Shown one piece after another: positions 1-64,000 of a stretch of DNA of 64,000 bases (within the stretch, counting starts at the first letter, position 1; every line of letters starts with the position of its first letter). The stretch comes from Bugula neritina. Taxonomy: Eukaryota; Animalia; Bryozoa. Made by a program: the position numbers and the translations under genes. The DNA lies in assembly GCA_964035545.1 (NCBI GenBank), contig OZ037767.1:22212628-22276627 (forward strand), in the 5' to 3' direction. The notes below the pieces were generated by a model. That model had not been told where the DNA came from. It saw nothing but the letters and a program-made list of their open reading frames with translations, and did no database searches.

Positions 1-282
1 ATCATGATGGTACTATCAGTATCAAAGATAGCACTTTTTTAAAAAGTAAAATAAAAGTCACAATTCCACATGAGTGGATGGGATAATATTTTTAAGACTT
101 TTAAAACTCTCAATTGAGGAGATTTACTTGCTAAAATAGAAACCTTCCAATTTTTGTTCAATAAATTTCAATCAGGAATCTTACTGCATTTAATTTGTTG
201 ACACTTTTTCAAGTAATGGATAAAGGCTGAAAGCCTGCTCCTTGCTGACATGTGTGTTTACATTTAAGAAGTGCTTACAAAG

Positions 283-3200
283 ATGAATCACCCTATGCCA
301 ATGGCTATGGGCCAGCAACCTGTTCAAAGTCATCAACAGCAATTTGTTCTGATAAATGCTCCTCCTTCTAACTTCGGAACTATCCCTAAAGTGAAATACT
401 CTGCTAAAAGTCTCCCAATAGTAAAATGGTAAGCTGAAATTGATGGTAGACTTTATGTTAGTTCAGCCCTCTGCTTATCGGTAACAGCAAAGCTTTTAAA
501 TACTGACTACTTATACACTATGGCGTAGTTATAGTGTAGCTGTAGTGTAGATGTAGTTTAGCTATAGTGTAGATGTAGTGTATCTCTCTAACTGTAAAAC
601 TCATGAGTAACTTTGCAAATTTAAACCATTAACTACTGCAAAGTTATCTTGCAAAACTTCTCAGCTCACTACAGAAATTTATTAATAACTGGAGATCATT
701 TGATATACTAGCCAGTCGCAGCACTGTATTCATTCTTTTTTAGCCAGTGATTTGATAAAAAAATGGTTAAAAAGAAACAAGGGAAAAGCAGCACATGCTA
801 ATTTTACTCAAATCAAAAGCATCACTGTTACAGATTATTACGGCTGATAGATAGTACCAATAAAAATCATGACAGCATTTTGTATGATAGTTGAAATTAC
901 TATTTCATCAAATCTATATTTTTATGCATAACTTCAAGTTAGCCTAGCCTATTTATATCTTGGTGTAATAATAAATGTTTTATAGATGTTAGAAATATAG
1001 CATATGCAGCAATAAAAATGCTCAGCACTAATTGCGGCAGCTGATGTTGTAATAGGACTGACAGGCACATGGTTAAAACATTATAGTCACATTATTTATT
1101 AATGCCGTAGCCTATAATATTTACATTTATATGATATTTTATGTTTAATTCATTTATTTATACTTTATATTGGATTTGTTTGACCAGGATGTCAGTGGTA
1201 TAAGCCTAGCAATGTTATTTTACAGTCATTTGTCTTTTGCTTCCCAACTCTTATAACTCACACGTTACTCTAATATTCAACATTGCAATATGGGCTCAAA
1301 ACCATGTTTTCACCACACAACATAAGAACCCTAAATGTGAATAGTTAGTATAGAACAGTTGTGACTACAGGTATTCGCGAGTGATATGTTTTACTTTTAG
1401 CAGTTACAATATCATTTGTAGGCTGACCATCACACAGCTGGTACTAGCATGTATTATCTTTGTACTGCATGCTGCCACCACTGCTATGAACGATCATTTT
1501 AACGCTGTGTTTGCGCCTATTAAGGATCAGCTAGATTACTTCTATGCATTGAGTTTCAGTGATGATGCAGCCACTGGGATTTGGGTTGGTATTGTGGTAA
1601 GTATTGAATCCAGTTGTAGAAGTATGTTGGAGGAGCTGCGTAAGCCAGGGTAGTAGCAACCAGCCACCAAATCCACCAAATAAATTTATATCATAGTTGC
1701 CACTGCCTATTAAACAACACATAACCACAAAATGCTATAATATGATCACCTACTTCTTTTTTCAAAACTCTCTATGGAAAGATTTATTTGCGAACTATCG
1801 AAATACTGCTGCGCATGAGTACTTGGTATAATATATCTCCTGGAAGATAATTTATAAAAATATGTCAAGTTTTTAAAGCAGTAAACTCACATGTTAGTGT
1901 CATCCAAGGAAACTTGTGTAAGCTTTTGACTCCTTCATGCTCAACTTATTACATGACTCATTATTTTAGTCTATGAGTCATGCTTGGGCCATACAGTTTT
2001 TACAATTTGTTACCAAAGTTGAAATACAGTGCATGCGGTTAGAAATGATATGAAATCTTAGGTCTTGAGTTGAGGATTTCTTTCTGTTTTTAGTATTTTG
2101 TAAAACAATACTCAATGAGATTTCTCATTTTTTCCCAGTCATCTGGGATGTTAGTTTAGTTAGGCTCTGTTGTCATCCAGGTAATTGTTGTAATCAGAGA
2201 GAAAGTAATAAAAATATGGTTGTCTTTCTCTAGATGATTGTGGCTGCTATTATCGGGATTCAAGCTTACAAGACGCAAAGAAAAGGGCTGGTGAGAAATT
2301 TAGCTACATTTAGTGTGTATCTGACCACCTTTAATCAATTTCATTCAATTCCACTTTGCAATGGTGTTTTTTATTTTTATTAGATGGAAATAAATTGGCT
2401 TTTCAAATTTAATTTAGCTTTGAACTTCTAGAAGTTAGATTTGATAGTTCTCTCTCTTTTTCTGGAACAAAAATATTTTGGGATAAACATGCTTTTACAA
2501 CTTAAAAACTAGGGGTTACCTGGGAGTGATTTACTTGGCATAGAGCCTATGGAAAAGTTGACTTTCACCTGTTATCAAGTCAAGCCTGCTTTCCATGTTT
2601 TGTTCTTGACTCATAGAGTTTTTCAGTAGCAGTCGCTTGTAAATAAACAACTCATAAAGTGCAAGTCGATATGCCGTGACACTTATACATGTTCCTTAAC
2701 TTTCAGTCTAAGTTCATGTCTTGTTTGTATTGGTTCCAAATTTCTTCTCTACATTGTAGATTATCACCCACACTGTTTTCAACGTATTTCTATTGATATT
2801 TTTCTTGGCACTAATTGGTACAGTATCTACTACCGTGGGAAAATTGAACAATTGTCGAGACTTTGGTGAATATTACAGCTTTATGTGAGTGTTTCACAGA
2901 TGTTTATTTGCTTAAAAGTAGTTTGTCACTTTGAAAATAATATCATCTTTGCCTGGTTTAGCTACCAAATTGCCTAAATAATGGTTGTCTAACGTTTTAG
3001 CTACTACTTTTAACTTTATCTTTACTGGAAAATTAACACTCACCAACGTCTTGCAGGTTAAATAGTATATAAGTTTATATAATTAGTTTAGTTCATATTC
3101 AGGTATTACGGAGGCTACTACTCTACCACCTCTAAACCCTTCTACCTCTTTGGGGAGAGACTTTCATCTTCTAGCGGGCGTTTCTACTGTACCCATGTAA

Positions 3201-5183
3201 GTCTTTAGAGGTACTTCCTTGAAGACTTTATACCTCAACACTAAAAACTGTGCTGGTGCATGTAAAGTGTAAACCAGTCACGGCAACGCTTTTAATGATT
3301 CATGACCATTTCCTGGTTGTTATTGCATCATCAATTAGCTTTTTGAGTTGTTCAATAAAGCAATAAATATGAAGATAACAAACTGTTAACAGAAAAGACG
3401 GAAATAGAAATGAGAGAAATAATAATGGTTGATGAGCTGATATTGGTTTTAGAATTTTGTTTGAATGTTGTTAATTCTCAAAAACTTCAAACTTGTTTTC
3501 CAAAACAATAGATGCTGATTTGAAGACCTCTGAATTCGTTTATCCATCATATTGACTTGTCAGAATCATATAGTTGCATGTTAGCTTAAGCTCCATCTGA
3601 TCATTTCATGACCTAATAGACGAGTATGCTTCCTTTAGCTCCGCTGATTTTAACCTCTACAGTAGCCACGCTGTTAGGGTTAAGCTGATGATATAACTTA
3701 GTGCTAGTTAACTGGAAAGCTGTGTGGACAAGTGCTCAAGTAATTTACTGAATAATGAAGTGTTTTATCAACTCGTGTTAACGTGAAGTGAAGCACTTGA
3801 TACTGTGTAGAGATAAAATATTCTCTGAGTAGATAATAGTTTATGTTTTATTGGTATGAAGCTTGAAATGATGTCAATACTTTTTACTCAAAGTTATGCC
3901 TTTGTTGTACAGGATACTATCTATATACAGGCCTTTCTAGCTGCTCATCTAGTTTTGCAAGTTAGAGTTGTCTTTGCTATATTGTATATATGTAGTAATT
4001 CATACAATTTAACTTTTTATGTTGGCATTTCCAGGTGATGTTCACCGTTTGGTTGGTTTTTGACGGCATTATTCTGGCCTGTGCAGTTCTGTCCTTCATC
4101 CTGACAATCACATTGTTAGTGTACAACTGCATAGCAGCGTGTACTTGCTGCTACAGCTGTTGTGGAAGCTGCTGTATATGCTGTGATGGTACAGCAATGG
4201 ACTCTGTAAGTATATTACTAGTCTCTATTCAACATACAAATCCCGCTGATGACATCACAATGTTTAGTTTTCCCAAAATTATTCACAGAATGGTTTTGTA
4301 ATCTTAAATTATAAGTATGAAGTATATTGCAAAACGAATAACTAGATTGTAATCAATTTATAAAGCAATAATACTATTGCAGCTGTGTTACTCTCCTAGT
4401 AATAATTTTATATGAATTGTTAATGAAACAAATGTTAAAACAGACTAGCCAGCGTTCCAGTTTCGATAAAGTTTGGGAGTGATCTTCCTTCCAGCTTTTA
4501 CGGGGAATACCCATGTATATGCCCACACTTTGTTACCACTGAGAGAGCTTTGTATGACAGAAGTACCATGTAGCATAACTGACTGGCTTTTATAACCACA
4601 CTCTGTAACCACACTCTGCAACCACACTCTGCAACCACACTCTGTAACCACACTCTGCAACCACGCTGTGTAACCACACTGTGTAACCACACTCTGTAAC
4701 CACACTCTGTAACCACACTCTGTAACCACACTCTATAACCACACTCTGTAACTACACTCTGTAACCATGCGTACTCATTAAATTTAGAATCTTTTTCATT
4801 TTTATTTAATATCACAAACCTTTGGTTAACTATATTTTAATTATTGTGTCTTCTGAAGCTCTCTCAGTTACCATATTCCAACTTTACAGAATAGGATGGG
4901 TGTCTCGTACTCTGCCCAGCCTCCAGTGCACTCTATGCCGCACACAGGTATGAGTGGACAACTTCCACCCTATGGTCAGCATGGCACAGTACCGATGTAT
5001 CCTCAATATGGAGCTCCAGGGGTGATGCCGGGAAGCAATCAGTATGCTGCTGCCGTGCAACCTGGTGATGTCAGAGTTCATGAAGCTACACCCTTGCCAG
5101 CTGTTGCAACTCCGTCCAATCAAGGTCAAGGTGCTGATACTAAATATACATCTCAATACTTGTTGGTTGATGCTGTGAGCTAA
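283..5183 (+). CDS. MS4A/CD20-like four-transmembrane protein (7 exons, ~353 aa)
   Basis: Phase-consistent GT-AG exons 283-428, 1422-1596, 2234-2290, 2760-2884, 3103-3196, 4035-4205, 4890-5183 (1062 nt). Four hydrophobic segments including the MS4A-type TM2 (ATGIWVGIVMIVAAIIGI), a Cys cluster after TM4, and Pro/Gln-rich N- and C-tails. Confidence 0.8.
4593..4767. repeat. 13-bp minisatellite (CTCTGTAACCACA)n, ~13 copies, intronic
   Basis: Directly visible tandem array; explains the spurious ORFs 4445-4729 and 4498-4815. Confidence 0.95.
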
Positions 5184-7184
5184 AGTTAATGTATTTGACT
5201 AGTGGTATGGTGATAGTGTAAAGTATTCTAACCTTGGTAGGCTTCTTAGATAAAGGTCACCTGATATTAGAAAATTAATATGTAGCTTTAAGTTTCATTG
5301 CGAGCTACAGAATTCATTCCTATCTCTCATTCAGTATCAATACTTACATTATTTTTTCTCATAAAAATTGTCGTCTGTTGACCATTTCTTTAGAGTCTAG
5401 AGTCTTGTGAAGAATATTTCATCTCTGCTCTGAATATTAGTGATACAGTAGTTGTATGTATGTCAAGTGCTACTTTATATCTGAAGAGGTCCTTGTTTTC
5501 TGTAGAGGATAAGTCCAGAGATCTCCCCCCAGAGTATACGGAGGTCAACTCTTAGAATCAGCAGATGCGCAGATTCCCACCACCACATGACTTTTATACT
5601 TACTTCTGGGAATAATTCCTTTATCACTGTTTGCTGACAATCTAATACAGTATATACAGTAACATGTGAGCAATCCACTGCTTCCTCAATATTATTATAT
5701 TTTTCTATTAGTATGTATTCCAGTTTTTTATCTTGATCTAACTTCTATTTCTCATAGCAATGTTGTGTAGTTGGTGTTATAATAGAGAAGTTGCAGGCTG
5801 ATTAGGGGAAGACAAATCTGTATTACGCAAAAAGTTTTATGGAAATTTATTAGCTAAACAGAAGTTATTGTCAACAGAGAGATGGTATGACGCATATAGT
5901 CTCAGCATTCAAAATATTATTAAAAAATCATCACAAAGTAATCGTGATGACTCGCAACTCCTTCAGTTCATAACGAAAATATGAATTGAAACAGCTATAC
6001 TTGCTGATTTACCAAATAAATTATGTAATGAGTTAATTTAGCTATCAAATGTCAATGTTACTTGTGTTTTCCCTGTCCACTGAATTAAGTAAATTAACTG
6101 TTGGGTTTTTAAGATATTCGGCAAGTATGGTAAAATAGCGTTCTGTAATGAACATCATGCTCTTAGTGTTTGAATACATAAAGAGGTCATTGGCATTACA
6201 TGTTTCAGTTTAGTAGGTGCCAAATTTTGTGACTACTGCCGGCTTGCAACATCTCTATTATTTTATTGATGTTTAATTTTATTTCATACAAAAAATGTAT
6301 TTTTGTGCAGTTTTATTTATGATGTCCTGTTCTAAGCGAATGCTTTGCCTCAAATTTATTTCTGTTTTAAATATTTTTGTTTTACTCATTTTCTAAAATC
6401 TAATTATTTTTTAGTTTTCTGTTCAGAAAAAAGTTTTTCTAAGTTATAATTACAATACAAGTGTATATCTTCTGTATCAGTTATGTAACAGTTGAGGGCA
6501 CAGAGTGGAATTCTAGACTCAAATATTTGCAAAAAATTATTATCATTTGTATTATTAATATGAGAAAGAATAGAGCTCTTTTTATAAAACATAGCATATC
6601 CGACAGTTATTAATTACATTATTTACAATTTGTTTGACAGACAAGCCTTCTTACTATAAAGCTGTAACTTGCCACTCTGCAGTTCACATTTCAGAGATAT
6701 TTTTACTGCCTTCAAAAACTAGAATAATATCTTGGTTTCTGCAATTTTAATTAATATTGTTGAAAAATATTACTTAACAATAACCGAGTAACATAATTAT
6801 AATTGTAAAGAAACAGTAACTAATATATTTATTTTCTGACTACTGGACAACTACACAGAAACTTGTGGTGAAATATATTGTCTTGAAATGGTGACTTGTT
6901 AACAAAGCATCACAACGTCAAACGGCCGACTCTGTATAGCTACTTGTGATATTTTATTTTAGGCCTGCTTGACGAATTGCGGGCAATTGACTCAATTATT
7001 ATCTTACCTCATTTATTATTACTGTACAATCATTGAAATATTATAAGATAATCATCACATGGTAGTGAAGGGGGTTGTCATCCTATTGGCTGAAACTTGA
7101 ATGTTGGATAAAACTAGATTTTATAGTGGCAATATAAGAAAGTAAGTGCTAAATAAATGAACAGTGAGCTATCAGCACAAATAT

Positions 7185-7537
7185 TGTAGTGAGTAGTGCA
7201 AAGTACAAATACGGGAATCGCCCTCTCTCTACTCTTGGAATACTAAGACCCGTATGTAGCAACCAATTAGCAGCTCCGGAAGATATGCTTCCGATTCACG
7301 TGACACTTCCCGGGTTATTAACAATTTATCACGTTGTTGTAAGCGGAGGCTTGAAGGAGAAACATGTATTAGTAGTTGACTGATGTATAGGATAATTTGA
7401 TGTGATGTTTGTTTTATGCTTTATTGTGGATAATAAATATAATTACTCGACAGCTACCCTAGTAATTACTAGCAGAATACCCAACTAACTATACGCAAGT
7501 AGATAACTCACGCACAGTAATTGCACGAATTACTACA
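7185..7537. mobile_element. Solo LTR (353 bp), probably Gypsy-type
   Basis: TGTAGT...ACTACA inverted termini, ATAT 4-bp direct repeats at 7181-7184 and 7538-7541, internal AATAAA near 7432, more CpG than the flanks. Confidence 0.7.
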
Positions 7538-8149
7538 ATATCGACATATAACAACCTGTGTGTTAAGCTATGTAGTTGAAACACAACTGTTGTGTGCTTA
7601 GTTTGCATATTAGTGTTGCGTAGTTAAGTTGAGCTACATTGTGATGATAACTCCTATTGGTTTATTTTCTTGCATTTATGTTTGGCTGAAATATATCCCA
7701 AGTTATTTTGCAGCTACTGCATTTTTTTGATGAGCTGCTATAAATATGTTTTTAAATCTCCAAGACACTAAGAAATAAAGTGATGATTTTATTATGCTAA
7801 TTTAATTATATCAACGTTTTAACTTGCATTGAAGGAAAACCAATCAAGCTGCTATACCAAATGTAGAAAATATATTACAATATTGTTTTATTCAATAACT
7901 ATAGTTTATTTTAACAAATTTTGTTTTACTATATATGTTATATCATAGCAAACGAACGGAACTTCACCCAAATATCATTGATACATACTATCCAAGTTAC
8001 TACTAAGTTAGTTCCAATTTAGCTCTAGAACTCATAGATAACTGCATAATAATAAATAATTTATATATACATTTATACATATGTGTAATTACAGTGATAA
8101 ACAATTGCTATATGTACATTTAAAAGAAGATAGTAATAACAGTTATGTT

Positions 8150-9093
8150 TCAGTATAAAAAATACTGGCCACTTTTTGCTGTAAAACAAGATTTAACAGC
8201 TTTTAGCCATTTTGTGTTTAATTTGACTTTGAAGCAACAGATGGATTGTTTATAGGAGGTAGATTTAGTGTCACTGTCACTACTATTCCTAATTTTTCTT
8301 CTGATGCTACGAAGTACATTGTAGAATGTAGATTTCAAAGTTGCCTTCTTGATACTGATTGGGGAGACAACTTCATCATCATGTTCTTCTTCAATATCAT
8401 CTAATGTTATCTCATAGTCTATCACTTTCTCAAACACACATACTCCATCATCTAACCCATCTCTCCCAATAGCACTCTTTACTTGTTTAATGAATATCTC
8501 CATCTCTATAACTTCATTTGGATTTCTAAAAATATGTTTTACTGATCATCACACCAGTCTTCAGGCATATAGTGAAATTCATCTTTGCAATGCATAATTC
8601 AGATTTAAATATCCACATTAACTACATTATAAACATTATTTAAACTTAAGCAATACTATCATCACTATAACAAAGGTCAATTAAAATTTTGAACAAATGT
8701 GCCCAATTGGAATTGTATTCTCTGCTACATGTCTTCTACTCAGGTATGCAATGCATTGCGTCATCCATTATGAATAGCGTTATGTTCCAACTAGTAACTT
8801 TTGAAGTATAATATTTTAAACATTTTCACCCAGGGGAGGGAAGAACTTAAGTCTATTTCTACATCAATAATTTTCTATAAATAAGTACTATGATTGCTGA
8901 CTATCCTAATATTAATATCAATTATAAACATAGAAGAAAACTTGTTAGTAAGCTGTAAGCTTTCTACTGTAAGTCTGTAAATAAATGACAAGTAAACTTA
9001 CTCAGTAGGAGTGTAGGTTGGAGCTAAGACATTCTCCTTTATATCAGTAATCAGAGATGCATAATCAGAACATGAATACTTTCTAGTATGCAT
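8150..9093 (-). CDS. Two-exon hypothetical protein (~155 aa), acidic middle and basic C-terminus
   Basis: Exon 9093-9002 (MHTRKYSCSDY..., GTAAG donor) joins in phase to exon 8525-8150 (TTTTTAG acceptor), which contains the 117-aa ORF. No family recognised. Confidence 0.55.
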
Positions 9094-9465
9094 ATTATCG
9101 TAATGCTATAAGAGTAGATGTAGGAATGGTATATGAGGCAGTATAACAAGCAGCTTGCTTCAATGAGATACAGATACAGAGTGAAGTTTTATTCATTTTG
9201 ATTGTTGAACTGGTCGTGAGACACAATGTAATGGATATTATTTAAATGTTGTTATTGTTGACATCATGCTCCGGAATTATTAGTAAATTTATAGCATGCA
9301 TAACTGTAAAGAAGTTAAATTATATTTCAATAAATTTTCATGATAAAACTAAGAGTTACTCAAAATGTTGAAAAAGCTGCTATTGAATTTTTGTTGTTGT
9401 ACTTATACTTATGGTGAGTACTGAATGAAGTGTGAATTATGATGATGTACTGTGTGGCACATACA

Positions 9466-9503
<38 letters not shown>

Positions 9504-10883
9504 ATCAGGAGGAGACATCTAAAGTTTAGTGATCCACCTCTCACAAAACGACCTATACAAGAAGGGGTGTGCTATCGTGTACTGTACTAATGTATGCATG
9601 GCATTATATAATGCTTCAAAATGCCCATGTCTTTTGGTCTCATAGAATAGAGCTGCTTTAATCTTGATCTCAATAAATAGGCTTGCATTAGTCTCAATCT
9701 GAGTGGATGGGGTTGCATTATTCTTGTTGTGAGCCAATGAGGCTGCACTAGTCTTGATCCGAGTGATGCGGGTTCGATACAGTTTGCATAGTTACCTCGG
9801 TTAGGTTAGCAGTGTACAGTGGCCCGTTATCTACTAGTAGATGGTGGCCCTAGGAAAGAAAACTCCAGGATAGCAAGCTTGCAAGGAGCACAATGCTGCT
9901 GGGCACAGAAATACAGATGTTGGTTCAACTTTATAATCATTGTTTAGGCATTTGAAATGCTACATTTAATGGGCAGACAATGTTCCCAACCACAAAACTT
10001 GCAGTAGAACTAAAGCTAAGCAATTATCTCGTACAGGAGACCCATAGAACTTACATTACACATGTAACCAAATAGGTGCTCTAAGTACAGCTAGCTTTCC
10101 AATTTAGGGTTGTTCTGAATAATCAAGTAGGTCCTGTAGGAGTTTAACTCTAAAAGACATGGATGCTGTTTTATATAGCAATCTACACAACCAAAAATAT
10201 TATCAAGAGGTAACTGCAACTTGGGGCAGTCACTTAAAAACAAGCCTGCTACATTGTGAAAACTTATGCAAACATTAATTTTATTTTGTTTTTAATGTTT
10301 CTTTATATAAGATGAGTTTAAGATATGTTTGGTGCTATTATAAATGTTATTTTAATTTTGAAGCTATTTATATGTTTTTAGTCTTAGTAAATTGGTGTAT
10401 ACATGTACACAAAATTAGGTGTGATTTTTACCAAATAGTGATATTATATTCCATAGCTTTTTGTGCTGTTATTTAAGAAAGACTAGTAATCAATTTTGGT
10501 TATATTAATTTAATAAAGTTTCAGCCCTTTCTACAAGGCGTCTTAAATGCTATTAGTTTTTCTTACAGCAATAAAAAATATTTTTTTAAACATCATGATA
10601 TTTATTGTTCAACAAATTTTATTGTGCATAGAAAGTTTTCAATTAAATAAATGGTATTCACAGCAGCGAAATTTACAAGTCATGTAATAAGTAAATTTAG
10701 TATGGAAATTTACTTCTTAAATTCATATACAGCTTCTTCCTATTTAAAATGCAGTATATTCACAATTTATTTAAATCAGGTAAATTTTTTGGGTTAACGT
10801 TGTAAGCTATTATAGTATTATTTATTTTGATTGTCTTTTGTTTCATCTATTTTACTCTGTCTAATTTCACGCTTTACATCTTT

Positions 10884-13800
10884 TCATTCATTCAACTTTT
10901 CTTTGTCTAACCGTTCTTTTTCCAACCGTTCCCTTTCTAATCTTTGTGATTCTAACTTTTCCTTCTCAAGCTGTTCTTTTTCTAACTTTTCCTTTTCCAA
11001 TCTTTCTGCTTCTAACTTCTCTCTTTCAAGTCTTTCTTTTTCTAATCTTTCCTTTTCCAATCTTTCTTTTTCTAATCTTTGTGCTTCCAACTTTTCTTTT
11101 TCAAGTCTCTCTTTTTCTAACTTTTCCTTTTCCAATCTTTTTGCTTCTAACTTTTCTCTTTCAAGTTTTTCTTTTTCCAACCTTTCCTTTTCTAATCTTT
11201 GTGCTTCTAACTTTTCTTTTTCAAGTCTTTCTTTTTCAAGTCTTTCTTTTTCAAGTCTTTCTTTTTCTAACCCTTCCTTTTCTAATCTTTGTGCTTCTAA
11301 CTTTTCTTTTTCAAGTCTTTCTTTTTCAAGTCTTTCTTTTTCTAACCTTTCCTTTTCTAATCTTTGTGCTTCTAACTTTTCTTTTTCAAGTCTTTCTTTT
11401 TCAAGTCTTTCTTTCTCAAGTCTTTCTTTTTCAAGTCTTTCTTTTTCAAGTCTTTCTTTTTCTAACCTTTCCTTTTCTAATCTTTGTGCTTCTAACTTTT
11501 CTTTTTCAAGTCTTTCTTTTTCAAGTTTTTCTTTTTTAAGTCTTTCTTTCTCAAGTCTTTCTTTTTCAAGTCTTTCTTTTTCAAGTCTTTCTTTTTCAAG
11601 TCTTTCTTTCTCAAGTCTTTCTTTTTCAAGTCTTTCTTTCTCAAGTCTTTCTTTTTTGAGTCTCTCTTTTTCTAACCTTTCCCTTTCCAATCTTTCTTTT
11701 TCTAATCTTTGTGCTTCTAACTTTTCTTTTTCAACTCTCTCTTTTTCTAACCTTTCTTTTTCCAATCTTTCTTTCTCTTGGTAAATCAAGGCCTATAATG
11801 ATCAAAAATAGTTGTTTTACTAGCAATCTATATAAAAACTTTCAATGGCATGCATTATTTCAGGGTTCCTTAAGAAAATTTTTTGGCCAGGTATTACTTT
11901 ATTTAAATTACATCCATAAAAAACTTATGAAATCTATCACTGCAGATTTTAACTTATTTATTTTATTACAATTTGATTCCTACAATAAGGTGACCCTACA
12001 GATATATTAAAATACTATTTGCTTTTAGTCTTGCTAATTGAAGTATTTCTTGATTCCAGTGCTCAAAGAGCCCATGACTTAAATTGACTAGCTGTACTTA
12101 TTTATGAGCTGAAGAGCTGGATGGTGTAACAAAGTTAGGCTGACAAAAAATCACAATATTCCTACTCGACAGACAAAAACCACTAACATAAAACAATCAA
12201 TTTTGTTTACCACTATAGTAGTTCTATTTTTGCATTTATTAGCTTGGGTTTGAAACCCTAAACCACTTTATTTGTAGCTTGACTGCAAAGTTATAAAAAA
12301 TTTTTGAGTTGTAAACTTTTCCTGAGCAACATGAATCTTGTTTAGCCATGTTTTCCGTTGTAGTATCATTGTTGAACTTGTTTTGTAACTTCTAGTGCTT
12401 TCACACATATTGAAAAAAATTGAACAAGCAACCAATGTGTTTCATTGTTTTTAACTAAGAATAATTATGCCATATTATAACTATTGCAATTTTCAGTTTC
12501 TTAGTTTTTGTGAGAAGCATATATTTGACTGGTTTCCTGTTTAAATATTTCAATGATGACAAGTTTTTGAAAAAATCATAGATTAAAATATATTATATCA
12601 TATCTTTGCTACGGTTTACCTTTTTATTATTGCTACAATGATTTTCACACTACTAATATTGTATGATTATCATATTTCATATTAATTTTCATAATTTATC
12701 CACTAGATAAATACAGCTTAGTTCAATAGATATACTAGTAACTGCTCAACGAATTTTGTCAAAATAGTGCAGTTGCTGTAGCAAGTATTGCCTTGCACAA
12801 AATATAATAATATATTATGTAAAATCAAGTTTGTAGTCTTACTTATTTCTTTCCTTTTATATTAAGACTTTACTTCAAATAATGCCACTTTAAGCCAGCT
12901 CAATAAATGTTTACTTTGCCAGATACATCAACGGACATCTAATCTATTAGCGCAGTTGAAATACTTAAACTGAGTTTAGACTATGTAGAGTATGAAAAAG
13001 TGCACTTCATGTTTAGATTTCCAGACTATTTGCTCTTATCATAGCAGATAACTCCTACCTCATCTATGAAATCATCACAACTCTTCCTGTCACAATATGG
13101 TTCATCCAGATTTCCCAATATTCCACCATTTTCAACTAAAATATCCATAAAACTATGCAAACAAAATCAAATCGACCCCCAGTTTATATTACTAGTAATA
13201 AGTAATAAATAATACAAATGCTGTATACAGAATGTATGAGTTAAATTATTATATCAAATGAGCACATGATTGTTATATACTTGGTTAGGTTACTCTCAGC
13301 ATGCCATCACCACCAGCTAGAGTTGTGAAAAAAAACTTTTATTTACTTAGCTTTTTTCTGTAGTATAGGCGGTTTATAAGGCCTTTTATGGAAAAGTGTT
13401 CACTTTAAACTATGATGCATTATCAAATTAACCCTGTAGGGCAACATATGGAATGGGACTTTGTATAGCTAACCCTAATATGAAATATTCACACATGTAT
13501 AGACTGAAATCTACTTAAATTATCTTAACAATGTTACAACAAGTAAATAACAACATTGCATCTCCCAACAATAACAATATCTTTGTAACAGTTTTAACTA
13601 AGCTACAACTGATTACAACAAAATTTTTGGAGTTGTCATTTCTTGTATAATATATATATACAGGGATGTAGTGGCAAAAATATTCTTGGCCATACTCTCA
13701 GGCCGGGGGTCCAGGGGGCCGCCCAGGCCCCCGGCGGGGTCCAGGGGCAGCGCCCCGGCCGCCAAAGCCCTCAGAGCACTTCTGATGCAAATTTATGCAA

Positions 13801-16800
13801 TTTAAAGCCATTGTGAATTCTAATTTTTCTGAAAAAAATCTGTGTTGAAATGTGCACCTCGCTATTATTTTCATACCATACCAGCTACATGACGACTGGG
13901 AATTGCTGCAAACTATATAAATATTCAGTCTTGTCTCATATACCTGTTGACTGTAATGTAATGTAATGTAATGTAGTCTTACTCAACTGCAGTTAGGTTT
14001 GTTCTGACACTAAGTCCAACCTGTACAGAAAAATTGCTGAATATCCCAAAAAGATGGAAGGATAGAGGCATGTAACAAGTGCTCTCCAAATGCAACCTTA
14101 TTACTTTAAATAACTAATACACTGCCGTGCACAGAAAAAGAATAATAGATCAGAACAGAGGAAGATTGCTAATCAGAAAATGTGTGTTGGTTTTTTATAA
14201 AGAGCAAATCTGAATTGATAACTCATTGGCAAGCAGAAATTGGTTGAAAACCTATTTGGAGTTTATTAGAGTATTAGTCTAATCCATAAGGTGATACCGC
14301 CACACCTCCTTACACACAATAAAGCACACCCAAGAAGAGTATGTTGACTTAGTTTTAAAATAAAACCCCTGAGCTTCCACTAGATACATCAAGGAAATAT
14401 ACCCCAAAAGAACAAATTTGACAGGTTTAATATGTGTTAACCTAGAAGATGATTAAATGTAAAGCCAGACGTTAGTACAATCACACATAAAAGGTTACTT
14501 ATGGTGGTGTACAGTTTGCAAAACCTTATTGCATTGATAATTAACATGCAATAACGCTGCTAGGTTTTTGACCAAAATGTGGATATAGTACCTGTAGACC
14601 TCAGTGATAGATTTTCAATAGCCTCCCCTACACACCTGGTACTGTTTCTTGAAGACATTTTGATTTTATTTCTGAATTTCATGTTGGTTTTTTCCAAATT
14701 CCATTGCTTATCATTGACAAAATGCAAGTTCACACAAGATAGATAAGGGCAACCTTCTAGCTGTCACTGCCTTGCTGAGGCCACATTATTGGTATATTAG
14801 AAGAATTCAGTCCCGCCAAATAAAACCTCACTTAGGTAATTGTGCTAGAATTAAAATTTAAAAACCATGTTTTAGATCTTCCTGTTCCTCAGATCACCTG
14901 CTTTTTTGAGTTTTCAATATTTTTGCAAAGTTATAGACAAAAATCTACCCATTTTGGCCAATTTTACCTGAAAAATTTATTTTTCAATTTCTGCCAAATA
15001 TCTCAGCAGGAAAGCATGGTATTCGAATAGAACAAACACTATCGGAAACCTGAGAAATTTATGCATGGCAAATTTTTGATCTTTTCAATAGCCTTCATAG
15101 ATTTTCTACAAGTTGGTGAATTATACACCGAAAATGAAAGATTTTTTCTTAGAAATCACCAATGCACAGCACTTCGCGCTTCAGTGAACACGTAGAGATG
15201 AGAAGATGGAATGTTGATAACTGCATATCATTCATAGTGTAATCTCAGGCTAAACAATCACAAGTAGGCAACACGCATGCCACCCACAGAGCATTAACAT
15301 AACAAGAACTTAAACTAGATTGTGAGCGAAATTTATGATATTCTCAGTGAGGATGCCTTAACTATCCTGTGCACTAATTATCTTTCAAAAATATTATGCC
15401 CATACGGGCGTATGGCCTAGAACAGTCTATTTTCTTCTAGGCCATACGGCGTATGGGACCGTATGGGTACCACTACATCCCTGTATATATATATATATAT
15501 ATATATATATCTATGTTCTGCCTGCAAACTAAAACAACACCCGGCACTACGTACAAGTTGTAAAATTTTCTGTCCACTAACATGCCTTCTGATTGATCAA
15601 CTACAGATCTGTGATGTATTAAAAATGAAAACTTCTGCTAGCCTTGTGGGATTTTCTATAACTATTAAATTCCATATATTATGCTATTTTAGGCTATCAG
15701 AAATACAACTGGTGAGCCTCCCATATCTATCAGAGATTTAGGTTCCTAATTGATTTTACCAATCTTGACTTTGTGTAAAAATTAGAAACCATTTACAGTT
15801 AGTTTTGAAGAAATTAGTTGAATATTTTTCACATGCTCTGTAGTAAAAAACAATACTTTCTATTTTCAGAGTGGTAGTTTCACTTACAAATTATTAGTTA
15901 ACTCACTATTCACTTATTCTATTTATCTAAATATCAACAACTAATAATTAACTCCTAGTTTTCATTTTGATTATTGATTACTGTTGCAGTTATCAGTTTT
16001 GAAAATCCTCAACTTAAGATGTGGATCAAAACCTTGTGCCTTTTAGTTGTGTATAAACCTATTTAATGGACAGATGAGAACAAGCTGTTACAAGACTGAA
16101 TGGTGTCACAAGAACTTCTTACATACAGTCTGTATTTAATAGAGAGTAACATGCGATTACCCTTTCATCGTAATATGCAATTTCTATGCTGCTTTCCTAG
16201 TATTACTGATATTTAAATACTATTTCGAAGTCTCATAATAATGCCCTGCATTTAGCATTTAGAATGTTATTTGATATGCAAATTCAATACACTGCTCAAT
16301 ATTTCACAGCAATGCATAAAATCAACTAAGGTTTGTGTATAGATATTCTAAGCTGAAAATATGTCTATAGAAACTTGTATTTTGATGCAGGCTAGCATTA
16401 TTTGAAAATTATATTACTAAATATTTCTACTATCTTCATCAAACTCAAGCATGTCAATTTATTCAGTTTTTTATATACTGCCCTTCAAATAGTTTCCTAG
16501 ATAAAATGATTTGCCTATTATTTAATTTTTGTTTTCAAATGTTACAAGTGCCAGTGCAGCATAAACTGATGCAATGCTGTGAGAATGCAAAACTTTCTTC
16601 AAAATATGCCGCAAATGGTTTAATTTAGAGCTAAAGATAATCAAAACTTTTACCACTCCTATACTCACTCAGGCTGTGTAGTCATGACAAACCATGTATT
16701 AGCCTGAGTATACATTAGTGTACCAGATGGATAACTTACTTAGCGCTAAGGTCTGGCTGTCTATCACTGGAAAGGATCCATTCTGTAGAAAGGCGACACA

Positions 16801-16830
16801 AATAATTGCTAAGGCTGTCACTGGCAGCAT
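10884..16830 (-). CDS. Secreted (EKERL)n charged-repeat protein (~358 aa), paralog of the CAP gene but without a CAP domain
   Basis: Exons 16830-16740 (signal peptide [18 protein letters not shown]), 13135-13059 (ENGGILG...[13 protein letters not shown]) and 11792-10884 (pentapeptide repeat). Exons 1-2 have the same lengths (91, 77 nt) and similar sequence to those of the gene at 29510. Confidence 0.75.
10895..11778 (-). repeat. Coding 15-bp tandem repeat encoding [15 protein letters not shown]
   Basis: Visible tandem array; explains the antisense Ser/Phe-rich ORFs. Confidence 0.95.
13661..15483. mobile_element. Non-autonomous DNA transposon (hAT-like), 1823 bp, inserted in a (TA)n tract
   Basis: 14-bp TIR CAGGGATGTAGTGG (13661-13674) / CCACTACATCCCTG (15470-15483), (TA)n on both sides (compatible with an 8-bp TSD), GC-rich subterminal repeats, no transposase ORF. 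Confidence 0.75.
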
Positions 16831-19800
16831 TGTCCACTAGTAAGTATACCTCTGTCAGCACGAAACTACAAGAATTCAGTCCAACTAGATTTTGTAAATG
16901 ATACTCAAAACCCTATTAATTAATTAAACCCAGCTGTAAGTCTGTATTACAGTGCCACGTGGTTGCTTAGTGTGGGTCAATGGTCAGCCCAATTCATAGC
17001 TGCTTGGGAACTGCACTCCATAATAACATATTCATACACCCTAGCAAACAGTGGTCAAAGTCTGGAGAATATAGTATGAGTACCATAAGAAAGTCACTAC
17101 TAATTGTATTCTCAAGGTGTCATGGGGCTTCAAGCTCCCTATAAGTTTTATACACAAAGTAAAATTCCAGTGAAGACCTGAAGTGTCCTCCTGCACAATC
17201 AAAGTTTTAAATTTGTCAAATTACTTCAGGCTCCCATTTCAATCATCAAAAAGATGAAGACTATTGAATCAACTGTCAATTTCTTAACTGCAAATATAAT
17301 CAATTGTGTGTTGAATCAGTACAAGTATAAATCAGGCTGTTGTTGAGGTTTTCACAAAGCTACTTATTATGTTGAAATGATTTGTTGAAAATAATTTGTA
17401 TTCAACTCTAATTTTTACTAATAAAATATTCCTGGATATGGTAAGTATACCTAAAAAACAACCAAAGTGTGTCAGATAAACTGCTCCTCCTTGAAGCTAT
17501 TGAAGTAAACATTGACAATAGCTATAGTAACTTGTGTGTTCTGGCTTTTGATATTTCACAAAGCTTCATCACAGACAAAACAAAGCCATATACTACAATT
17601 GAGCTCGGCCTTACTAAAAACCGTGAAAAATATCAACTTTACAGTCAGCTTGGTGATGGCATAACTCTTGTTTAGCGTAGGGCCACATGGGCGTATTTTG
17701 CAGACGAAAATTTGCACCACAAGTAGAAAAAGATGTCCACTGTACACAACTTTCTGATAGTGAAATCGGCAAACTACTAGCTAATAATATTTGTGTTTAA
17801 CTTTACTGCCCACCTTGTTTCTATGGCTATGGCTAATTAAATTGTCATTTTTAAATCTCACTCGCTTTCAATAAAACAAAATTTAGTGGAATGCAGCACT
17901 AAATTAAAAAATATGGGCTCACTAAATAACTACCAGCCAATTAGGTAACGATGACAGAATATTGATGACAGAAAATATTCGCATTTGTCATTCAGCACTA
18001 TCAACGTGTACAGCGGAAATAAATATTTGACAGCATATAGGAGTAGACATTTGTCGACCTGTCTATATGCTTCCACAACAGAACAGTCTGAAGTCAGTAG
18101 TCATTTGACAACTTACAGAGTACACTAGACCACTATGTCAGAGTTACATAATATTATAAGTGTAGGTGGTTTGAAATGTGAACTAAGCTTATCTAATGTA
18201 TGCATGAGTTGATAATCTGGACTATAATAGAAATAGATAAGTTGCAGTCCAGCTATGGGGGGTGTAGGCTCAGTACAACATTGATTTTAGTAGATAAAAG
18301 CATTTTGAGAAGCTGTAATAGTGTTTGCAAAATATCAACTCAAGCTAAATTTATGCCTCTGCATTTCATTGCTGGGAGAGATTTTTAAATGGTTTCATTA
18401 TACTATCAAATTTAAGAAGTTTATAGACTTGGAGAAATAATAAAATATAAGTGATTTTCCTACACTAATGACATTGTTTTATAGCACTATAATGTAGGAA
18501 AAAAATTTATATCAGCTGCTGTTGGAATATAAATATGATGTACCTATAGATACAGGTATGCAAATTTGTTATTGATTTATGATTCTATCTTTTAATTTGG
18601 CAGCTTCACCAGTCAATAAGGTGTGGTTTACCATATGGAGAGATAACCTCTCATACAAAGAGCAAGTCTAACCATCTCAATAGCTGATTGATCTTTAACC
18701 TATCCTAGACTTGTTTTTCTGCTGCACATCCATTTTTATTAAACAAACTTTATACGGGGGGGGGGGGGGGGGGGGGGTTATTTCTAACCTTCCAATTGAT
18801 CAGCTGAGTGCAGGTGATGTGTCAGTGCTATTAATATTACTATTATACAATAAAAATATTTTGCAAAAAGGCTCTAGTATAAGTATGCACTGGGTAATGC
18901 CCATCATCTAACTAGGGTGACTCCAAGCAGCTCACCGATGTGATCCACTGGCTACTAGTACTAGTTTAATTATTGTGGCTAATTAATGTGACTGCTAGTA
19001 GCTAACAATATGAATAACTAGTGTGATTCACCTGTGGGCTGTGGGACTACTAGTAACTAACTCATAACTGGTGTGAGCACTATGACTAGCAGCTCACTGA
19101 TGCGACTGTTATTAGTTAATCAACAGTAACTGACTCTGCTTTAAAATTTAATACTTCAACTTATGCTAATATGAATATTAGTAAATATAATATTTATATA
19201 AATATCTTAACAATCAATCACAATGACAATGATACTCACAATGACAATGACAACACGCAAGTACATTAGCATATTGATATTCATATAGTTGATATGATAG
19301 TAAATAGTGATACTGATAGTTGTACTTATTGCGAAAATGCTGAAACATGTAAACCGAATCATAATGAGCTTACTGCTCTAATAAATTATGCCTACCTCTA
19401 ATAGAAAATCTTGCAGAGTAGAACGCCCATTCAGTGATTCACGTCCACAGTGCACTTGCAATGCTTAGAATTTAGATGCACTATGAACCGGACAGTGCGT
19501 GCGTCAAAGAAAATTGATAAGGGTTGCAGAACAGTTTGCGGCTATGAAGTATGAAGTGCATCATAACTACAAGTAAACAACATAGAAGACAACCCCTTTA
19601 TCGTTATCATTTCGGTGTAGGGTAGTTTATTTTATGTCGTATTTGGAGTTGTATTTTTTGCATTATTTAACGCAAATTTATAAGTTACAAGTTGGAAAGT
19701 TTCTAGTACGAAATCTTTTTCACGTACATAAGTTATATATTAAGTATTTTCTTTAAGCTAGTCGTGTTTGTCTGAGCTCCTCCATGGTTACTGTCAGCTG

Positions 19801-21719
19801 AAGCAATCAGAAAATGTTGTATTTCACTGTGTTCATATAATTGATTTTTTGGGACATTCTGCTAAAATTGTGCTTATAGTTGGTAGCTTATGAAATATTA
19901 ATAAATGCTGTAACATAATAACGACTGTACTATAATATCGTTTCGTATTATAGTACAATATATTATATTTCTTTTTGTCCTACTTTTCTTCGCAATGCAT
20001 GTCTTCCTATTACCTAGAGCTCTTCGCCCTGCTCTGTGCTGCAACTTTCTTCTGCTCTGGAAAGTTAATATTCTGAATCTCTTCATATTTCTTGTCAGTG
20101 TCTTTTGAAACATATGTAACCTTATCAGGCCAACTTAATGCAACTTCTGCCCGTTAGCTGTACAACTTCTCTTTCAGCCTGTATAATCACTATCCATACA
20201 AACATGGCCCGCAGCAAGACTTCAGTTGGCAATCTTGTCTCCATTCATCAGCAGCCACATTGAGCAAGATTCGAGACTGTTGAGTTTATTCTAGCTGTGT
20301 TTTTTTCGTTTACTAGGCTGTATTACTAGTTGCTTTATTAGCTGCATTGAATTATGTTTATTTGCGAGGCCAAGGTACACTAAATGTCTACATTTTATAG
20401 CTTTGTCAGCTGTTACCCATCTGAATGACAACAAAGAACTAATCTTACCAGCAAAGTAGATGTGTGCTTTCTTTTCATGCTACAGCTAATGGAGCTGTAG
20501 AATGGGTACACAACTCCAACAGCCTATAGCTGCTAGCGGCTAGCCAATCAGAGAAAACCCTGCCCTCACTTCCACAACTTACAGTTTTACCTCAAATGTT
20601 TCTGGAAGTTGAGTCTGTTTCGAAACATATTTTATATACCATTACACTGTTGTAACTTGATGATATGCTTTTATAACATCTTGTTTAATTTGATACAACT
20701 CATGTCCTGCAGCCATTGTAATGTTGATTATACACTGCCATACAGATTCTATGTTTTCACTTATATTATAGTATTATTACGTAGAGAAAACTATTATTAG
20801 TAAAGCTTAATTCAGATGATCTACAGTTCTATCAAATGTAGATACTTTCTGCATTAGAAAAATGCTCTCTATGTAAGCAAATTTGCAACTTTTTTATAAC
20901 ATGCAGTTTTAATTAAAAGGGTTGTACAATACTTTAAAATAATGTAAAATAATGTAATGAAGTGGTGGCATATGCAATGTAGTAACGTAATGTATGCAAT
21001 AAATAATGCTTTGCTAGTTATAAAAATACTTACAGCACTGTTCTTAAAAAGAATTGTGTAAACTTATTTCAACTAAATTAAGTAAAACTTACCATAAAAG
21101 TCCAGGATGCACTATAACAGCATTTTGGTATGTTCAGAAGATACTGAGAGAAAAAGTCAGCATTTCGGAAAGTTTATCTACAAAATCCTAGACAGTGCTG
21201 GTGGTAATGCTAAACGTATCTAAGGCCATTTTAATTCCTGATATCATGCGAAAGTGCTTATATACACATTGGACAAAGAGACAAATTTAAGTGGTATATA
21301 TATTTTATTTATTGAGCCATTTAAAATTGAATAAGTGACTGCAAGATATAATGCACATTTATAACTTGGTTATAATACATGTAATAATTACATTATTTAC
21401 AACATGTCTTTCAAATGAAATAGGTATTATTATTGCTACAGCCAAGTTTGTAAACAATAATTCATTGTAGCTAGATCTATAGTTTGTAATATCAGTGTTC
21501 AAAGTATATATCATCTATCTATTGCCTAATGAGCGTGGAAAAGATTTTTGAAATATATAACTTTAATACAATTTACTAACTATACTTTTCTGAATACATA
21601 TACAAATTGGATGCATTTCAACTAAAATAGTGCATGGTAATATGACTGTAATAATTCTGGCTTACATAATATACTCTGGTGAGTAGTTGTATATTTTTCA
21701 AATATTTGTATAATGCAGT

Positions 21720-24700
21720 TTATTTTTTCTTTAGGACATTTGTTTCAAACTGCTTTTCCACGTTTCCAGCCGGCCAGTAGTTGGCAACGACATAAGTTTT
21801 CCCTGATGATGAGACAGCAACTCCAACTCCTACTTCCTTAGTTTCCTTCCACAACACTTGTGTAAAGTGACCTACAAATACCAACAGATAGGTTACACAT
21901 ATATTTACCAGAAGTAAGCCATTGTATTTACATGAAGAGTTTATTCAAAAGCATAAATAAGTTTGCAAAGAATATGCTTTTATAAACATATTTTTTGTGA
22001 AATGCTTTGCAAAGCAAGCGCAACACTAGTTGTCTGCTTTGATAATTTAGAAGGAAAGAAAATAAATGGCAAATTTGATAATTATATGCTGTGGCTTTAC
22101 GTTTTGGCTTTTTGGTGCTATATTACCAATGATAGCAGTAGTATCAATAACAATTATATTACTTTGTCACAAAACTGTGGGTAGCAGTGTGACGAGTTCG
22201 AAAAGTCTGGTAGTCAGAAGTGTATAGACAAGTAGCATACAGCTTGCTAATCCAGTTGTGAGTAAATAGAGTTGTGGATATAAGTAGACTTTATTCCTTT
22301 AGTAAGATATGCACAGATGAATTAATAAAAATGAACTCCGAGAATGAACTTATAAAAAGGAACTGATTTGTAAACACAACTGCCTCAGTATTTATAGTAA
22401 ACAAAACACTCTAGGACATTCTCAAGCATTCCAGTATAGAAGATTCTAGTAGAAAACATTCCTCACATGCCAATACTATTTATAGAAAATCAAAACAAAA
22501 CAAAACATTGGAATTTCCATGGTTATTTCGCAATTATTGCGCAACACCTTGTTTACATTGCTGGGCAGTAGTTAACATGACTAATGAAAACAATAACAAT
22601 GAACAATGACCCATCTCTTTGATCAGTCTAGAATATTTATGAACATTCGTGTATAATCATTAGGAAAAACCCGGTAAGTCTATAGGTATATGTCCCCTCA
22701 GAATTTGTGACAACCCCCCATTCTAAGAGAAATTATCTTGATCATTTCTCCTAACTACTTAAAATTCTGAGTCAATTCGACTTAGATAATCGGCTCCAAC
22801 ATCGTCCTTTCCTTTGATTGACTCCACCTTGATTCTGAAGTTCTGTAAATACATAGCCCATCTCATCACTCTGCTGTTTCTTACTGTACAGGTCCAACAA
22901 ATCATCTTGGCATTCTTCTCTTTCCTTATTGTGATCAATAATTCCAGCACCAGCAGCATCTAGAGTCATCACAGCTCCAACAGTCATAGAGTCGGTAGGT
23001 GTCTCCCGCTCAAAATATTTCTTCAGCATGTTGGCATGGTATGTTCTCCTCTTCCCTCTGATGTTGATAATGTAGTCATTCAGTCTGACTTTCTCCTCAA
23101 TATTGAATGGTCCTTGCCAATGCATCAGCAATTTATTTCCATTCGTAGGTAGAAGAATGAGCACTTTGTCACCAGGTCTGAAGTCTCTCTGCTTAGCTTT
23201 CTTGTCAAAATAGTGTTTGTATCTTTTTTGACTGTCTTTTAGCGAAGCTAATGCTATCTCCATCATGTCATCTAAACGCTCTCTCAATTCAAAAACATGC
23301 TGATAGCAGGTCTTGACTTCATCGGCAGTGTCTTCTTTTGTCCAAAGTTGTCGCAGGATGTACATTGGTCCACGCACAGTCCTTCCATAGAGTAACTCGA
23401 ATGGGGCGAAGCCTGTTGATTCCTGTGGGACTTCTCTATATGCAAATAGAGCCGCATTGATGAACCGATGCCACTGTCTTGGCTCTTTAGCACACAACTT
23501 TTTTAGCATATTCTTGAGGGTTCCGTTGAACTTTTCCACAAGTCCATTGGCCATTGCATGGTATGGTGAGGTAGGAAGTTGTCGCATGTCAAGTAATCTG
23601 GTAAACTCTTTCATGTAGTCCGAGATGAATTGAGTTCCTTGGTCGCTTATCACCTCCTCTGGTATCCCAACACGACTGTATATGTCAAGCAGCGCTTCAG
23701 CTACAGTAGCTGAGTCAATATTCTTCAATGGTGTAGCTTCAGGGTATCTTGTAGCATAGTCAACTAAAGTTAGGATGTAGCGATGTCCTTTCTCACTTGG
23801 AGGGTTAATTGGTCCGACTAGGTCTATTGCACATCTCTTGAATGGGGTGTCAATTAGTGGAGTTTCCTGTACTGGAACTTTCATGACTGAGCCTTTTTTC
23901 ACCGTCTTCTGGCAAATATCACATGATTGACAGAAACGTACGACATCTCCGTTTAGTCCTGGCCAGAAGAAGTTGGAAAGCACTCTATCAGTGGTTTTCT
24001 TTACTCCTAGGTGTCCGCTCATTATGCAGTCATGAGCTTTCTGTAGAACTTCCTTCCTCAGTGAACTGGGTACCATGAGTTGTTTAACAGGTTTTACACT
24101 GACGGACTTCGAGTCGGTGTACTCACGGTACAGAATCTTATTCCTCACCACAAACCTAGTGGTGCATCCCTTTTTCTCCTTCACTTCTTTTGCATCGAAG
24201 AAACGTTCCAATGTGGGGTCATCCCTCTGCAGTCTGGCTATTTCATCCTTCCCTATACTTAATGGGTTAGTATTTGAATCAATCTTCAGTGGTTTGTCTC
24301 CTGACTTTTCCTTGACAGCTTGAGCTCTTGTGGTTACGGCGCAGTCCTTCCAGTTTTCCAGCGGCTGGTCAGCTGATCTCGCTCCATCCACATTCCCAAT
24401 AAGCAGGTCACAAATCGTCTTGTCCATTACTGCAGCTTTGACGACACCATTGTAAAATGGTGAGCGTACTGAGATAAGTGCCCACTGAGCCTCCCTAACA
24501 CTTGCATCAGCCATATTCAGATAAACTGATTCTCCAGTTAAGTGTTGAGGTTGCACATACTTTGCATTGACTACAATGCAACCACAGCCGGTGTCGCGCA
24601 TTACAGTAGCTCGTTGGCCATTAACTTCCGCATCAAATATCGCTGTGCCCCCATCTTTGAATTTAGGTCCATTCTTGCAGACAGCAGCGTTGACAAACTT

Positions 24701-27700
24701 TTTACCATTTACTGTGATTTCCGTAGGTTCTTCCACTTTAGATGAGATTCCTGGATCTGTGACCACAGTCTTATTCTGAGTAGTAGCTATTGCAGCCGCA
24801 GCATGCACTGACCTTCCACCATACTTTCTGCAGTCTGAAGTATTGTGGTTGTTCATCTTGCAATGTGAACAGTACTTCTTCCCTTGCCGTGGGCAGTTAC
24901 GAGCAATGTGTGACTTATCTTTGCAGATGAAGCATGCCCCATCGCTTTTACTTCCTTGTTCAGCATTCATGCTACCGGCAGGTGTGTTTTCCATCCTTTT
25001 TGTATTAGTTTTCTTTGTCTTTGCTAGTTTCCTTCCACGAGCGTGCAAGAACAGCGACGCTGCATCACACATATCCTCACTGCTGTTGTAGGAACTTTGC
25101 TTTAAATGCACAGCTAGGTCGTCTGGGCATGACGATATAAATTGTTCAGTCGCCACTAGTTTGGCTATGTCCATGCCCCCTGAAAGCTCCACCCACTTGT
25201 GCACATAACTTTCTATCCTAGTGAACAGTTGGGCAGGAGTTTCATCCTCGTAAGCTTCTGCCTCTCTGAGCTTTTTTCTGTAGCCCTCTTGAGTCAAGTT
25301 AAAGCGCTCCAACAAGGCTTCTTTGACTTTTTTATAATCTCTACGATCGGTAGGTGACAACCGGATGTAAGCTTCTGTTGCTGTACCCCTTAGGTACTGA
25401 CTGAGATGGTAGGGCCAATCTCCCTTGTCCCAGTTACATCCTTCGGCAACCCACTCGAACCGCTCTAAATAGCTATCCATTTCATCCACCTTCTCATCAA
25501 AGAATGGTATTTTTGGTTTTGGTTTGTTAGCTATTTCTAACCTGGTGCTCTCATGTCTTGAGTGCTCCAAACTTGTGTTAGCTTTCAGCTTTTCCATATC
25601 TAATTCATGTTGTTGTCTTCTCTCTTCTGCCTCCTGGTCAGCTTTAACCTTGAGTGCCATTGCCTCCTGATCAGCTTTTATCTTCATCTCCATTAGGGCT
25701 TTCTCATTTTCTTGCCTGATCTTTTCTGCCTCACGCTCTAATCTACGCTCCTCTCGGTCCTTTTCTTTTTCCTCTCGGTCCTTTTCTTTTTCCTCTTGTG
25801 CAGCAACAATGGGTAGGTTCTTTTCAACAAAAGCTATGAGCTTGTCATCCACCAGTCCAAGATCTTTACCCATCTGTGTCATTCTCTCCAACAACGCCAT
25901 AATGTCTCAACAACTGTTAATTAATCCTGTGTATACTCACGTTGTAACTGATAACTTCCCTGTGTGCGACTGAGACTTCCCGGAGCAGCCCCCAATTGTC
26001 ACAAAACTGTGGGTAGCAGTGTGACGAGTTCGAAAAGTCTGGTAGTCAGAAGTGTATAGACAAGTAGCATACAGCTTGCTAATCCAGTTGTGAGTAAATA
26101 GAGTTGTGGATATAAGTAGACTTTATTCCTTTAGTAAGATATGCACAGATGAATTAATAAAAATGAACTCCGAGAATGAACTTATAAAAAGGAACTGATT
26201 TGTAAACACAACTGCCTCAGTATTTATAGTAAACAAAACACTCTAGGACATTCTCAAGCATTCCAGTATAGAAGATTCTAGTAGAAAACATTCCTCACAT
26301 GCCAATACTATTTATAGAAAATCAAAACAAAACAAAACATTGGAATTTCCATGGTTATTTCGCAATTATTGCACAACACCTTGTTTACATTGCTGGGCAG
26401 TAGTTAACATGACTAATGAAAACAATAACAATGAACAATGACCCATCTCTTTGATCAGTCTAGAATATTTATGAACATTCGTGTATAATCATTAGGAAAA
26501 ACCCGGTAAGTCTATAGGTATATGTCCACTCAGAATTTGTGACATACTTATACACAATCACTGTACATCCTGTGCAAGTGTTTATAATCATGCAGCACAG
26601 TTTGAGCTTGTGGTTTGAGTTTGATATAAAATTATATAGGATTCTAGTCAAGAGCATCACAAAGTGGACCTACACTATTGATTAAAACTTTTTAAAAATG
26701 TTGTTTACAAATTCAAACTTGAGCTTCAAATAATAAACATTATGGTCACTAGTATTTCTGTACTATTGTGTAATTTGGTTTAAGAACTTCAATCAAATTG
26801 AGCGTAGCAATGTTGTGTTACTACTTAAACTCTTACAGACCTGTGCTCATGCCAAAACCCGGCTCATCGAAGCTGTAATCTTGAATCTCATTATACCACC
26901 ACTCTACACCTAAAGAGTACAGAAATACAATATGAGATTAAAGATGGCATACGGGATCAAGCTGAGAACAAAACATGCACTGATAGTTATTTTAGTCATG
27001 GTGATGATCTTTTTGTTTGTAATGAAAAAGTTAGGATGTCTGGTTGCAATTGTAGTGAGATGATATCTTATATTTTAAAATTATATATGTACAGAGTTAT
27101 AATAAAACTTTACCTCGTTCTCTTTCTCCATTGTTTACCCCCATGCCATGCTCACTATACAAATTTTCTCCAGCATTCTCTCTTTCTTCTAAGGTTGTAT
27201 GCTTCATTTGGTCTATGCTTGCAAGGTGTTGGGCATATTTTGTTGCCATGTTGCAAAGCTTTGGTGACAGGGAAAGAGGTGGAGAACCATGCGAGGTCCT
27301 CAATTCATTGTGTTTTTCCAAGCTTTGTAGTTGCTGCTTGGTCCATTTTGTGCCTCCTTCATATGGCTCAGGTTCTGAGGGTAGTTTCTGTTCAGGCACA
27401 TCTGGAATTTGTCTATCATCAATATCAGCATCTTGTTCTGTTTCTTTTGATTTGCCACTGTCTTGTGCTACTTCAGCTTTTTTCTCATCCTCTGCTTTTT
27501 CCCTTTCAAGCCTTTCTTGTTCTGCTCTTTCTCTTTCAATCCTTTCTTGTTCTGCTCTTTCTCTCTCAATTCTTTCTTGCTCTGCTCTTTCTCTTTCAAT
27601 TCTTTCTTGCTCTGCTCTTTCTCTTTCAATTCTTTCTTGCTCTGCTTTTTCTCTTTCAATCTGCTCCTGTTCTGCTCTTTCTCTCTCAATTCTTTCTTGT

Positions 27701-29510
27701 TCTGCTCTTTCTCTCTCAATTCTTTCTTGTTCTGCCTTTTCCCTCTCAATCCTTTCTTGCTCTGCTCTTTCTCTCTCAATCCTTTCTTGCTCTGCTCTTT
27801 CTCTCTCAATCCTTTCTTGTTCTTCTCTTTCTCTTTCAATCCGTTCTTGCTCTGCTCTTTCCCTCTCAATCCGTTCTTGTTCTGCCTTTTCTTTTAAAGC
27901 TCTCTCTAGAGCAGCTTTCTCTTCTGCAACTCTTTTTATCTCCGCCTGAAAATGTAATGAGATATTCACAAGCAATTTTTTCAATAACCATTGAAAAGTA
28001 AAGCATCAATGACAGTTATTAAAGTATATATATCAAGTATTACATTTTATTACAATGATGATAGTATAAAAAATTGCAATACCTCATCAATGAAGTCGTC
28101 ACAACTTTCTCTATCACAATAGGATTCATGTTTTCCACCAATAATGCCACCATTGTTGACTACAAAATAAGTATAACACTTGATAACGTAGTAATTTGAC
28201 CAAATGCAACAACAAAATATAATTTTTCTTCAGCATGCAGGTAGTTTTTACTTTGTAGAGCCATATATGCAAAATACAAAACTATATATACTTCCGTCTA
28301 GCAGAGTATTTCAAACAATTAGCGCTGTTTGAAATTGTTAGTCCAATTATTAGCCTTTAGGCATTTCCAACTCTCACTGAATGTAAATTTTGTTTCAAAA
28401 GTAGTTGAACCAAAACAGATAAAAATGTTCTTCAAAGAATCATATAAATCGAAGATCATCCAGGTACAAAGATGTAAAATGTTAAATCATAGGCCACACT
28501 ACATGCTACAATATTTAATCAAAACAGCTTTTTAAATATTCTACACAGCTAGCACTATTACCAGATTAATTTAATGATGAATATTCCATTCTACAAGACT
28601 TGGGAACAATTTTTAGCAGTTTGAACTCATGAAATATTTAAATGTAAGTATGTGGTGTAAATGTGATCTCTTGTGCTAACTATGTAACTTAGTACTTCCT
28701 TAATAAGCTCAAGTATTATCCAACTATTCTAATTTGAGTCATTATGATAAAAATACACATTAGAATTGTCTAGTAGGTGTAAGTTTAGTTGGATGTTTTC
28801 TGCAGTTACCTGTTCATACATAACCTATAATCACATATTAAATGTGAGAGAACTCTTTTCTTGGGAGAGAAGAAGACCATAGCGCCAGTGGATGGATATG
28901 CCACAAGATCAGATATGAAAGTGGGAACATTGAATAGCAAGGACACAAGTAACAGAGTTGGATGGAAATAACTAATTGAGTTGGCTATGCAGAACCCGTT
29001 AAAATGGTTGCGGTGAGAAATAGTGGAAAGTAGTGAGAAACTATTTACATGTATTTGTTTTTACATTTTTGCTGCAGCTGAGATTTCATTGGTGCAATGT
29101 GAAAGTAACATGCTGATATATAAACTTAATAAATGTAGACAAAATTACTATGTTACCAATAATTAGCACTCTTGAGTTGTCATTTAAGCAAAATGCTGAT
29201 GAAGTAACTTGTAAAAACTAAAACCAGTTTGGTAGGTCTTGTAAGTAAATTGACAATTGACAATATATATTTATGAGAAGCTTTGAATTTCTGGGCTAAC
29301 CTGGAAAAAGCTCTAACTAATTAGTAATTGATAGACCTAAATCTTCCACCATTTGCAAATAAAACCTTTTACCCTTAATGTAACACAATGTGCAGCATAT
29401 TATACAGTATTTGACTTACTGAGCAGCAATGTTTGGTTGTCAATCTCTGGAAAGGTTCCGCTCTGGAGAAATGAGACACAGATGATAGCTAGTGCAGCCA
29501 GCGGAAACAT
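21720..29510 (-). CDS. Secreted CAP-superfamily protein: signal peptide + (ERAEQERIER)n + GAPR-1/GLIPR2-like CAP domain (~406 aa)
   Basis: Exons 29510-29420, 28159-28083, 27945-27114, 26909-26841, 21871-21720 (1221 nt). CAP motifs HNELRTSHG, GENL, WYNEIQDY, TGHFTQVLWKET..VGVG, YVVANYWPAGNV. Confidence 0.88.
22165..22712 (-). repeat. 3' LTR
   Basis: Direct repeat of 25997-26544; preceded on the minus strand by the PPT TAGAATGGGGGGT (~22713-22725). Confidence 0.95.
22772..25900 (-). CDS. Gag-protease-integrase polyprotein (1042 aa); RT absent, only the RNase H tail remains, in another frame
   Basis: Two CCHC knuckles (CFICKDKSHIARNC, CSHCKMNNHNTSDC), protease MRDTG, HHCC Zn finger, DDE core (IDLVGP, SDQG, VEKFN). 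RNase H end NSRVMRWAMYLQNF...GADYLSR at ~22885-22759. Confidence 0.92.
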   Translation of the reverse strand: MALLERMTQMGKDLGLVDDKLIAFVEKNLPIVAAQEEKEKDREEKEKDREERRLEREAEKIRQENEKALMEMKIKADQEAMALKVKADQEAEERRQQHELDMEKLKANTSLEHSRHESTRLEIANKPKPKIPFFDEKVDEMDSYLERFEWVAEGCNWDKGDWPYHLSQYLRGTATEAYIRLSPTDRRDYKKVKEALLERFNLTQEGYRKKLREAEAYEDETPAQLFTRIESYVHKWVELSGGMDIAKLVATEQFISSCPDDLAVHLKQSSYNSSEDMCDAASLFLHARGRKLAKTKKTNTKRMENTPAGSMNAEQGSKSDGACFICKDKSHIARNCPRQGKKYCSHCKMNNHNTSDCRKYGGRSVHAAAAIATTQNKTVVTDPGISSKVEEPTEITVNGKKFVNAAVCKNGPKFKDGGTAIFDAEVNGQRATVMRDTGCGCIVVNAKYVQPQHLTGESVYLNMADASVREAQWALISVRSPFYNGVVKAAVMDKTICDLLIGNVDGARSADQPLENWKDCAVTTRAQAVKEKSGDKPLKIDSNTNPLSIGKDEIARLQRDDPTLERFFDAKEVKEKKGCTTRFVVRNKILYREYTDSKSVSVKPVKQLMVPSSLRKEVLQKAHDCIMSGHLGVKKTTDRVLSNFFWPGLNGDVVRFCQSCDICQKTVKKGSVMKVPVQETPLIDTPFKRCAIDLVGPINPPSEKGHRYILTLVDYATRYPEATPLKNIDSATVAEALLDIYSRVGIPEEVISDQGTQFISDYMKEFTRLLDMRQLPTSPYHAMANGLVEKFNGTLKNMLKKLCAKEPRQWHRFINAALFAYREVPQESTGFAPFELLYGRTVRGPMYILRQLWTKEDTADEVKTCYQHVFELRERLDDMMEIALASLKDSQKRYKHYFDKKAKQRDFRPGDKVLILLPTNGNKLLMHWQGPFNIEEKVRLNDYIINIRGKRRTYHANMLKKYFERETPTDSMTVGAVMTLDAAGAGIIDHNKEREECQDDLLDLYSKKQQSDEMGYVFTELQNQGGVNQRKGRCWSRLSKSN
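25978..25994 (-). promoter_or_regulatory. Primer-binding site, tRNA-Pro-like
   Basis: TGGGGGCTGCTCCGGGA 2 nt inside the 5' LTR versus the canonical tRNA-Pro PBS TGGGGGCTCGTCCGGGA (2 mismatches). Confidence 0.8.
25997..26544 (-). repeat. 5' LTR
   Basis: Direct repeat of 22165-22712. Confidence 0.95.
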
Positions 29511-31507
29511 TTTGTACAGATTACGACTAACCCGGCCGCTCTCTTACTGCAGTTTATAATGGTAACACCTTGCAAGCACCTTGCAACGTGTCCCACTTCA
29601 ACCAACTGACATGATTAATAATAGGCGAGGTGCATCATGATGTGACAGGAATTAATGGCATGCATGTTGGCTTATAATAGTATTAGCAACCCAAAAGTGA
29701 CTCGAAATGATAGATTGATGAAGCAAAATATTACAATCAGTACTACTTATAGGTTAAGTAGTAATTACAATGGCTATACCATAATATACATGAGCACTAT
29801 AGTTAGCGTGGTAACTAAAATTTAAAACAAAAGCAAAACTGCATCATCAAATCTCATCTGGTAAACATTAGAGTATATACCATTATTACTAGGACAGTAC
29901 GATTGAATTAACCTACACCTGTTTCGACAAAAACAATTCAACATCAGAATTCGCAGTTGTGTTGTAAAAAAAGATATGTAAGTTTTACGTAAACTTATAG
30001 CATATGACCACTATGAAAAGTAATACTAACAATGTTTCTACAATTATAATGTAGTTGAATTAGAGGTCTTGGGCATAAAAAGTCAATTAATAAGCCATGG
30101 AATATAAAACATATGCTATAGCTTGTGTCTTGTACTATATAATGCCAGATTTCACGCAATCAGACACAAAGTATGTGCCGAACTTCTTCAGAACTGGTTG
30201 ATGTAGGTAAAATAAAGTGTAGACAGTCATAGTACATATTAATACCTATAACACATGTATACTTTTGCATGTTGTGTAATAAAGTACTTGCTAATGAAGT
30301 CATCCTTTTCACCAACATAAGGTTATCTCAGCAATACCTGCAACTATTTCCAAGCCTTAAAGGACCAAGGGAGACACAAGGGTAGATTGGACTTTTGGAG
30401 TGCTAAGAAAAAAGGCAACAGAATATTGGGAATGATAGGAAAGATGCAAAACAGATTCAAGGTGAATGCGGTATGAAATGAGAGGGCAACCCAATCACAT
30501 AAACTAACAAGTGCAGCAGATATGAAAACCTGGAATGAGTTATAAAACTGTCAGGTATGGAAATAACAGAGTGAGAACAAGTAGTATAAAAACAGGACTG
30601 TCTAGAATGGAAGAGCTAGGGCTTATGTTTGGTAGGAAAGATGATCGGGTGAGAAAACATTATTAAGTTGATGGCTAACAAACAGTAAAATTAAGAAGGT
30701 GAAAGAAGCTTTGTAAAAGGAATTAACGTATGGCAACAATCAGACAGAGAAGAAGAGTTAAGAGTTGAAAAGTTGCAGCTCAAATCTACTCACCAAAAGT
30801 TGTAGAAAATATGAACCCTGAAGTTTATTAGGCATATTTTATTTTATTATATACAAGTAAAAAAGTTGGTATAAAATCACTACAAAACATAAAACTTTTA
30901 CTGCCTTCTTTTGTAATAAACTTAAAATTTTGGTAGCGATTTCGGATTTTCTTTCAAATTTGTGATTTTCAAACACAGAACAATTTAAAAAACTGAGTAC
31001 TTAATAATATCAAAGCACCAGAATATATTATTAACAGTAATGCTGACAAGAATGGAACTTAAGTAAATGTAATTAAAGTAGATTAAACGCTGCAAAAATT
31101 GAAAGATGGTGATAACAAAATGAAATGTAGGTAATTGGTCTAAAGCAGCTAGAAAATAAAATTTCACAACTTTTTACTAGCACAATTCAACACTTTAAAT
31201 GACATAAAATTATATTAAATTAAAAGAATGACAAAGTTAGATTAATTTTAAAACATCCTCTCTGATTGGTTATTAAAATGACACATGAGCCAATAAACAC
31301 TATGGTAAAGGTGACAGGCATAGCAAGGACTAAGTCAGCAATTGGACTATATATTATGCTAATAATACACAATTTTGAATTGTAAACACATGAATGAATC
31401 GATTAAATACATTTAACATTACATTTCAAAGTAGTAATTGTGCATAAAGTTATGAGGAAGAACAATCTAAAACTGTTTCAACACGTTTTTTTAGAAAACT
31501 TGTAAAG

Positions 31508-34156
31508 TTAACTGAGTAGAGGTTCTGCTTCACCATCGTCATAGCTTCTACCTCTGCATCGAGCTACAAGAAAAATATACAGCCATAGAAAATTTAATAA
31601 TAATTATTATCATGAAATAAAAAGAAAAATACAAATTCTATATGAAAGAAAATATGCTGCCCCTTGTTTGATGGAAAAGACAAACCCTCTGTATCATATA
31701 GTGGAGAAATCATACACAAAAAAGTTTGCCAAAAATGACACATAGACAAAACATTTTTAGAGCAATAAATAAGGAATCTGGAAATTTCAAAGAGTTGTCT
31801 CACCCTGTATACTTGGAATTGTACATATATGTTTAGCATTTAGATGCCTTGGATTTCATTTTCAAAAATACCCCTGAGAATTAGTTTTAATGAATATTCT
31901 AGTCCATTAATCAATTTTAGTAAAACTCTCCAACGAAAATCTCCAGAACTAAATCTCAATCATATATTTACCTTATCAACCCAGTTAGTGCAACTACTAA
32001 GTACACTTACCTACGAGCTTTTTAAAGGGCTTTGTAAGCAGTCCATTGTATATAGCTGTGCCAAGACCCAAAAGAATGAACCCTAAAGAGAGAAGACAAG
32101 TAAAAGTATTTCACTAGAGAACGGAATAAAATTGAGAGGACACAACTCTTCTTTTGAGCGTAACATCAATACGAGGAATTGGATAAAATAATTATTACAT
32201 GTCGGTATTGTTAAGTGAAACATCTCATTATTTTCATTAACCAAAACTAAAGAGAAGAAATATACCTGGAATTTGTACAGCGTTGAATGGATCCCATACA
32301 ATAACAGAGACCACCCACACAACTATAGTTCTTAGACTATCTAACACCATGCGGGTGGTGGCACTCAGCTCCCTTGTTACGCTAATACCAGAGAAATTGA
32401 AGAAAGCTATACTGATCACATTACCTACAAGGTAAAAGGAACTGTAAAACCAGCAGTTATTACCCAACTTAAAGATGGATACTGGGTTTTGTTGCACTTA
32501 TGTGACTCCTGCACAAAAAACTACACAAGTTTGCTTGAGTAAACCCTAAATGCTGCTAAAACAACAGAAAACGTTTTACTTCATGAATCACATAAACTAT
32601 AAGAATATGACCTAAAAAGCATTCGCTTTTAACATTTTTTTAATCTTGACTATAATGGAACATACCAACTTGTGCCACTATAATCTGCCAGTTGCTCCCC
32701 ATCTGGTAGAATGCGTCTATGGCATTCTCTAGTCGGTAGTAGGGGTCTGCTGTGATGAAGCTGCCACCCTTTCCCACCTTGATGTAGTACATTGGTATCA
32801 GCAGCAAACTCAGCGTTCCGAAACCAAAGATACCTGCAAGACACTAATAGAGTCAGCACTAATAATACATTCCTATATGCGCATCAGCTATTCACAGTAT
32901 ATTAACCATACATAGTATATTAACTACACACAGTATATTAACTATACACAGTATATTAATTACACACAGTATATTAACTATACACATTATATTAACTATA
33001 CACAGTATATTAACTACACACAGTATATTAACTACACACAGTATATTACCTACACACAGTATATTAACTATACACAGTATATTAACTATACACAGTATAT
33101 TAACTACACACAGTATATTACCTACACACAGTATATTACCTACACACAGTATATTAACTATACACAGTATATTACCTACACACAGTATATTAACTATACA
33201 CAGTATATTAACTATACACAGTATATTAACTACACACAGTATATTAACTACACACAGTATATTACCTACACACAGTATATTACCTACACACAGTATATTA
33301 ACTATACACAGTATATTACCTACACACAGTATATTAACTACAGACAGTATATTAACTATACACAGTATATTAACTATACACAGTATATTAACTATACACA
33401 GTATATTACCTACACACAGTATATTAACTACACACAGTATGTTACCTATACACAGTATATTACCTATACACAGTATATTAACTATACACAGTATATTAAT
33501 TACACACAGTATATTAACTACACACAGTATATTAACTATACACAGTATATTAATTACACACAGTATATTAACTACACACAGTATATTACCTACACACAGT
33601 ATATTAACTACACACAGTATATTAACTATACACAGTATATTACCTACACACAGTATATTAACTACACACAGTATGTTACCTATACACAGTATATTACCTA
33701 CACAGTATACTAACTATACACAGTATACTGACTATACACAGTATATTACCTACACACAGTATATTAACTATACACAGTATATTAACTACACACAGTATAT
33801 TAACTATACACAGTATATTAACTACACACAGTATATTAACTATACACAGTATACTGACTATACACAGTATATTACCTACACACAGTATATTAACTATACA
33901 CAGTATATTACCTACACACAGTATATTAACTATACACAGTATATTACCTACACACAGTATATTAACTATACACAGTATATTAACTATATATGCAGTTACC
34001 CTACCTTCCCAGCCCACAGCCTGGAGAGGAGCGACATTGTGGTGTGACACGAACTTCTCCTCGTAAACCATCTGACAGGCGGTGATAATTTGAGCCATGA
34101 CTATGAGCAGGTCACCAGTTATAATTAAGTTGGTATCTGAGTTCGTCTTCTACAGG

Positions 34157-34219
<63 letters not shown>

Positions 34220-37200
34220 CGCATGTATGTGTGTGCGTTTGCGCGTGCATGCAAGCAAACATATGTATGTATGTATGTAAAATATATGGTGATAAATATA
34301 TATAATTTTCAAGCATAGAATAGGACCAAGCTGCGTTATCAGTGACAGTAAAAAAGGACATCAACACAAAGTCAGTCAGCTATGAGAAGGTTAAGCCTGT
34401 GATTAGTTGAGAGGAACTTACAGAGCTGGTGCCAGGGTTCAAGAAATCGGCCAGACCAACTACTACAAGCCCAAGAATGACAAACAATATGCCCAGCCAC
34501 ATCTGGTTGGTTATTATTTTACGAAGGAAGATGACGGACAGGAGAGCAGTAAATACAATCACAGCACCTAAAATATTAAATACAACTCAAAATAAATATT
34601 ATATCTGCACAAGGTACCTTAAACTAATAAACTCACATATGTTTATAATCATCATCCCTGTGAGAACCCCAATGGTAATGACTTTTGAGTGACAGAAAAA
34701 CAATTTTATAACCCTGTGTTTACTAGGTCAGTGCCCTAACTACTAGACCACGGCTGCTCCCTGAATCTGAACTCTGAAGGACCTTAATCTGATATGAGCA
34801 TAAACAACATAAGACTCAATTGAAGAAGAGAACTGTAATATAATGTTTAGGCACCATGTGTCAAAGTCAAGCTGAAGAGTTGACTACCTTTAACACAAGT
34901 TAGTAAACTTTTTATAACAAAAAATTCATCATTATGCAAAATAAAAAATAATATAAAGTAATAGACTTTAAGGTTGAAGTTGAACAGCCAAACTAAATGC
35001 TAAAATTGTTGCGATAGTGAACAATAAAATCAATTTTTAAAGGGAGGACAACTATAAATGGCAGCAAAATATAAATTTTCACAAAAGTTGCATACTTGAA
35101 AATGTAAAATTAGTGCAATTACTCATTCATATGACTTGCTTAATCACTCACTCACTCACGCACTCACTCACTCACTCACTCACTCACTCACTCACTCACT
35201 CACTAATTCACCACACTCACCTCACTCAATAAATTGACATCCCCTCAACAAACAACATATACAGTAACAGTTAACACAATATAATCACTGAATATATATG
35301 ATTCAGTGGAACTAACCTCGAAGCATTTGAAAACTCGAAGCATCGGTCATGTTTAGGCCAATGTACATAAGTGTGGTACCGCACATGTCACACAGGGCTG
35401 CAGGCCAGAAAACCAGAGGGTTAAAACTCTGGTTTCCATCAATCAGCTTACTCAATCCAACAGACACTTCTTGGCCACTTTCGGTTTTTCTCTTTGCCAT
35501 CAGAAACGCAATTTTAAACACCAACAAGCATGTGAATTCTCCAAGAAACATTCCCACAGACTAAAAATAACGCAAGAAAAGTAAAGTGCTCACAATAAGA
35601 GAAAATTTCAAGGTTTATGTTCAATTGCTGTCACAGATATGACACCCATACAATGCACTCATAAACTGGTAAACTTTAATTGATCATTTCATAAGACAAC
35701 TTGGTTTGTTTTGATATCACTTCTTGTTAAAAAATTCACAAATCCTGTTCTTTTTATTTAAGAGGTAGCATAATAAAAATAAACATGGCAGTTTCCATAG
35801 CTATTCAACTTGAAACAGTTTTTCTTTAAAACTCATTACAGCTTTTATTACAGTACACATGTAGTTATTCATTCCACCAATATGCCTAATTAGCTATTAC
35901 AAATGCATTTTGAAAGTGCAGACTTGACTAAAGTATGAATAGATTGAATAAGCAAACAAGTGTTAAAGTTGTGTTCAACCATGAATTTTGTACCAAAACT
36001 ATAAGCTACCTCTCAGACTTCTCTATTAGTACATGAACAACTTTGAGTTTAAAGGTCAACTATCATGTGATAACAAACATTGTAGTGATGGACAAGCAGT
36101 GATGTTTCAACTTGGAGATAAGAAGGCTATGAGATTTTGCTTCCGTTTTTAGATAATACATTGTACAGTAGTAAACATTTTTAAAAACATGAAAAACACA
36201 CATCACTTGGTAACAAAGTATTGACATATACAATCATCTTTAATATTCATTCAAATAACACAAAGTTTAAAAAAAAACTGTTTAAATTACTTTTACATGT
36301 ATGTTTAGGAACATCACACAGCTATGAAATTTTTGTAAAAATACAATTTAAATTTCTTTCTGTCCTAAAATCACAATATTTTACTGAAGATGTTAACCGC
36401 TAACCAGTTTTTGAATTTCAACACCATATTTCATGAGTTATAAAATATTTGGACATTGAAGCTAATACCAAGAAAGTTGTATTTTTTACGTCATGTACAG
36501 CAGACAGTATTTAATAAAATATTTTCTGCAATTATTACTAATTTTCTAAGTTTGATTAGATAATTTATGCAAGCAAAACATGCTAATGACCAATGTTACC
36601 TACTATAACTTTGACTGATTCACTATTTAAAATCTGTTTTCCTCATACACTTACATTCTTATTGTTATTCAGCAGCTAGCTCCAGAGTTATTTCTACTGC
36701 CTAGTGGATATGGTATGAAGGAAGCAGCCGGGATCTAGGGGTTAGAGCACTGGCTTAGTAAAGCTGAGGTCATGGGTTCAATCCCCAGTAAAGACCATTG
36801 GTGATGTTGGGAAAAGCATCCAGCCATAATTGCTCCTGTGCCACATATAAATAAGTCCTTAGTCCTATTTGAAAAATTCCTTTCCATCAGGGGCTCTCAC
36901 AGGAATAGTTACTATAAGCTTGGGTGAGTATTGAATATGATATGTAGCAGCCACCATTCTAATACAAAGAATGTCTAAACCAAGTACCAACAAACCTTAA
37001 AATCACCTTGCACAGTAAGTTTCACATTGAGCACGCCTATATCTCAACACAAGATAATTTCAATATCAAAAGTTACTATTTAATGCACAGTGCTCTTACC
37101 TGCAAAAACGGATGATCAAATCGCCGTAGGTCAGCATACTTTTCACCATAATACGGGTTTCCCGTACCATTAGATGTATCAGCCCACCTATAAGCGACAC

Positions 37201-37728
37201 CATAAGCAAAAAGCTTCCAAACAACAAATCACAGCATAGAATCTGTGCAAAGATAATTTTTGTTAAAACAACCAAACCAATTTTGTCTCCCAGCACAACT
37301 TTTAATTATTTAAAGCTAAAGTGCTATTATGAATTGTAAAAAAATTTACAAAAAATGTTCACAGATTTGGACCTCAAGTTTAAAAGCTCTAACAAATATT
37401 TACATTGTCTCACTTTTAATGATATTGTTAGTCTAGGCAGCTTATTACTAAGTATTGATTTACAACTTAGAAAATATGCACTCGAATCTCATTGGCCAAC
37501 TTCATTGTTTGCAACTCTGTATAAATATTAGGTTAATTTATTGATGAAATATATATTTATAATACTACTTGAAGTTCAAATCAAAAAAATATTTACACAT
37601 ATAATATTCCATATAAAAATTACAGCTCACTCAAATTTAGTGAATACTTACTTGGTTGACAAAGTGTTTATAGAACCAGTAATGAGCATAAGCCCCGACA
37701 AAAAGAACTGGTAAACGGTCCAAGCCAT
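31508..37728 (-). CDS. SLC35F6: Solute carrier family 35 member F6 (9 coding exons, ~384 aa)
   Basis: N-terminus MAWTVYQFFLSGLMLITGSINTLSTKWAD; FDHPFLQ, MFLGEFTCL, ASSFQMLRG, QMVYEEKFV, TRELSATTRMVLDSLRT. Exons 37728-37652, 37187-37100, 35560-35317, 34567-34422, 34149-34005, 32833-32666, 32424-32266, 32082-32011, 31563-31508. Confidence 0.93.
32893..33990. repeat. 18-bp minisatellite (CACAGTATATTAACTATA and variants), ~60 copies, intronic
   Basis: Visible tandem array; explains ORFs 33439-34047 and most of 33694-34098. Confidence 0.95.
36722..36900 (+). mobile_element. tRNA-derived SINE (degenerate)
   Basis: A-box-like GGGATCTAGGGGTTAGAGC and B-box GGGTTCAATCCC, followed by a body that recurs, diverged, at ~44249-44347. 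Confidence 0.65.
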
Positions 37729-38964
37729 ATCTTCAACTTTACTTGTAACCTATAAGCATAAGCGTAAGCTAATATTACTGCAATTTCTAATAAAAGCGAT
37801 ATGCATGGTTGATAATGATACTTGGTTTTTTATATTTTCATTGCATAGTTTTTCATGTGAGCTCTACTTTCAACTTAATTTTTTGTTACGCTTTGACTAT
37901 CACAAGTCTGATAACAGATCTGACTGATAGGATTGGTGACATAATCTTAGACTGCAAAGTAGTAACCATTTACACTACATAAACAGCATTCAGGGTCAAT
38001 AGTACAAACATTCAATATTTAGTGCCGGTTCACTGTGACTCAGCCACACTGATGTCTAGTAGTACTTGTAGTAGTAGTAGTTCCAGTAACCGGTAACGGT
38101 TGACCGCAATAAATATCATTAGATTTAATAGTATTTGACCAACTATATTTATTAGTTAATTAGAATGTCATGTAAACTTAATCACTAGTGACACTGACTA
38201 GTGTCACAATAACTATAAGTATAACTGAATCAGTATTGCATTGACTTTGAGTAAACACACACTGAACAGTGAATAGGTGATCACAGCCACTTTGAGTTTC
38301 AGTGTGACTTGGAGTTAGAGTCAGTTGCCGTTAGACTAGGTAAAATTATAATTATAATTTATATTATTATTAAAATAAAATTTCAATAATAATAATAATT
38401 GTATTTGTTAATATAAATATTAATTTTCATATTGATAATGATAATAATAGTAATAATTCATATTCACTATTCAGTATCTTCAGTATAACTCAGTATTCAA
38501 ATTCAATTTCATATATTAATATTTTTATTTTTGATTTAATTGAATTTCAATTAATTTATAAATAAATTGAATGTAAATTTCAAAAACAAACCTAATTTGA
38601 TTCACAATAACTTTGACAGTTGACTTTCTGTTTCACTGGATCAGTTTCACTTTCAGTATGAATATAATTAAAAGTATAACTATAAACTATAAGATTTAGT
38701 ATGACTATCACTATGATTATGAGTATCAGTATCAGTATGACTTACCCAATGACTATGAGTTAGAGTATGGGTATAACTAAAACTAAAAGTAAAACTTAGA
38801 GTTAGACTTAGCTTACACTTACTCTTATTATTACTACAACTATATTATAGTTATACTGATGGCGCTTGAAGTTAGGTATAAAATAACTAAAAGCAAAAAA
38901 TTAAACGTGAACGATATCAGTATAATATACTTACAGTTTCAGCAAATCCTTCTCACTCAAGTCG

Positions 38965-38977
38965 CCAGCAGATGGCG
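38965..38977 (+). promoter_or_regulatory. CTCF-like motif in the SLC35F6/PSMB6 bidirectional promoter region
   Basis: CCAGCAGATGGCG fits the CCASYAGRKGGCR core. A TCACGTGA E-box and a GC box lie within ~110 bp. Confidence 0.45.
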
Positions 38978-39221
38978 AAATGGAAGTATAATTAGAAATT
39001 ATGATTGAAATTGGTGAACTACAAGGGTTCACGTGATCACTCATGTGATTCAAGTAAAATGCTATCATAAGTGGGAGGGGGCGGGTTATGACAATGGGAA
39101 ATTTTAATAATTTAATATTGTATCGGAGCAGCAAATAAAAACCGACAATTGAAAGAGTTATCCTACCCACTTCACTTTGAACACCGTGTTGACTCACTAC
39201 TGCAGAGTAACATAAAAAAAC

Positions 39222-42200
39222 ATGGCGTCAATTGCTATGAACTCAGCAAATAACCAATATACAACTAATATTAACTCTTATGGCATCACGCAACCGGAGT
39301 GGTTGACTTCTGAACATTGTACAGGGGTAAGCAATAAAAATTTAACTTTTATTTTTTATATGGTATGATTTAAAGTTGAAAGTTAAACTTGAACTTAAAG
39401 TAAAACTTGGAGCTAAAATCGAAATGTTTATGTTGATTGCGAATGAATGATTATCAATCAACTCATCACCATGATGATGATGATCATTATGACAATCATA
39501 ATTACTATCACTTTCACCGGGTATTTATTTTAAATCTTGGGTATTTAAACTGTGGTGTAGAGCTAATTAGAAATTGACAATTGTTATTGGCGTGATGAAA
39601 GGTAATGTCTTCTCATGCTGATCATGGTTTATACATGTTCGTGTTGATGTTAGAGCCGTTTTCGCACAATTTGACCTACCAATTATAGAATAGCTTGCAT
39701 ACTCTTCTTGCAGACAGCTTTGTAGTGTAGATAAGGTTGTCCATGATTTTGATTTTCTGTGGCTGGTGTTTACTGTAAACGGTGTATTTAAAAATGCATT
39801 TTTATGCCAAACATGGCCATGCCAGTGCAGTTTGTGTTTTTCGAAAGGTCAGCTCTATTAAATGAGTTCCTTGATAAGGTATATAATCATAATCGTCTAA
39901 GGTGATGAATATTCGTGCATCCGTATTTTACCCCAACTGCATCATTGCGAACAGCATTCCTTCGGTAAAGAACTAACCTACTTAGTATTGGTTACAAGTC
40001 CATGCTCTTCCCAATCATACAATCATTTGACATTTTCTGTGGTGAAAGTATTTTGGTGTTTAGTCAATTGTGGTCTGATACTCGTTGGCATAGCGTATGG
40101 CAGTCTGCTGAGTTAGCTCCTCGCGGTATTCAGAATTTGTCATTGCAGTCATAATGTTTTAGAGCCCTGTTGATGTTGTGTCACTATTTATTAAATATCG
40201 TCTAATAGTCAGGAATAAGTATACAATAATATTTTTTCAGTGTTAATGTTAGAAGATGTACAAATGTGCATTTTGTCATGTAGACTACAATCATAGCTGT
40301 GCAATGCCAAGGTGGAGTCATTATCGGGGCTGATAGTAGGACATCTACTGGAGCATATGCAGCTAATAGATTCACGGACAAGCTGACACATGTCACTGAT
40401 CAGATATACTGCTGCCGCAGCGGTAGCGCTGCTGATACACAAGCTGTGACAGATGCTGTCAAACATCATCTAGGAATCTATAGGTACGTTTATCTTTCCA
40501 CTCTTTGTCTTATATCCCGAGTTTTCATTAATTAGTAGTTCACTCACTTTAACTAAAATAAATCCTGATAACTGTAAAGCTCTGGCGGTTGTTAGAATAT
40601 TGGGAGTTGTGCTTCTCCAAGTCTTGTACTGAATAGACATGAAATGATAATTAAATCTTATATTTTCAGGTCACCTCAAGATTAGGTTGTGACCAATCAA
40701 GGTGCATATAGAGATCTTATTATATTAACTTTTCTATGTGCCAATTCCGTGTACTTATGTGTTGTGCTGGGCCTTTGCATGGCGATTTTTCACATAAAAA
40801 TGCATTACAATTCTTTTATTAAGAGATTAATACAATAGCGTTCACCTAGGTAAAAGTTGATACTACTAAATGTTTATTTAGTTGTATGATATTATAGTTT
40901 TTATTCTACAATGTCAGAATTCTAAAACTATTTTCTTTATTTTCATAATATTGCCCAAGCTTGTTCTTTGATAATATGTGTTTAAAGTTTTTCATGTACA
41001 AAGAATGTATGTTTGTTGACTATCTTTCACCAGAATGCAGATGGAGAAGGAGCCCACTGTACATACAGCTGCTAATGTGTTTAGAAATATATGTTATGAG
41101 TACAGAGACCAGCTGCTTGCTGGAATCATTGTTGCTGGCTGGGATAAAGACAATGGTGGCCAGGTACTTGTAATCTAACTGGTCTATTATTAACTGTATG
41201 TACTATATTCTATTATAGTATGTTTTATTATAATATTTATTTATAATATGCTAGATTTTGTTATATTTTATTCTATTATATTCTGTGAATGCTTCTTTTT
41301 CAATTTTTAATAGTTCAGTTTTTCCGACAGTAATTTGTAAAACAGTTTAATTTTTCTCTTTGCTTTTGACACTTATACCAGAATGTAAATAAAAGTTATG
41401 CTATTTTTGAATTACGTGCTGTCGTTATACCATGTTTAGATTATGCAGTTTTAAAAGTGCACTGGTGAGCTCTTCTAATGAGACCATATAGTATGTATGA
41501 ACCTTGTGTTTATAAAAGATATGCTGATAAGTTTTGGAATAGAGAATTATGAACATTCTAATGCTTATTAGTTGATTGATTTAGTCAATTTCCTTTTCGT
41601 TTCCTTTGACTAACTGAGCATTTTATGAAACTCTTGATATATGCACATATCTCAAATCAGATTGAACTCTGTATTAGCTGGTGAATTTGGACTTATTGCA
41701 TTGTTTCACTAGTTAAGGATTCCTTCTCCATTGAATGGGATTCTTAAAACATGTCATGCAATGACATGTTTGAGTTAATTTGAAATGTGTTAGAACAACA
41801 GTTATTATTCTATCTTGGAGAAATGTGCTTTTATTTTGCTAAATTAGGTTTTGTTTGAATTATAAACATCATAGAGTTATAGAAGTTGTCTTCCATCACC
41901 TAAACATGTCTCATATGATTACCAGGTGTTCCGAGTGCCAATTGGTGGGTCACTAATACAGCAGCCACTAGCAATGGGAGGTTCTGGTAGTACGTATATC
42001 TATGGGTACGCTGATGCAACTTACAAAGAGAACATGACGAAAGAAGAGGCTCTCCAATTCTGTGCTAACTGTAAGTGTCACATGACAATCAACTCTGTCA
42101 CATGACATTCAACTATTTTAGAGTGTTTGGAATGTCTTGGGACTGTGGGCTAGGTTAAGAGTTATTACTTATTATATCTATACTTTAGTTTATTATCAAA

Positions 42201-42758
42201 GTGAAGCGTAGTAAGTCGAGTTGAAGATAGTCAAAGGGTTTTGGTTCCCGACCTCTTGTATAGTATACTATTAGAGTGACTCGTTTAGTGTACTACTCTA
42301 TTTGATTAGTCATTGACTGGCCAGCAAACTATGCAACTCTCTCTGAATACATGTTCTAATCTTCTGCATAAATTTCAAGTACTGCAGTCGCAACTACATC
42401 TTATCTAAAAATGAAAATATAAATTTTCAGCTGTGTGATGATTTGACAAAGTGACTTAGGAATTTCTAATTGTATAAAAGCAGCTTCGGTGTTTTTATTT
42501 GGTGAATATTGCAATTGTTAAAAGTTTATAGGGTTGGTTTAGTTTTGGCGATGTGTACCGGTTATACAGTTTTTCTATACTGATAGAATGAGTAAGCCTT
42601 TAATAGTTTTTTTATCACTATTCTGTGTAGGCATTTCTCTGGCCATCAACAGAGACGGCGGCAGTGGTGGAGTGATACGACTGGCAGCAATCACCGAGAC
42701 TGGCGTAGAGAGACACGTTCTGATGGGTGATCAACTTCCTAAGTTTTATGAAGGATGA
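39222..42758 (+). CDS. PSMB6: Proteasome subunit beta type-6 (beta1, constitutive type), 5 exons, ~235 aa
   Basis: Propeptide ...HCTG|[53 protein letters not shown]. Exons 39222-39326, 40284-40483, 41034-41163, 41926-42070, 42631-42758. S1 residues T20/T31/R45 as in constitutive beta1. Confidence 0.95.
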
Positions 42759-43446
42759 AAATTTGTTTATTAATTCCAGTTAGTTTATTATATTTGTTTT
42801 TGTGTATAATGCTGATATTCTGATATTCACTATGAATAATAATTAAAGTCATTTAAAATAAACGATTACCTCGAGAAATACTAGATTTGCTTTCTTAATT
42901 ATAGATCAATGGTTTCCCAAGTTATTTACAGGTAGTGTTGAGCTAAATATAGTAATTTTTTAGAGTAATTGGTGTTGCACAAACTTGTCAACGGGTGTAA
43001 TTAGTTAGAATTGCAGACTTGCAATGATTAAAATTTCTTTTAATTCAATTATCCTCTAGTAATCACAACTAAAAGACCAGGTAAAATCACATGTAATAAT
43101 TAACATTTATGTAGTTCTCGGTAAAAAAAATGAGCAAATTCGACTCTGCACTAGTCATATGAATAACCTAGGCTGGTATTTTACATCCGTTCAACCAGTG
43201 AACATTGTTTTTGATGATAGTCTTGAATCTCTCAGCAAGTATAATATGTGTCTTGACTGATTGCTTTTGGGAAAAGCCTGTTATGTGTGCTACTGCCCAA
43301 CTATCTGTTCTCAAGTTAACATGTTAGAAGTGGTATAATAAGTGTATTACTATTTAGTTCAGGTATATGTATTCGATTATAATGTGGATTGATATAGAAT
43401 AGATAGCAAAAAGTGATGAATATATGAATTAAAATATTAATCAAAA

Positions 43447-45326
43447 CTAATATAATAGAACTGCATAAACGTTGAGCCAGGCCAACAGTAGCCATTTAGT
43501 TATTTGGAGTTGGGTTCCCTTGCTGCAGGATATGCACATCTGAAAAGATAGCAAAGCAATGACAACTCTAATGTGTAAATTTAGGTAAAAAGACCAACAG
43601 AATTCACTACAATTCACTTGCTTTAATAGTTTAAAGTATTTGACTGTAAAGAATAGAATACTCTGGTGACTAATCACCAGATAACATACTTTTTGTATAC
43701 ACACTCCATCGTCTCTCCAGAAACTGGAGCAATATGTGGATTCAGCTTCATCATATTTCACTTGTATGTTTGTGTCTGGTGTTATTACATTGTAGAGACA
43801 ACCTTTCAGCGTATATTTTTCTTTCTTTAATACCTATAGCAGTTTTGTGAACAATAAAGTATAAATGCTATTTTATCTCGATTTAAAAGTAAATCACGCA
43901 TGTGATGAAGAAAATTGTAGCTCCAACACATTAATGCAGTCTGTGTATTATATAAATCATATATATATTTTGTATACTTTAAAATCTATAATATTGTTTC
44001 AATTAATTTGCAATAAATTTTTACCTGTCTTAATTATATTATTTAATTGATAGTAATGGCAGCAGAAAACATGAAATTATATAACTTGTAAACAACACTT
44101 TCTATTTTTGCAACTGCAATGAGTTATATAATATATCTACGAATAATTGTGTTGATTTTTTAATTTATGTTTTGTGAGTTTACAACACTAATGCACAGGT
44201 ATTTAATTAAGTTTCAAAATAATGTTTGCATTACGGGATCTAAGAAGTATTGGTGATGTTTAGGAAGAGCATTCAGTGATAATTGCTCCTGTGCCCCATC
44301 TTAATAAGCTCTTAGCCCTCTTTAACAAGAATTTTTTCCATTAGGGGTTAATTTTCGTTGAGACGGTGGCTATAAATGTGCTGGAGTGTTTTTACGTAAT
44401 ATGGAATTGAGAACCTCTGGAAGTTAATAAATTCTCAAAACGATAAAATTTAAGCAATATGGCAGAGTTATGTAATGTTCAATAGTTGCTATGTGTTCAA
44501 ATAAAGAATATTTTCTACTTAAAAATAGCCTCTTTCTTTAGCTATAGCAGCAGAGAGAAACTTTAAGCATACGTTTAGCATTGAAATGTATGTGTCTAAA
44601 GTAAAACATAGTGAGCTGTAACGTATTGCCACTGTCAATAATTACACTCGAGAATTAGCAGTATAATTATTATTACACATGGGAGAGTGTTAGTATTTAG
44701 AGTTATCTCACCCAGCAACCTTCCTCTACAGGACACAGATCTGGAGTCTCCTTGCAGCTGACTAAGTCTTGGTCTACGCTGTCAGCATGAATACTGCATG
44801 ACTCACATTCTGTGTAGTTCTGTGCTTTTCCTACATGTCACATATACTTTATACTATCAAAACCTATTATATATTATTATTGCATATTATTAGTATATAA
44901 TACTAGTATATGTTATTATTATAATATACTATATGTTATTGCTATATGTTCTATATTATTATAAATTATCATTATATATTACTTTATACTATATATTATT
45001 ATATGTTATATACGTTATATGTTATTGTTATATGTTATAAAACTGCATCATGAAGAATCATCACCAGCACTTTATAAAAGCTATAAAGCCTTATCTTCAT
45101 TCTATAGTCTAAAGTTTCAAGTTTTATTCACATTGTTTGTCCCATATTGAAATAAACTTTCAGTGAATTAAAAAAAATCAAGCATGTTTTTAAAATACAA
45201 ATCTGTATAAGTTAGAAACAGAGCAAATAGTTCATTGAAGTTCTTCAGCTTAAAAAAAAGTTTACCTGTAATTATAGCAGCTAAAAGCACAGCAAAACAG
45301 AAATATCTTTTCATCAGACTATCCAT
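43447..45326 (-). CDS. Small 10-Cys secreted/GPI-anchored Ly6/three-finger-like protein (~138 aa)
   Basis: Exons 45326-45266 (signal peptide), 44830-44712 (CESC...C...C...GCW), 43833-43690 (KGC...C...C), 43539-43447 (MCISCS + hydrophobic tail). Same exon structure as the paralog at 46225-63493. Confidence 0.75.
44249..44347 (+). mobile_element. Truncated SINE body copy
   Basis: ATTGGTGATGTT..GAAGAGCAT.CAG..ATAATTGCTCCTGTGCC shared with 36797-36890. Confidence 0.55.
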
Positions 45327-46224
45327 TTCAGCTCCTATAGCTAGTTTATTACTGACAGTTGGACCAAGTATACTCATCAATAATTGCATTATTAGAAAAG
45401 ATGTGTTCTCAAGCAGGTCACAACAAATAATATTATTGATCGGTTAATTGATCCCAGATTATTACAATATAAAGAGCAGCCATAGATATGTATGTACATT
45501 TGCTATATATAGTATATACAATATTTATATGCAACTATAACTACAACATTATGTTATATATTTATTGTTATACTGTTTTATTATGAGATGTCTAAAAATA
45601 TGACTTCAAAAGAGTTTTCTTCGTAAAGAGTGTTATATAAGTCTTATTTTCAAAAATATTTTGTAGTAAATAAGTAACGACCATTCCAAATAAGTTTTTT
45701 TATTATTGAGTTTGATTTTAAAACATGCATGATCAAACATAACATTATATAAACAACATATCTGTGACATATGGGATATTTTTGTTGTAATGTACATAGT
45801 ATACTTGCTCATAATATTTATATGAAAAATGTAGAGCTTGGTCATACAATATTAATATATTTTATGTATATATATTATTGTGTATAGTAATGCATTTCAT
45901 ATGGTGTAAAATAAAGCAGTTATGGCCCAGTTTAAGTGCTGGTTAGCAATATACCTTATGCTGCTTTTACATAATCAAATAATTGTTCTTCTATCTAAAT
46001 GAAAACATGGAGCACAAAAGGTCTCAATTGCAAAATTGTTCTAAGACATTGTGCTAAACCAACAAGTGTTTGGTTTTTGATTACCAAATAATGAATAATT
46101 TTGTTTCAATATCATGATAACATGTTTTAATTTATATCATAAATCTATAGCAGCTATATAATTTAGGAACTCTTTAAAAAAGTTAAATAAATAGTAATCA
46201 GTGCATTTTCTGTGTTCAATAACA

Positions 46225-49200
46225 TCACGTGATTCCATGACTGTATAAAAGGATGATGGACAGAGTGAGCAGCAGTATTCGACCATCTGATTGGACAAGA
46301 CCAGCGCCTCCTAGCCCGTAAATGTCGCAGCTGATGCAAAACTAAAATTTCACAATTTTGAAAGTTTCAAGACAATGTTTAGTAGTGAATAGAGTTAACA
46401 TGGAAACAACAGGAAATAATATGAAAGAAAATGTGCCAAAATGTAATTATTAATTGATAGTAGTAGTAGGTGGATGGTCCTGGCTCACTCTTCTTCCACT
46501 GTCGAGTCTTCGACTCGCCAGTGTCAGAAGAGCGATCCAGGACGCATCCACCTACTACTACTCTATTAGTAATATTATAAAAAAGTAGTGTAATATTATA
46601 AAAAGTAGTGTAATATTATAAATTTTATTTAGAAAAATATTTTTTTTTAAATAAGAAAAAAATATTTTTAAGGTGGATGGTTCTAGCTCACAATATAATA
46701 CTATTAGTAAGATAATAAATTATTATACGCTGAGAATATAATAATTTAGTGTTTAAACGTTATAACTTGGAAATGTGGGTTGAGATTCTGTAGATTCTAT
46801 TATATTACCATCGCTCGTTGATATAACTAATTTATTACCAACTGCTCCTTGTAATTTAGGAATAGCGTAATTATTTATATTATTTATTGTAATAAGATCT
46901 GAAATATTTATACCCGTTTTTACAATATTACCATCACTCGAAAGCATTAATAATAATTTTTTAATTAGTTAAACTATTATAATAAAGTTTTAAATATACG
47001 TAATCAAAAGGTAGTGCATTAGTAGCGTCTTCACTCGGTGTATTAACAAGAATTACGTCATTAGGTTTATGACTCGGATAATTATTCGAAAGAGCTATTG
47101 TAAACGAAAAATTATTATTAGCGTTAACAACTTTATTAATATTTATTTTACTATACGGAACATTATGTTCAGCACCGCTAATAGTATAAAATATATTTTC
47201 TTTAGACTCGTCAAATGGATTTACGCTATTACGAATATGTAAACCTAATTTTTTATCAGTCCAATATAATTCTTTCGTTTTATTATTAGGTGAACTTTCG
47301 TTATAAAATTGTAATAACGCGTGCGTTATTTCTATAGATTTATTGACTAAATAATCATTAATTAAATCTACCGTAAAGCTATTAATATCTTCGTAATAAT
47401 AAAATTCGCGTTTAGGTATAATACTCGTAATATACGCTTTATTAGTCGTTATATTGACTTTACTAAATTTATAGATATTCATTTATAATTATAATAAAGT
47501 TTTATTAATACGTAATGAAAAGGTAACGCCGCGGCGGTTATTTCACTAGCGGGAGTATCGGTTAAAATTACGTCGCTAGGTTTATGACTAGGATAAGTTT
47601 TTGATAGCGCTATTGATATTGAAAAGTTTTTATTAGCTTCAATAACTTTATTAACGCTTATTTCGCTAAACGGGAGATTATGTTCGCTACCGCTTATATC
47701 ATAAAAAGTATTTTCATCGGATACTCCGAATATTTCAGCGCTATTTCGAACTTGTAAGCCTATTCGCTTATCAGTCCAATAAAGTTCTTTAGTATTGTGA
47801 GCTTGTTCACCGTAAAATTGTACTAGGATATTCGTTATTTCAATCGGTTCATCAACTAAAAAATCTTTAATTAACGTACCTCCGAATCCGCTAGAACTAC
47901 CGTCGTAATAAATAAATTCTGATGGAATTACGATATTTGTAATATACGGTTTTTCATTTATTATAGTGGCTTTAGCCGAATTTCCAAAAATATAAACCGA
48001 ACTCATTTATATAAGTAATTTATTTATAATTAATTGAGGTGACTCGTGTTTAGACATTTCTTTAAGCCAATATAAACACAAGTGTCCGCATATAACGGTA
48101 TTAAATTTTTGTACTCTTTCGGTATTATAAAATATAGGCGGTTTTAAATATTTCATTATTTCTAGCGGTGGGTGAAGTCCAAAACTATCGAAATAATATT
48201 TTTTATTTCCATTTTTATACCAAGCTACCCAATGAGTACCGTTACCCATTAAATCGTCTAAATTTAATATACCGCATTCTTTTTTACGCGGTTTATCGGG
48301 TAAATCGTTTCTTGAAAATACTCCTCTAAAAAATAGTATTTTTAACTTTTTAATCGTAAACTCTAATTCAATATTTGATAGAGCTTTATTCGGTAATTTT
48401 ATATTCATTTATTATAGCCGTAAGGAACCGTTGTTATACCGTCTTTGAGTATAATTCTCTTATCATCCTCGGCCGACAGAGCTACTTTATTTATAGTTTC
48501 AGCGTACATCGTATGCTTATGACTTCTTAACACGTTCATTGTTCTAAGCTGATCTCGCCGCGTTAATAAACACTCTTTATAATCATCAAATGTTATGCGA
48601 TTATCACGAGTTGTTTTATTAATACCCTTACATTTTTTCTCTTCTATATCATCCATCTTGTAAGAATATAATTTAGCTCTTAGGCCTACAAATTCCGTAA
48701 TTTGTTTACCGCCGGCTTCATCCTTAAACTTCCCTATCACTTTTTTATTTTTACCGGTTGGTATACCCGATTTATGATTTTTTGGATAATTACTCGTGTC
48801 AAATTTATTTTCAATATCTGGTAATATATCTTTATAAAAATCTTCTGTTTTTACGTGATACATTAAACTATCCGTATCCGTAAATAATAATTGCGCTTTA
48901 TTATTATATTTATGTTAAATATACTCGTAATGAAAGTCATACATAAGGATTTTACTAATATCCAAAATTGCGGCTCCCAAATATACGGGTTTATCAAACT
49001 TTAATTTAGTTACGTTCATATGAACGGCTATTAAATTTTCGGAAAATATAGTGAAGCTTTTAAAGTTTGGTTGATTAGTAAACTTTTTAGCTTCGCTTTC
49101 GCTAGTAACCAATTTAACGTTAACTCTATTACGAATATCTTCCATCGTTTTACCGAACACGGAATTATTCATTAGCTTAAAGAAATCTTTTTCAAAATCG

Positions 49201-52200
49201 CTTCGAGCTAAAGTTCTTAGTTCGGTATTTAATTTTATATATTTTTCTAACTTATTAGATTCATTAAAGGTTATACCTCTATGAATTTTTGTTAATTTTA
49301 AGCCATACATAAGGCATTGTTTTAACGCCTCGTAATGTATAATATAATTTTTTTTATTATTTAAGTTTGGCACTAACTTTTCTACTTTGTTAATCGTTAA
49401 CCTTTCGGGGCAAAATGGATAATCTTTATGCGAGTCGTGTAATTTTTTAGAATATTCTAAATCTACTTCTAAAAAGCTGGGCAGAAAATTTAAACTTTTT
49501 TCCAAGTTTTTACATCGCTTTTCAGTCATCCACTTAAAATTACCCGTAGGTAAATTTTTGGACATAGCCCAACCGTATAAATTATTAGCGTCTAAATAAG
49601 TAATATAACTGCTAGGTTCGCTAGCGTTATAATTTTCCATGTACTTATTATTGGCTTTAGCGTGTCTATGACTGATCATACTTACACCACCCCTAATAGC
49701 CTTTTCAAAGAAAAGTAGTTGGTTAACGTCGGTAATTGGATCCAACTTTAATTCGGTAGTTTTAAGCATAGCGTCCCAACTTAAACCCGGGGCCGTATAG
49801 TACCAAGCGGGATCTAATTTGTAATATTTTAAACACACGTTTCTAAAGTTTTCAAAAACGTCGGCTAAATGTAATACATCAACTTTCATATATAAGTTGT
49901 GATATTCTTTAAATGTTCTCATATTAAATTCTTGCCAAACTTTTTGAGCGTGTATATAATCTTCTTCCGAAATATTTTGCTCGGTTAAGCTTGAATAAAA
50001 CTTTTCTTTAGGTGGTAAAGACGTTTCATCCAACACGCTTAGATTATTAAAATAGTCATACGGAAATACTCCTTTTCTTAATACCAAGTCTAATTGTTTT
50101 TCCTTATAATATTCACCTAAGTGTTTAAAGTCGTCGCGTTTTAAATTCGCCACTAAACTCGCTAAATTAGAACTCATAAACTTATACGAGTCTAAAAATC
50201 GAATTTCACGCGTAACTTTAATTTTTTCACCTTCTTTATTGGTAAATTCGTCTACTAATAATTTTTTACTAAAAGATATATATTTTTCTTCGGTATTAGG
50301 TATACACGAAGGTTCACCGCCTAAATTTTTAATAAATAAGTGGGCGTCATAACCCGACAAATTATGAATAAATACTGGATAAAATTTTGGAACTTTATAA
50401 TTTAAATTACAATTTTTATGCGCGGCTCCTCTATAATTTCCGGTTAAGTGACAGTGATCTCTTACTCTGTCATTACTTAATTCTTCTTCGCATATATAAC
50501 AAATTTTGGCCAACTCAAAAAACTTTTGCTCGTTAGTCGTAATTTGCATAGTTTTAGCGAATTTATGTTTTTTATAAATATTTTTAATATCGAGTTCTAA
50601 TAGTCTTATAAATTGTTCGCCAATATCTTCGTCTTCAGTTTCTTTAGTATAACTTCTATAATTACACTCGCCGGTAATGCTTACTATATAATATCCAAAA
50701 CCCGACGGTTCGTGTTGTTGATATTGATTAGTATAACTTTCTTTAAAATTAGGATTACAGCCTTGTATAGGCTTTGTAAAACATTCAAAATCCGCGTATA
50801 CTACAAACGGTACTCTCATACCACGACAATAATGACTAGACTGAAATTTTATTTTATCTTCTAATTTTGGAAATGTCGTAGTCACGCTATCGTTTTTTAA
50901 GCACCAATCTTGATGCTTTTTTAATGATTCGTTAGATCGAAACGAATTCATACAATTTACGCAAATATGTTTAGCGTTAACGCGTTTATTTATTTGCGAA
51001 CCGAGTAATTTATTTAAATTTTTAATATACGTATAATGATTTTTTTTGCCATCAGTTATATAAAGTAAATTTATAATTTTATTCCGACTGCTAGTTTTTC
51101 TCCATAAATTTATCGTTTTATTGTCCCACATAAATACATTAATTCCTATTGAGGGATTAACTTTTTCAAAAGCGTCGATGGATTCTTTCGTAGCCGGAAA
51201 TTCTACTCCTTCCCATAATAATTTATTAACGTGCTCTTTATAATTACTAATTCTTTCAACATTTTTATTAACCGGATAAACTCCCATTAAAATGGCCCAC
51301 ATAAAGCATTTATTGTCTTTATTTTTTGGATTTATTACGGCTTTCTTTAATTTAATTTCTTTTGGAAGATCAATCCACGATGATCCGTTAAGAGGTTGAT
51401 ATTTATTAATATTAATTTCCATTTTTTTAATGGCTTTAAACGTCCAGCTACTTCCTTTCGCGTTTAATGAAGCAAAATTTTCTTTTATACGTTGAATTAT
51501 TTCATTGTATACTTCATTAATATTTGTAGAAGCTAATATAATTTCGACATTTGATGTAAATGGCATAGTTTCTATAATAATTTCTCCGGTACTTATATTA
51601 TGCTTTTTCATTTCGCAATATATAAATATTTTAACTTTTATAGTAGGTTTTAATAATTCTATTACATTTAATTTTACTAGTTTACTAAACGAATCTATAT
51701 CGTATTTGGGTAAACCTTTAATTTCATAAGTTTGAAACCAACCGTTAGCGGCTTGTTCTTTAAGTTTAGGCTGATTATATAAAGCCATAATTTTATCCTT
51801 AATTGGATTTATAATTTTTGTAATTGGCTTTATAACCCATTTTTTTATATTACGCGTAGTTTGCGTAAATATTTCTCGCATAATTTTTTTTACGGGTGTA
51901 GGTATTAACGGGGCTTGTCCTATATTTGGAACGGGTTCGTCCATAGGCGATAATAGCCGTATAAGTTCGGCTTTTTTTAATCGAGAATATCGTTTCAATC
52001 CTCTTTCTTTAGCTAAAGCTTTTAAAGCTTTTACGGTAATTTTTGTATTGAACTCCATTTATATAATATATTCTTTAATAGTAATATCAATTTTTAATAT
52101 TATTACTTATGTAAAATAAGTAATAATACTGAGAAACTAACGTGAGCTGTTTTCTTCTTTTAGTTTATAAGCTTCGCGTTTTAAAATACTTTTTATATAA

Positions 52201-55200
52201 AAATATTTATTAATGTTAGGAATTTGTTTTCTCGTTCTAAAATTAATTTCTTTAAGAGATATATTATTAATTACTGGTATATATAAATATTCGAGTAACG
52301 GTGTATATTTTTTTTGTTCGGCTTCAGCTATTAGTTTATCGAGTAATTCAACGGTAAGATCCATATTATAAAATAATAAAATAATAAAAATCATTTTTTT
52401 ATATAAATGGATTTTCGACGAGAAAAATTAGAACTCTTAAACGATGAAATTATTAAATTAGAAAACGAATACGAGCAAAAACTTAATTGTTTTAATTGGC
52501 TATCGAAATCGTTAAAAATAATTTCGGGATTATGCGGTACAATGAATTTAATATGCGGTGTTATTATTACGGCGTTATTAAACGCTAACGTTACTAAACA
52601 AACGTTATTACCATTATCTATAATAGTAAGTATAATGAGCGTAATTACTACTTCTATTTCTTCTCAAGATACTAAATTAATTAAATCTACGTTAATGTAT
52701 TTAGATATATATACCTTTATAAAAGATTCAAAATTAGAAATTAATTCTATGTTATCGAAATTTTTAAGCGACTCTCATATAGACGAAGAAGAGTACGACG
52801 CTATAACCGAAAAATATAAAAATATTAATAGCGTAATATCGGATAAAATAAGCGACATAATAATCGCTCGTAACAACGTTTGTTAATTACTTGCAAAATG
52901 CAATTAATTAAAAAAGGGAGTTCAATATAAAAATATCCGTATATTTATATATGTTTTCTTTAACTAATGTAAAGCGTCATTTCTTCTTTTTTCTATTTCG
53001 TCTTCGGCGTATTTTAGTTTAGTAAAGAATGACGGTATTCTAGCCGCCGCGTAATTCATTAAACTTACGTTAAGTTCTTGAATTATTTCTTTAGTTTTGT
53101 AAATAGTTTTTATTTTTATTTTTCCATTATCTTCTTTATAAATAATTTCTTTTTTATTATTATAAGTAATTTCTTCAAGTAATCCACATTCATTAGTTGA
53201 ATTATTCATTTCGTCTAATATATTAAATTTTTTATATATAATTCTTTCTTTAATATCACCGCCTTCGTATACTCGTTTTTCACAATCATTGTTTTTATAT
53301 ATCGTTTCGGTAATCGGGGTGCCGTCGAGGCTTTTATAAGTAATTACTGTTGACATTTATATATGTTTTCTTTAACTATAACAGCATGCCTAAAAGAGGA
53401 ATGTTTTTAAACGGACTATTCGGACCTAAAATTAAACCTTCACCTTTTATATAGCTAGAACCTTGTTTTAAATATAAACCGTTACCTTTCATTAAATTAG
53501 ACGACGCGACTGGTTTTAAAGTAATAGAACCGTTTAAATTAGGTTCTACGGAACATACGCATCCGCCTTTTTTCAAATAAAGACCTTTACCTTTAATAGC
53601 TCTTTCGACTCCGGCGCTAGCGGCTCCCGAAAGTACGCCGGGTATAATAGTTTTTAATAACGTAGGTATTACTCTCGTGGCTATACCCAATAGAGCTCCT
53701 AAAAATCCTCCGCTCATTGACGCGTTAGTTTTTACTAACGACGGAGACATTTCGAGCGTTATATTTTTTTTATTCGCGTTTAACGCTTTTAAAATATTAT
53801 CGTTTTGCGTTTTCGTAACGACTAGTTTATCATTTCCGCTTTCGAGAGGTAATTTAATAACGCAACCCTTATTGCTTCTATAAGCGTTCATTATTTTTTG
53901 TTTTTGCGCCTGCGGCACGTTTCCTATAATTTCGCAATAACCCATTTATATAATACATTAAACTTCTCTTAAATGAAATCTTATTGAAAGTTGTTCACCG
54001 CTAAGATCTAATAAATTACCTTTTTGATCGGTTACCGTAACGGTTAACGTCTTAATATATTTAACGTGAACGGGTAAGTATATTAAATTATGAGGTTTTT
54101 CTATTATTTTATATCCCGGACTAACGCTCGGAAAAAATGAATAGATAACGGGTTTATAAGTACCATCGATATAACTTCCGTTAATACAATCAACTTGTAC
54201 GTGTATAGCGTTTATATTTAAAATATTTACTATGTTCGTAGCTTCAATATAAGGTTGATTGTATATTGCCGCGTCAAAACCTAAAACGTCTCTTAGAGAA
54301 TTTTCAATGTTAAAATCTATCTGATAATTTTGTTTTAATTTAAGTATAATTCTAAAAGTTACTTTATTAGCTTGTAAAGTAATACCGTTTCTATTACCCC
54401 CCTCTTTTACTATTTCGTCTTGAATAGCTTCTTCTAATTGATCTAATTCATATACTCCAATTGGTAACGAAACTAAATACCACGTAATGCCACCGTCTTT
54501 AGACCATCTATAGGAATTTCTATCGGCACTAATGTTTGGAAAAGAATAAAACGTATCCAAACTAATAAGACACATTTCGTATTTTTTATTTTTATTTAAT
54601 TCTATAGGCGGATTAAGTTGAGTAATTATTCTCGTTTTAGTATCGGTAACTCCTATAGTCATCGTTTGTTTAGAGGCCGTATTATCAGCAATTTCTCTTA
54701 AAATTCTATTATCTATTTATATAACTTTTAAATTATTTCCATCGGAACTGAGAGACATAGTTTTATCCGATAAAATTAGCGCGTAAGCTTGAGTATTAGC
54801 CGGCACGTTTTGACTAAACTGAACTCTTAATTGAATATCGGCTACGCTACTTTTAAGAGCCTCGCTTTGCTTACTAACGTCTATTACGAACAAAGCGTAA
54901 AGATCTTTATATTCGGAAGGTAATACGTTTGAATAAGCGATTAGCTCGTTTATACCGTAATATTCTCCGCAAAACTTAGAAGCGTCTCCATACACTCTAC
55001 TAAATTTCATTTTAGCGAAATCTATATCGTAATCAACCTCGGGATACCGCTCGCTGTTTAGCATCGCGTATACGCTTTTAACGTTAACGTGATCGAATAC
55101 GGCCGGATTAGCCGTTTGACTTTCATTCTTATCCGTTTGAAAACCTACGATAATATATTTAGGTTTTTCGGTATCTCCTCTAGAACCCAAACGCCACGTA

Positions 55201-58200
55201 AAGTTAGTAGTTTGCGGCACCGCGATACTATCACACCATCTAGATCTATAAATTAGGGGTAGTTGCGCCTTACTTTCTATAATTTTATAGAGTTTATGCT
55301 TCATTTCAAAACTAGGCGTTACGTGAGGCATCCACCACGATACTTTATCTAACGTTATTTTTCCCGCGTCTACGCCGTTTGCTCTATAAATAGCGTTATC
55401 GTTAGTATCGCGTACTAGCGTTAATTGATGTTTTATACCGTATAATACTTTTTCGTAATCGTCGGCGAATCCGAACAAATGTCTGAGATCCACTTTAATA
55501 CTAAAAGTACCTTTAGGATCTGGCTTTTGTATAATATAAATTTGACGCGCGTTAAAACCTAAATTAGCGGCGGCAGCGGCTGCGGTAGTATCTTTTGACC
55601 ACAACTGATTAAGACCTCTCGACTTACCGTAGTCGTCGGGATAAGTTAGTAAACCCATCATGGTCGAAGCGTGTCCGGGATTATTTATATATATTCCAAG
55701 TCGTGTCCGTCGAGTTGATATCTAATACTTTTAAACAAATAAGCCATACCGTTATTCGTTAACGTTATTAAGTCGGCGTCGGCGTAAGCGGTTCCATCGG
55801 CTTTAGTTAAACGACCTTCGATAATCAAATAACTTTTACTCGGCTGAACGTACAAATCTTGCTGATTAATAACTATTCTAATTTCACTGGGAGTATTTAA
55901 ATTCGTTCCCGTTACGGGTTCATATTCGTGTACCTGATCGCGTTCTACGCTCGTATCGAGTACAATTTTTTGTGTAATATTTAGAGAATCCATTTATTAT
56001 AGTAAAATAATTTCTTAATAAGCTATAGCTTGTCCGCTTCCTTCTAAAATATTACTTATATTACTATTATTTAATATATTTTTAGTTTGATTAAGCTTTT
56101 GTAGTATAGCTTGACTTTTAGCGTTTAACTTTTTTTGTTTTCTTTTTTTAATCGCGTTAACAATTTTTTCACCGGCCGCGGTACCCGCTTTAGCTATAGC
56201 CTTTTTACCTAATTCTCTTACGCTGGAATTACTAGCTATTTTAGTTACTACATTTTTAATGGTATCAAATATTCCACCACCGGCGTAGTGTCTTTGTAAT
56301 CGTTGTCTTTTATCGTAAACGTACATTTATTATACGAGAATACTTTTATAATAGTCACGAGTAATAATTTTCATTCTAAGTAATTCGTCTAATATAGACA
56401 CAATTTCGTTTCGTACTCCCGTATTTCCGGCTTTAGCGCTAGAAATTAAAAGTTCGAGTCGTTCTACTAAAGCGTTAGGATCAGACGATAAATATACTAC
56501 TCCAACACCGACTTGCCTTTTAGCTTTTTTACTATCAGCGAGTTTCGCTCTCTGAGGATATAATTGTTCCCAAATAGGTCTAACAATATTTTTCCATTTT
56601 TCACTATTTTTATCTATGGGACCGTGTTTACTTTGATATATAGCGCCGCTATTATCGAGTATATTAGCGTAATTCGCTAAATCATTATCATCGTATCCTA
56701 TAGGCGTTTTACGCGTTAAAAGACTTAAAAGTCCTCTAGTCGCCAAATATTCTTCGTTTTCAAAAATTATTTTACCATCGTTAAAGCTTATAGGTTTCGT
56801 ACCAATAACGTGTCTATTACCATCCCACTTTACGTTATAAGCGCCGGGTTCTAAGCCAGCTAAAGCGTTTTGAGTAAATTCATCTAAATTTATAACTCCA
56901 TCCGTTATAGCCGGTTGAACATTATAATTGGGTAATGTAAGCAATTGTTTTAACGCGTCAGTCGTTTGAGCTTGCGAAGCAATTACGGGTTCAAAATATT
57001 TTTCTTGAGCCATCGCGGCATTTAATTCTCGCTCGCGTTCTCGTTTAAAATTTTCTTTTAATTTATTCTTTCGAGAAATAAAATCTTGTACGGTTTTATC
57101 TCTTTTTATAGGGTCGTGAATCTTTAAGTAACTCATTTATTATATATTAATTTGTGTCTACTTTTTATGGACACAAACACATTTGTGTCTACTTTTTATG
57201 GACACAAACACATTTGTGTCCACTTTTGTGTCTACTTTTTATGGACACAAACACATTTGTGTCCATTTTTGTGTCTAGTGTCCACATTTGTGTCCACATT
57301 TGTGTCTAGTGTTCACTATAATCGTTCTAAAACGTTTAAATTTACCCAAGAATTTTGAGAATCGGGATAACCTAACCATTTTACTAAAGCCTTTTTACCT
57401 TTCTTTTTAATTACGCGCTCTATTCTATACATTTCTTGACTCGTCTTTTGTAATTCCTGTTCGTAAAAAGATCCTTGAATTTCTTCTCCTCCCGAGTCAG
57501 TTAATTTATAAGTAGTCGGATTAGTATATAATATTTTACTTATAGTAAACACTTCCTCCGTCCATCTAACTGTATAACCTTTTTCAAACGTTCGTTTCTT
57601 ACGAGGTATACGCACTCTATCACCTATAGCAAATTTAGGTTTAGAAGGCGCGGGTAAGTTTGGATATAATTTTACGCGTACTTTATTTTCGTTAGAAGGA
57701 TTACTAGCTTCAATCGGTGTCATTCCAATAGACGAATGTTTAGTCTCGTTATATCGTTTTACTAAATCTTTTAGTACGTCTATATATTTATAAGTATTAT
57801 TAGCCGAAAAATATTTAAACATTCGCTCTTTCATTGTTCTATTCCACCTTTCTACTACGCTAGACTTTTCTTCATTTTCCGTAGAATATAAGTCTATTAA
57901 AGACTTTACGTCTTTGTTATAAAATTCTTTTCCCTTGTCAACCCATAAATGTTGTGGCTTACGACGAGTTAAAATTGTTTTTAAAGCTAAAGCCGTCGCT
58001 TTTCCAGTCTTATTTTTTAAAGGTATTATTCAACCGTATTTTGAAAACACGTCTATTACCGTTAGTAAATATTTATAACCGTTATTAAATTTAGCAAATT
58101 CAGTCATATCAACCAAGTCGGCCGCCCAAATATTATCGATACCCGATACCCAAACTCGTCTTTTACGAAATTTTTTTTGTACAGGTTTATGTAGTTCTTC

Positions 58201-61200
58201 GGCTAACTCGTTCGTCCATCCCCATCCTAAACGCTTTTTCGCTCCTATTATTGCCGAGGCAAAACGACTGTGTCGCTGTTCGGCGGGTGTAGGATTAGGT
58301 ATAGCTTTCAGTTCGTCTAGCATATTTTTATCGCATATTTCGTTTCTAGTCTTAGTATCTTTATTAAGCGCGTAACATACGTCGTGTCTCATGGCTATAG
58401 CGTCATCTCGATCTACCGGTTTACTCCATTCTTTAGGAGTCATGTCGTCATTTAAACGCTTATTTAATTTAGTACCCGGTCCTAAAAAATTATGGCCTGG
58501 ATAATGCAATTCAAAAGGTAAATTATTTATTAAATTATTCGCTAAACCCGACCCAACGAATGTAGTTTTTTTACATCCGCATTGACCGCAATTACCGTAA
58601 CCCATTAGTCTATTATTTTTACTTACTCTCTTTTCGTAATTAAGAGTTTTCGTTTTAGTTTTACACTTACAACAATACATTTATTATAATAAATGGAAAT
58701 AGAAAATCTGTCGTGGAAAAACGAAATTAATCGTAATAATAATCCTTTACTTCCTAAAAGTATAAGAGGTCTTATCGTTGGAAAATCTGGATGCGGTAAA
58801 ACTACGTTACTTTGTAACTTACTATTACAACCTAATTGGCTCGATTACGATAAACTTATGATTTACGGTAAAAGTCTTTCTCAACCCGAATATATAAATA
58901 TGAGGAAGGCTTTCGAACGTAAATTAACTAAAGAAGAAATTTTAAATTTTTTTAAAAATAGTGACGCGATAATAAATTCGGGTATAAACGTAAATCGTGT
59001 TTTAAAAAATAGTAGGGGTAACGGTAATATAGACGCCGAGTTTATCGAATCTAGTGACGACGTTTATGATCCTAGCGAATTAGACGCTAGTAATAAAAAT
59101 TTAATAATATTCGATGATTTAATGTTGGAAAAACAAAAAACTTGCGAAAGTTATTACGTAAGAGGACGACACAATAACGTCGATTGTTTTTATTTGTCGC
59201 AAAATTATTTCAAGCTGCCTAGAAATACTATTCGAGAAAACGCTAATTTTATTTGTTTATTTCCTCAAGACGGAAAAAATTTAAATCATATATATCAAGA
59301 TCACGTAAACGGAGATTTAACGTTAAACGAATTTAAAAACTTTTGTTATAAAGGATGGCAAAAACCTCACGGCTTTATTACTTTAGATCTTTCTTCCTCA
59401 AAAAATAATGGAAGGTATAGACACGGGTTAGACGAATTTTATATACCGTAATAAATGAGTGTTTATAAATTTGGTGAATCATTAGCGAAAGCTAAAAAAG
59501 AAAATTATATCGAAAGAGTCGTAACTAAAAATAATAACGTTTTTATACAATCTTTTAGTACAACGATTAATATAGGAATGTTATTGGGATATATAGTGGA
59601 TAAACCGATAGAATTAAAATACGCTTTATTAGAATTTCAACATCTTCCAGCTAATAATAATAATCCTTTATATTGGAAAGATAAAAATTTAACTTTAATT
59701 ATTGGTGATGTTAATAATCCTCTCGAACACAATACTAAAGAATATATAATTCAAGGAGGCGTTGCACGAGTAAAAATACCTATGTTGGAATATATTGAGA
59801 GCGATAAAAATATTGGATTAGTATTACACTGCTCAAACGATTATACTAGTCGTAAACCCAATGACATTACGGTTAATGACAACGCGCCTATAGCTTTACC
59901 GTTTGAATTAGTGTCGTTAAAACTTTACTACAATTATAAATGAGTGTTTATAAATTCGGAGGAAGCGAAAAAACAAAAATAGATACAAAAAAATTCGTTT
60001 TAATAAACGGTAGTAGTACTCTTACGGGTACATTAGATATGGGTGAAAATAAAATATCTAGAGTTATTAATCCGGTTGACGATCAAGACGTAGCCACAAA
60101 AAAATACGTTGACGATACGAGTATACCAAAAATACAAAACCCTGTTAATCAGTTAACTATATCAACCGACGATGGACGCGTTATAGATAGCGATTTAAAA
60201 GTTGATGATGTCGTTACAAAAACTAATGTATCTAGTTACGCCGTACCCCTTATACGAGACCCGAGTGAAAAATTAACCGTATCAACTAATACGGGTAATA
60301 TTGTAGATAGTAATTTAAGCGTTAGCGATGTTATTACGACTAATAATATAAATAATTTCGCTATAAATAAAATACAACCAGCGAATGAAAAATTAACCGT
60401 TTCGACTACTTCGGGTAATGTTGCGGATAGTAGTTTAAGCGTTAGCGATATTATTACGACTAGTAATATAAATAATTTCGCTATGAATAAAATACAACCA
60501 ATAATTGGAGGTAAATTATTAATGCTTTCGAGTGATGGTAATATTGTAGAAACAAATATAAATATTTCAGATCTTATTACAATAAATAATATAAATAATT
60601 ACGCTATTCCTAAATTACAAGGAGCAGTTGGTAATAAATTAGTTATATCAACGAGCGATGGTAATATAATAGAATCTACAGAATCTCAACCCACATTTCC
60701 AAGTTATAACGTTTAAACACTAAATTATTATATTCTCAGCGTATAATAATTTATTATCTTACTAATAGTATTATATTGTGAGCTAGAACCATCCACCTTA
60801 AAAATATTTTTTTCTTATTTAAAAAAAAATATTTTTCTAAATAAAATTTATAATATTACACTACTTTTTATAATATTACACTACTTTTTTATAATATTAC
60901 TAATAGAGTAGTAGTAGGTGGATGCGTCCTGGATCGCTCTTCTGACACTGGCGAGTCGAAGACTCGACAGTGGAAGAAGAGTGAGCCAGGACCATCCACC
61001 TACTACTACTATTGATATATAATTTTGCAGTTGATATTATTAACCTATAATCTACTAGGAAAATTAGCTGATTTCTACATCAGTCTTGGTAATTCATATT
61101 AATTGAAAGATCGGAAACCTAGGCCAATAATTTATAAAATTTTTTAATAGTATTTTGGTGAGAGATTGAATTTAAATGTGGTAACTACAAAAGTTGAATA

Positions 61201-63493
61201 GCCCAAGTTCCAAAGTGCAATGTTCTAGTAAAGGAAATCTTGAAGCAGGAATGTATAATTGCTCGAAACTCTAAAACTTGCTAGCTGTATAGCCTACCAG
61301 TAGCAACAGATCAAAAACAAGTTTAGAAGTATTGAGTTTTTTGAAACCTCAAACTTCAAAACACTAATCATATAAAATAAAATATTTTGGGGACAAATGT
61401 AATTATCAAAATATGAATACATCTTCAATTTTTATGTTAAGTTGTTAAAATTGTGACAAATTAGAATGTACTAACTAGCTTGCATATTCTGCCTACTAAG
61501 CTCCAGTACATATGAATGAGTCACACCTACCCCTCGTACGCAGAACCCCTTCTTATAAAAGTCAGAACATTCAGGGGGATCTATCTCAGCGTACTCTGGT
61601 ATTATATCTATACAGCCCTTTGTTAAGTAGCCATCCACATCAGTAAAGTACTGAAACAAGAAACGGTTGAAAAGTTATTTTGAAGTTGTAATAAATAGTG
61701 CAAAAAAGAAACAGCTATATAGTGGTGTGATTATAGCATTGGCCTAATATGGCAGGCTAGGTCATAAGGTATAGCCTTAGGATCATTGTTGATGTCAGAA
61801 AAGGCTCCTATAAGGCACAAGGAAAAGCCCTCAGACTAAATTGGCAACTCTCCTTTAAAGTCTTTACTGCCATAGATTTGCACAAGGAAACTTCAAACAA
61901 ATTTGAGTTTTAGATAAGGCAAAAAAGTCAGTAGAAATTGTATGTTTATCATCGAAATCATTTTTCCTAATATTTTTATAACCATATTTCCATATGCTAC
62001 TAAGCAGAAACTTTGAACAGCTGGCGAAGGGATACAAGTAAACTTTCAACAATATGACACTTCATTGAGATGGTTTTGTAAGTTGCAAGAATTCTATTCA
62101 GTAATATTACAATTACCCCAATATACTATAATAATACTATAATACTATCATGCTATAATACTATGATACTACAATGCTATATATAATACTGTAATGCTGC
62201 AATACTATAATACTATAATACCACCATGCTGTAATCCTGTAATACTATAATACTATATTATAATTCTGTAATGCTGTAATAACATGAAGTGATAGTACCA
62301 TCATATTATAATAGATGCTTGGCTTTAAAAATGGCATTAAGTTAGTATATTTGAATTGGCATACATATTCTATATTATATCGCCAATATTAAATTACACA
62401 ATTAATACTATATTATACAATCTTCTAACCCAGCAGCCATCATACTGTCCACAGAAGATGTCGTTCTCCCGACACTCCACAATTGTCTGCCCACTGACCT
62501 GCTTCTTCAAGCAATATGGACAAGGAATAGTGCCGGCCGGCTGATCTGTGGGAGGGATCTCTTCAGCAACGGTGCTAGCAATTTCTATTGACAAAGAAAT
62601 AAACTATTGTTGCTATTCTCTTAAACTAGCATTGATTTTCTCCCAAAATTAAAAGGATGAAGTCATTGACACAACTTAGAGTTAAAATGCATTTGTTTTT
62701 AAGCATGTGTAGACTGTAGTACAGTATGGTGCAACAAAAAGCTATGATTTAGTTGTAGTGTTCAACACACAGCTTCACAGTTTATCCAGTCACAGTTTTC
62801 TTAAAGTATCTAATGGAACAAAGATTGCCTGAAAATGGCTTGCAACTCTTGTGGGCCAGGTTTTTCATCATTGATACTGTTTTGTTCTTCTAGCATAATG
62901 ATGTAAAGATAAATTAAAATACAGAAGTATTTTTTATGTATATATTATGAAATTAAGAATCTCTGATTACTAAATAAAATGTATTTAAAAAGGAATAGTT
63001 TGAAAACAGACCCACTAAAATGGAACACATCACTATGAACTCATCAAAATTATTGTAGGTGATGGGAAAACTGCTATTTAAAAAAGCAGTACTGGCACTA
63101 AACGTGGGGTTTCTAACATGCATGTGTTGATTGAAAAAAAAAGAAAAAATTTTTGATTGACTATGAGGACTGGTGACATGTTTTAGAAAAATGTCACTTA
63201 AATAATGCTGCATTAATCAACAGGAGTTTTCGATATAATTTTATGTCAATCAAATAGTTCTATATATGTCATTATTATTCTGTATGGCTATGATTATAAG
63301 GAAATGTAGAGCATACTAGTAGTCAAGGAGGGCCAGCCCTGAAAGACTGGTGTGATGTCATCAGGGAAGGCTAGCTCAGTTCTTAGTACTGGAGGTGTAG
63401 TGCTCAAGATGGGTGTAGCTGTTATGTTGAGAGTACTTGAGGCATTTGTGGTATTCAAGCTACTAGGTGCCATATCTTCACCACAGAGCACAC
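46225..63493 (-). CDS. Ly6/three-finger-like 10-Cys GPI-type protein with Ser/Thr-rich stalk (5'-partial); last intron contains the Polinton
   Basis: Exons 63493-63317, 62584-62430 (CPYC...GCW), 61650-61531 (KGC...C...C), 46341-46225 (FCISCD + hydrophobic tail). Phases are consistent. The signal-peptide exon was not found in the window. Confidence 0.75.
46459..46562. other. 104-nt imperfect terminal palindrome/hairpin (left end)
   Basis: 50-nt and 51-nt arms around a 3-nt loop at 46509-46511; 45 pairs, 5 mismatches, 1 bulge. Confidence 0.92.
46459..46954 (+). repeat. Left terminal inverted repeat (496 bp)
   Basis: Reverse complement of 60515-61010. The only differences seen are 4 substitutions at 46913-46915 and 46920. 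Confidence 0.95.
46961..47482 (-). CDS. Polinton unknown beta-rich protein, paralog A (173 aa)
   Basis: Shares KELYWTDK, YPSHKPxDV and ALPFxYVxxKLYYN with 47479-48006 and, more weakly, with 59455-59943. Confidence 0.85.
   Translation of the reverse strand: MNIYKFSKVNITTNKAYITSIIPKREFYYYEDINSFTVDLINDYLVNKSIEITHALLQFYNESSPNNKTKELYWTDKKLGLHIRNSVNPFDESKENIFYTISGAEHNVPYSKININKVVNANNNFSFTIALSNNYPSHKPNDVILVNTPSEDATNALPFDYVYLKLYYNSLTN
47479..48006 (-). CDS. Polinton unknown beta-rich protein, paralog B (175 aa)
   Basis: Same motifs as paralog A; ATGA stop/start overlap with A. Confidence 0.85.
   Translation of the reverse strand: MSSVYIFGNSAKATIINEKPYITNIVIPSEFIYYDGSSSGFGGTLIKDFLVDEPIEITNILVQFYGEQAHNTKELYWTDKRIGLQVRNSAEIFGVSDENTFYDISGSEHNLPFSEISVNKVIEANKNFSISIALSKTYPSHKPSDVILTDTPASEITAAALPFHYVLIKLYYNYK
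48007..48408 (-). CDS. Adenain-like cysteine (maturation) protease
   Basis: GTHWVAW, YFDSFG and Q...CGHLC catalytic motifs. Confidence 0.93.
   Translation of the reverse strand: MNIKLPNKALSNIELEFTIKKLKILFFRGVFSRNDLPDKPRKKECGILNLDDLMGNGTHWVAWYKNGNKKYYFDSFGLHPPLEIMKYLKPPIFYNTERVQKFNTVICGHLCLYWLKEMSKHESPQLIINKLLI
48405..52058 (-). pseudogene. Protein-primed family B DNA polymerase (~1217 aa) with one in-frame TAA at 48915-48917
   Basis: Exo YADFE, FIHNLSGYD, YLDANNLYG, KLMNNSVFGK. Reading through the stop gives HKYNNKAQLLFTDTDSLMY into the 152-aa ORF. N-terminal Rho-N/HeH-like helix pair, OTU-like C/H motifs (NKCFMWAI, NHYTYIKN) and an EndoVII-like insert (CYIC...DHCH...HKNCN). Confidence 0.95.
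52137..52364 (-). CDS. Polinton small hypothetical protein (~75 aa from the second Met)
   Basis: ORF in the gene-dense element; an AAAAAAATGA box 27-36 nt upstream of the ATG at 52364 favours that start. Confidence 0.55.
   Translation of the reverse strand: MDLTVELLDKLIAEAEQKKYTPLLEYLYIPVINNISLKEINFRTRKQIPNINKYFYIKSILKREAYKLKEENSSR
52407..52886 (+). CDS. Polinton two-TM, coiled-coil membrane protein (159 aa)
   Basis: ATAAATG start, two adjacent hydrophobic helices, C-terminal DSHIDEEEY loop. Confidence 0.75.
   Translation: MDFRREKLELLNDEIIKLENEYEQKLNCFNWLSKSLKIISGLCGTMNLICGVIITALLNANVTKQTLLPLSIIVSIMSVITTSISSQDTKLIKSTLMYLDIYTFIKDSKLEINSMLSKFLSDSHIDEEEYDAITEKYKNINSVISDKISDIIIARNNVC
52964..53356 (-). 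CDS. Polinton hypothetical protein (130 aa) flanked by 24-bp direct repeats
   Basis: ATAAATG start; internal E-x-I-x-Y(K) beta-like repeats. Confidence 0.7.
   Translation of the reverse strand: MSTVITYKSLDGTPITETIYKNNDCEKRVYEGGDIKERIIYKKFNILDEMNNSTNECGLLEEITYNNKKEIIYKEDNGKIKIKTIYKTKEIIQELNVSLMNYAAARIPSFFTKLKYAEDEIEKRRNDALH
53376..53945 (-). CDS. Putative virion core/membrane-active precursor with multiple adenain sites (189 aa)
   Basis: MSGG|FLGALLGIA amphipathic segment; IKGK|G, MKGN|G and IKGE|G match the adenain (M/I/L)xG(G|x or x|G) consensus. Confidence 0.7.
   Translation of the reverse strand: MGYCEIIGNVPQAQKQKIMNAYRSNKGCVIKLPLESGNDKLVVTKTQNDNILKALNANKKNITLEMSPSLVKTNASMSGGFLGALLGIATRVIPTLLKTIIPGVLSGAASAGVERAIKGKGLYLKKGGCVCSVEPNLNGSITLKPVASSNLMKGNGLYLKQGSSYIKGEGLILGPNSPFKNIPLLGMLL
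53958..54716 (-). CDS. Minor capsid protein (penton, PX); probable true start mutated ATG>ATA at 54714
   Basis: PPIELN, YSFPNI, LPIGVYE, LGF, SPGYKIIEKP..LIYLPV, TDQ.G..LDL.GE motifs; located just after the MCP. The frame is open for 18 codons upstream of the Met at 54662, back to TAAATA. Confidence 0.85.
   Translation of the reverse strand: MDNRILREIADNTASKQTMTIGVTDTKTRIITQLNPPIELNKNKKYEMCLISLDTFYSFPNISADRNSYRWSKDGGITWYLVSLPIGVYELDQLEEAIQDEIVKEGGNRNGITLQANKVTFRIILKLKQNYQIDFNIENSLRDVLGFDAAIYNQPYIEATNIVNILNINAIHVQVDCINGSYIDGTYKPVIYSFFPSVSPGYKIIEKPHNLIYLPVHVKYIKTLTVTVTDQKGNLLDLSGEQLSIRFHLREV
54717..55993 (-). pseudogene. Double-jelly-roll major capsid protein (PY/hexon-like, ~424 aa) with a +2 (TA) frameshift near 55686
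   Basis: Removing one TA from the (TA)n run joins the 102-aa and 314-aa ORFs as ...LEYINNPGHASTMMGLLTYPDDY. Motifs PSKSYLIIEG, KPKYIIVGFQ, LNSERYP, FVIDVSKQ. Confidence 0.88.
56015..56326 (-). CDS. Putative membrane-lytic virion precursor (adenovirus pVI-like role), 103 aa
   Basis: YAGG|GIFDTIKNVVTKIA amphipathic cationic helix, KKRKQKK basic patch, C-terminal LEGS|G site. Confidence 0.7.
   Translation of the reverse strand: MYVYDKRQRLQRHYAGGGIFDTIKNVVTKIASNSSVRELGKKAIAKAGTAAGEKIVNAIKKRKQKKLNAKSQAILQKLNQTKNILNNSNISNILEGSGQAIAY
56330..57136 (-). CDS. Conserved Polinton protein of unknown function (268 aa)
   Basis: TRGLLSLLT, DLANYANIL and QVGVG + YLSSDPNALVERLELLISSAKAGNTG motifs that I recognise from animal Polintons. 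Confidence 0.75.
   Translation of the reverse strand: MSYLKIHDPIKRDKTVQDFISRKNKLKENFKRERERELNAAMAQEKYFEPVIASQAQTTDALKQLLTLPNYNVQPAITDGVINLDEFTQNALAGLEPGAYNVKWDGNRHVIGTKPISFNDGKIIFENEEYLATRGLLSLLTRKTPIGYDDNDLANYANILDNSGAIYQSKHGPIDKNSEKWKNIVRPIWEQLYPQRAKLADSKKAKRQVGVGVVYLSSDPNALVERLELLISSAKAGNTGVRNEIVSILDELLRMKIITRDYYKSILV
57151..57310. repeat. Intergenic array of TTTGTGTC/GACACAAA octamers (11 copies, both orientations)
   Basis: 8 forward and 3 reverse copies, including three ~31-bp units. Confidence 0.9.
57316..58680 (-). pseudogene. Zn ribbon-PLA2-rve integrase-chromodomain fusion (~454 aa) with one in-frame TGA at 58030-58032
   Basis: YCCKCK...CGQCG; NFLGPGT...RHDVCY; WAADLVD, IDVFSKYG*IIPLK, WVDKGKEF, VERWNRT; C-terminal YRIERVIKK...LVKWLGYPDSQNSWV. 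The two ORFs are in the same frame, with 65 open codons between them. Confidence 0.92.
58693..59451 (+). CDS. A32/FtsK-like genome-packaging ATPase
   Basis: Walker A GKSGCGKT, Walker B IIFDD, RGRHNN, LSQNYF, TIRENAN. Confidence 0.95.
   Translation: MEIENLSWKNEINRNNNPLLPKSIRGLIVGKSGCGKTTLLCNLLLQPNWLDYDKLMIYGKSLSQPEYINMRKAFERKLTKEEILNFFKNSDAIINSGINVNRVLKNSRGNGNIDAEFIESSDDVYDPSELDASNKNLIIFDDLMLEKQKTCESYYVRGRHNNVDCFYLSQNYFKLPRNTIRENANFICLFPQDGKNLNHIYQDHVNGDLTLNEFKNFCYKGWQKPHGFITLDLSSSKNNGRYRHGLDEFYIP
59455..59943 (+). CDS. Polinton unknown beta-rich protein, paralog C (162 aa)
   Basis: LYWKDK, SRKPND and ALPF...LKLYYNYK shared with paralogs A and B. Confidence 0.85.
   Translation: MSVYKFGESLAKAKKENYIERVVTKNNNVFIQSFSTTINIGMLLGYIVDKPIELKYALLEFQHLPANNNNPLYWKDKNLTLIIGDVNNPLEHNTKEYIIQGGVARVKIPMLEYIESDKNIGLVLHCSNDYTSRKPNDITVNDNAPIALPFELVSLKLYYNYK
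59940..60716 (+). CDS. Putative fibre protein (258 aa) with ~40-aa repeats; 3' end inside the right TIR
   Basis: GTLDMGENKI...PVDDQDVATKKYVD trimeric-fibre-type neck motif, then ~4.6 repeats (KIQ...KLTVSTxxGNIVDS.L.VSDxIT..NINNxA). Confidence 0.75.
   Translation: MSVYKFGGSEKTKIDTKKFVLINGSSTLTGTLDMGENKISRVINPVDDQDVATKKYVDDTSIPKIQNPVNQLTISTDDGRVIDSDLKVDDVVTKTNVSSYAVPLIRDPSEKLTVSTNTGNIVDSNLSVSDVITTNNINNFAINKIQPANEKLTVSTTSGNVADSSLSVSDIITTSNINNFAMNKIQPIIGGKLLMLSSDGNIVETNINISDLITINNINNYAIPKLQGAVGNKLVISTSDGNIIESTESQPTFPSYNV
60515..61010 (-). repeat. Right terminal inverted repeat (496 bp)
   Basis: Reverse complement of 46459-46954. Confidence 0.95.
60907..61010. other. 104-nt imperfect terminal palindrome/hairpin (right end) with C-GAA-G loop on the 3'-terminal strand
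   Basis: CGAGTC-GAA-GACTCG apex; the terminal 18 nt pair perfectly with 60907-60924. Confidence 0.92.
62120..62280. repeat. Degenerate (AATACTAT)n simple repeat, intronic
   Basis: Visible low-complexity tandem array. Confidence 0.7.
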
Positions 63494-64000
63494 CTGTAGT
63501 TAGAAAATACATTGTAAAATTACATAATACTGTTTACTAAAACATTGTTAGTTATTTGCTCTTGAAGTTTATATTGAAGTAGCACTGTGATTAACAACAT
63601 AAATGTAATACGCTAATACGTAATTTCTAGTCTATAGAGACTAATAGCACTGAAAGCATATGTGAACATAAAGATGGAAAAACTATTATAGCTCTAGGTT
63701 GCAAAAATTAAATAATTTTTAATATTTTGCATATAATACGTGAAGCAAGAAGTTTCAGTAAGTCATTTTACTTTGAAATTTTTAAGAAAGTTTATATGAA
63801 TATTAGGCAGGGTTTTGGTATTTCTTAAACTAATTTTCTTTGTTAAAACTGCTTGAGATTTGTGTTCTCCTGCTGAAGAAGCAATTTCGGTTTTTCTGTA
63901 CATGATCAAAGCTAAACTTTGTGGCCGTGACTGCAACCAATATTTAGTTTATAAAAGTGGCATTGTTCTCGGAAAGACTGTTATTATGAATTTTACAAAT

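Follow-up and report, generated by a model that had tools for sequence, protein, structure and literature searches.

A strand-biased terminal fold-back of a Bugula neritina Polinton is likely to function as folded single-stranded DNA

In a 64,000-nucleotide stretch of the Bugula neritina genome (contig OZ037767.1; hereafter the window), we characterized a Polinton whose ends each form a 104-nt fold-back. This terminal fold-back is a real end structure and has probably been selected. Because the fold holds up, lies flush with the end of the element, recurs in sister copies, and is biased to the 3′-terminal strand, it is likely to function as folded single-stranded DNA. The polymerase of the element keeps a predicted protein primer; for this reason, the fold likely restores a double-stranded end from which copying can start, and a direct role as primer is less likely. 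The strand-specific structure of the end suggests that the element passes through a single-stranded intermediate, and it opens the question of priming to testing. To our knowledge, the exit of a Polinton from the chromosome and the start of its copying have never been shown, and the papers cited below offer models.

The Polinton occupies positions 46459–61010 (14,552 bp) and is flanked on either side by the 6-bp target-site duplication ATTGAT (46453–46458 and 61011–61016, forward strand). Its terminal inverted repeats (TIRs) are 496 bp long, and the left TIR (46459–46954, forward strand) begins with (AGT)3AG. The right TIR (60515–61010, reverse strand) is identical to it over the first 454 bp, and four differences occur up to offset 496. 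The element possesses the (AGT)2...(ACT)2 end motif, which is described for Polintons in the cited part of PMC8097293. Its TIRs, target duplication, and length lie within the Polinton/Maverick ranges given in the cited part of PMC10748475 (100–1500 bp, 5–8 bp, and 13–25 kb, respectively). Whereas 0.06 occurrences of the terminal 18-mer would be expected in the window, there are four. At 46671–46691 (forward strand), the outer arm is present once more (19/21 identical to 46468–46488), lacking both the AGT end and the partner arm. With its mirror at 60778–60798, this copy sits 212 bp inside each TIR and folds at just −8 kcal/mol. A longer version of it was observed in sister copies, at contig joints.

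The fold-backs at 46459–46562 and 60907–61010 are reverse complements of each other and fold flush with the terminus. The 3′-terminal strand is the reverse strand at the left end and the forward strand at the right end. The initial annotation had described a GC-rich palindrome with a mirror copy, and its coordinates proved exact. The GC content is 53% in the 104-nt end, compared with 21% in the remaining TIR and 31% in the element. On recounting, its description of the pairing also held, with 18 perfect terminal pairs, 45 of 50 Watson-Crick pairs, five mismatches, one bulge, and a 3-nt loop closed by a C-G pair, which reads C-GAA-G on the 3′-terminal strand (46509–46511; GAA at 60958–60960 in the mirror). 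The five mismatches had been called spaced; the number is right, but two of them are adjacent and form a tandem. All of the mismatches lie inward of the 18 terminal pairs.

Folded as DNA, the 3′-terminal strand has an energy of −48.6 kcal/mol (z −14.1) and the 5′-terminal strand −41.8 kcal/mol (z −12.4), and none of 200 shuffles was as stable in either case. At equilibrium, however, the 104-bp duplex (−144.0 kcal/mol) is favored over two hairpins (−90.4 kcal/mol). Duplex DNA thus disfavors the hairpins, and any role of the fold implies a single-stranded stage. The mismatches on the 3′-terminal strand are A·G, G·T, tandem G·A/A·G, and G·A (four G·A and one G·T in total), and the loop is GAA, whereas the 5′-terminal strand has C·T, A·C, T·C, C·T, and T·C, with a TTC loop. 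Tandem G·A pairs are stable in DNA. The mismatches are predicted to be stable on one DNA strand only. Under random single substitutions, the chance of at least four G·A among five mismatches on either strand is 0.0004–0.007, a range that depends on the share of transitions and comes from a test picked after the pattern was seen. With four of five mismatches being G·A, the fifth G·T, and the C-GAA-G loop all on the 3′-terminal strand, it is improbable that a duplication under random decay produced the fold. The tip had also been likened to the stable C-GNA-G mini-hairpins. According to the cited part of PMC13037366, GNA alone of the 64 triloops forms a stable mini-hairpin, and the two G-C pairs of GCGAAGC are deemed essential. 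The GNA loop is indeed present here, but the tip is not a full GCGAAGC mini-hairpin, because the pair beside the closing C-G is T-A.

Sister copies were sought by sequence words, which gave 23 runs, six of them with at least half of the words. Four runs, representing at most three samples from two studies, were examined as Logan contigs; such contigs merge copies, lose rare forms, and represent integrated DNA only. Unrelated flanks precede positions 46454–46459 in three runs (at least 2, at least 3, and at least 8 contigs). Therefore, the end of the element is real and is present in multiple copies. The sister copies, from at most three samples, retain the fold-back. All 12 informative pieces, among the 24 listed of 205, have the orientation of the window; they comprise five joints between a flank and the outer arm and seven between the inner arm and the unique part of the TIR. 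The flip and flop isomers of parvoviruses and poxviruses had been proposed as a parallel, and the flop isomer was unseen in these pieces. Similarly, indels diagnostic of the flop form (46476/46477 or 46544) do not occur in the complete indel table (four rows), and no strand-change joint was found in the sister-copy contigs. The suggested free-standing 104-bp mini-elements gained no support, as none of the 18 loose-end rows listed, out of 28, has a flank behind position 46562. A flipped end should produce 13 substitutions, and two (46533 and 46536) are listed in the contigs, in a table that leaves out changes close to contig ends. Since one 81-base contig carries the 46536 change without the other flip substitutions, these two more probably represent individual corrections from one arm to the other than flips.

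Nine sites in the stem vary among the sister copies. When each variant is set alone against the partner base of the window on the 3′-terminal strand, two restore a pair (46533 and 46536), two give G·A, two give G·T, and three give A·C (46490, 46497, and 46554). The two pair-breaking transversions, 46498 and 46532, both yield G·A on this strand, as determined by hand. The 46554 variant lies inside the 18 terminal pairs and accounts for 41–59% of the summed contig depth in the four runs; no change of its partner was seen, but that partner, 46467, is too close to the contig ends for listing. Partner changes for 46500 and 46490 were noted by eye, unphased, in run X4, in a loose-end row made up of two contigs. 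In one contig each of X3 and X4, the sequence departs from the window at 46492 into an unrelated tip (by eye). This tip has 9-bp arms around eight bases and prolongs the stem in register. The sister copies have the palindrome, with unphased partner changes, and the ends of related Polintons do not.

The latter ends came from 80 metagenome loci with related polymerases. An end was assigned at the point, marked by a CT(A/G)CT-like motif, beyond which the loci cease to be homologous. After the removal of three duplicate insertions, 11 distinct ends had been placed, by the motif and not by a target duplication. They belong to about three subfamilies, are partly decayed, and likely derive from few hosts. 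A terminal fold-back is absent from all 11. At best, their last 20 bases match at 10–13 of 20 positions, compared with 18 in the element of the window, and their last 110 bases fold at −3.1 to −13.1 kcal/mol, compared with −49.2 kcal/mol. Because none of these ends folds back, the hairpin is a trait of this Polinton family and not of the polymerase clade. Hairpins were flagged in nine of the 80 loci, but seven of these (all but L045 and L079) were rejected since they lie in flanking repeats or off the element end. A GTCCT(A/G)G motif similar to the outer-arm motif occurs near the hairpin-less ends. Three loci (L010:4315–4359, L028:10112–10156, and L034:6815–6859) have a short imperfect palindrome approximately 20–30 bases from the hairpin-less tip, which resembles the arm motif of the window. 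This short palindrome is a candidate for an origin or integrase site.

The search was extended to other collections. No fold-back was seen in 24 viral loci (L188–L211) whose polymerase is related, yet most of these contigs stop before the ends, two of them inside the TIRs. An ATPase scan of the viral contigs gave three pattern matches and no relatives. A generic end pattern matched 107 times in the viral contigs, and the sole strong hairpin (L131) was unrelated and set aside. It belongs to an RNA-phage contig that terminates in a long palindrome (L131:3884–3973), likely an assembly or amplification artefact. The exact 18-mer matched once in the viral contigs and four times in prokaryote genomes, always as single arms, which were taken as chance; the phage collection gave no match.

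The protein-primed B-family polymerase is encoded on the reverse strand in two pieces. The main piece (48915–52058) has 1047 residues; of 7989 candidates, 623 are homologous to it at E ≤ 1e-30. The gene is split in this copy, and homologues extend beyond the large ORF into a C-terminal piece (48405–48863). Exonuclease and polymerase motifs are conserved in 27 sequences, and two cnidarian-labelled relatives are 47–48% identical. Residues 90–370 were modeled with a pLDDT of 86. The first half of the model corresponds to a predicted terminal-protein (TP) domain with a Y-family little-finger fold (51393–51746; Z 7.7 to Pol eta, 7.0 to Pol kappa, and 6.9 to Pol IV). The second half corresponds to a predicted viral OTU protease domain (51009–51371; Z 7.6 to nairovirus OTU) with Cys251 and His341. 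These fold matches are middling (Z 6.9–7.7), yet the list consists of the two anticipated folds, in the anticipated order. Ser203 of the predicted TP domain falls after helix 2 and before the last strand, beside a glycine. The cited part of PMC11071308 places the linking residue of the terminal protein at the same position and describes the TP-vOTU layout. Ser203, Cys251, and His341 are invariant across the alignment (51 of 51), which comprises the sequence of the window and 50 of the 120 listed homologues. With both domains predicted and their key residues invariant, protein priming appears to be retained in this polymerase, which argues against the earlier suggestion that the hairpin replaces it. 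The polymerase has no match to PF03175, and its best viral fold match is Drosophila-associated adintovirus 2; an OTU-bearing PolB divergent from pfam03175 is the criterion for a Beta adintovirus or group 1 Polinton.

The polymerase also contains an Endonuclease VII-like (HNH) insert (50403–50564, reverse strand; PF02945, E = 2.8e-5; PHROG endonuclease VII, E = 1.4e-6). Its Asp534-His535...Asn551 residues are found in 27 of 27 sequences. Of the 120 homologues listed, many likewise carry the insert with these catalytic-type residues. The cited part of PMC10748475 calls the HNH insert unique, within its groups, to oomycete and nematode pPolB2. Among the 11 related loci, the nuclease segment is present in seven and the TP segment in five. 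The idea that the nuclease insert is tied to the hairpin was dropped, as hairpin-less relatives carry the insert.

A mechanism must fit the flush and strand-biased fold, the single orientation, the intact protein primer, and the absence of the fold from relatives. We tentatively favor, with somewhat less than even confidence, a single-strand end structure that works with protein priming, as at Streptomyces telomeres. From the sequence and the predicted domains, we infer the following course. Strand-displacement copying or single-strand excision would free the 3′-terminal strand, which would snap back locally, faster than 496-bp repeats 14 kb apart could pair. The fold would rebuild a double-stranded end. 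The polymerase would then begin the complementary strand at the terminal AGT repeats with its own predicted protein primer, displace the inner arm, and copy the whole strand. The products would be of unit length and all in one orientation. The inner arm may also shield the 3′ end and provide a template for restoring lost terminal bases. The bias to G·A pairs and the GNA loop, the retention of the structure in sister copies, the intact TP domain, and the single orientation are consistent with this course. In Streptomyces, according to the cited parts of PMC4513846 and PMC5449611, terminal proteins prime on folded 3′ strands with G·A-closed hairpins (PMC4513846), and truncated ends are repaired on the fold-back, the end patching by Tpg and Tap; the resemblance of the Polinton end to this system is by prediction only. 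Unlike it, the Streptomyces telomeres in these sources are bacterial, depend on an internal origin, and have several short palindromes with separate Tpg and Tap proteins. The Streptomyces telomere is therefore a working model for the mechanism only; the element is not a member of that system, and no homology is implied.

Several observations count against protein priming on a folded end. A flush, paired 3′-OH beside a single-stranded template would prime any B-family polymerase as well, so that the protein primer must win or self-extension must be harmless. The TIRs are already able to form a panhandle, in which the 104-bp duplex outcompetes two hairpins. The clade does not need the fold-back, since it is lacking in 11 of 11 related ends. 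The partner changes are unphased, and template switching from arm to arm would yield them without selection. Finally, three of the nine variant sites give A·C, including the frequent 46554 variant, for which no partner change was seen.

The next reading, mixed priming, is possible but unlikely. Once the terminal protein had started the first strand, the strand released by displacement or excision would self-prime its complement from the folded 3′ end. The product would carry a protein at one end, and its other end would be closed as a hairpin. If the integrase or the endonuclease VII-like domain nicked this molecule immediately behind the inner ACT, it would be opened again with its single orientation preserved. 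The flush 3′-OH, with 18 perfect pairs and mismatches only further in, fits such self-priming, as do the GNA loop and G·A pairs on the 3′-terminal strand and the invariant nuclease residues (27/27). The same model has been put forward for virophage and PLV palindromes in the cited section of bioRxiv 10.64898/2026.07.28.741278. The single orientation is compatible with self-priming, because the left end of one parvovirus, LuIII, is a hairpin reported in the flip orientation only (cited part of PMC1185569). However, the palindromes of the preprint occur preferentially beside non-pPolB replicases; the polymerase here is a pPolB and has a terminal-protein domain. Moreover, the nuclease segment of seven of the 11 hairpin-less relatives indicates no specific link, the extra nicking step is purely hypothetical, and the common 46554 variant may break the terminal stem. 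We regard it as doubtful that an animal Polinton lineage follows such a hybrid route, with protein priming of one strand, self-priming of the other by a G·A-stabilized hairpin, and an intermediate closed at one end that the integrase or the endonuclease VII-like domain reopens in a single orientation. If true, it would form a bridge between protein-primed and hairpin-ended viruses in one element.

It is improbable that the fold is a functionless by-product, in which the end was duplicated once when copying folded back on itself, and the arms have stayed paired since through template switching from one to the other. The missing fold-back in all 11 related ends would agree with this origin, and the other partial copy of the end in the TIR indicates that such duplications happen here. 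The 46533 and 46536 changes are exactly arm-to-arm corrections, and accidental annealing is named as an alternative in the cited section of bioRxiv 10.64898/2026.07.28.741278. On the other hand, template switching erases mismatches and does not select G·A on one strand. In addition, the internal copy has lost its partner arm (−8 kcal/mol), whereas the terminal one has been kept, and the second tip, of unrelated sequence, is palindromic again.

We also consider it quite improbable that the arms are two inverted duplex binding sites for an origin or integrase, or that the hairpin acts in read-through RNA from the outward-facing end genes. The recurrence of the outer-arm motif at 46671–46691 (19/21) and the similar GTCCT(A/G)G motif near hairpin-less related ends would suit binding sites, but neither 50 continuous pairs nor strand-specific mismatches are needed for them. 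Both end genes do face outward, and the RNA fold has −81.9 kcal/mol; however, an AATAAA, a weak signal in AT-rich DNA, lies approximately 65 bases before the hairpin, and Rfam gives two sub-threshold generic hairpin matches (at most 23.5 bits, where the cut-off is 75). Rolling-hairpin or poxvirus-like replication by hairpin transfer or cruciform resolution instead of protein priming is highly improbable: the mismatched terminal hairpin and the junction-resolvase-like domain in the polymerase speak for it, but it predicts approximately equal orientations where 12 of 12 pieces had one, without diagnostic indels or a strand-change joint, the two ends of this copy are identical, the terminal-protein serine is invariant, and no HUH/Rep-like gene was matched among the 19 ORFs scanned (nine of the 19 without any Pfam match).

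Like the parvovirus hairpins and the poxvirus flip/flop telomeres, the end of this element is a hairpin that contains mismatches and whose 3′ end is paired. Unlike these, the element shows no match to a Rep/NS1-like gene among the 19 ORFs scanned and no flop form in the contigs examined, its ends are GC-rich and not AT-rich, and it encodes a protein primer. Hairpin priming had been raised as a possibly new idea. It has already been proposed for the palindromes that terminate endogenous virophages (subtypes 1, 2, 5, and 6) and PLV subtype 4 in Halocafeteria seosinensis, which go preferentially with non-pPolB replicases (cited section of bioRxiv 10.64898/2026.07.28.741278). Those palindromes are likewise at the tip of the TIR, adjoin the target duplication, and belong to integrating double jelly-roll elements. 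However, their host is a protist and their replicases are mostly non-pPolB, whereas here the host is an animal and the pPolB has predicted TP and OTU domains. Mismatch types, strand bias, and flip/flop are not discussed in that section.

The element is otherwise like the Polintons/Mavericks and Beta-type adintoviruses described in the cited parts of PMC8502044, PMC8097293, and PMC11071308. It shares with them its size, TIRs, 6-bp duplication, and (AGT)n ends, as well as a pPolB with predicted TP and OTU domains, a likely integrase, an ATPase, a protease, and a capsid protein. It differs from these descriptions in its terminal fold-back, which the 11 related ends also lack. The cited part of PMC8097293 mentions neither palindrome nor hairpin. 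A hairpin end on animal Polintons is likewise undescribed in the cited parts of PMC8097293, PMC8502044, PMC11296320, PMC10748475, and bioRxiv 10.1101/2022.05.25.493380, 10.64898/2026.10.13.758929, and 10.1101/2022.07.28.501842, though Repbase or Kapitonov and Jurka 2006 may mention one. Terminal hairpins, in print mainly on virophages and PLVs without pPolB, can thus accompany a conserved terminal protein.

The gene content of the element is that of a Polinton. The capsid module comprises the MCP, the ATPase, and the protease, the last under the cut-off; none of the searches recognized a minor capsid protein. An adenovirus-type maturation protease is encoded at 48007–48408 (reverse strand; Pfam Peptidase_C5, E = 7e-4, under the curated cut-off) and an A32-like packaging ATPase at 58693–59451 (forward strand; Pfam Pox_A32, E = 2.3e-8). 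The double jelly-roll capsid protein is spread over two ORFs, and a feature at 54717–55993 (reverse strand) matches PF21738 (Pfam E = 3e-52). The likely integrase (57316–58680, reverse strand) has a C-terminal chromodomain, a PLA2-like domain joined upstream, and a stop at the 58030/58029 boundary. Its region gives the chromodomain and a weak transposase match (E = 5e-4), and Pfam rve was unmatched on the separate pieces. It presumably contains DDE-like motifs. Between the integrase and the next gene, an array of 31- and 12-bp repeats (57151–57313) folds at −23 kcal/mol. The ORFs 46961–47482, 47479–48006, and 59455–59943 resemble paralogues. The last ORF (59940–60716, forward strand) contains three repeats of approximately 40 residues and extends 200 bp into the right TIR.

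Elsewhere in the window, a Gypsy-type LTR retrotransposon occupies 22164–26372, with a 1044-residue open frame. Its LTRs are identical over 377 bp, which indicates a recent insertion. Two host exons (10884–11792 and 27097–28005, reverse strand) encode long charged five-residue repeats, and the latter is followed by what we take to be the start of a CAP domain.

What the first reader, a model, noticed from the sequence alone, without database searches (positions are those of the whole stretch)
47479..59942. ATAAATG start motif on 14 of 16 genes: poxvirus-late-like promoters suggest a virophage-like animal Polinton
Seen: ATAAATG at the starts at 47482, 48006, 48408, 52058, 52407, 53356, 53945, 55993, 56326, 57136, 58680, 58693, 59455 and 59940; the penton has ATAAATA at the equivalent position. 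At least eight of these cannot be explained by overlap with an upstream stop codon. The divergent integrase and ATPase genes are only 12 nt apart, within a perfect 18-bp palindrome CATTTATTATAATAAATG (58678-58695), leaving no room for ordinary Pol II promoters or 5' UTRs between them. Known: TAAATG is the poxvirus late initiator, and virophages mimic the promoters of their helper virus. Inference: the element may be transcribed by a co-infecting cytoplasmic Nucleocytoviricota RNA polymerase and could act as an integrated parasite of, or defence against, that virus.
Basis: partly seen in the sequence, partly recalled or inferred. Interest (0 to 1): 0.8.

Follow-up and report, generated by a model that had tools for sequence, protein, structure and literature searches.

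The report
Giant-virus-style gene starts in animal Polinton
Fourteen of the 16 genes of a virus-like Polinton inserted in this genome begin with the same seven letters, ATAAATG, which likely mark start sites read by the RNA polymerase of a co-infecting pox-like or giant virus, so the element would be an integrated parasite of another virus; no transcript start or helper virus has been seen yet.

Summary
A 14,552-bp Maverick/Polinton (46459-61010; inverted repeats, 6-bp target duplication) has ATAAATG at 14 of 16 gene starts, against 3 of 276 other ATGs in the element and 22 of 1,958 in host DNA. Only one of the 14 uses an upstream stop codon, and T at -3 is the opposite of the usual purine translation context. 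A second Maverick lineage (ATPase about 51-59% identical) has the same motif (88 of 112 starts, near-copies); other relatives use an A/T core plus TA...AAAATG. Their head-to-head PLA2/integrase and ATPase genes lie 7-45 nt apart. This geometry matches post-replicative promoters of Nucleocytoviricota, and no RNA polymerase gene was found in the element, so helper-virus transcription is the best explanation (about 0.5). 'Poxvirus' is not singled out: the same 18-bp palindrome starts two divergent ORFs in a giant-virus contig, and TATA next to the ATG also fits asfarvirus-type starts. 'No room for Pol II' is suggestive, not proof. No start site, poly(A) leader, helper virus or defence role was shown. 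Seven paper searches found no report of this motif in Polintons.

The parts
46459..61010 (.). Maverick/Polinton element, 14,552 bp, about 92% coding
46453..46458 (.). Left target-site duplication ATTGAT
61011..61016 (.). Right target-site duplication ATTGAT
46459..46954 (+). Left terminal inverted repeat, begins AGTAGTAGT; first 454 nt identical to the right copy
60515..61010 (-). Right terminal inverted repeat; includes the end of the fibre-like gene
58678..58695 (.). Perfect 18-bp palindrome holding two back-to-back ATAAATG starts (58680 minus, 58693 plus)
47480..47486 (-). ATAAATG at start of 173-aa ORF (46961-47482), paralog family of three
48004..48010 (-). ATAAATG at start of 175-aa ORF (47479-48006); the only case where TAA is the upstream stop
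48406..48412 (-). ATAAATG at start of adenovirus-type protease (48007-48408)
   Evidence: Peptidase_C5 E 7e-4, below cutoff
52056..52062 (-). ATAAATG at start of DNA polymerase gene (48405-52058; Rho_N, endonuclease VII; interrupted near 48915)
52362..52371 (-). Variant TTATAATATG at likely start of 75-aa ORF (52137-52364)
52403..52409 (+). ATAAATG at start of 159-aa ORF (52407-52886), divergent from the 75-aa ORF (42 nt gap)
53354..53360 (-). ATAAATG at start of 130-aa ORF (52964-53356)
53943..53949 (-). ATAAATG at start of conserved 189-aa pX-like core protein (53376-53945)
   Evidence: PF05829 on 1 of 120 listed homologs
54714..54720 (-). ATAAATA in frame with the penton-like ORF (53958-54662); no start codon at this place in this copy
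55991..55997 (-). ATAAATG at start of double-jelly-roll major capsid gene (54717-55993; interrupted near 55685)
56324..56330 (-). ATAAATG at start of 103-aa ORF (56015-56326)
57134..57140 (-). ATAAATG at start of conserved 268-aa DUF8207 protein (56330-57136)
57316..58680 (-). DUF5679-PLA2 domain in frame with integrase N-terminus, chromodomain at the end; interrupted near 58030
58693..59451 (+). A32-like packaging ATPase
59451..59457 (+). ATAAATG at start of 162-aa ORF (59455-59943)
59936..59942 (+). ATAAATG at start of fibre-like gene (59940-60716)

Best explanation
ATAAATG at 14 of 16 gene starts of this Polinton is likely a transcription initiator read by the RNA polymerase of a co-infecting cytoplasmic large DNA virus (Nucleocytoviricota), which would start each mRNA on the A-run just before the ATG and so make the element a helper-dependent, virophage-like parasite. 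Shown: the motif, its enrichment, T at -3, its independence from stop codons, its presence in a second lineage, 7-45-nt A/T spacers between divergent genes, a core-spacer-initiator layout in relatives, and no RNA polymerase gene detected. Inferred: one mRNA per gene with almost no templated leader; polymerase slippage on the A-run adding a poly(A) head, which would put an A at -3; use of post-replicative factors for all genes, polymerase and integrase included, as a parasite entering an established virus factory would need. The strict TAAATG form favours a pox-like helper; the TATA just upstream (14 of 15) keeps asfarvirus-like and mimivirus-order helpers open. Defence of the host is possible but unsupported.
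For: Enrichment 14/15 vs 3/276 and 22/1,958. T at -3 in 14/15, whereas purine at -3 is the reported preferred context (PMC2241899, passages). 14 of 14 TAA although the element's own stops are TAA in 9 of 16 (p = 3e-4). Second lineage: ATAAATG at 88 of 112 ortholog starts, background 1.6%. Divergent spacer median 24 nt, 20-45, n = 39, 7 nt in L052 and L083. Other relatives: AAAAWWT core at -32..-11 in 38 of 74 tandem starts vs 8.8 +/- 2.7 shuffled, G/C-tolerant spacer, A/T initiator, like the vaccinia intermediate layout of core -26..-13, spacer, TAAA (PMC12917281, passages). TATAWAW at -60..-21 in only 2 of 15 window starts and 0 of 112 in the second lineage. Vaccinia late initiator TAAAT(G/A) overlaps the start (PMC5294985, passages); slippage makes poly(A) leaders (PMC6211774, passages); ASFV late 5' UTR median 9 nt (PMC7163114, passages). 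Same palindrome starts 279- and 139-aa divergent ORFs in giant-virus contig L116. AATAAA is not avoided in coding DNA, 49 vs 47.6 expected. Elements of the mavpol2 capsid clade occur in entomopoxvirus occlusion bodies (PMC11296320, passages); virophages share their helper's late promoter (PMC6428243, passages).
Against: No transcription start, poly(A) head or helper virus was observed. One contig of a run guessed to be RNA (X12, depth 2.1) spans 58615-58873 across the palindrome; it may be DNA or read-through. Coral polintovirus hallmark genes are expressed in control and heat-stressed colonies (PMC11131425, passages). In the larger set of relatives A at -3 in 125 of 136 and TAAATG in 1 of 136, which a host translation context could explain. 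The window has no conserved upstream core (AAAAWWT 0 of 15). Internal avoidance of TAAATG weakens to 5 vs 9.1 after controlling codon junctions and is absent in relatives (20 vs 23.9; 35 vs 34.8). In giant-virus loci TAAATG starts only 4 of 26 ORFs away from the palindrome. The second lineage comes from five assemblies of near-copies and was grouped after inspection; one clade with the window is not rejected (p-AU 0.24), so it may count as one origin. Unchecked notes of this scan describe other Polintons with host-type promoters or their own TBP.
Confidence: 0.5

Rival explanations
1. Host RNA polymerase II, alone or steered by an element-encoded factor, transcribes the genes in the nucleus from compact A/T-rich promoters; 5' ends are very short or overlap the opposite gene, and ATAAATG is a lineage-specific initiator or start context.
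For: The element is integrated with a clean duplication. Runs guessed to be RNA hold contigs of many diverged copies over 18-24 of 30 bins. Coral polintoviruses are expressed without a reported helper (PMC11131425, passages). Few upstream ATGs at the divergent pair. A at -3 in 125 of 136 starts of most relatives. Unchecked notes e1-8607935 and e1-9578067.
Against: T at -3 in 14/15 and 97/112. TATA lies at -8..-5, not near -30. AATAAA not avoided. No TBP, TFIIB or VLTF family among 19 ORFs in Pfam; the conserved unknown DUF8207 protein folds to long helices plus a small beta domain, with no clear match in 48,161 chains (inconclusive).
Confidence: 0.27
2. The motif is a translation signal on long read-through mRNAs: the in-frame TAA ends any upstream reading and lets ribosomes reinitiate at the adjacent ATG.
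For: TAA sits in frame directly before the ATG in all 14; 7 of 15 gene junctions overlap or are within 3 nt. Contigs bridge the 59455 and 59940 junctions.
Against: Always TAA although real stops are TAG or TGA in 7 of 16. Present at the first genes of both divergent pairs. Most relatives with the same gene order lack the in-frame stop (1 of 136). T at -8 is also kept (11/15; 89% in the second lineage).
Confidence: 0.1
3. The helper is a nuclear large DNA virus with its own late RNA polymerase (baculovirus/nudivirus-like), not a cytoplasmic NCLDV.
For: Two Spodoptera Mavericks were mobilised during baculovirus-based protein production (PMC8502044 and PMC11296320, passages). A nuclear helper would reach an integrated copy directly (inference).
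Against: The baculovirus late initiator TAAG (recalled) is not what is conserved; the invariant letters are TAAATG.
Confidence: 0.08
4. Relic or by-product: A/T-rich composition and gene packing produce the motif, or it is inherited from a helper-dependent ancestor and no longer used.
For: The element is about 70% A/T; the 18-bp palindrome also occurs in tailed-phage contigs where it starts nothing.
Against: Composition-matched ATGs carry it in 4 of 306; lineage-specific genes with no homolog in 85 related loci also carry it, so it was acquired or kept after gene gain.
Confidence: 0.05

Closest known systems
Alpha adintoviruses / Mavericks with Mayetiola-class virion module (PMC8502044; passages, section 3.1, first part of supplement)
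   Same: Polymerase, rve-type integrase with chromodomain, ATPase, protease, capsid, PLA2-like gene, fibre, inverted repeats.
   Different: The main text holds the word 'promoter' 0 times; here PLA2 is in frame with the integrase N-terminus, and three genes are broken.
Entomopoxvirus-associated Polinton-like viruses AHEV_PLV1 / CBEV_PLV1 (PMC11296320; passages, supplement searched)
   Same: Maverick-related capsid (mavpol2 clade); proposed hyperparasites of poxviruses.
   Different: Found in insect occlusion bodies with divergent replication modules; 'promoter' and 'motif' occur 0 times in the text and 'promoter' 0 times in the supplement. Here a canonical integrated Maverick, with the link resting on promoter sequence only.
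Mavirus and Sputnik virophages; Gezel-14T (PMC6428243 and 10.1101/2022.07.28.501842; passages)
   Same: Small integrating dsDNA viruses whose genes carry the helper's promoter motif.
   Different: Protist hosts, Mimiviridae-type helpers, other motifs (TCTA, AAAATTGA), helper dependence shown by culture; other capsid lineages.
Vaccinia intermediate/late promoters; yeast pGKL virus-like elements (PMC5294985, PMC12917281, PMC6211774; passages)
   Same: TAAA(T) initiator at the start codon with an A/T-rich upstream core.
   Different: Those genomes encode their own RNA polymerase; no fixed upstream core is seen in the window's 15 starts.
[quoted passage not shown]
   Same: TATA at the initiation region and very short leaders (median 9 nt); window has TATA within 12 nt of 14 of 15 starts.
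   Different: The invariant part here and in the second lineage is ATAAATG; TATA is much less regular in the second lineage.

Membership tests
Maverick/Polinton (Polintoviricetes) | Long terminal inverted repeats and 6-bp target-site duplication | tested here: met
   About 496-nt repeats, ATTGAT on both sides
Maverick/Polinton (Polintoviricetes) | [quoted passage not shown] | tested here: inconclusive
   Pfam gave Rho_N and endonuclease VII but no PolB family at E 0.01; PolB-like motifs in the translation are recognised from memory; homologs in 18 related loci
Maverick/Polinton (Polintoviricetes) | Retroviral-type integrase | tested here: met
   Chromodomain in the window fragment; rve plus chromo in the homologous ORF of L118 (rve just under cutoff)
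Maverick/Polinton (Polintoviricetes) | DJR capsid, A32-like ATPase, adenovirus-type protease | tested here: met
   PF21738 E 3e-52, PF04665 E 2e-8, PF00770 E 7e-4 below cutoff
Alpha adintovirus / mavpol2 | PLA2-like gene of the Mayetiola-class module | tested here: met
   PF08398 E 4e-9; hallmark per PMC8502044
Alpha adintovirus / mavpol2 | Placement of capsid and PolB in the reference clade | not tested
Virophages (Lavidaviridae) | Virophage-type major capsid protein | tested here: inconclusive
   Profile of 9 capsids found no solved capsid at E 1; gene set is Maverick-like; not filed as a member
Virophages (Lavidaviridae) | Replication depends on a co-infecting giant virus | not testable with these tools
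   Needs culture or co-expression data
Poxvirus post-replicative promoter | TAAAT initiator joined to the start codon | tested here: met
   14 of 15 ATG starts
Poxvirus post-replicative promoter | A/T-rich core at fixed distance upstream | tested here: inconclusive
   Upstream 30 nt are 84% A/T vs 69%, no fixed core in the window; clear core in A-type relatives, 38 of 74
Poxvirus post-replicative promoter | Initiation in the A-run and non-templated 5' poly(A) leader | not testable with these tools
   Only assembled contigs were available
Asfarvirus-type late promoter | TATA at the initiation site, leader under about 10 nt | tested here: inconclusive
   TATA in -12..-1 at 14 of 15 starts vs 3.2 shuffled; start site unknown

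The most novel reading that the evidence does not exclude
PLA2-bearing Mavericks, widespread in invertebrate genomes, are endogenous virophages: none of their genes is built for the host nucleus, each lineage carries the promoter dialect of its helper (strict TAAATG for a pox-like virus, core plus TA...AAAATG for another NCLDV), and the dialect predicts undiscovered pox-like viruses of marine invertebrates and possibly an inherited anti-virus defence in animals.
Probability: 0.3. Interest if true: 0.92.

Novelty: new variant of a known kind. Interest (0 to 1): 0.7.

Why it matters
Whether animal Mavericks/Polintons are autonomous nuclear viruses, transposons or parasites of larger viruses is unsettled, and how they are transcribed is not addressed in the papers read. 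A uniform, NCLDV-style start signal gives a direct test (5' end mapping, a reporter, a search for helper reads) and a sequence-only way to sort Mavericks by lifestyle and to predict the kind of helper virus. If right, virophage-type parasitism extends from protists to canonical animal Mavericks.

Tried and rejected
No whole genome is held, so host start codons and endogenous NCLDV genes could not be surveyed; the single host-side example, a Gypsy ORF, has A at -3. Run search: no RNA holder listed on record. Five runs guessed to be RNA, all contigs, were laid: no A-run loose end among the 8 listed for 58450-60100 or the 22 of 33 shown for the whole element, but only one contig covers the palindrome, so the test had almost no power; lack of cover on flanks and outer repeats is not used. 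Internal avoidance of TAAATG looked strong (5 vs 15.8) but was largely a codon-junction effect; rejected as support. Sense-strand T6 runs are scarce (7 vs 14.2) but A6 runs are as scarce in relatives; rejected as a terminator signal. CpG excess (2.07 vs host 0.38) is not shared by relatives (0.14-1.41); not used. The palindrome scan has no chance expectation and several of its 22 hits are near-duplicates or phage. L084-L093 were first taken for virophages; no capsid hit confirmed it and their protease is 36-43% identical to the window's, so they are used only as aquatic Polinton-like relatives. DUF8207 fold search found no transcription-factor fold; inconclusive. ATPase trees do not settle one or two origins of the strict motif. 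The single-protein scan of viral contigs and the phage collection gave nothing. The protein atlas gave no answer. Nucleotide sequences of the entomopoxvirus-associated elements, the best positive control, were not in the supplement searched; the adintovirus supplement was cut and only its first part read, so unseen files may bear on the motif's spread. PMC3438937 is not held. No NCLDV hallmark among 19 non-core ORFs of related loci scanned.
Full report
What the region is. The finding lies in a Maverick/Polinton at 46459-61010 (14,552 bp) with inverted repeats of about 496 nt, the first 454 identical, starting AGTAGTAGT and flanked by ATTGAT on both sides. Pfam finds a double-jelly-roll capsid, an A32-like ATPase, a PLA2-like domain behind DUF5679, a chromodomain, a weak adenovirus protease hit, and Rho_N and endonuclease VII in the 1,047-aa polymerase ORF; PHROGs finds tail-fibre similarity in the last gene. 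The polymerase (near 48915), capsid (near 55685) and integrase (near 58030) are interrupted in this copy, and the penton-like frame has no start codon at the motif position. An animal host is inferred, not shown: the flanks hold a Gypsy-like ORF and tandem repeats, are CpG-depleted (0.38), and two named homologs come from Mytilus and Watersipora.

ATAAATG stands at all 14 listed starts: 14 of 15 ATG starts against 3 of 276 other ATGs in the element, 22 of 1,958 host ATGs and 4 of 306 ATGs with at least 80% A/T upstream. The longer consensus is TAT(A)ATAAATG, with T at -8 in 11 of 15 and TATA within 12 nt in 14 of 15. Only 48006 uses the upstream stop as its TAA; the element's 16 real stops are TAA in 9 cases, so 14 of 14 TAA has p = 3e-4. 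T at -3 in 14 of 15 runs against the reported purine preference at -3 (PMC2241899, passages).

Relatives. An ATPase alignment fetched 80 metagenome loci (the best 80 of 428 confirmed), 13 viral and 2 genome-bin loci. Orthologous starts were kept if they lay near the expected position; L002, L032 and L070 were dropped as duplicates. Two dialects appear. Thirty-nine loci from five assemblies, grouped after inspection and largely near-copies, have ATAAATG at 88 of 112 starts (background 1.6%). Forty-one loci from varied assemblies have A at -3 in 125 of 136 and TAAATG in 1 of 136; their tandem genes show AAAAWWT at -32..-11 in 38 of 74 (8.8 +/- 2.7 shuffled), a G/C-tolerant spacer and an A/T-only end. 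The PLA2/integrase and ATPase genes are head to head with 20-45 nt between them (median 24, n = 39, duplicates included) and 7 nt in L052 and L083. In ATPase trees the window groups with proteins lacking fetched DNA, apart from the second strict lineage; one clade is not rejected (p-AU 0.24), so one or two origins remain open.

What the layout resembles. Vaccinia late promoters have TAAAT(G/A) overlapping the start (PMC5294985, passages); intermediate ones have an A/T core at -26..-13, a spacer and TAAA read by the polymerase itself (PMC12917281, passages); slippage there adds poly(A) leaders, as in yeast virus-like elements (PMC6211774, passages). ASFV late genes have leaders of median 9 nt and spacing incompatible with a canonical Pol II complex (PMC7163114, passages). 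An exact scan found the 18-bp palindrome in 22 viral contigs, 6 labelled giant-virus MAGs; it opens an ORF of 130 aa or more in 8, and two divergent ORFs of 279 and 139 aa in L116; L098 carries an NCLDV capsid and VLTF3, L107 two Rpb5 genes. Away from the palindrome, 18 of 26 giant-virus starts have TATA within 12 nt and 4 of 26 TAAATG. Aquatic Polinton-like relatives have TATA there in 49 of 58 starts with no purine bias at -3; tailed-phage loci in 2 of 19. So the architecture is NCLDV-like in general; only the strictness of TAAATG points to poxviruses.

Mechanism. Most likely (0.5) the helper's polymerase starts on the A-run before each ATG; slippage would supply a poly(A) leader and an A at -3, explaining why the DNA can keep T there. 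All genes, polymerase included, carry the signal, as expected for a parasite using post-replicative factors; mavirus and Sputnik share their helper's late motif (PMC6428243, passages). Elements of the mavpol2 clade were found in entomopoxvirus occlusion bodies (PMC11296320, passages). No polymerase or known transcription factor was detected in the element; the conserved 268-aa protein is DUF8207 with no clear fold match. AATAAA is not avoided in coding DNA (49 vs 47.6). Every step after the sequence pattern is inference.

Against. No start site, leader or helper was seen. The available runs are contigs and only guessed to be RNA; they hold diverged copies over most of the element, and one low-depth contig crosses the palindrome. 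Coral polintovirus genes are expressed in ordinary colonies (PMC11131425, passages). A promoter could lie inside the opposite gene. Internal avoidance of the motif did not survive a better control. The A-rich dialect alone could be a host translation context. Unchecked notes from this scan describe Polintons with host-type promoters or their own TBP, so lineages may differ. Host Pol II transcription gets 0.27, translational coupling 0.10, a nuclear helper 0.08, relic or chance 0.05.

Novelty. Searches for polinton + TAAATG and related term sets listed no paper describing this motif in Mavericks; 'promoter' occurs 0 times in the main texts of PMC8502044, PMC11296320, PMC11131425, 10.64898/2026.10.13.758929 and 10.64898/2026.06.19.733378 (passage searches). 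Subscription papers and the unread part of the adintovirus supplement are not covered. Promoter mimicry is known from virophages and poxvirus-associated Polinton-like viruses are known, so this is a new variant of a known kind: it works like a provirophage if the reading is right, but it is a Maverick, not a lavidavirus. Interest 0.7, because the signal is clean, extends across the family and makes an open question directly testable.

Noticed in passing
related loci, e.g. L001, L009, L015, L033, L047, L094; window 57316-58680: In 21 of 26 cases where the integrase N-terminal motif was found (47 examined, window included), it lies out of frame with the upstream PLA2 ORF (13 in the -1 frame, 8 in +1), mostly with no Met of its own and often opening on an A-run; 4, including the window, are fused in frame. 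Could be programmed frameshifting or slippage; many copies are degraded.
   Followed up: partly
46961-47482, 47479-48006, 59455-59943, 59940-60716: Three paralogous 162-175 aa proteins and the fibre-like protein share an N-terminal (V/I)Y(K/I)F(G) motif; fibres of relatives begin VDKFG. Possibly a penton-docking peptide (analogy recalled from adenovirus fibre). The paralog family is rare: 17 hits among 1.84 billion proteins.
   Followed up: partly
46459-61010: CpG observed/expected is 2.07 in the element against 0.38 in host DNA; relatives range 0.14-1.41. Unexplained.
   Followed up: partly
L023, L025, L048 and other loci of the second strict lineage, spacer before the ATPase: The 20-26 nt spacer contains an extra TAAATG forming CATTTA-T-TAAATG; in L052 and L083 this 13-mer itself supplies both starts.
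   Followed up: partly
L119:988-1752, L002:11498-12145: Some relatives carry a DUF2738 protein, a family I recall from giant viruses; possible gene exchange with NCLDVs.
   Followed up: no
L025:5994-6791 and 7 other loci: The second strict lineage carries a matrixin-like metalloprotease cargo gene, which also begins with TAAATG in L025.
   Followed up: no
L118 (16,929 bp), L094, L095: L118 is a whole element ending in inverted repeats with no host flank; L094 and L095 are Maverick contigs sitting in bacterial genome bins, likely mis-binned.
   Followed up: no
57151-57313: Short 31/43-nt direct repeats fill the element's longest intergenic gap, downstream of the integrase.
   Followed up: no
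22164-26295: Gypsy-like LTR retrotransposon: identical direct repeats at 22164 and 25996 around a 1,042-aa ORF.
   Followed up: no
10884-11792 and 27097-28005 (minus): Two host ORFs of 15-nt repeats encoding EKERL/ERAEQ charged helices; the second ends in a CAP-like segment (resemblance recalled, no hit obtained).
   Followed up: no
L097, L106, L110: In these large viral contigs the palindrome opens a protamine-like (KRRSP)n ORF.
   Followed up: no
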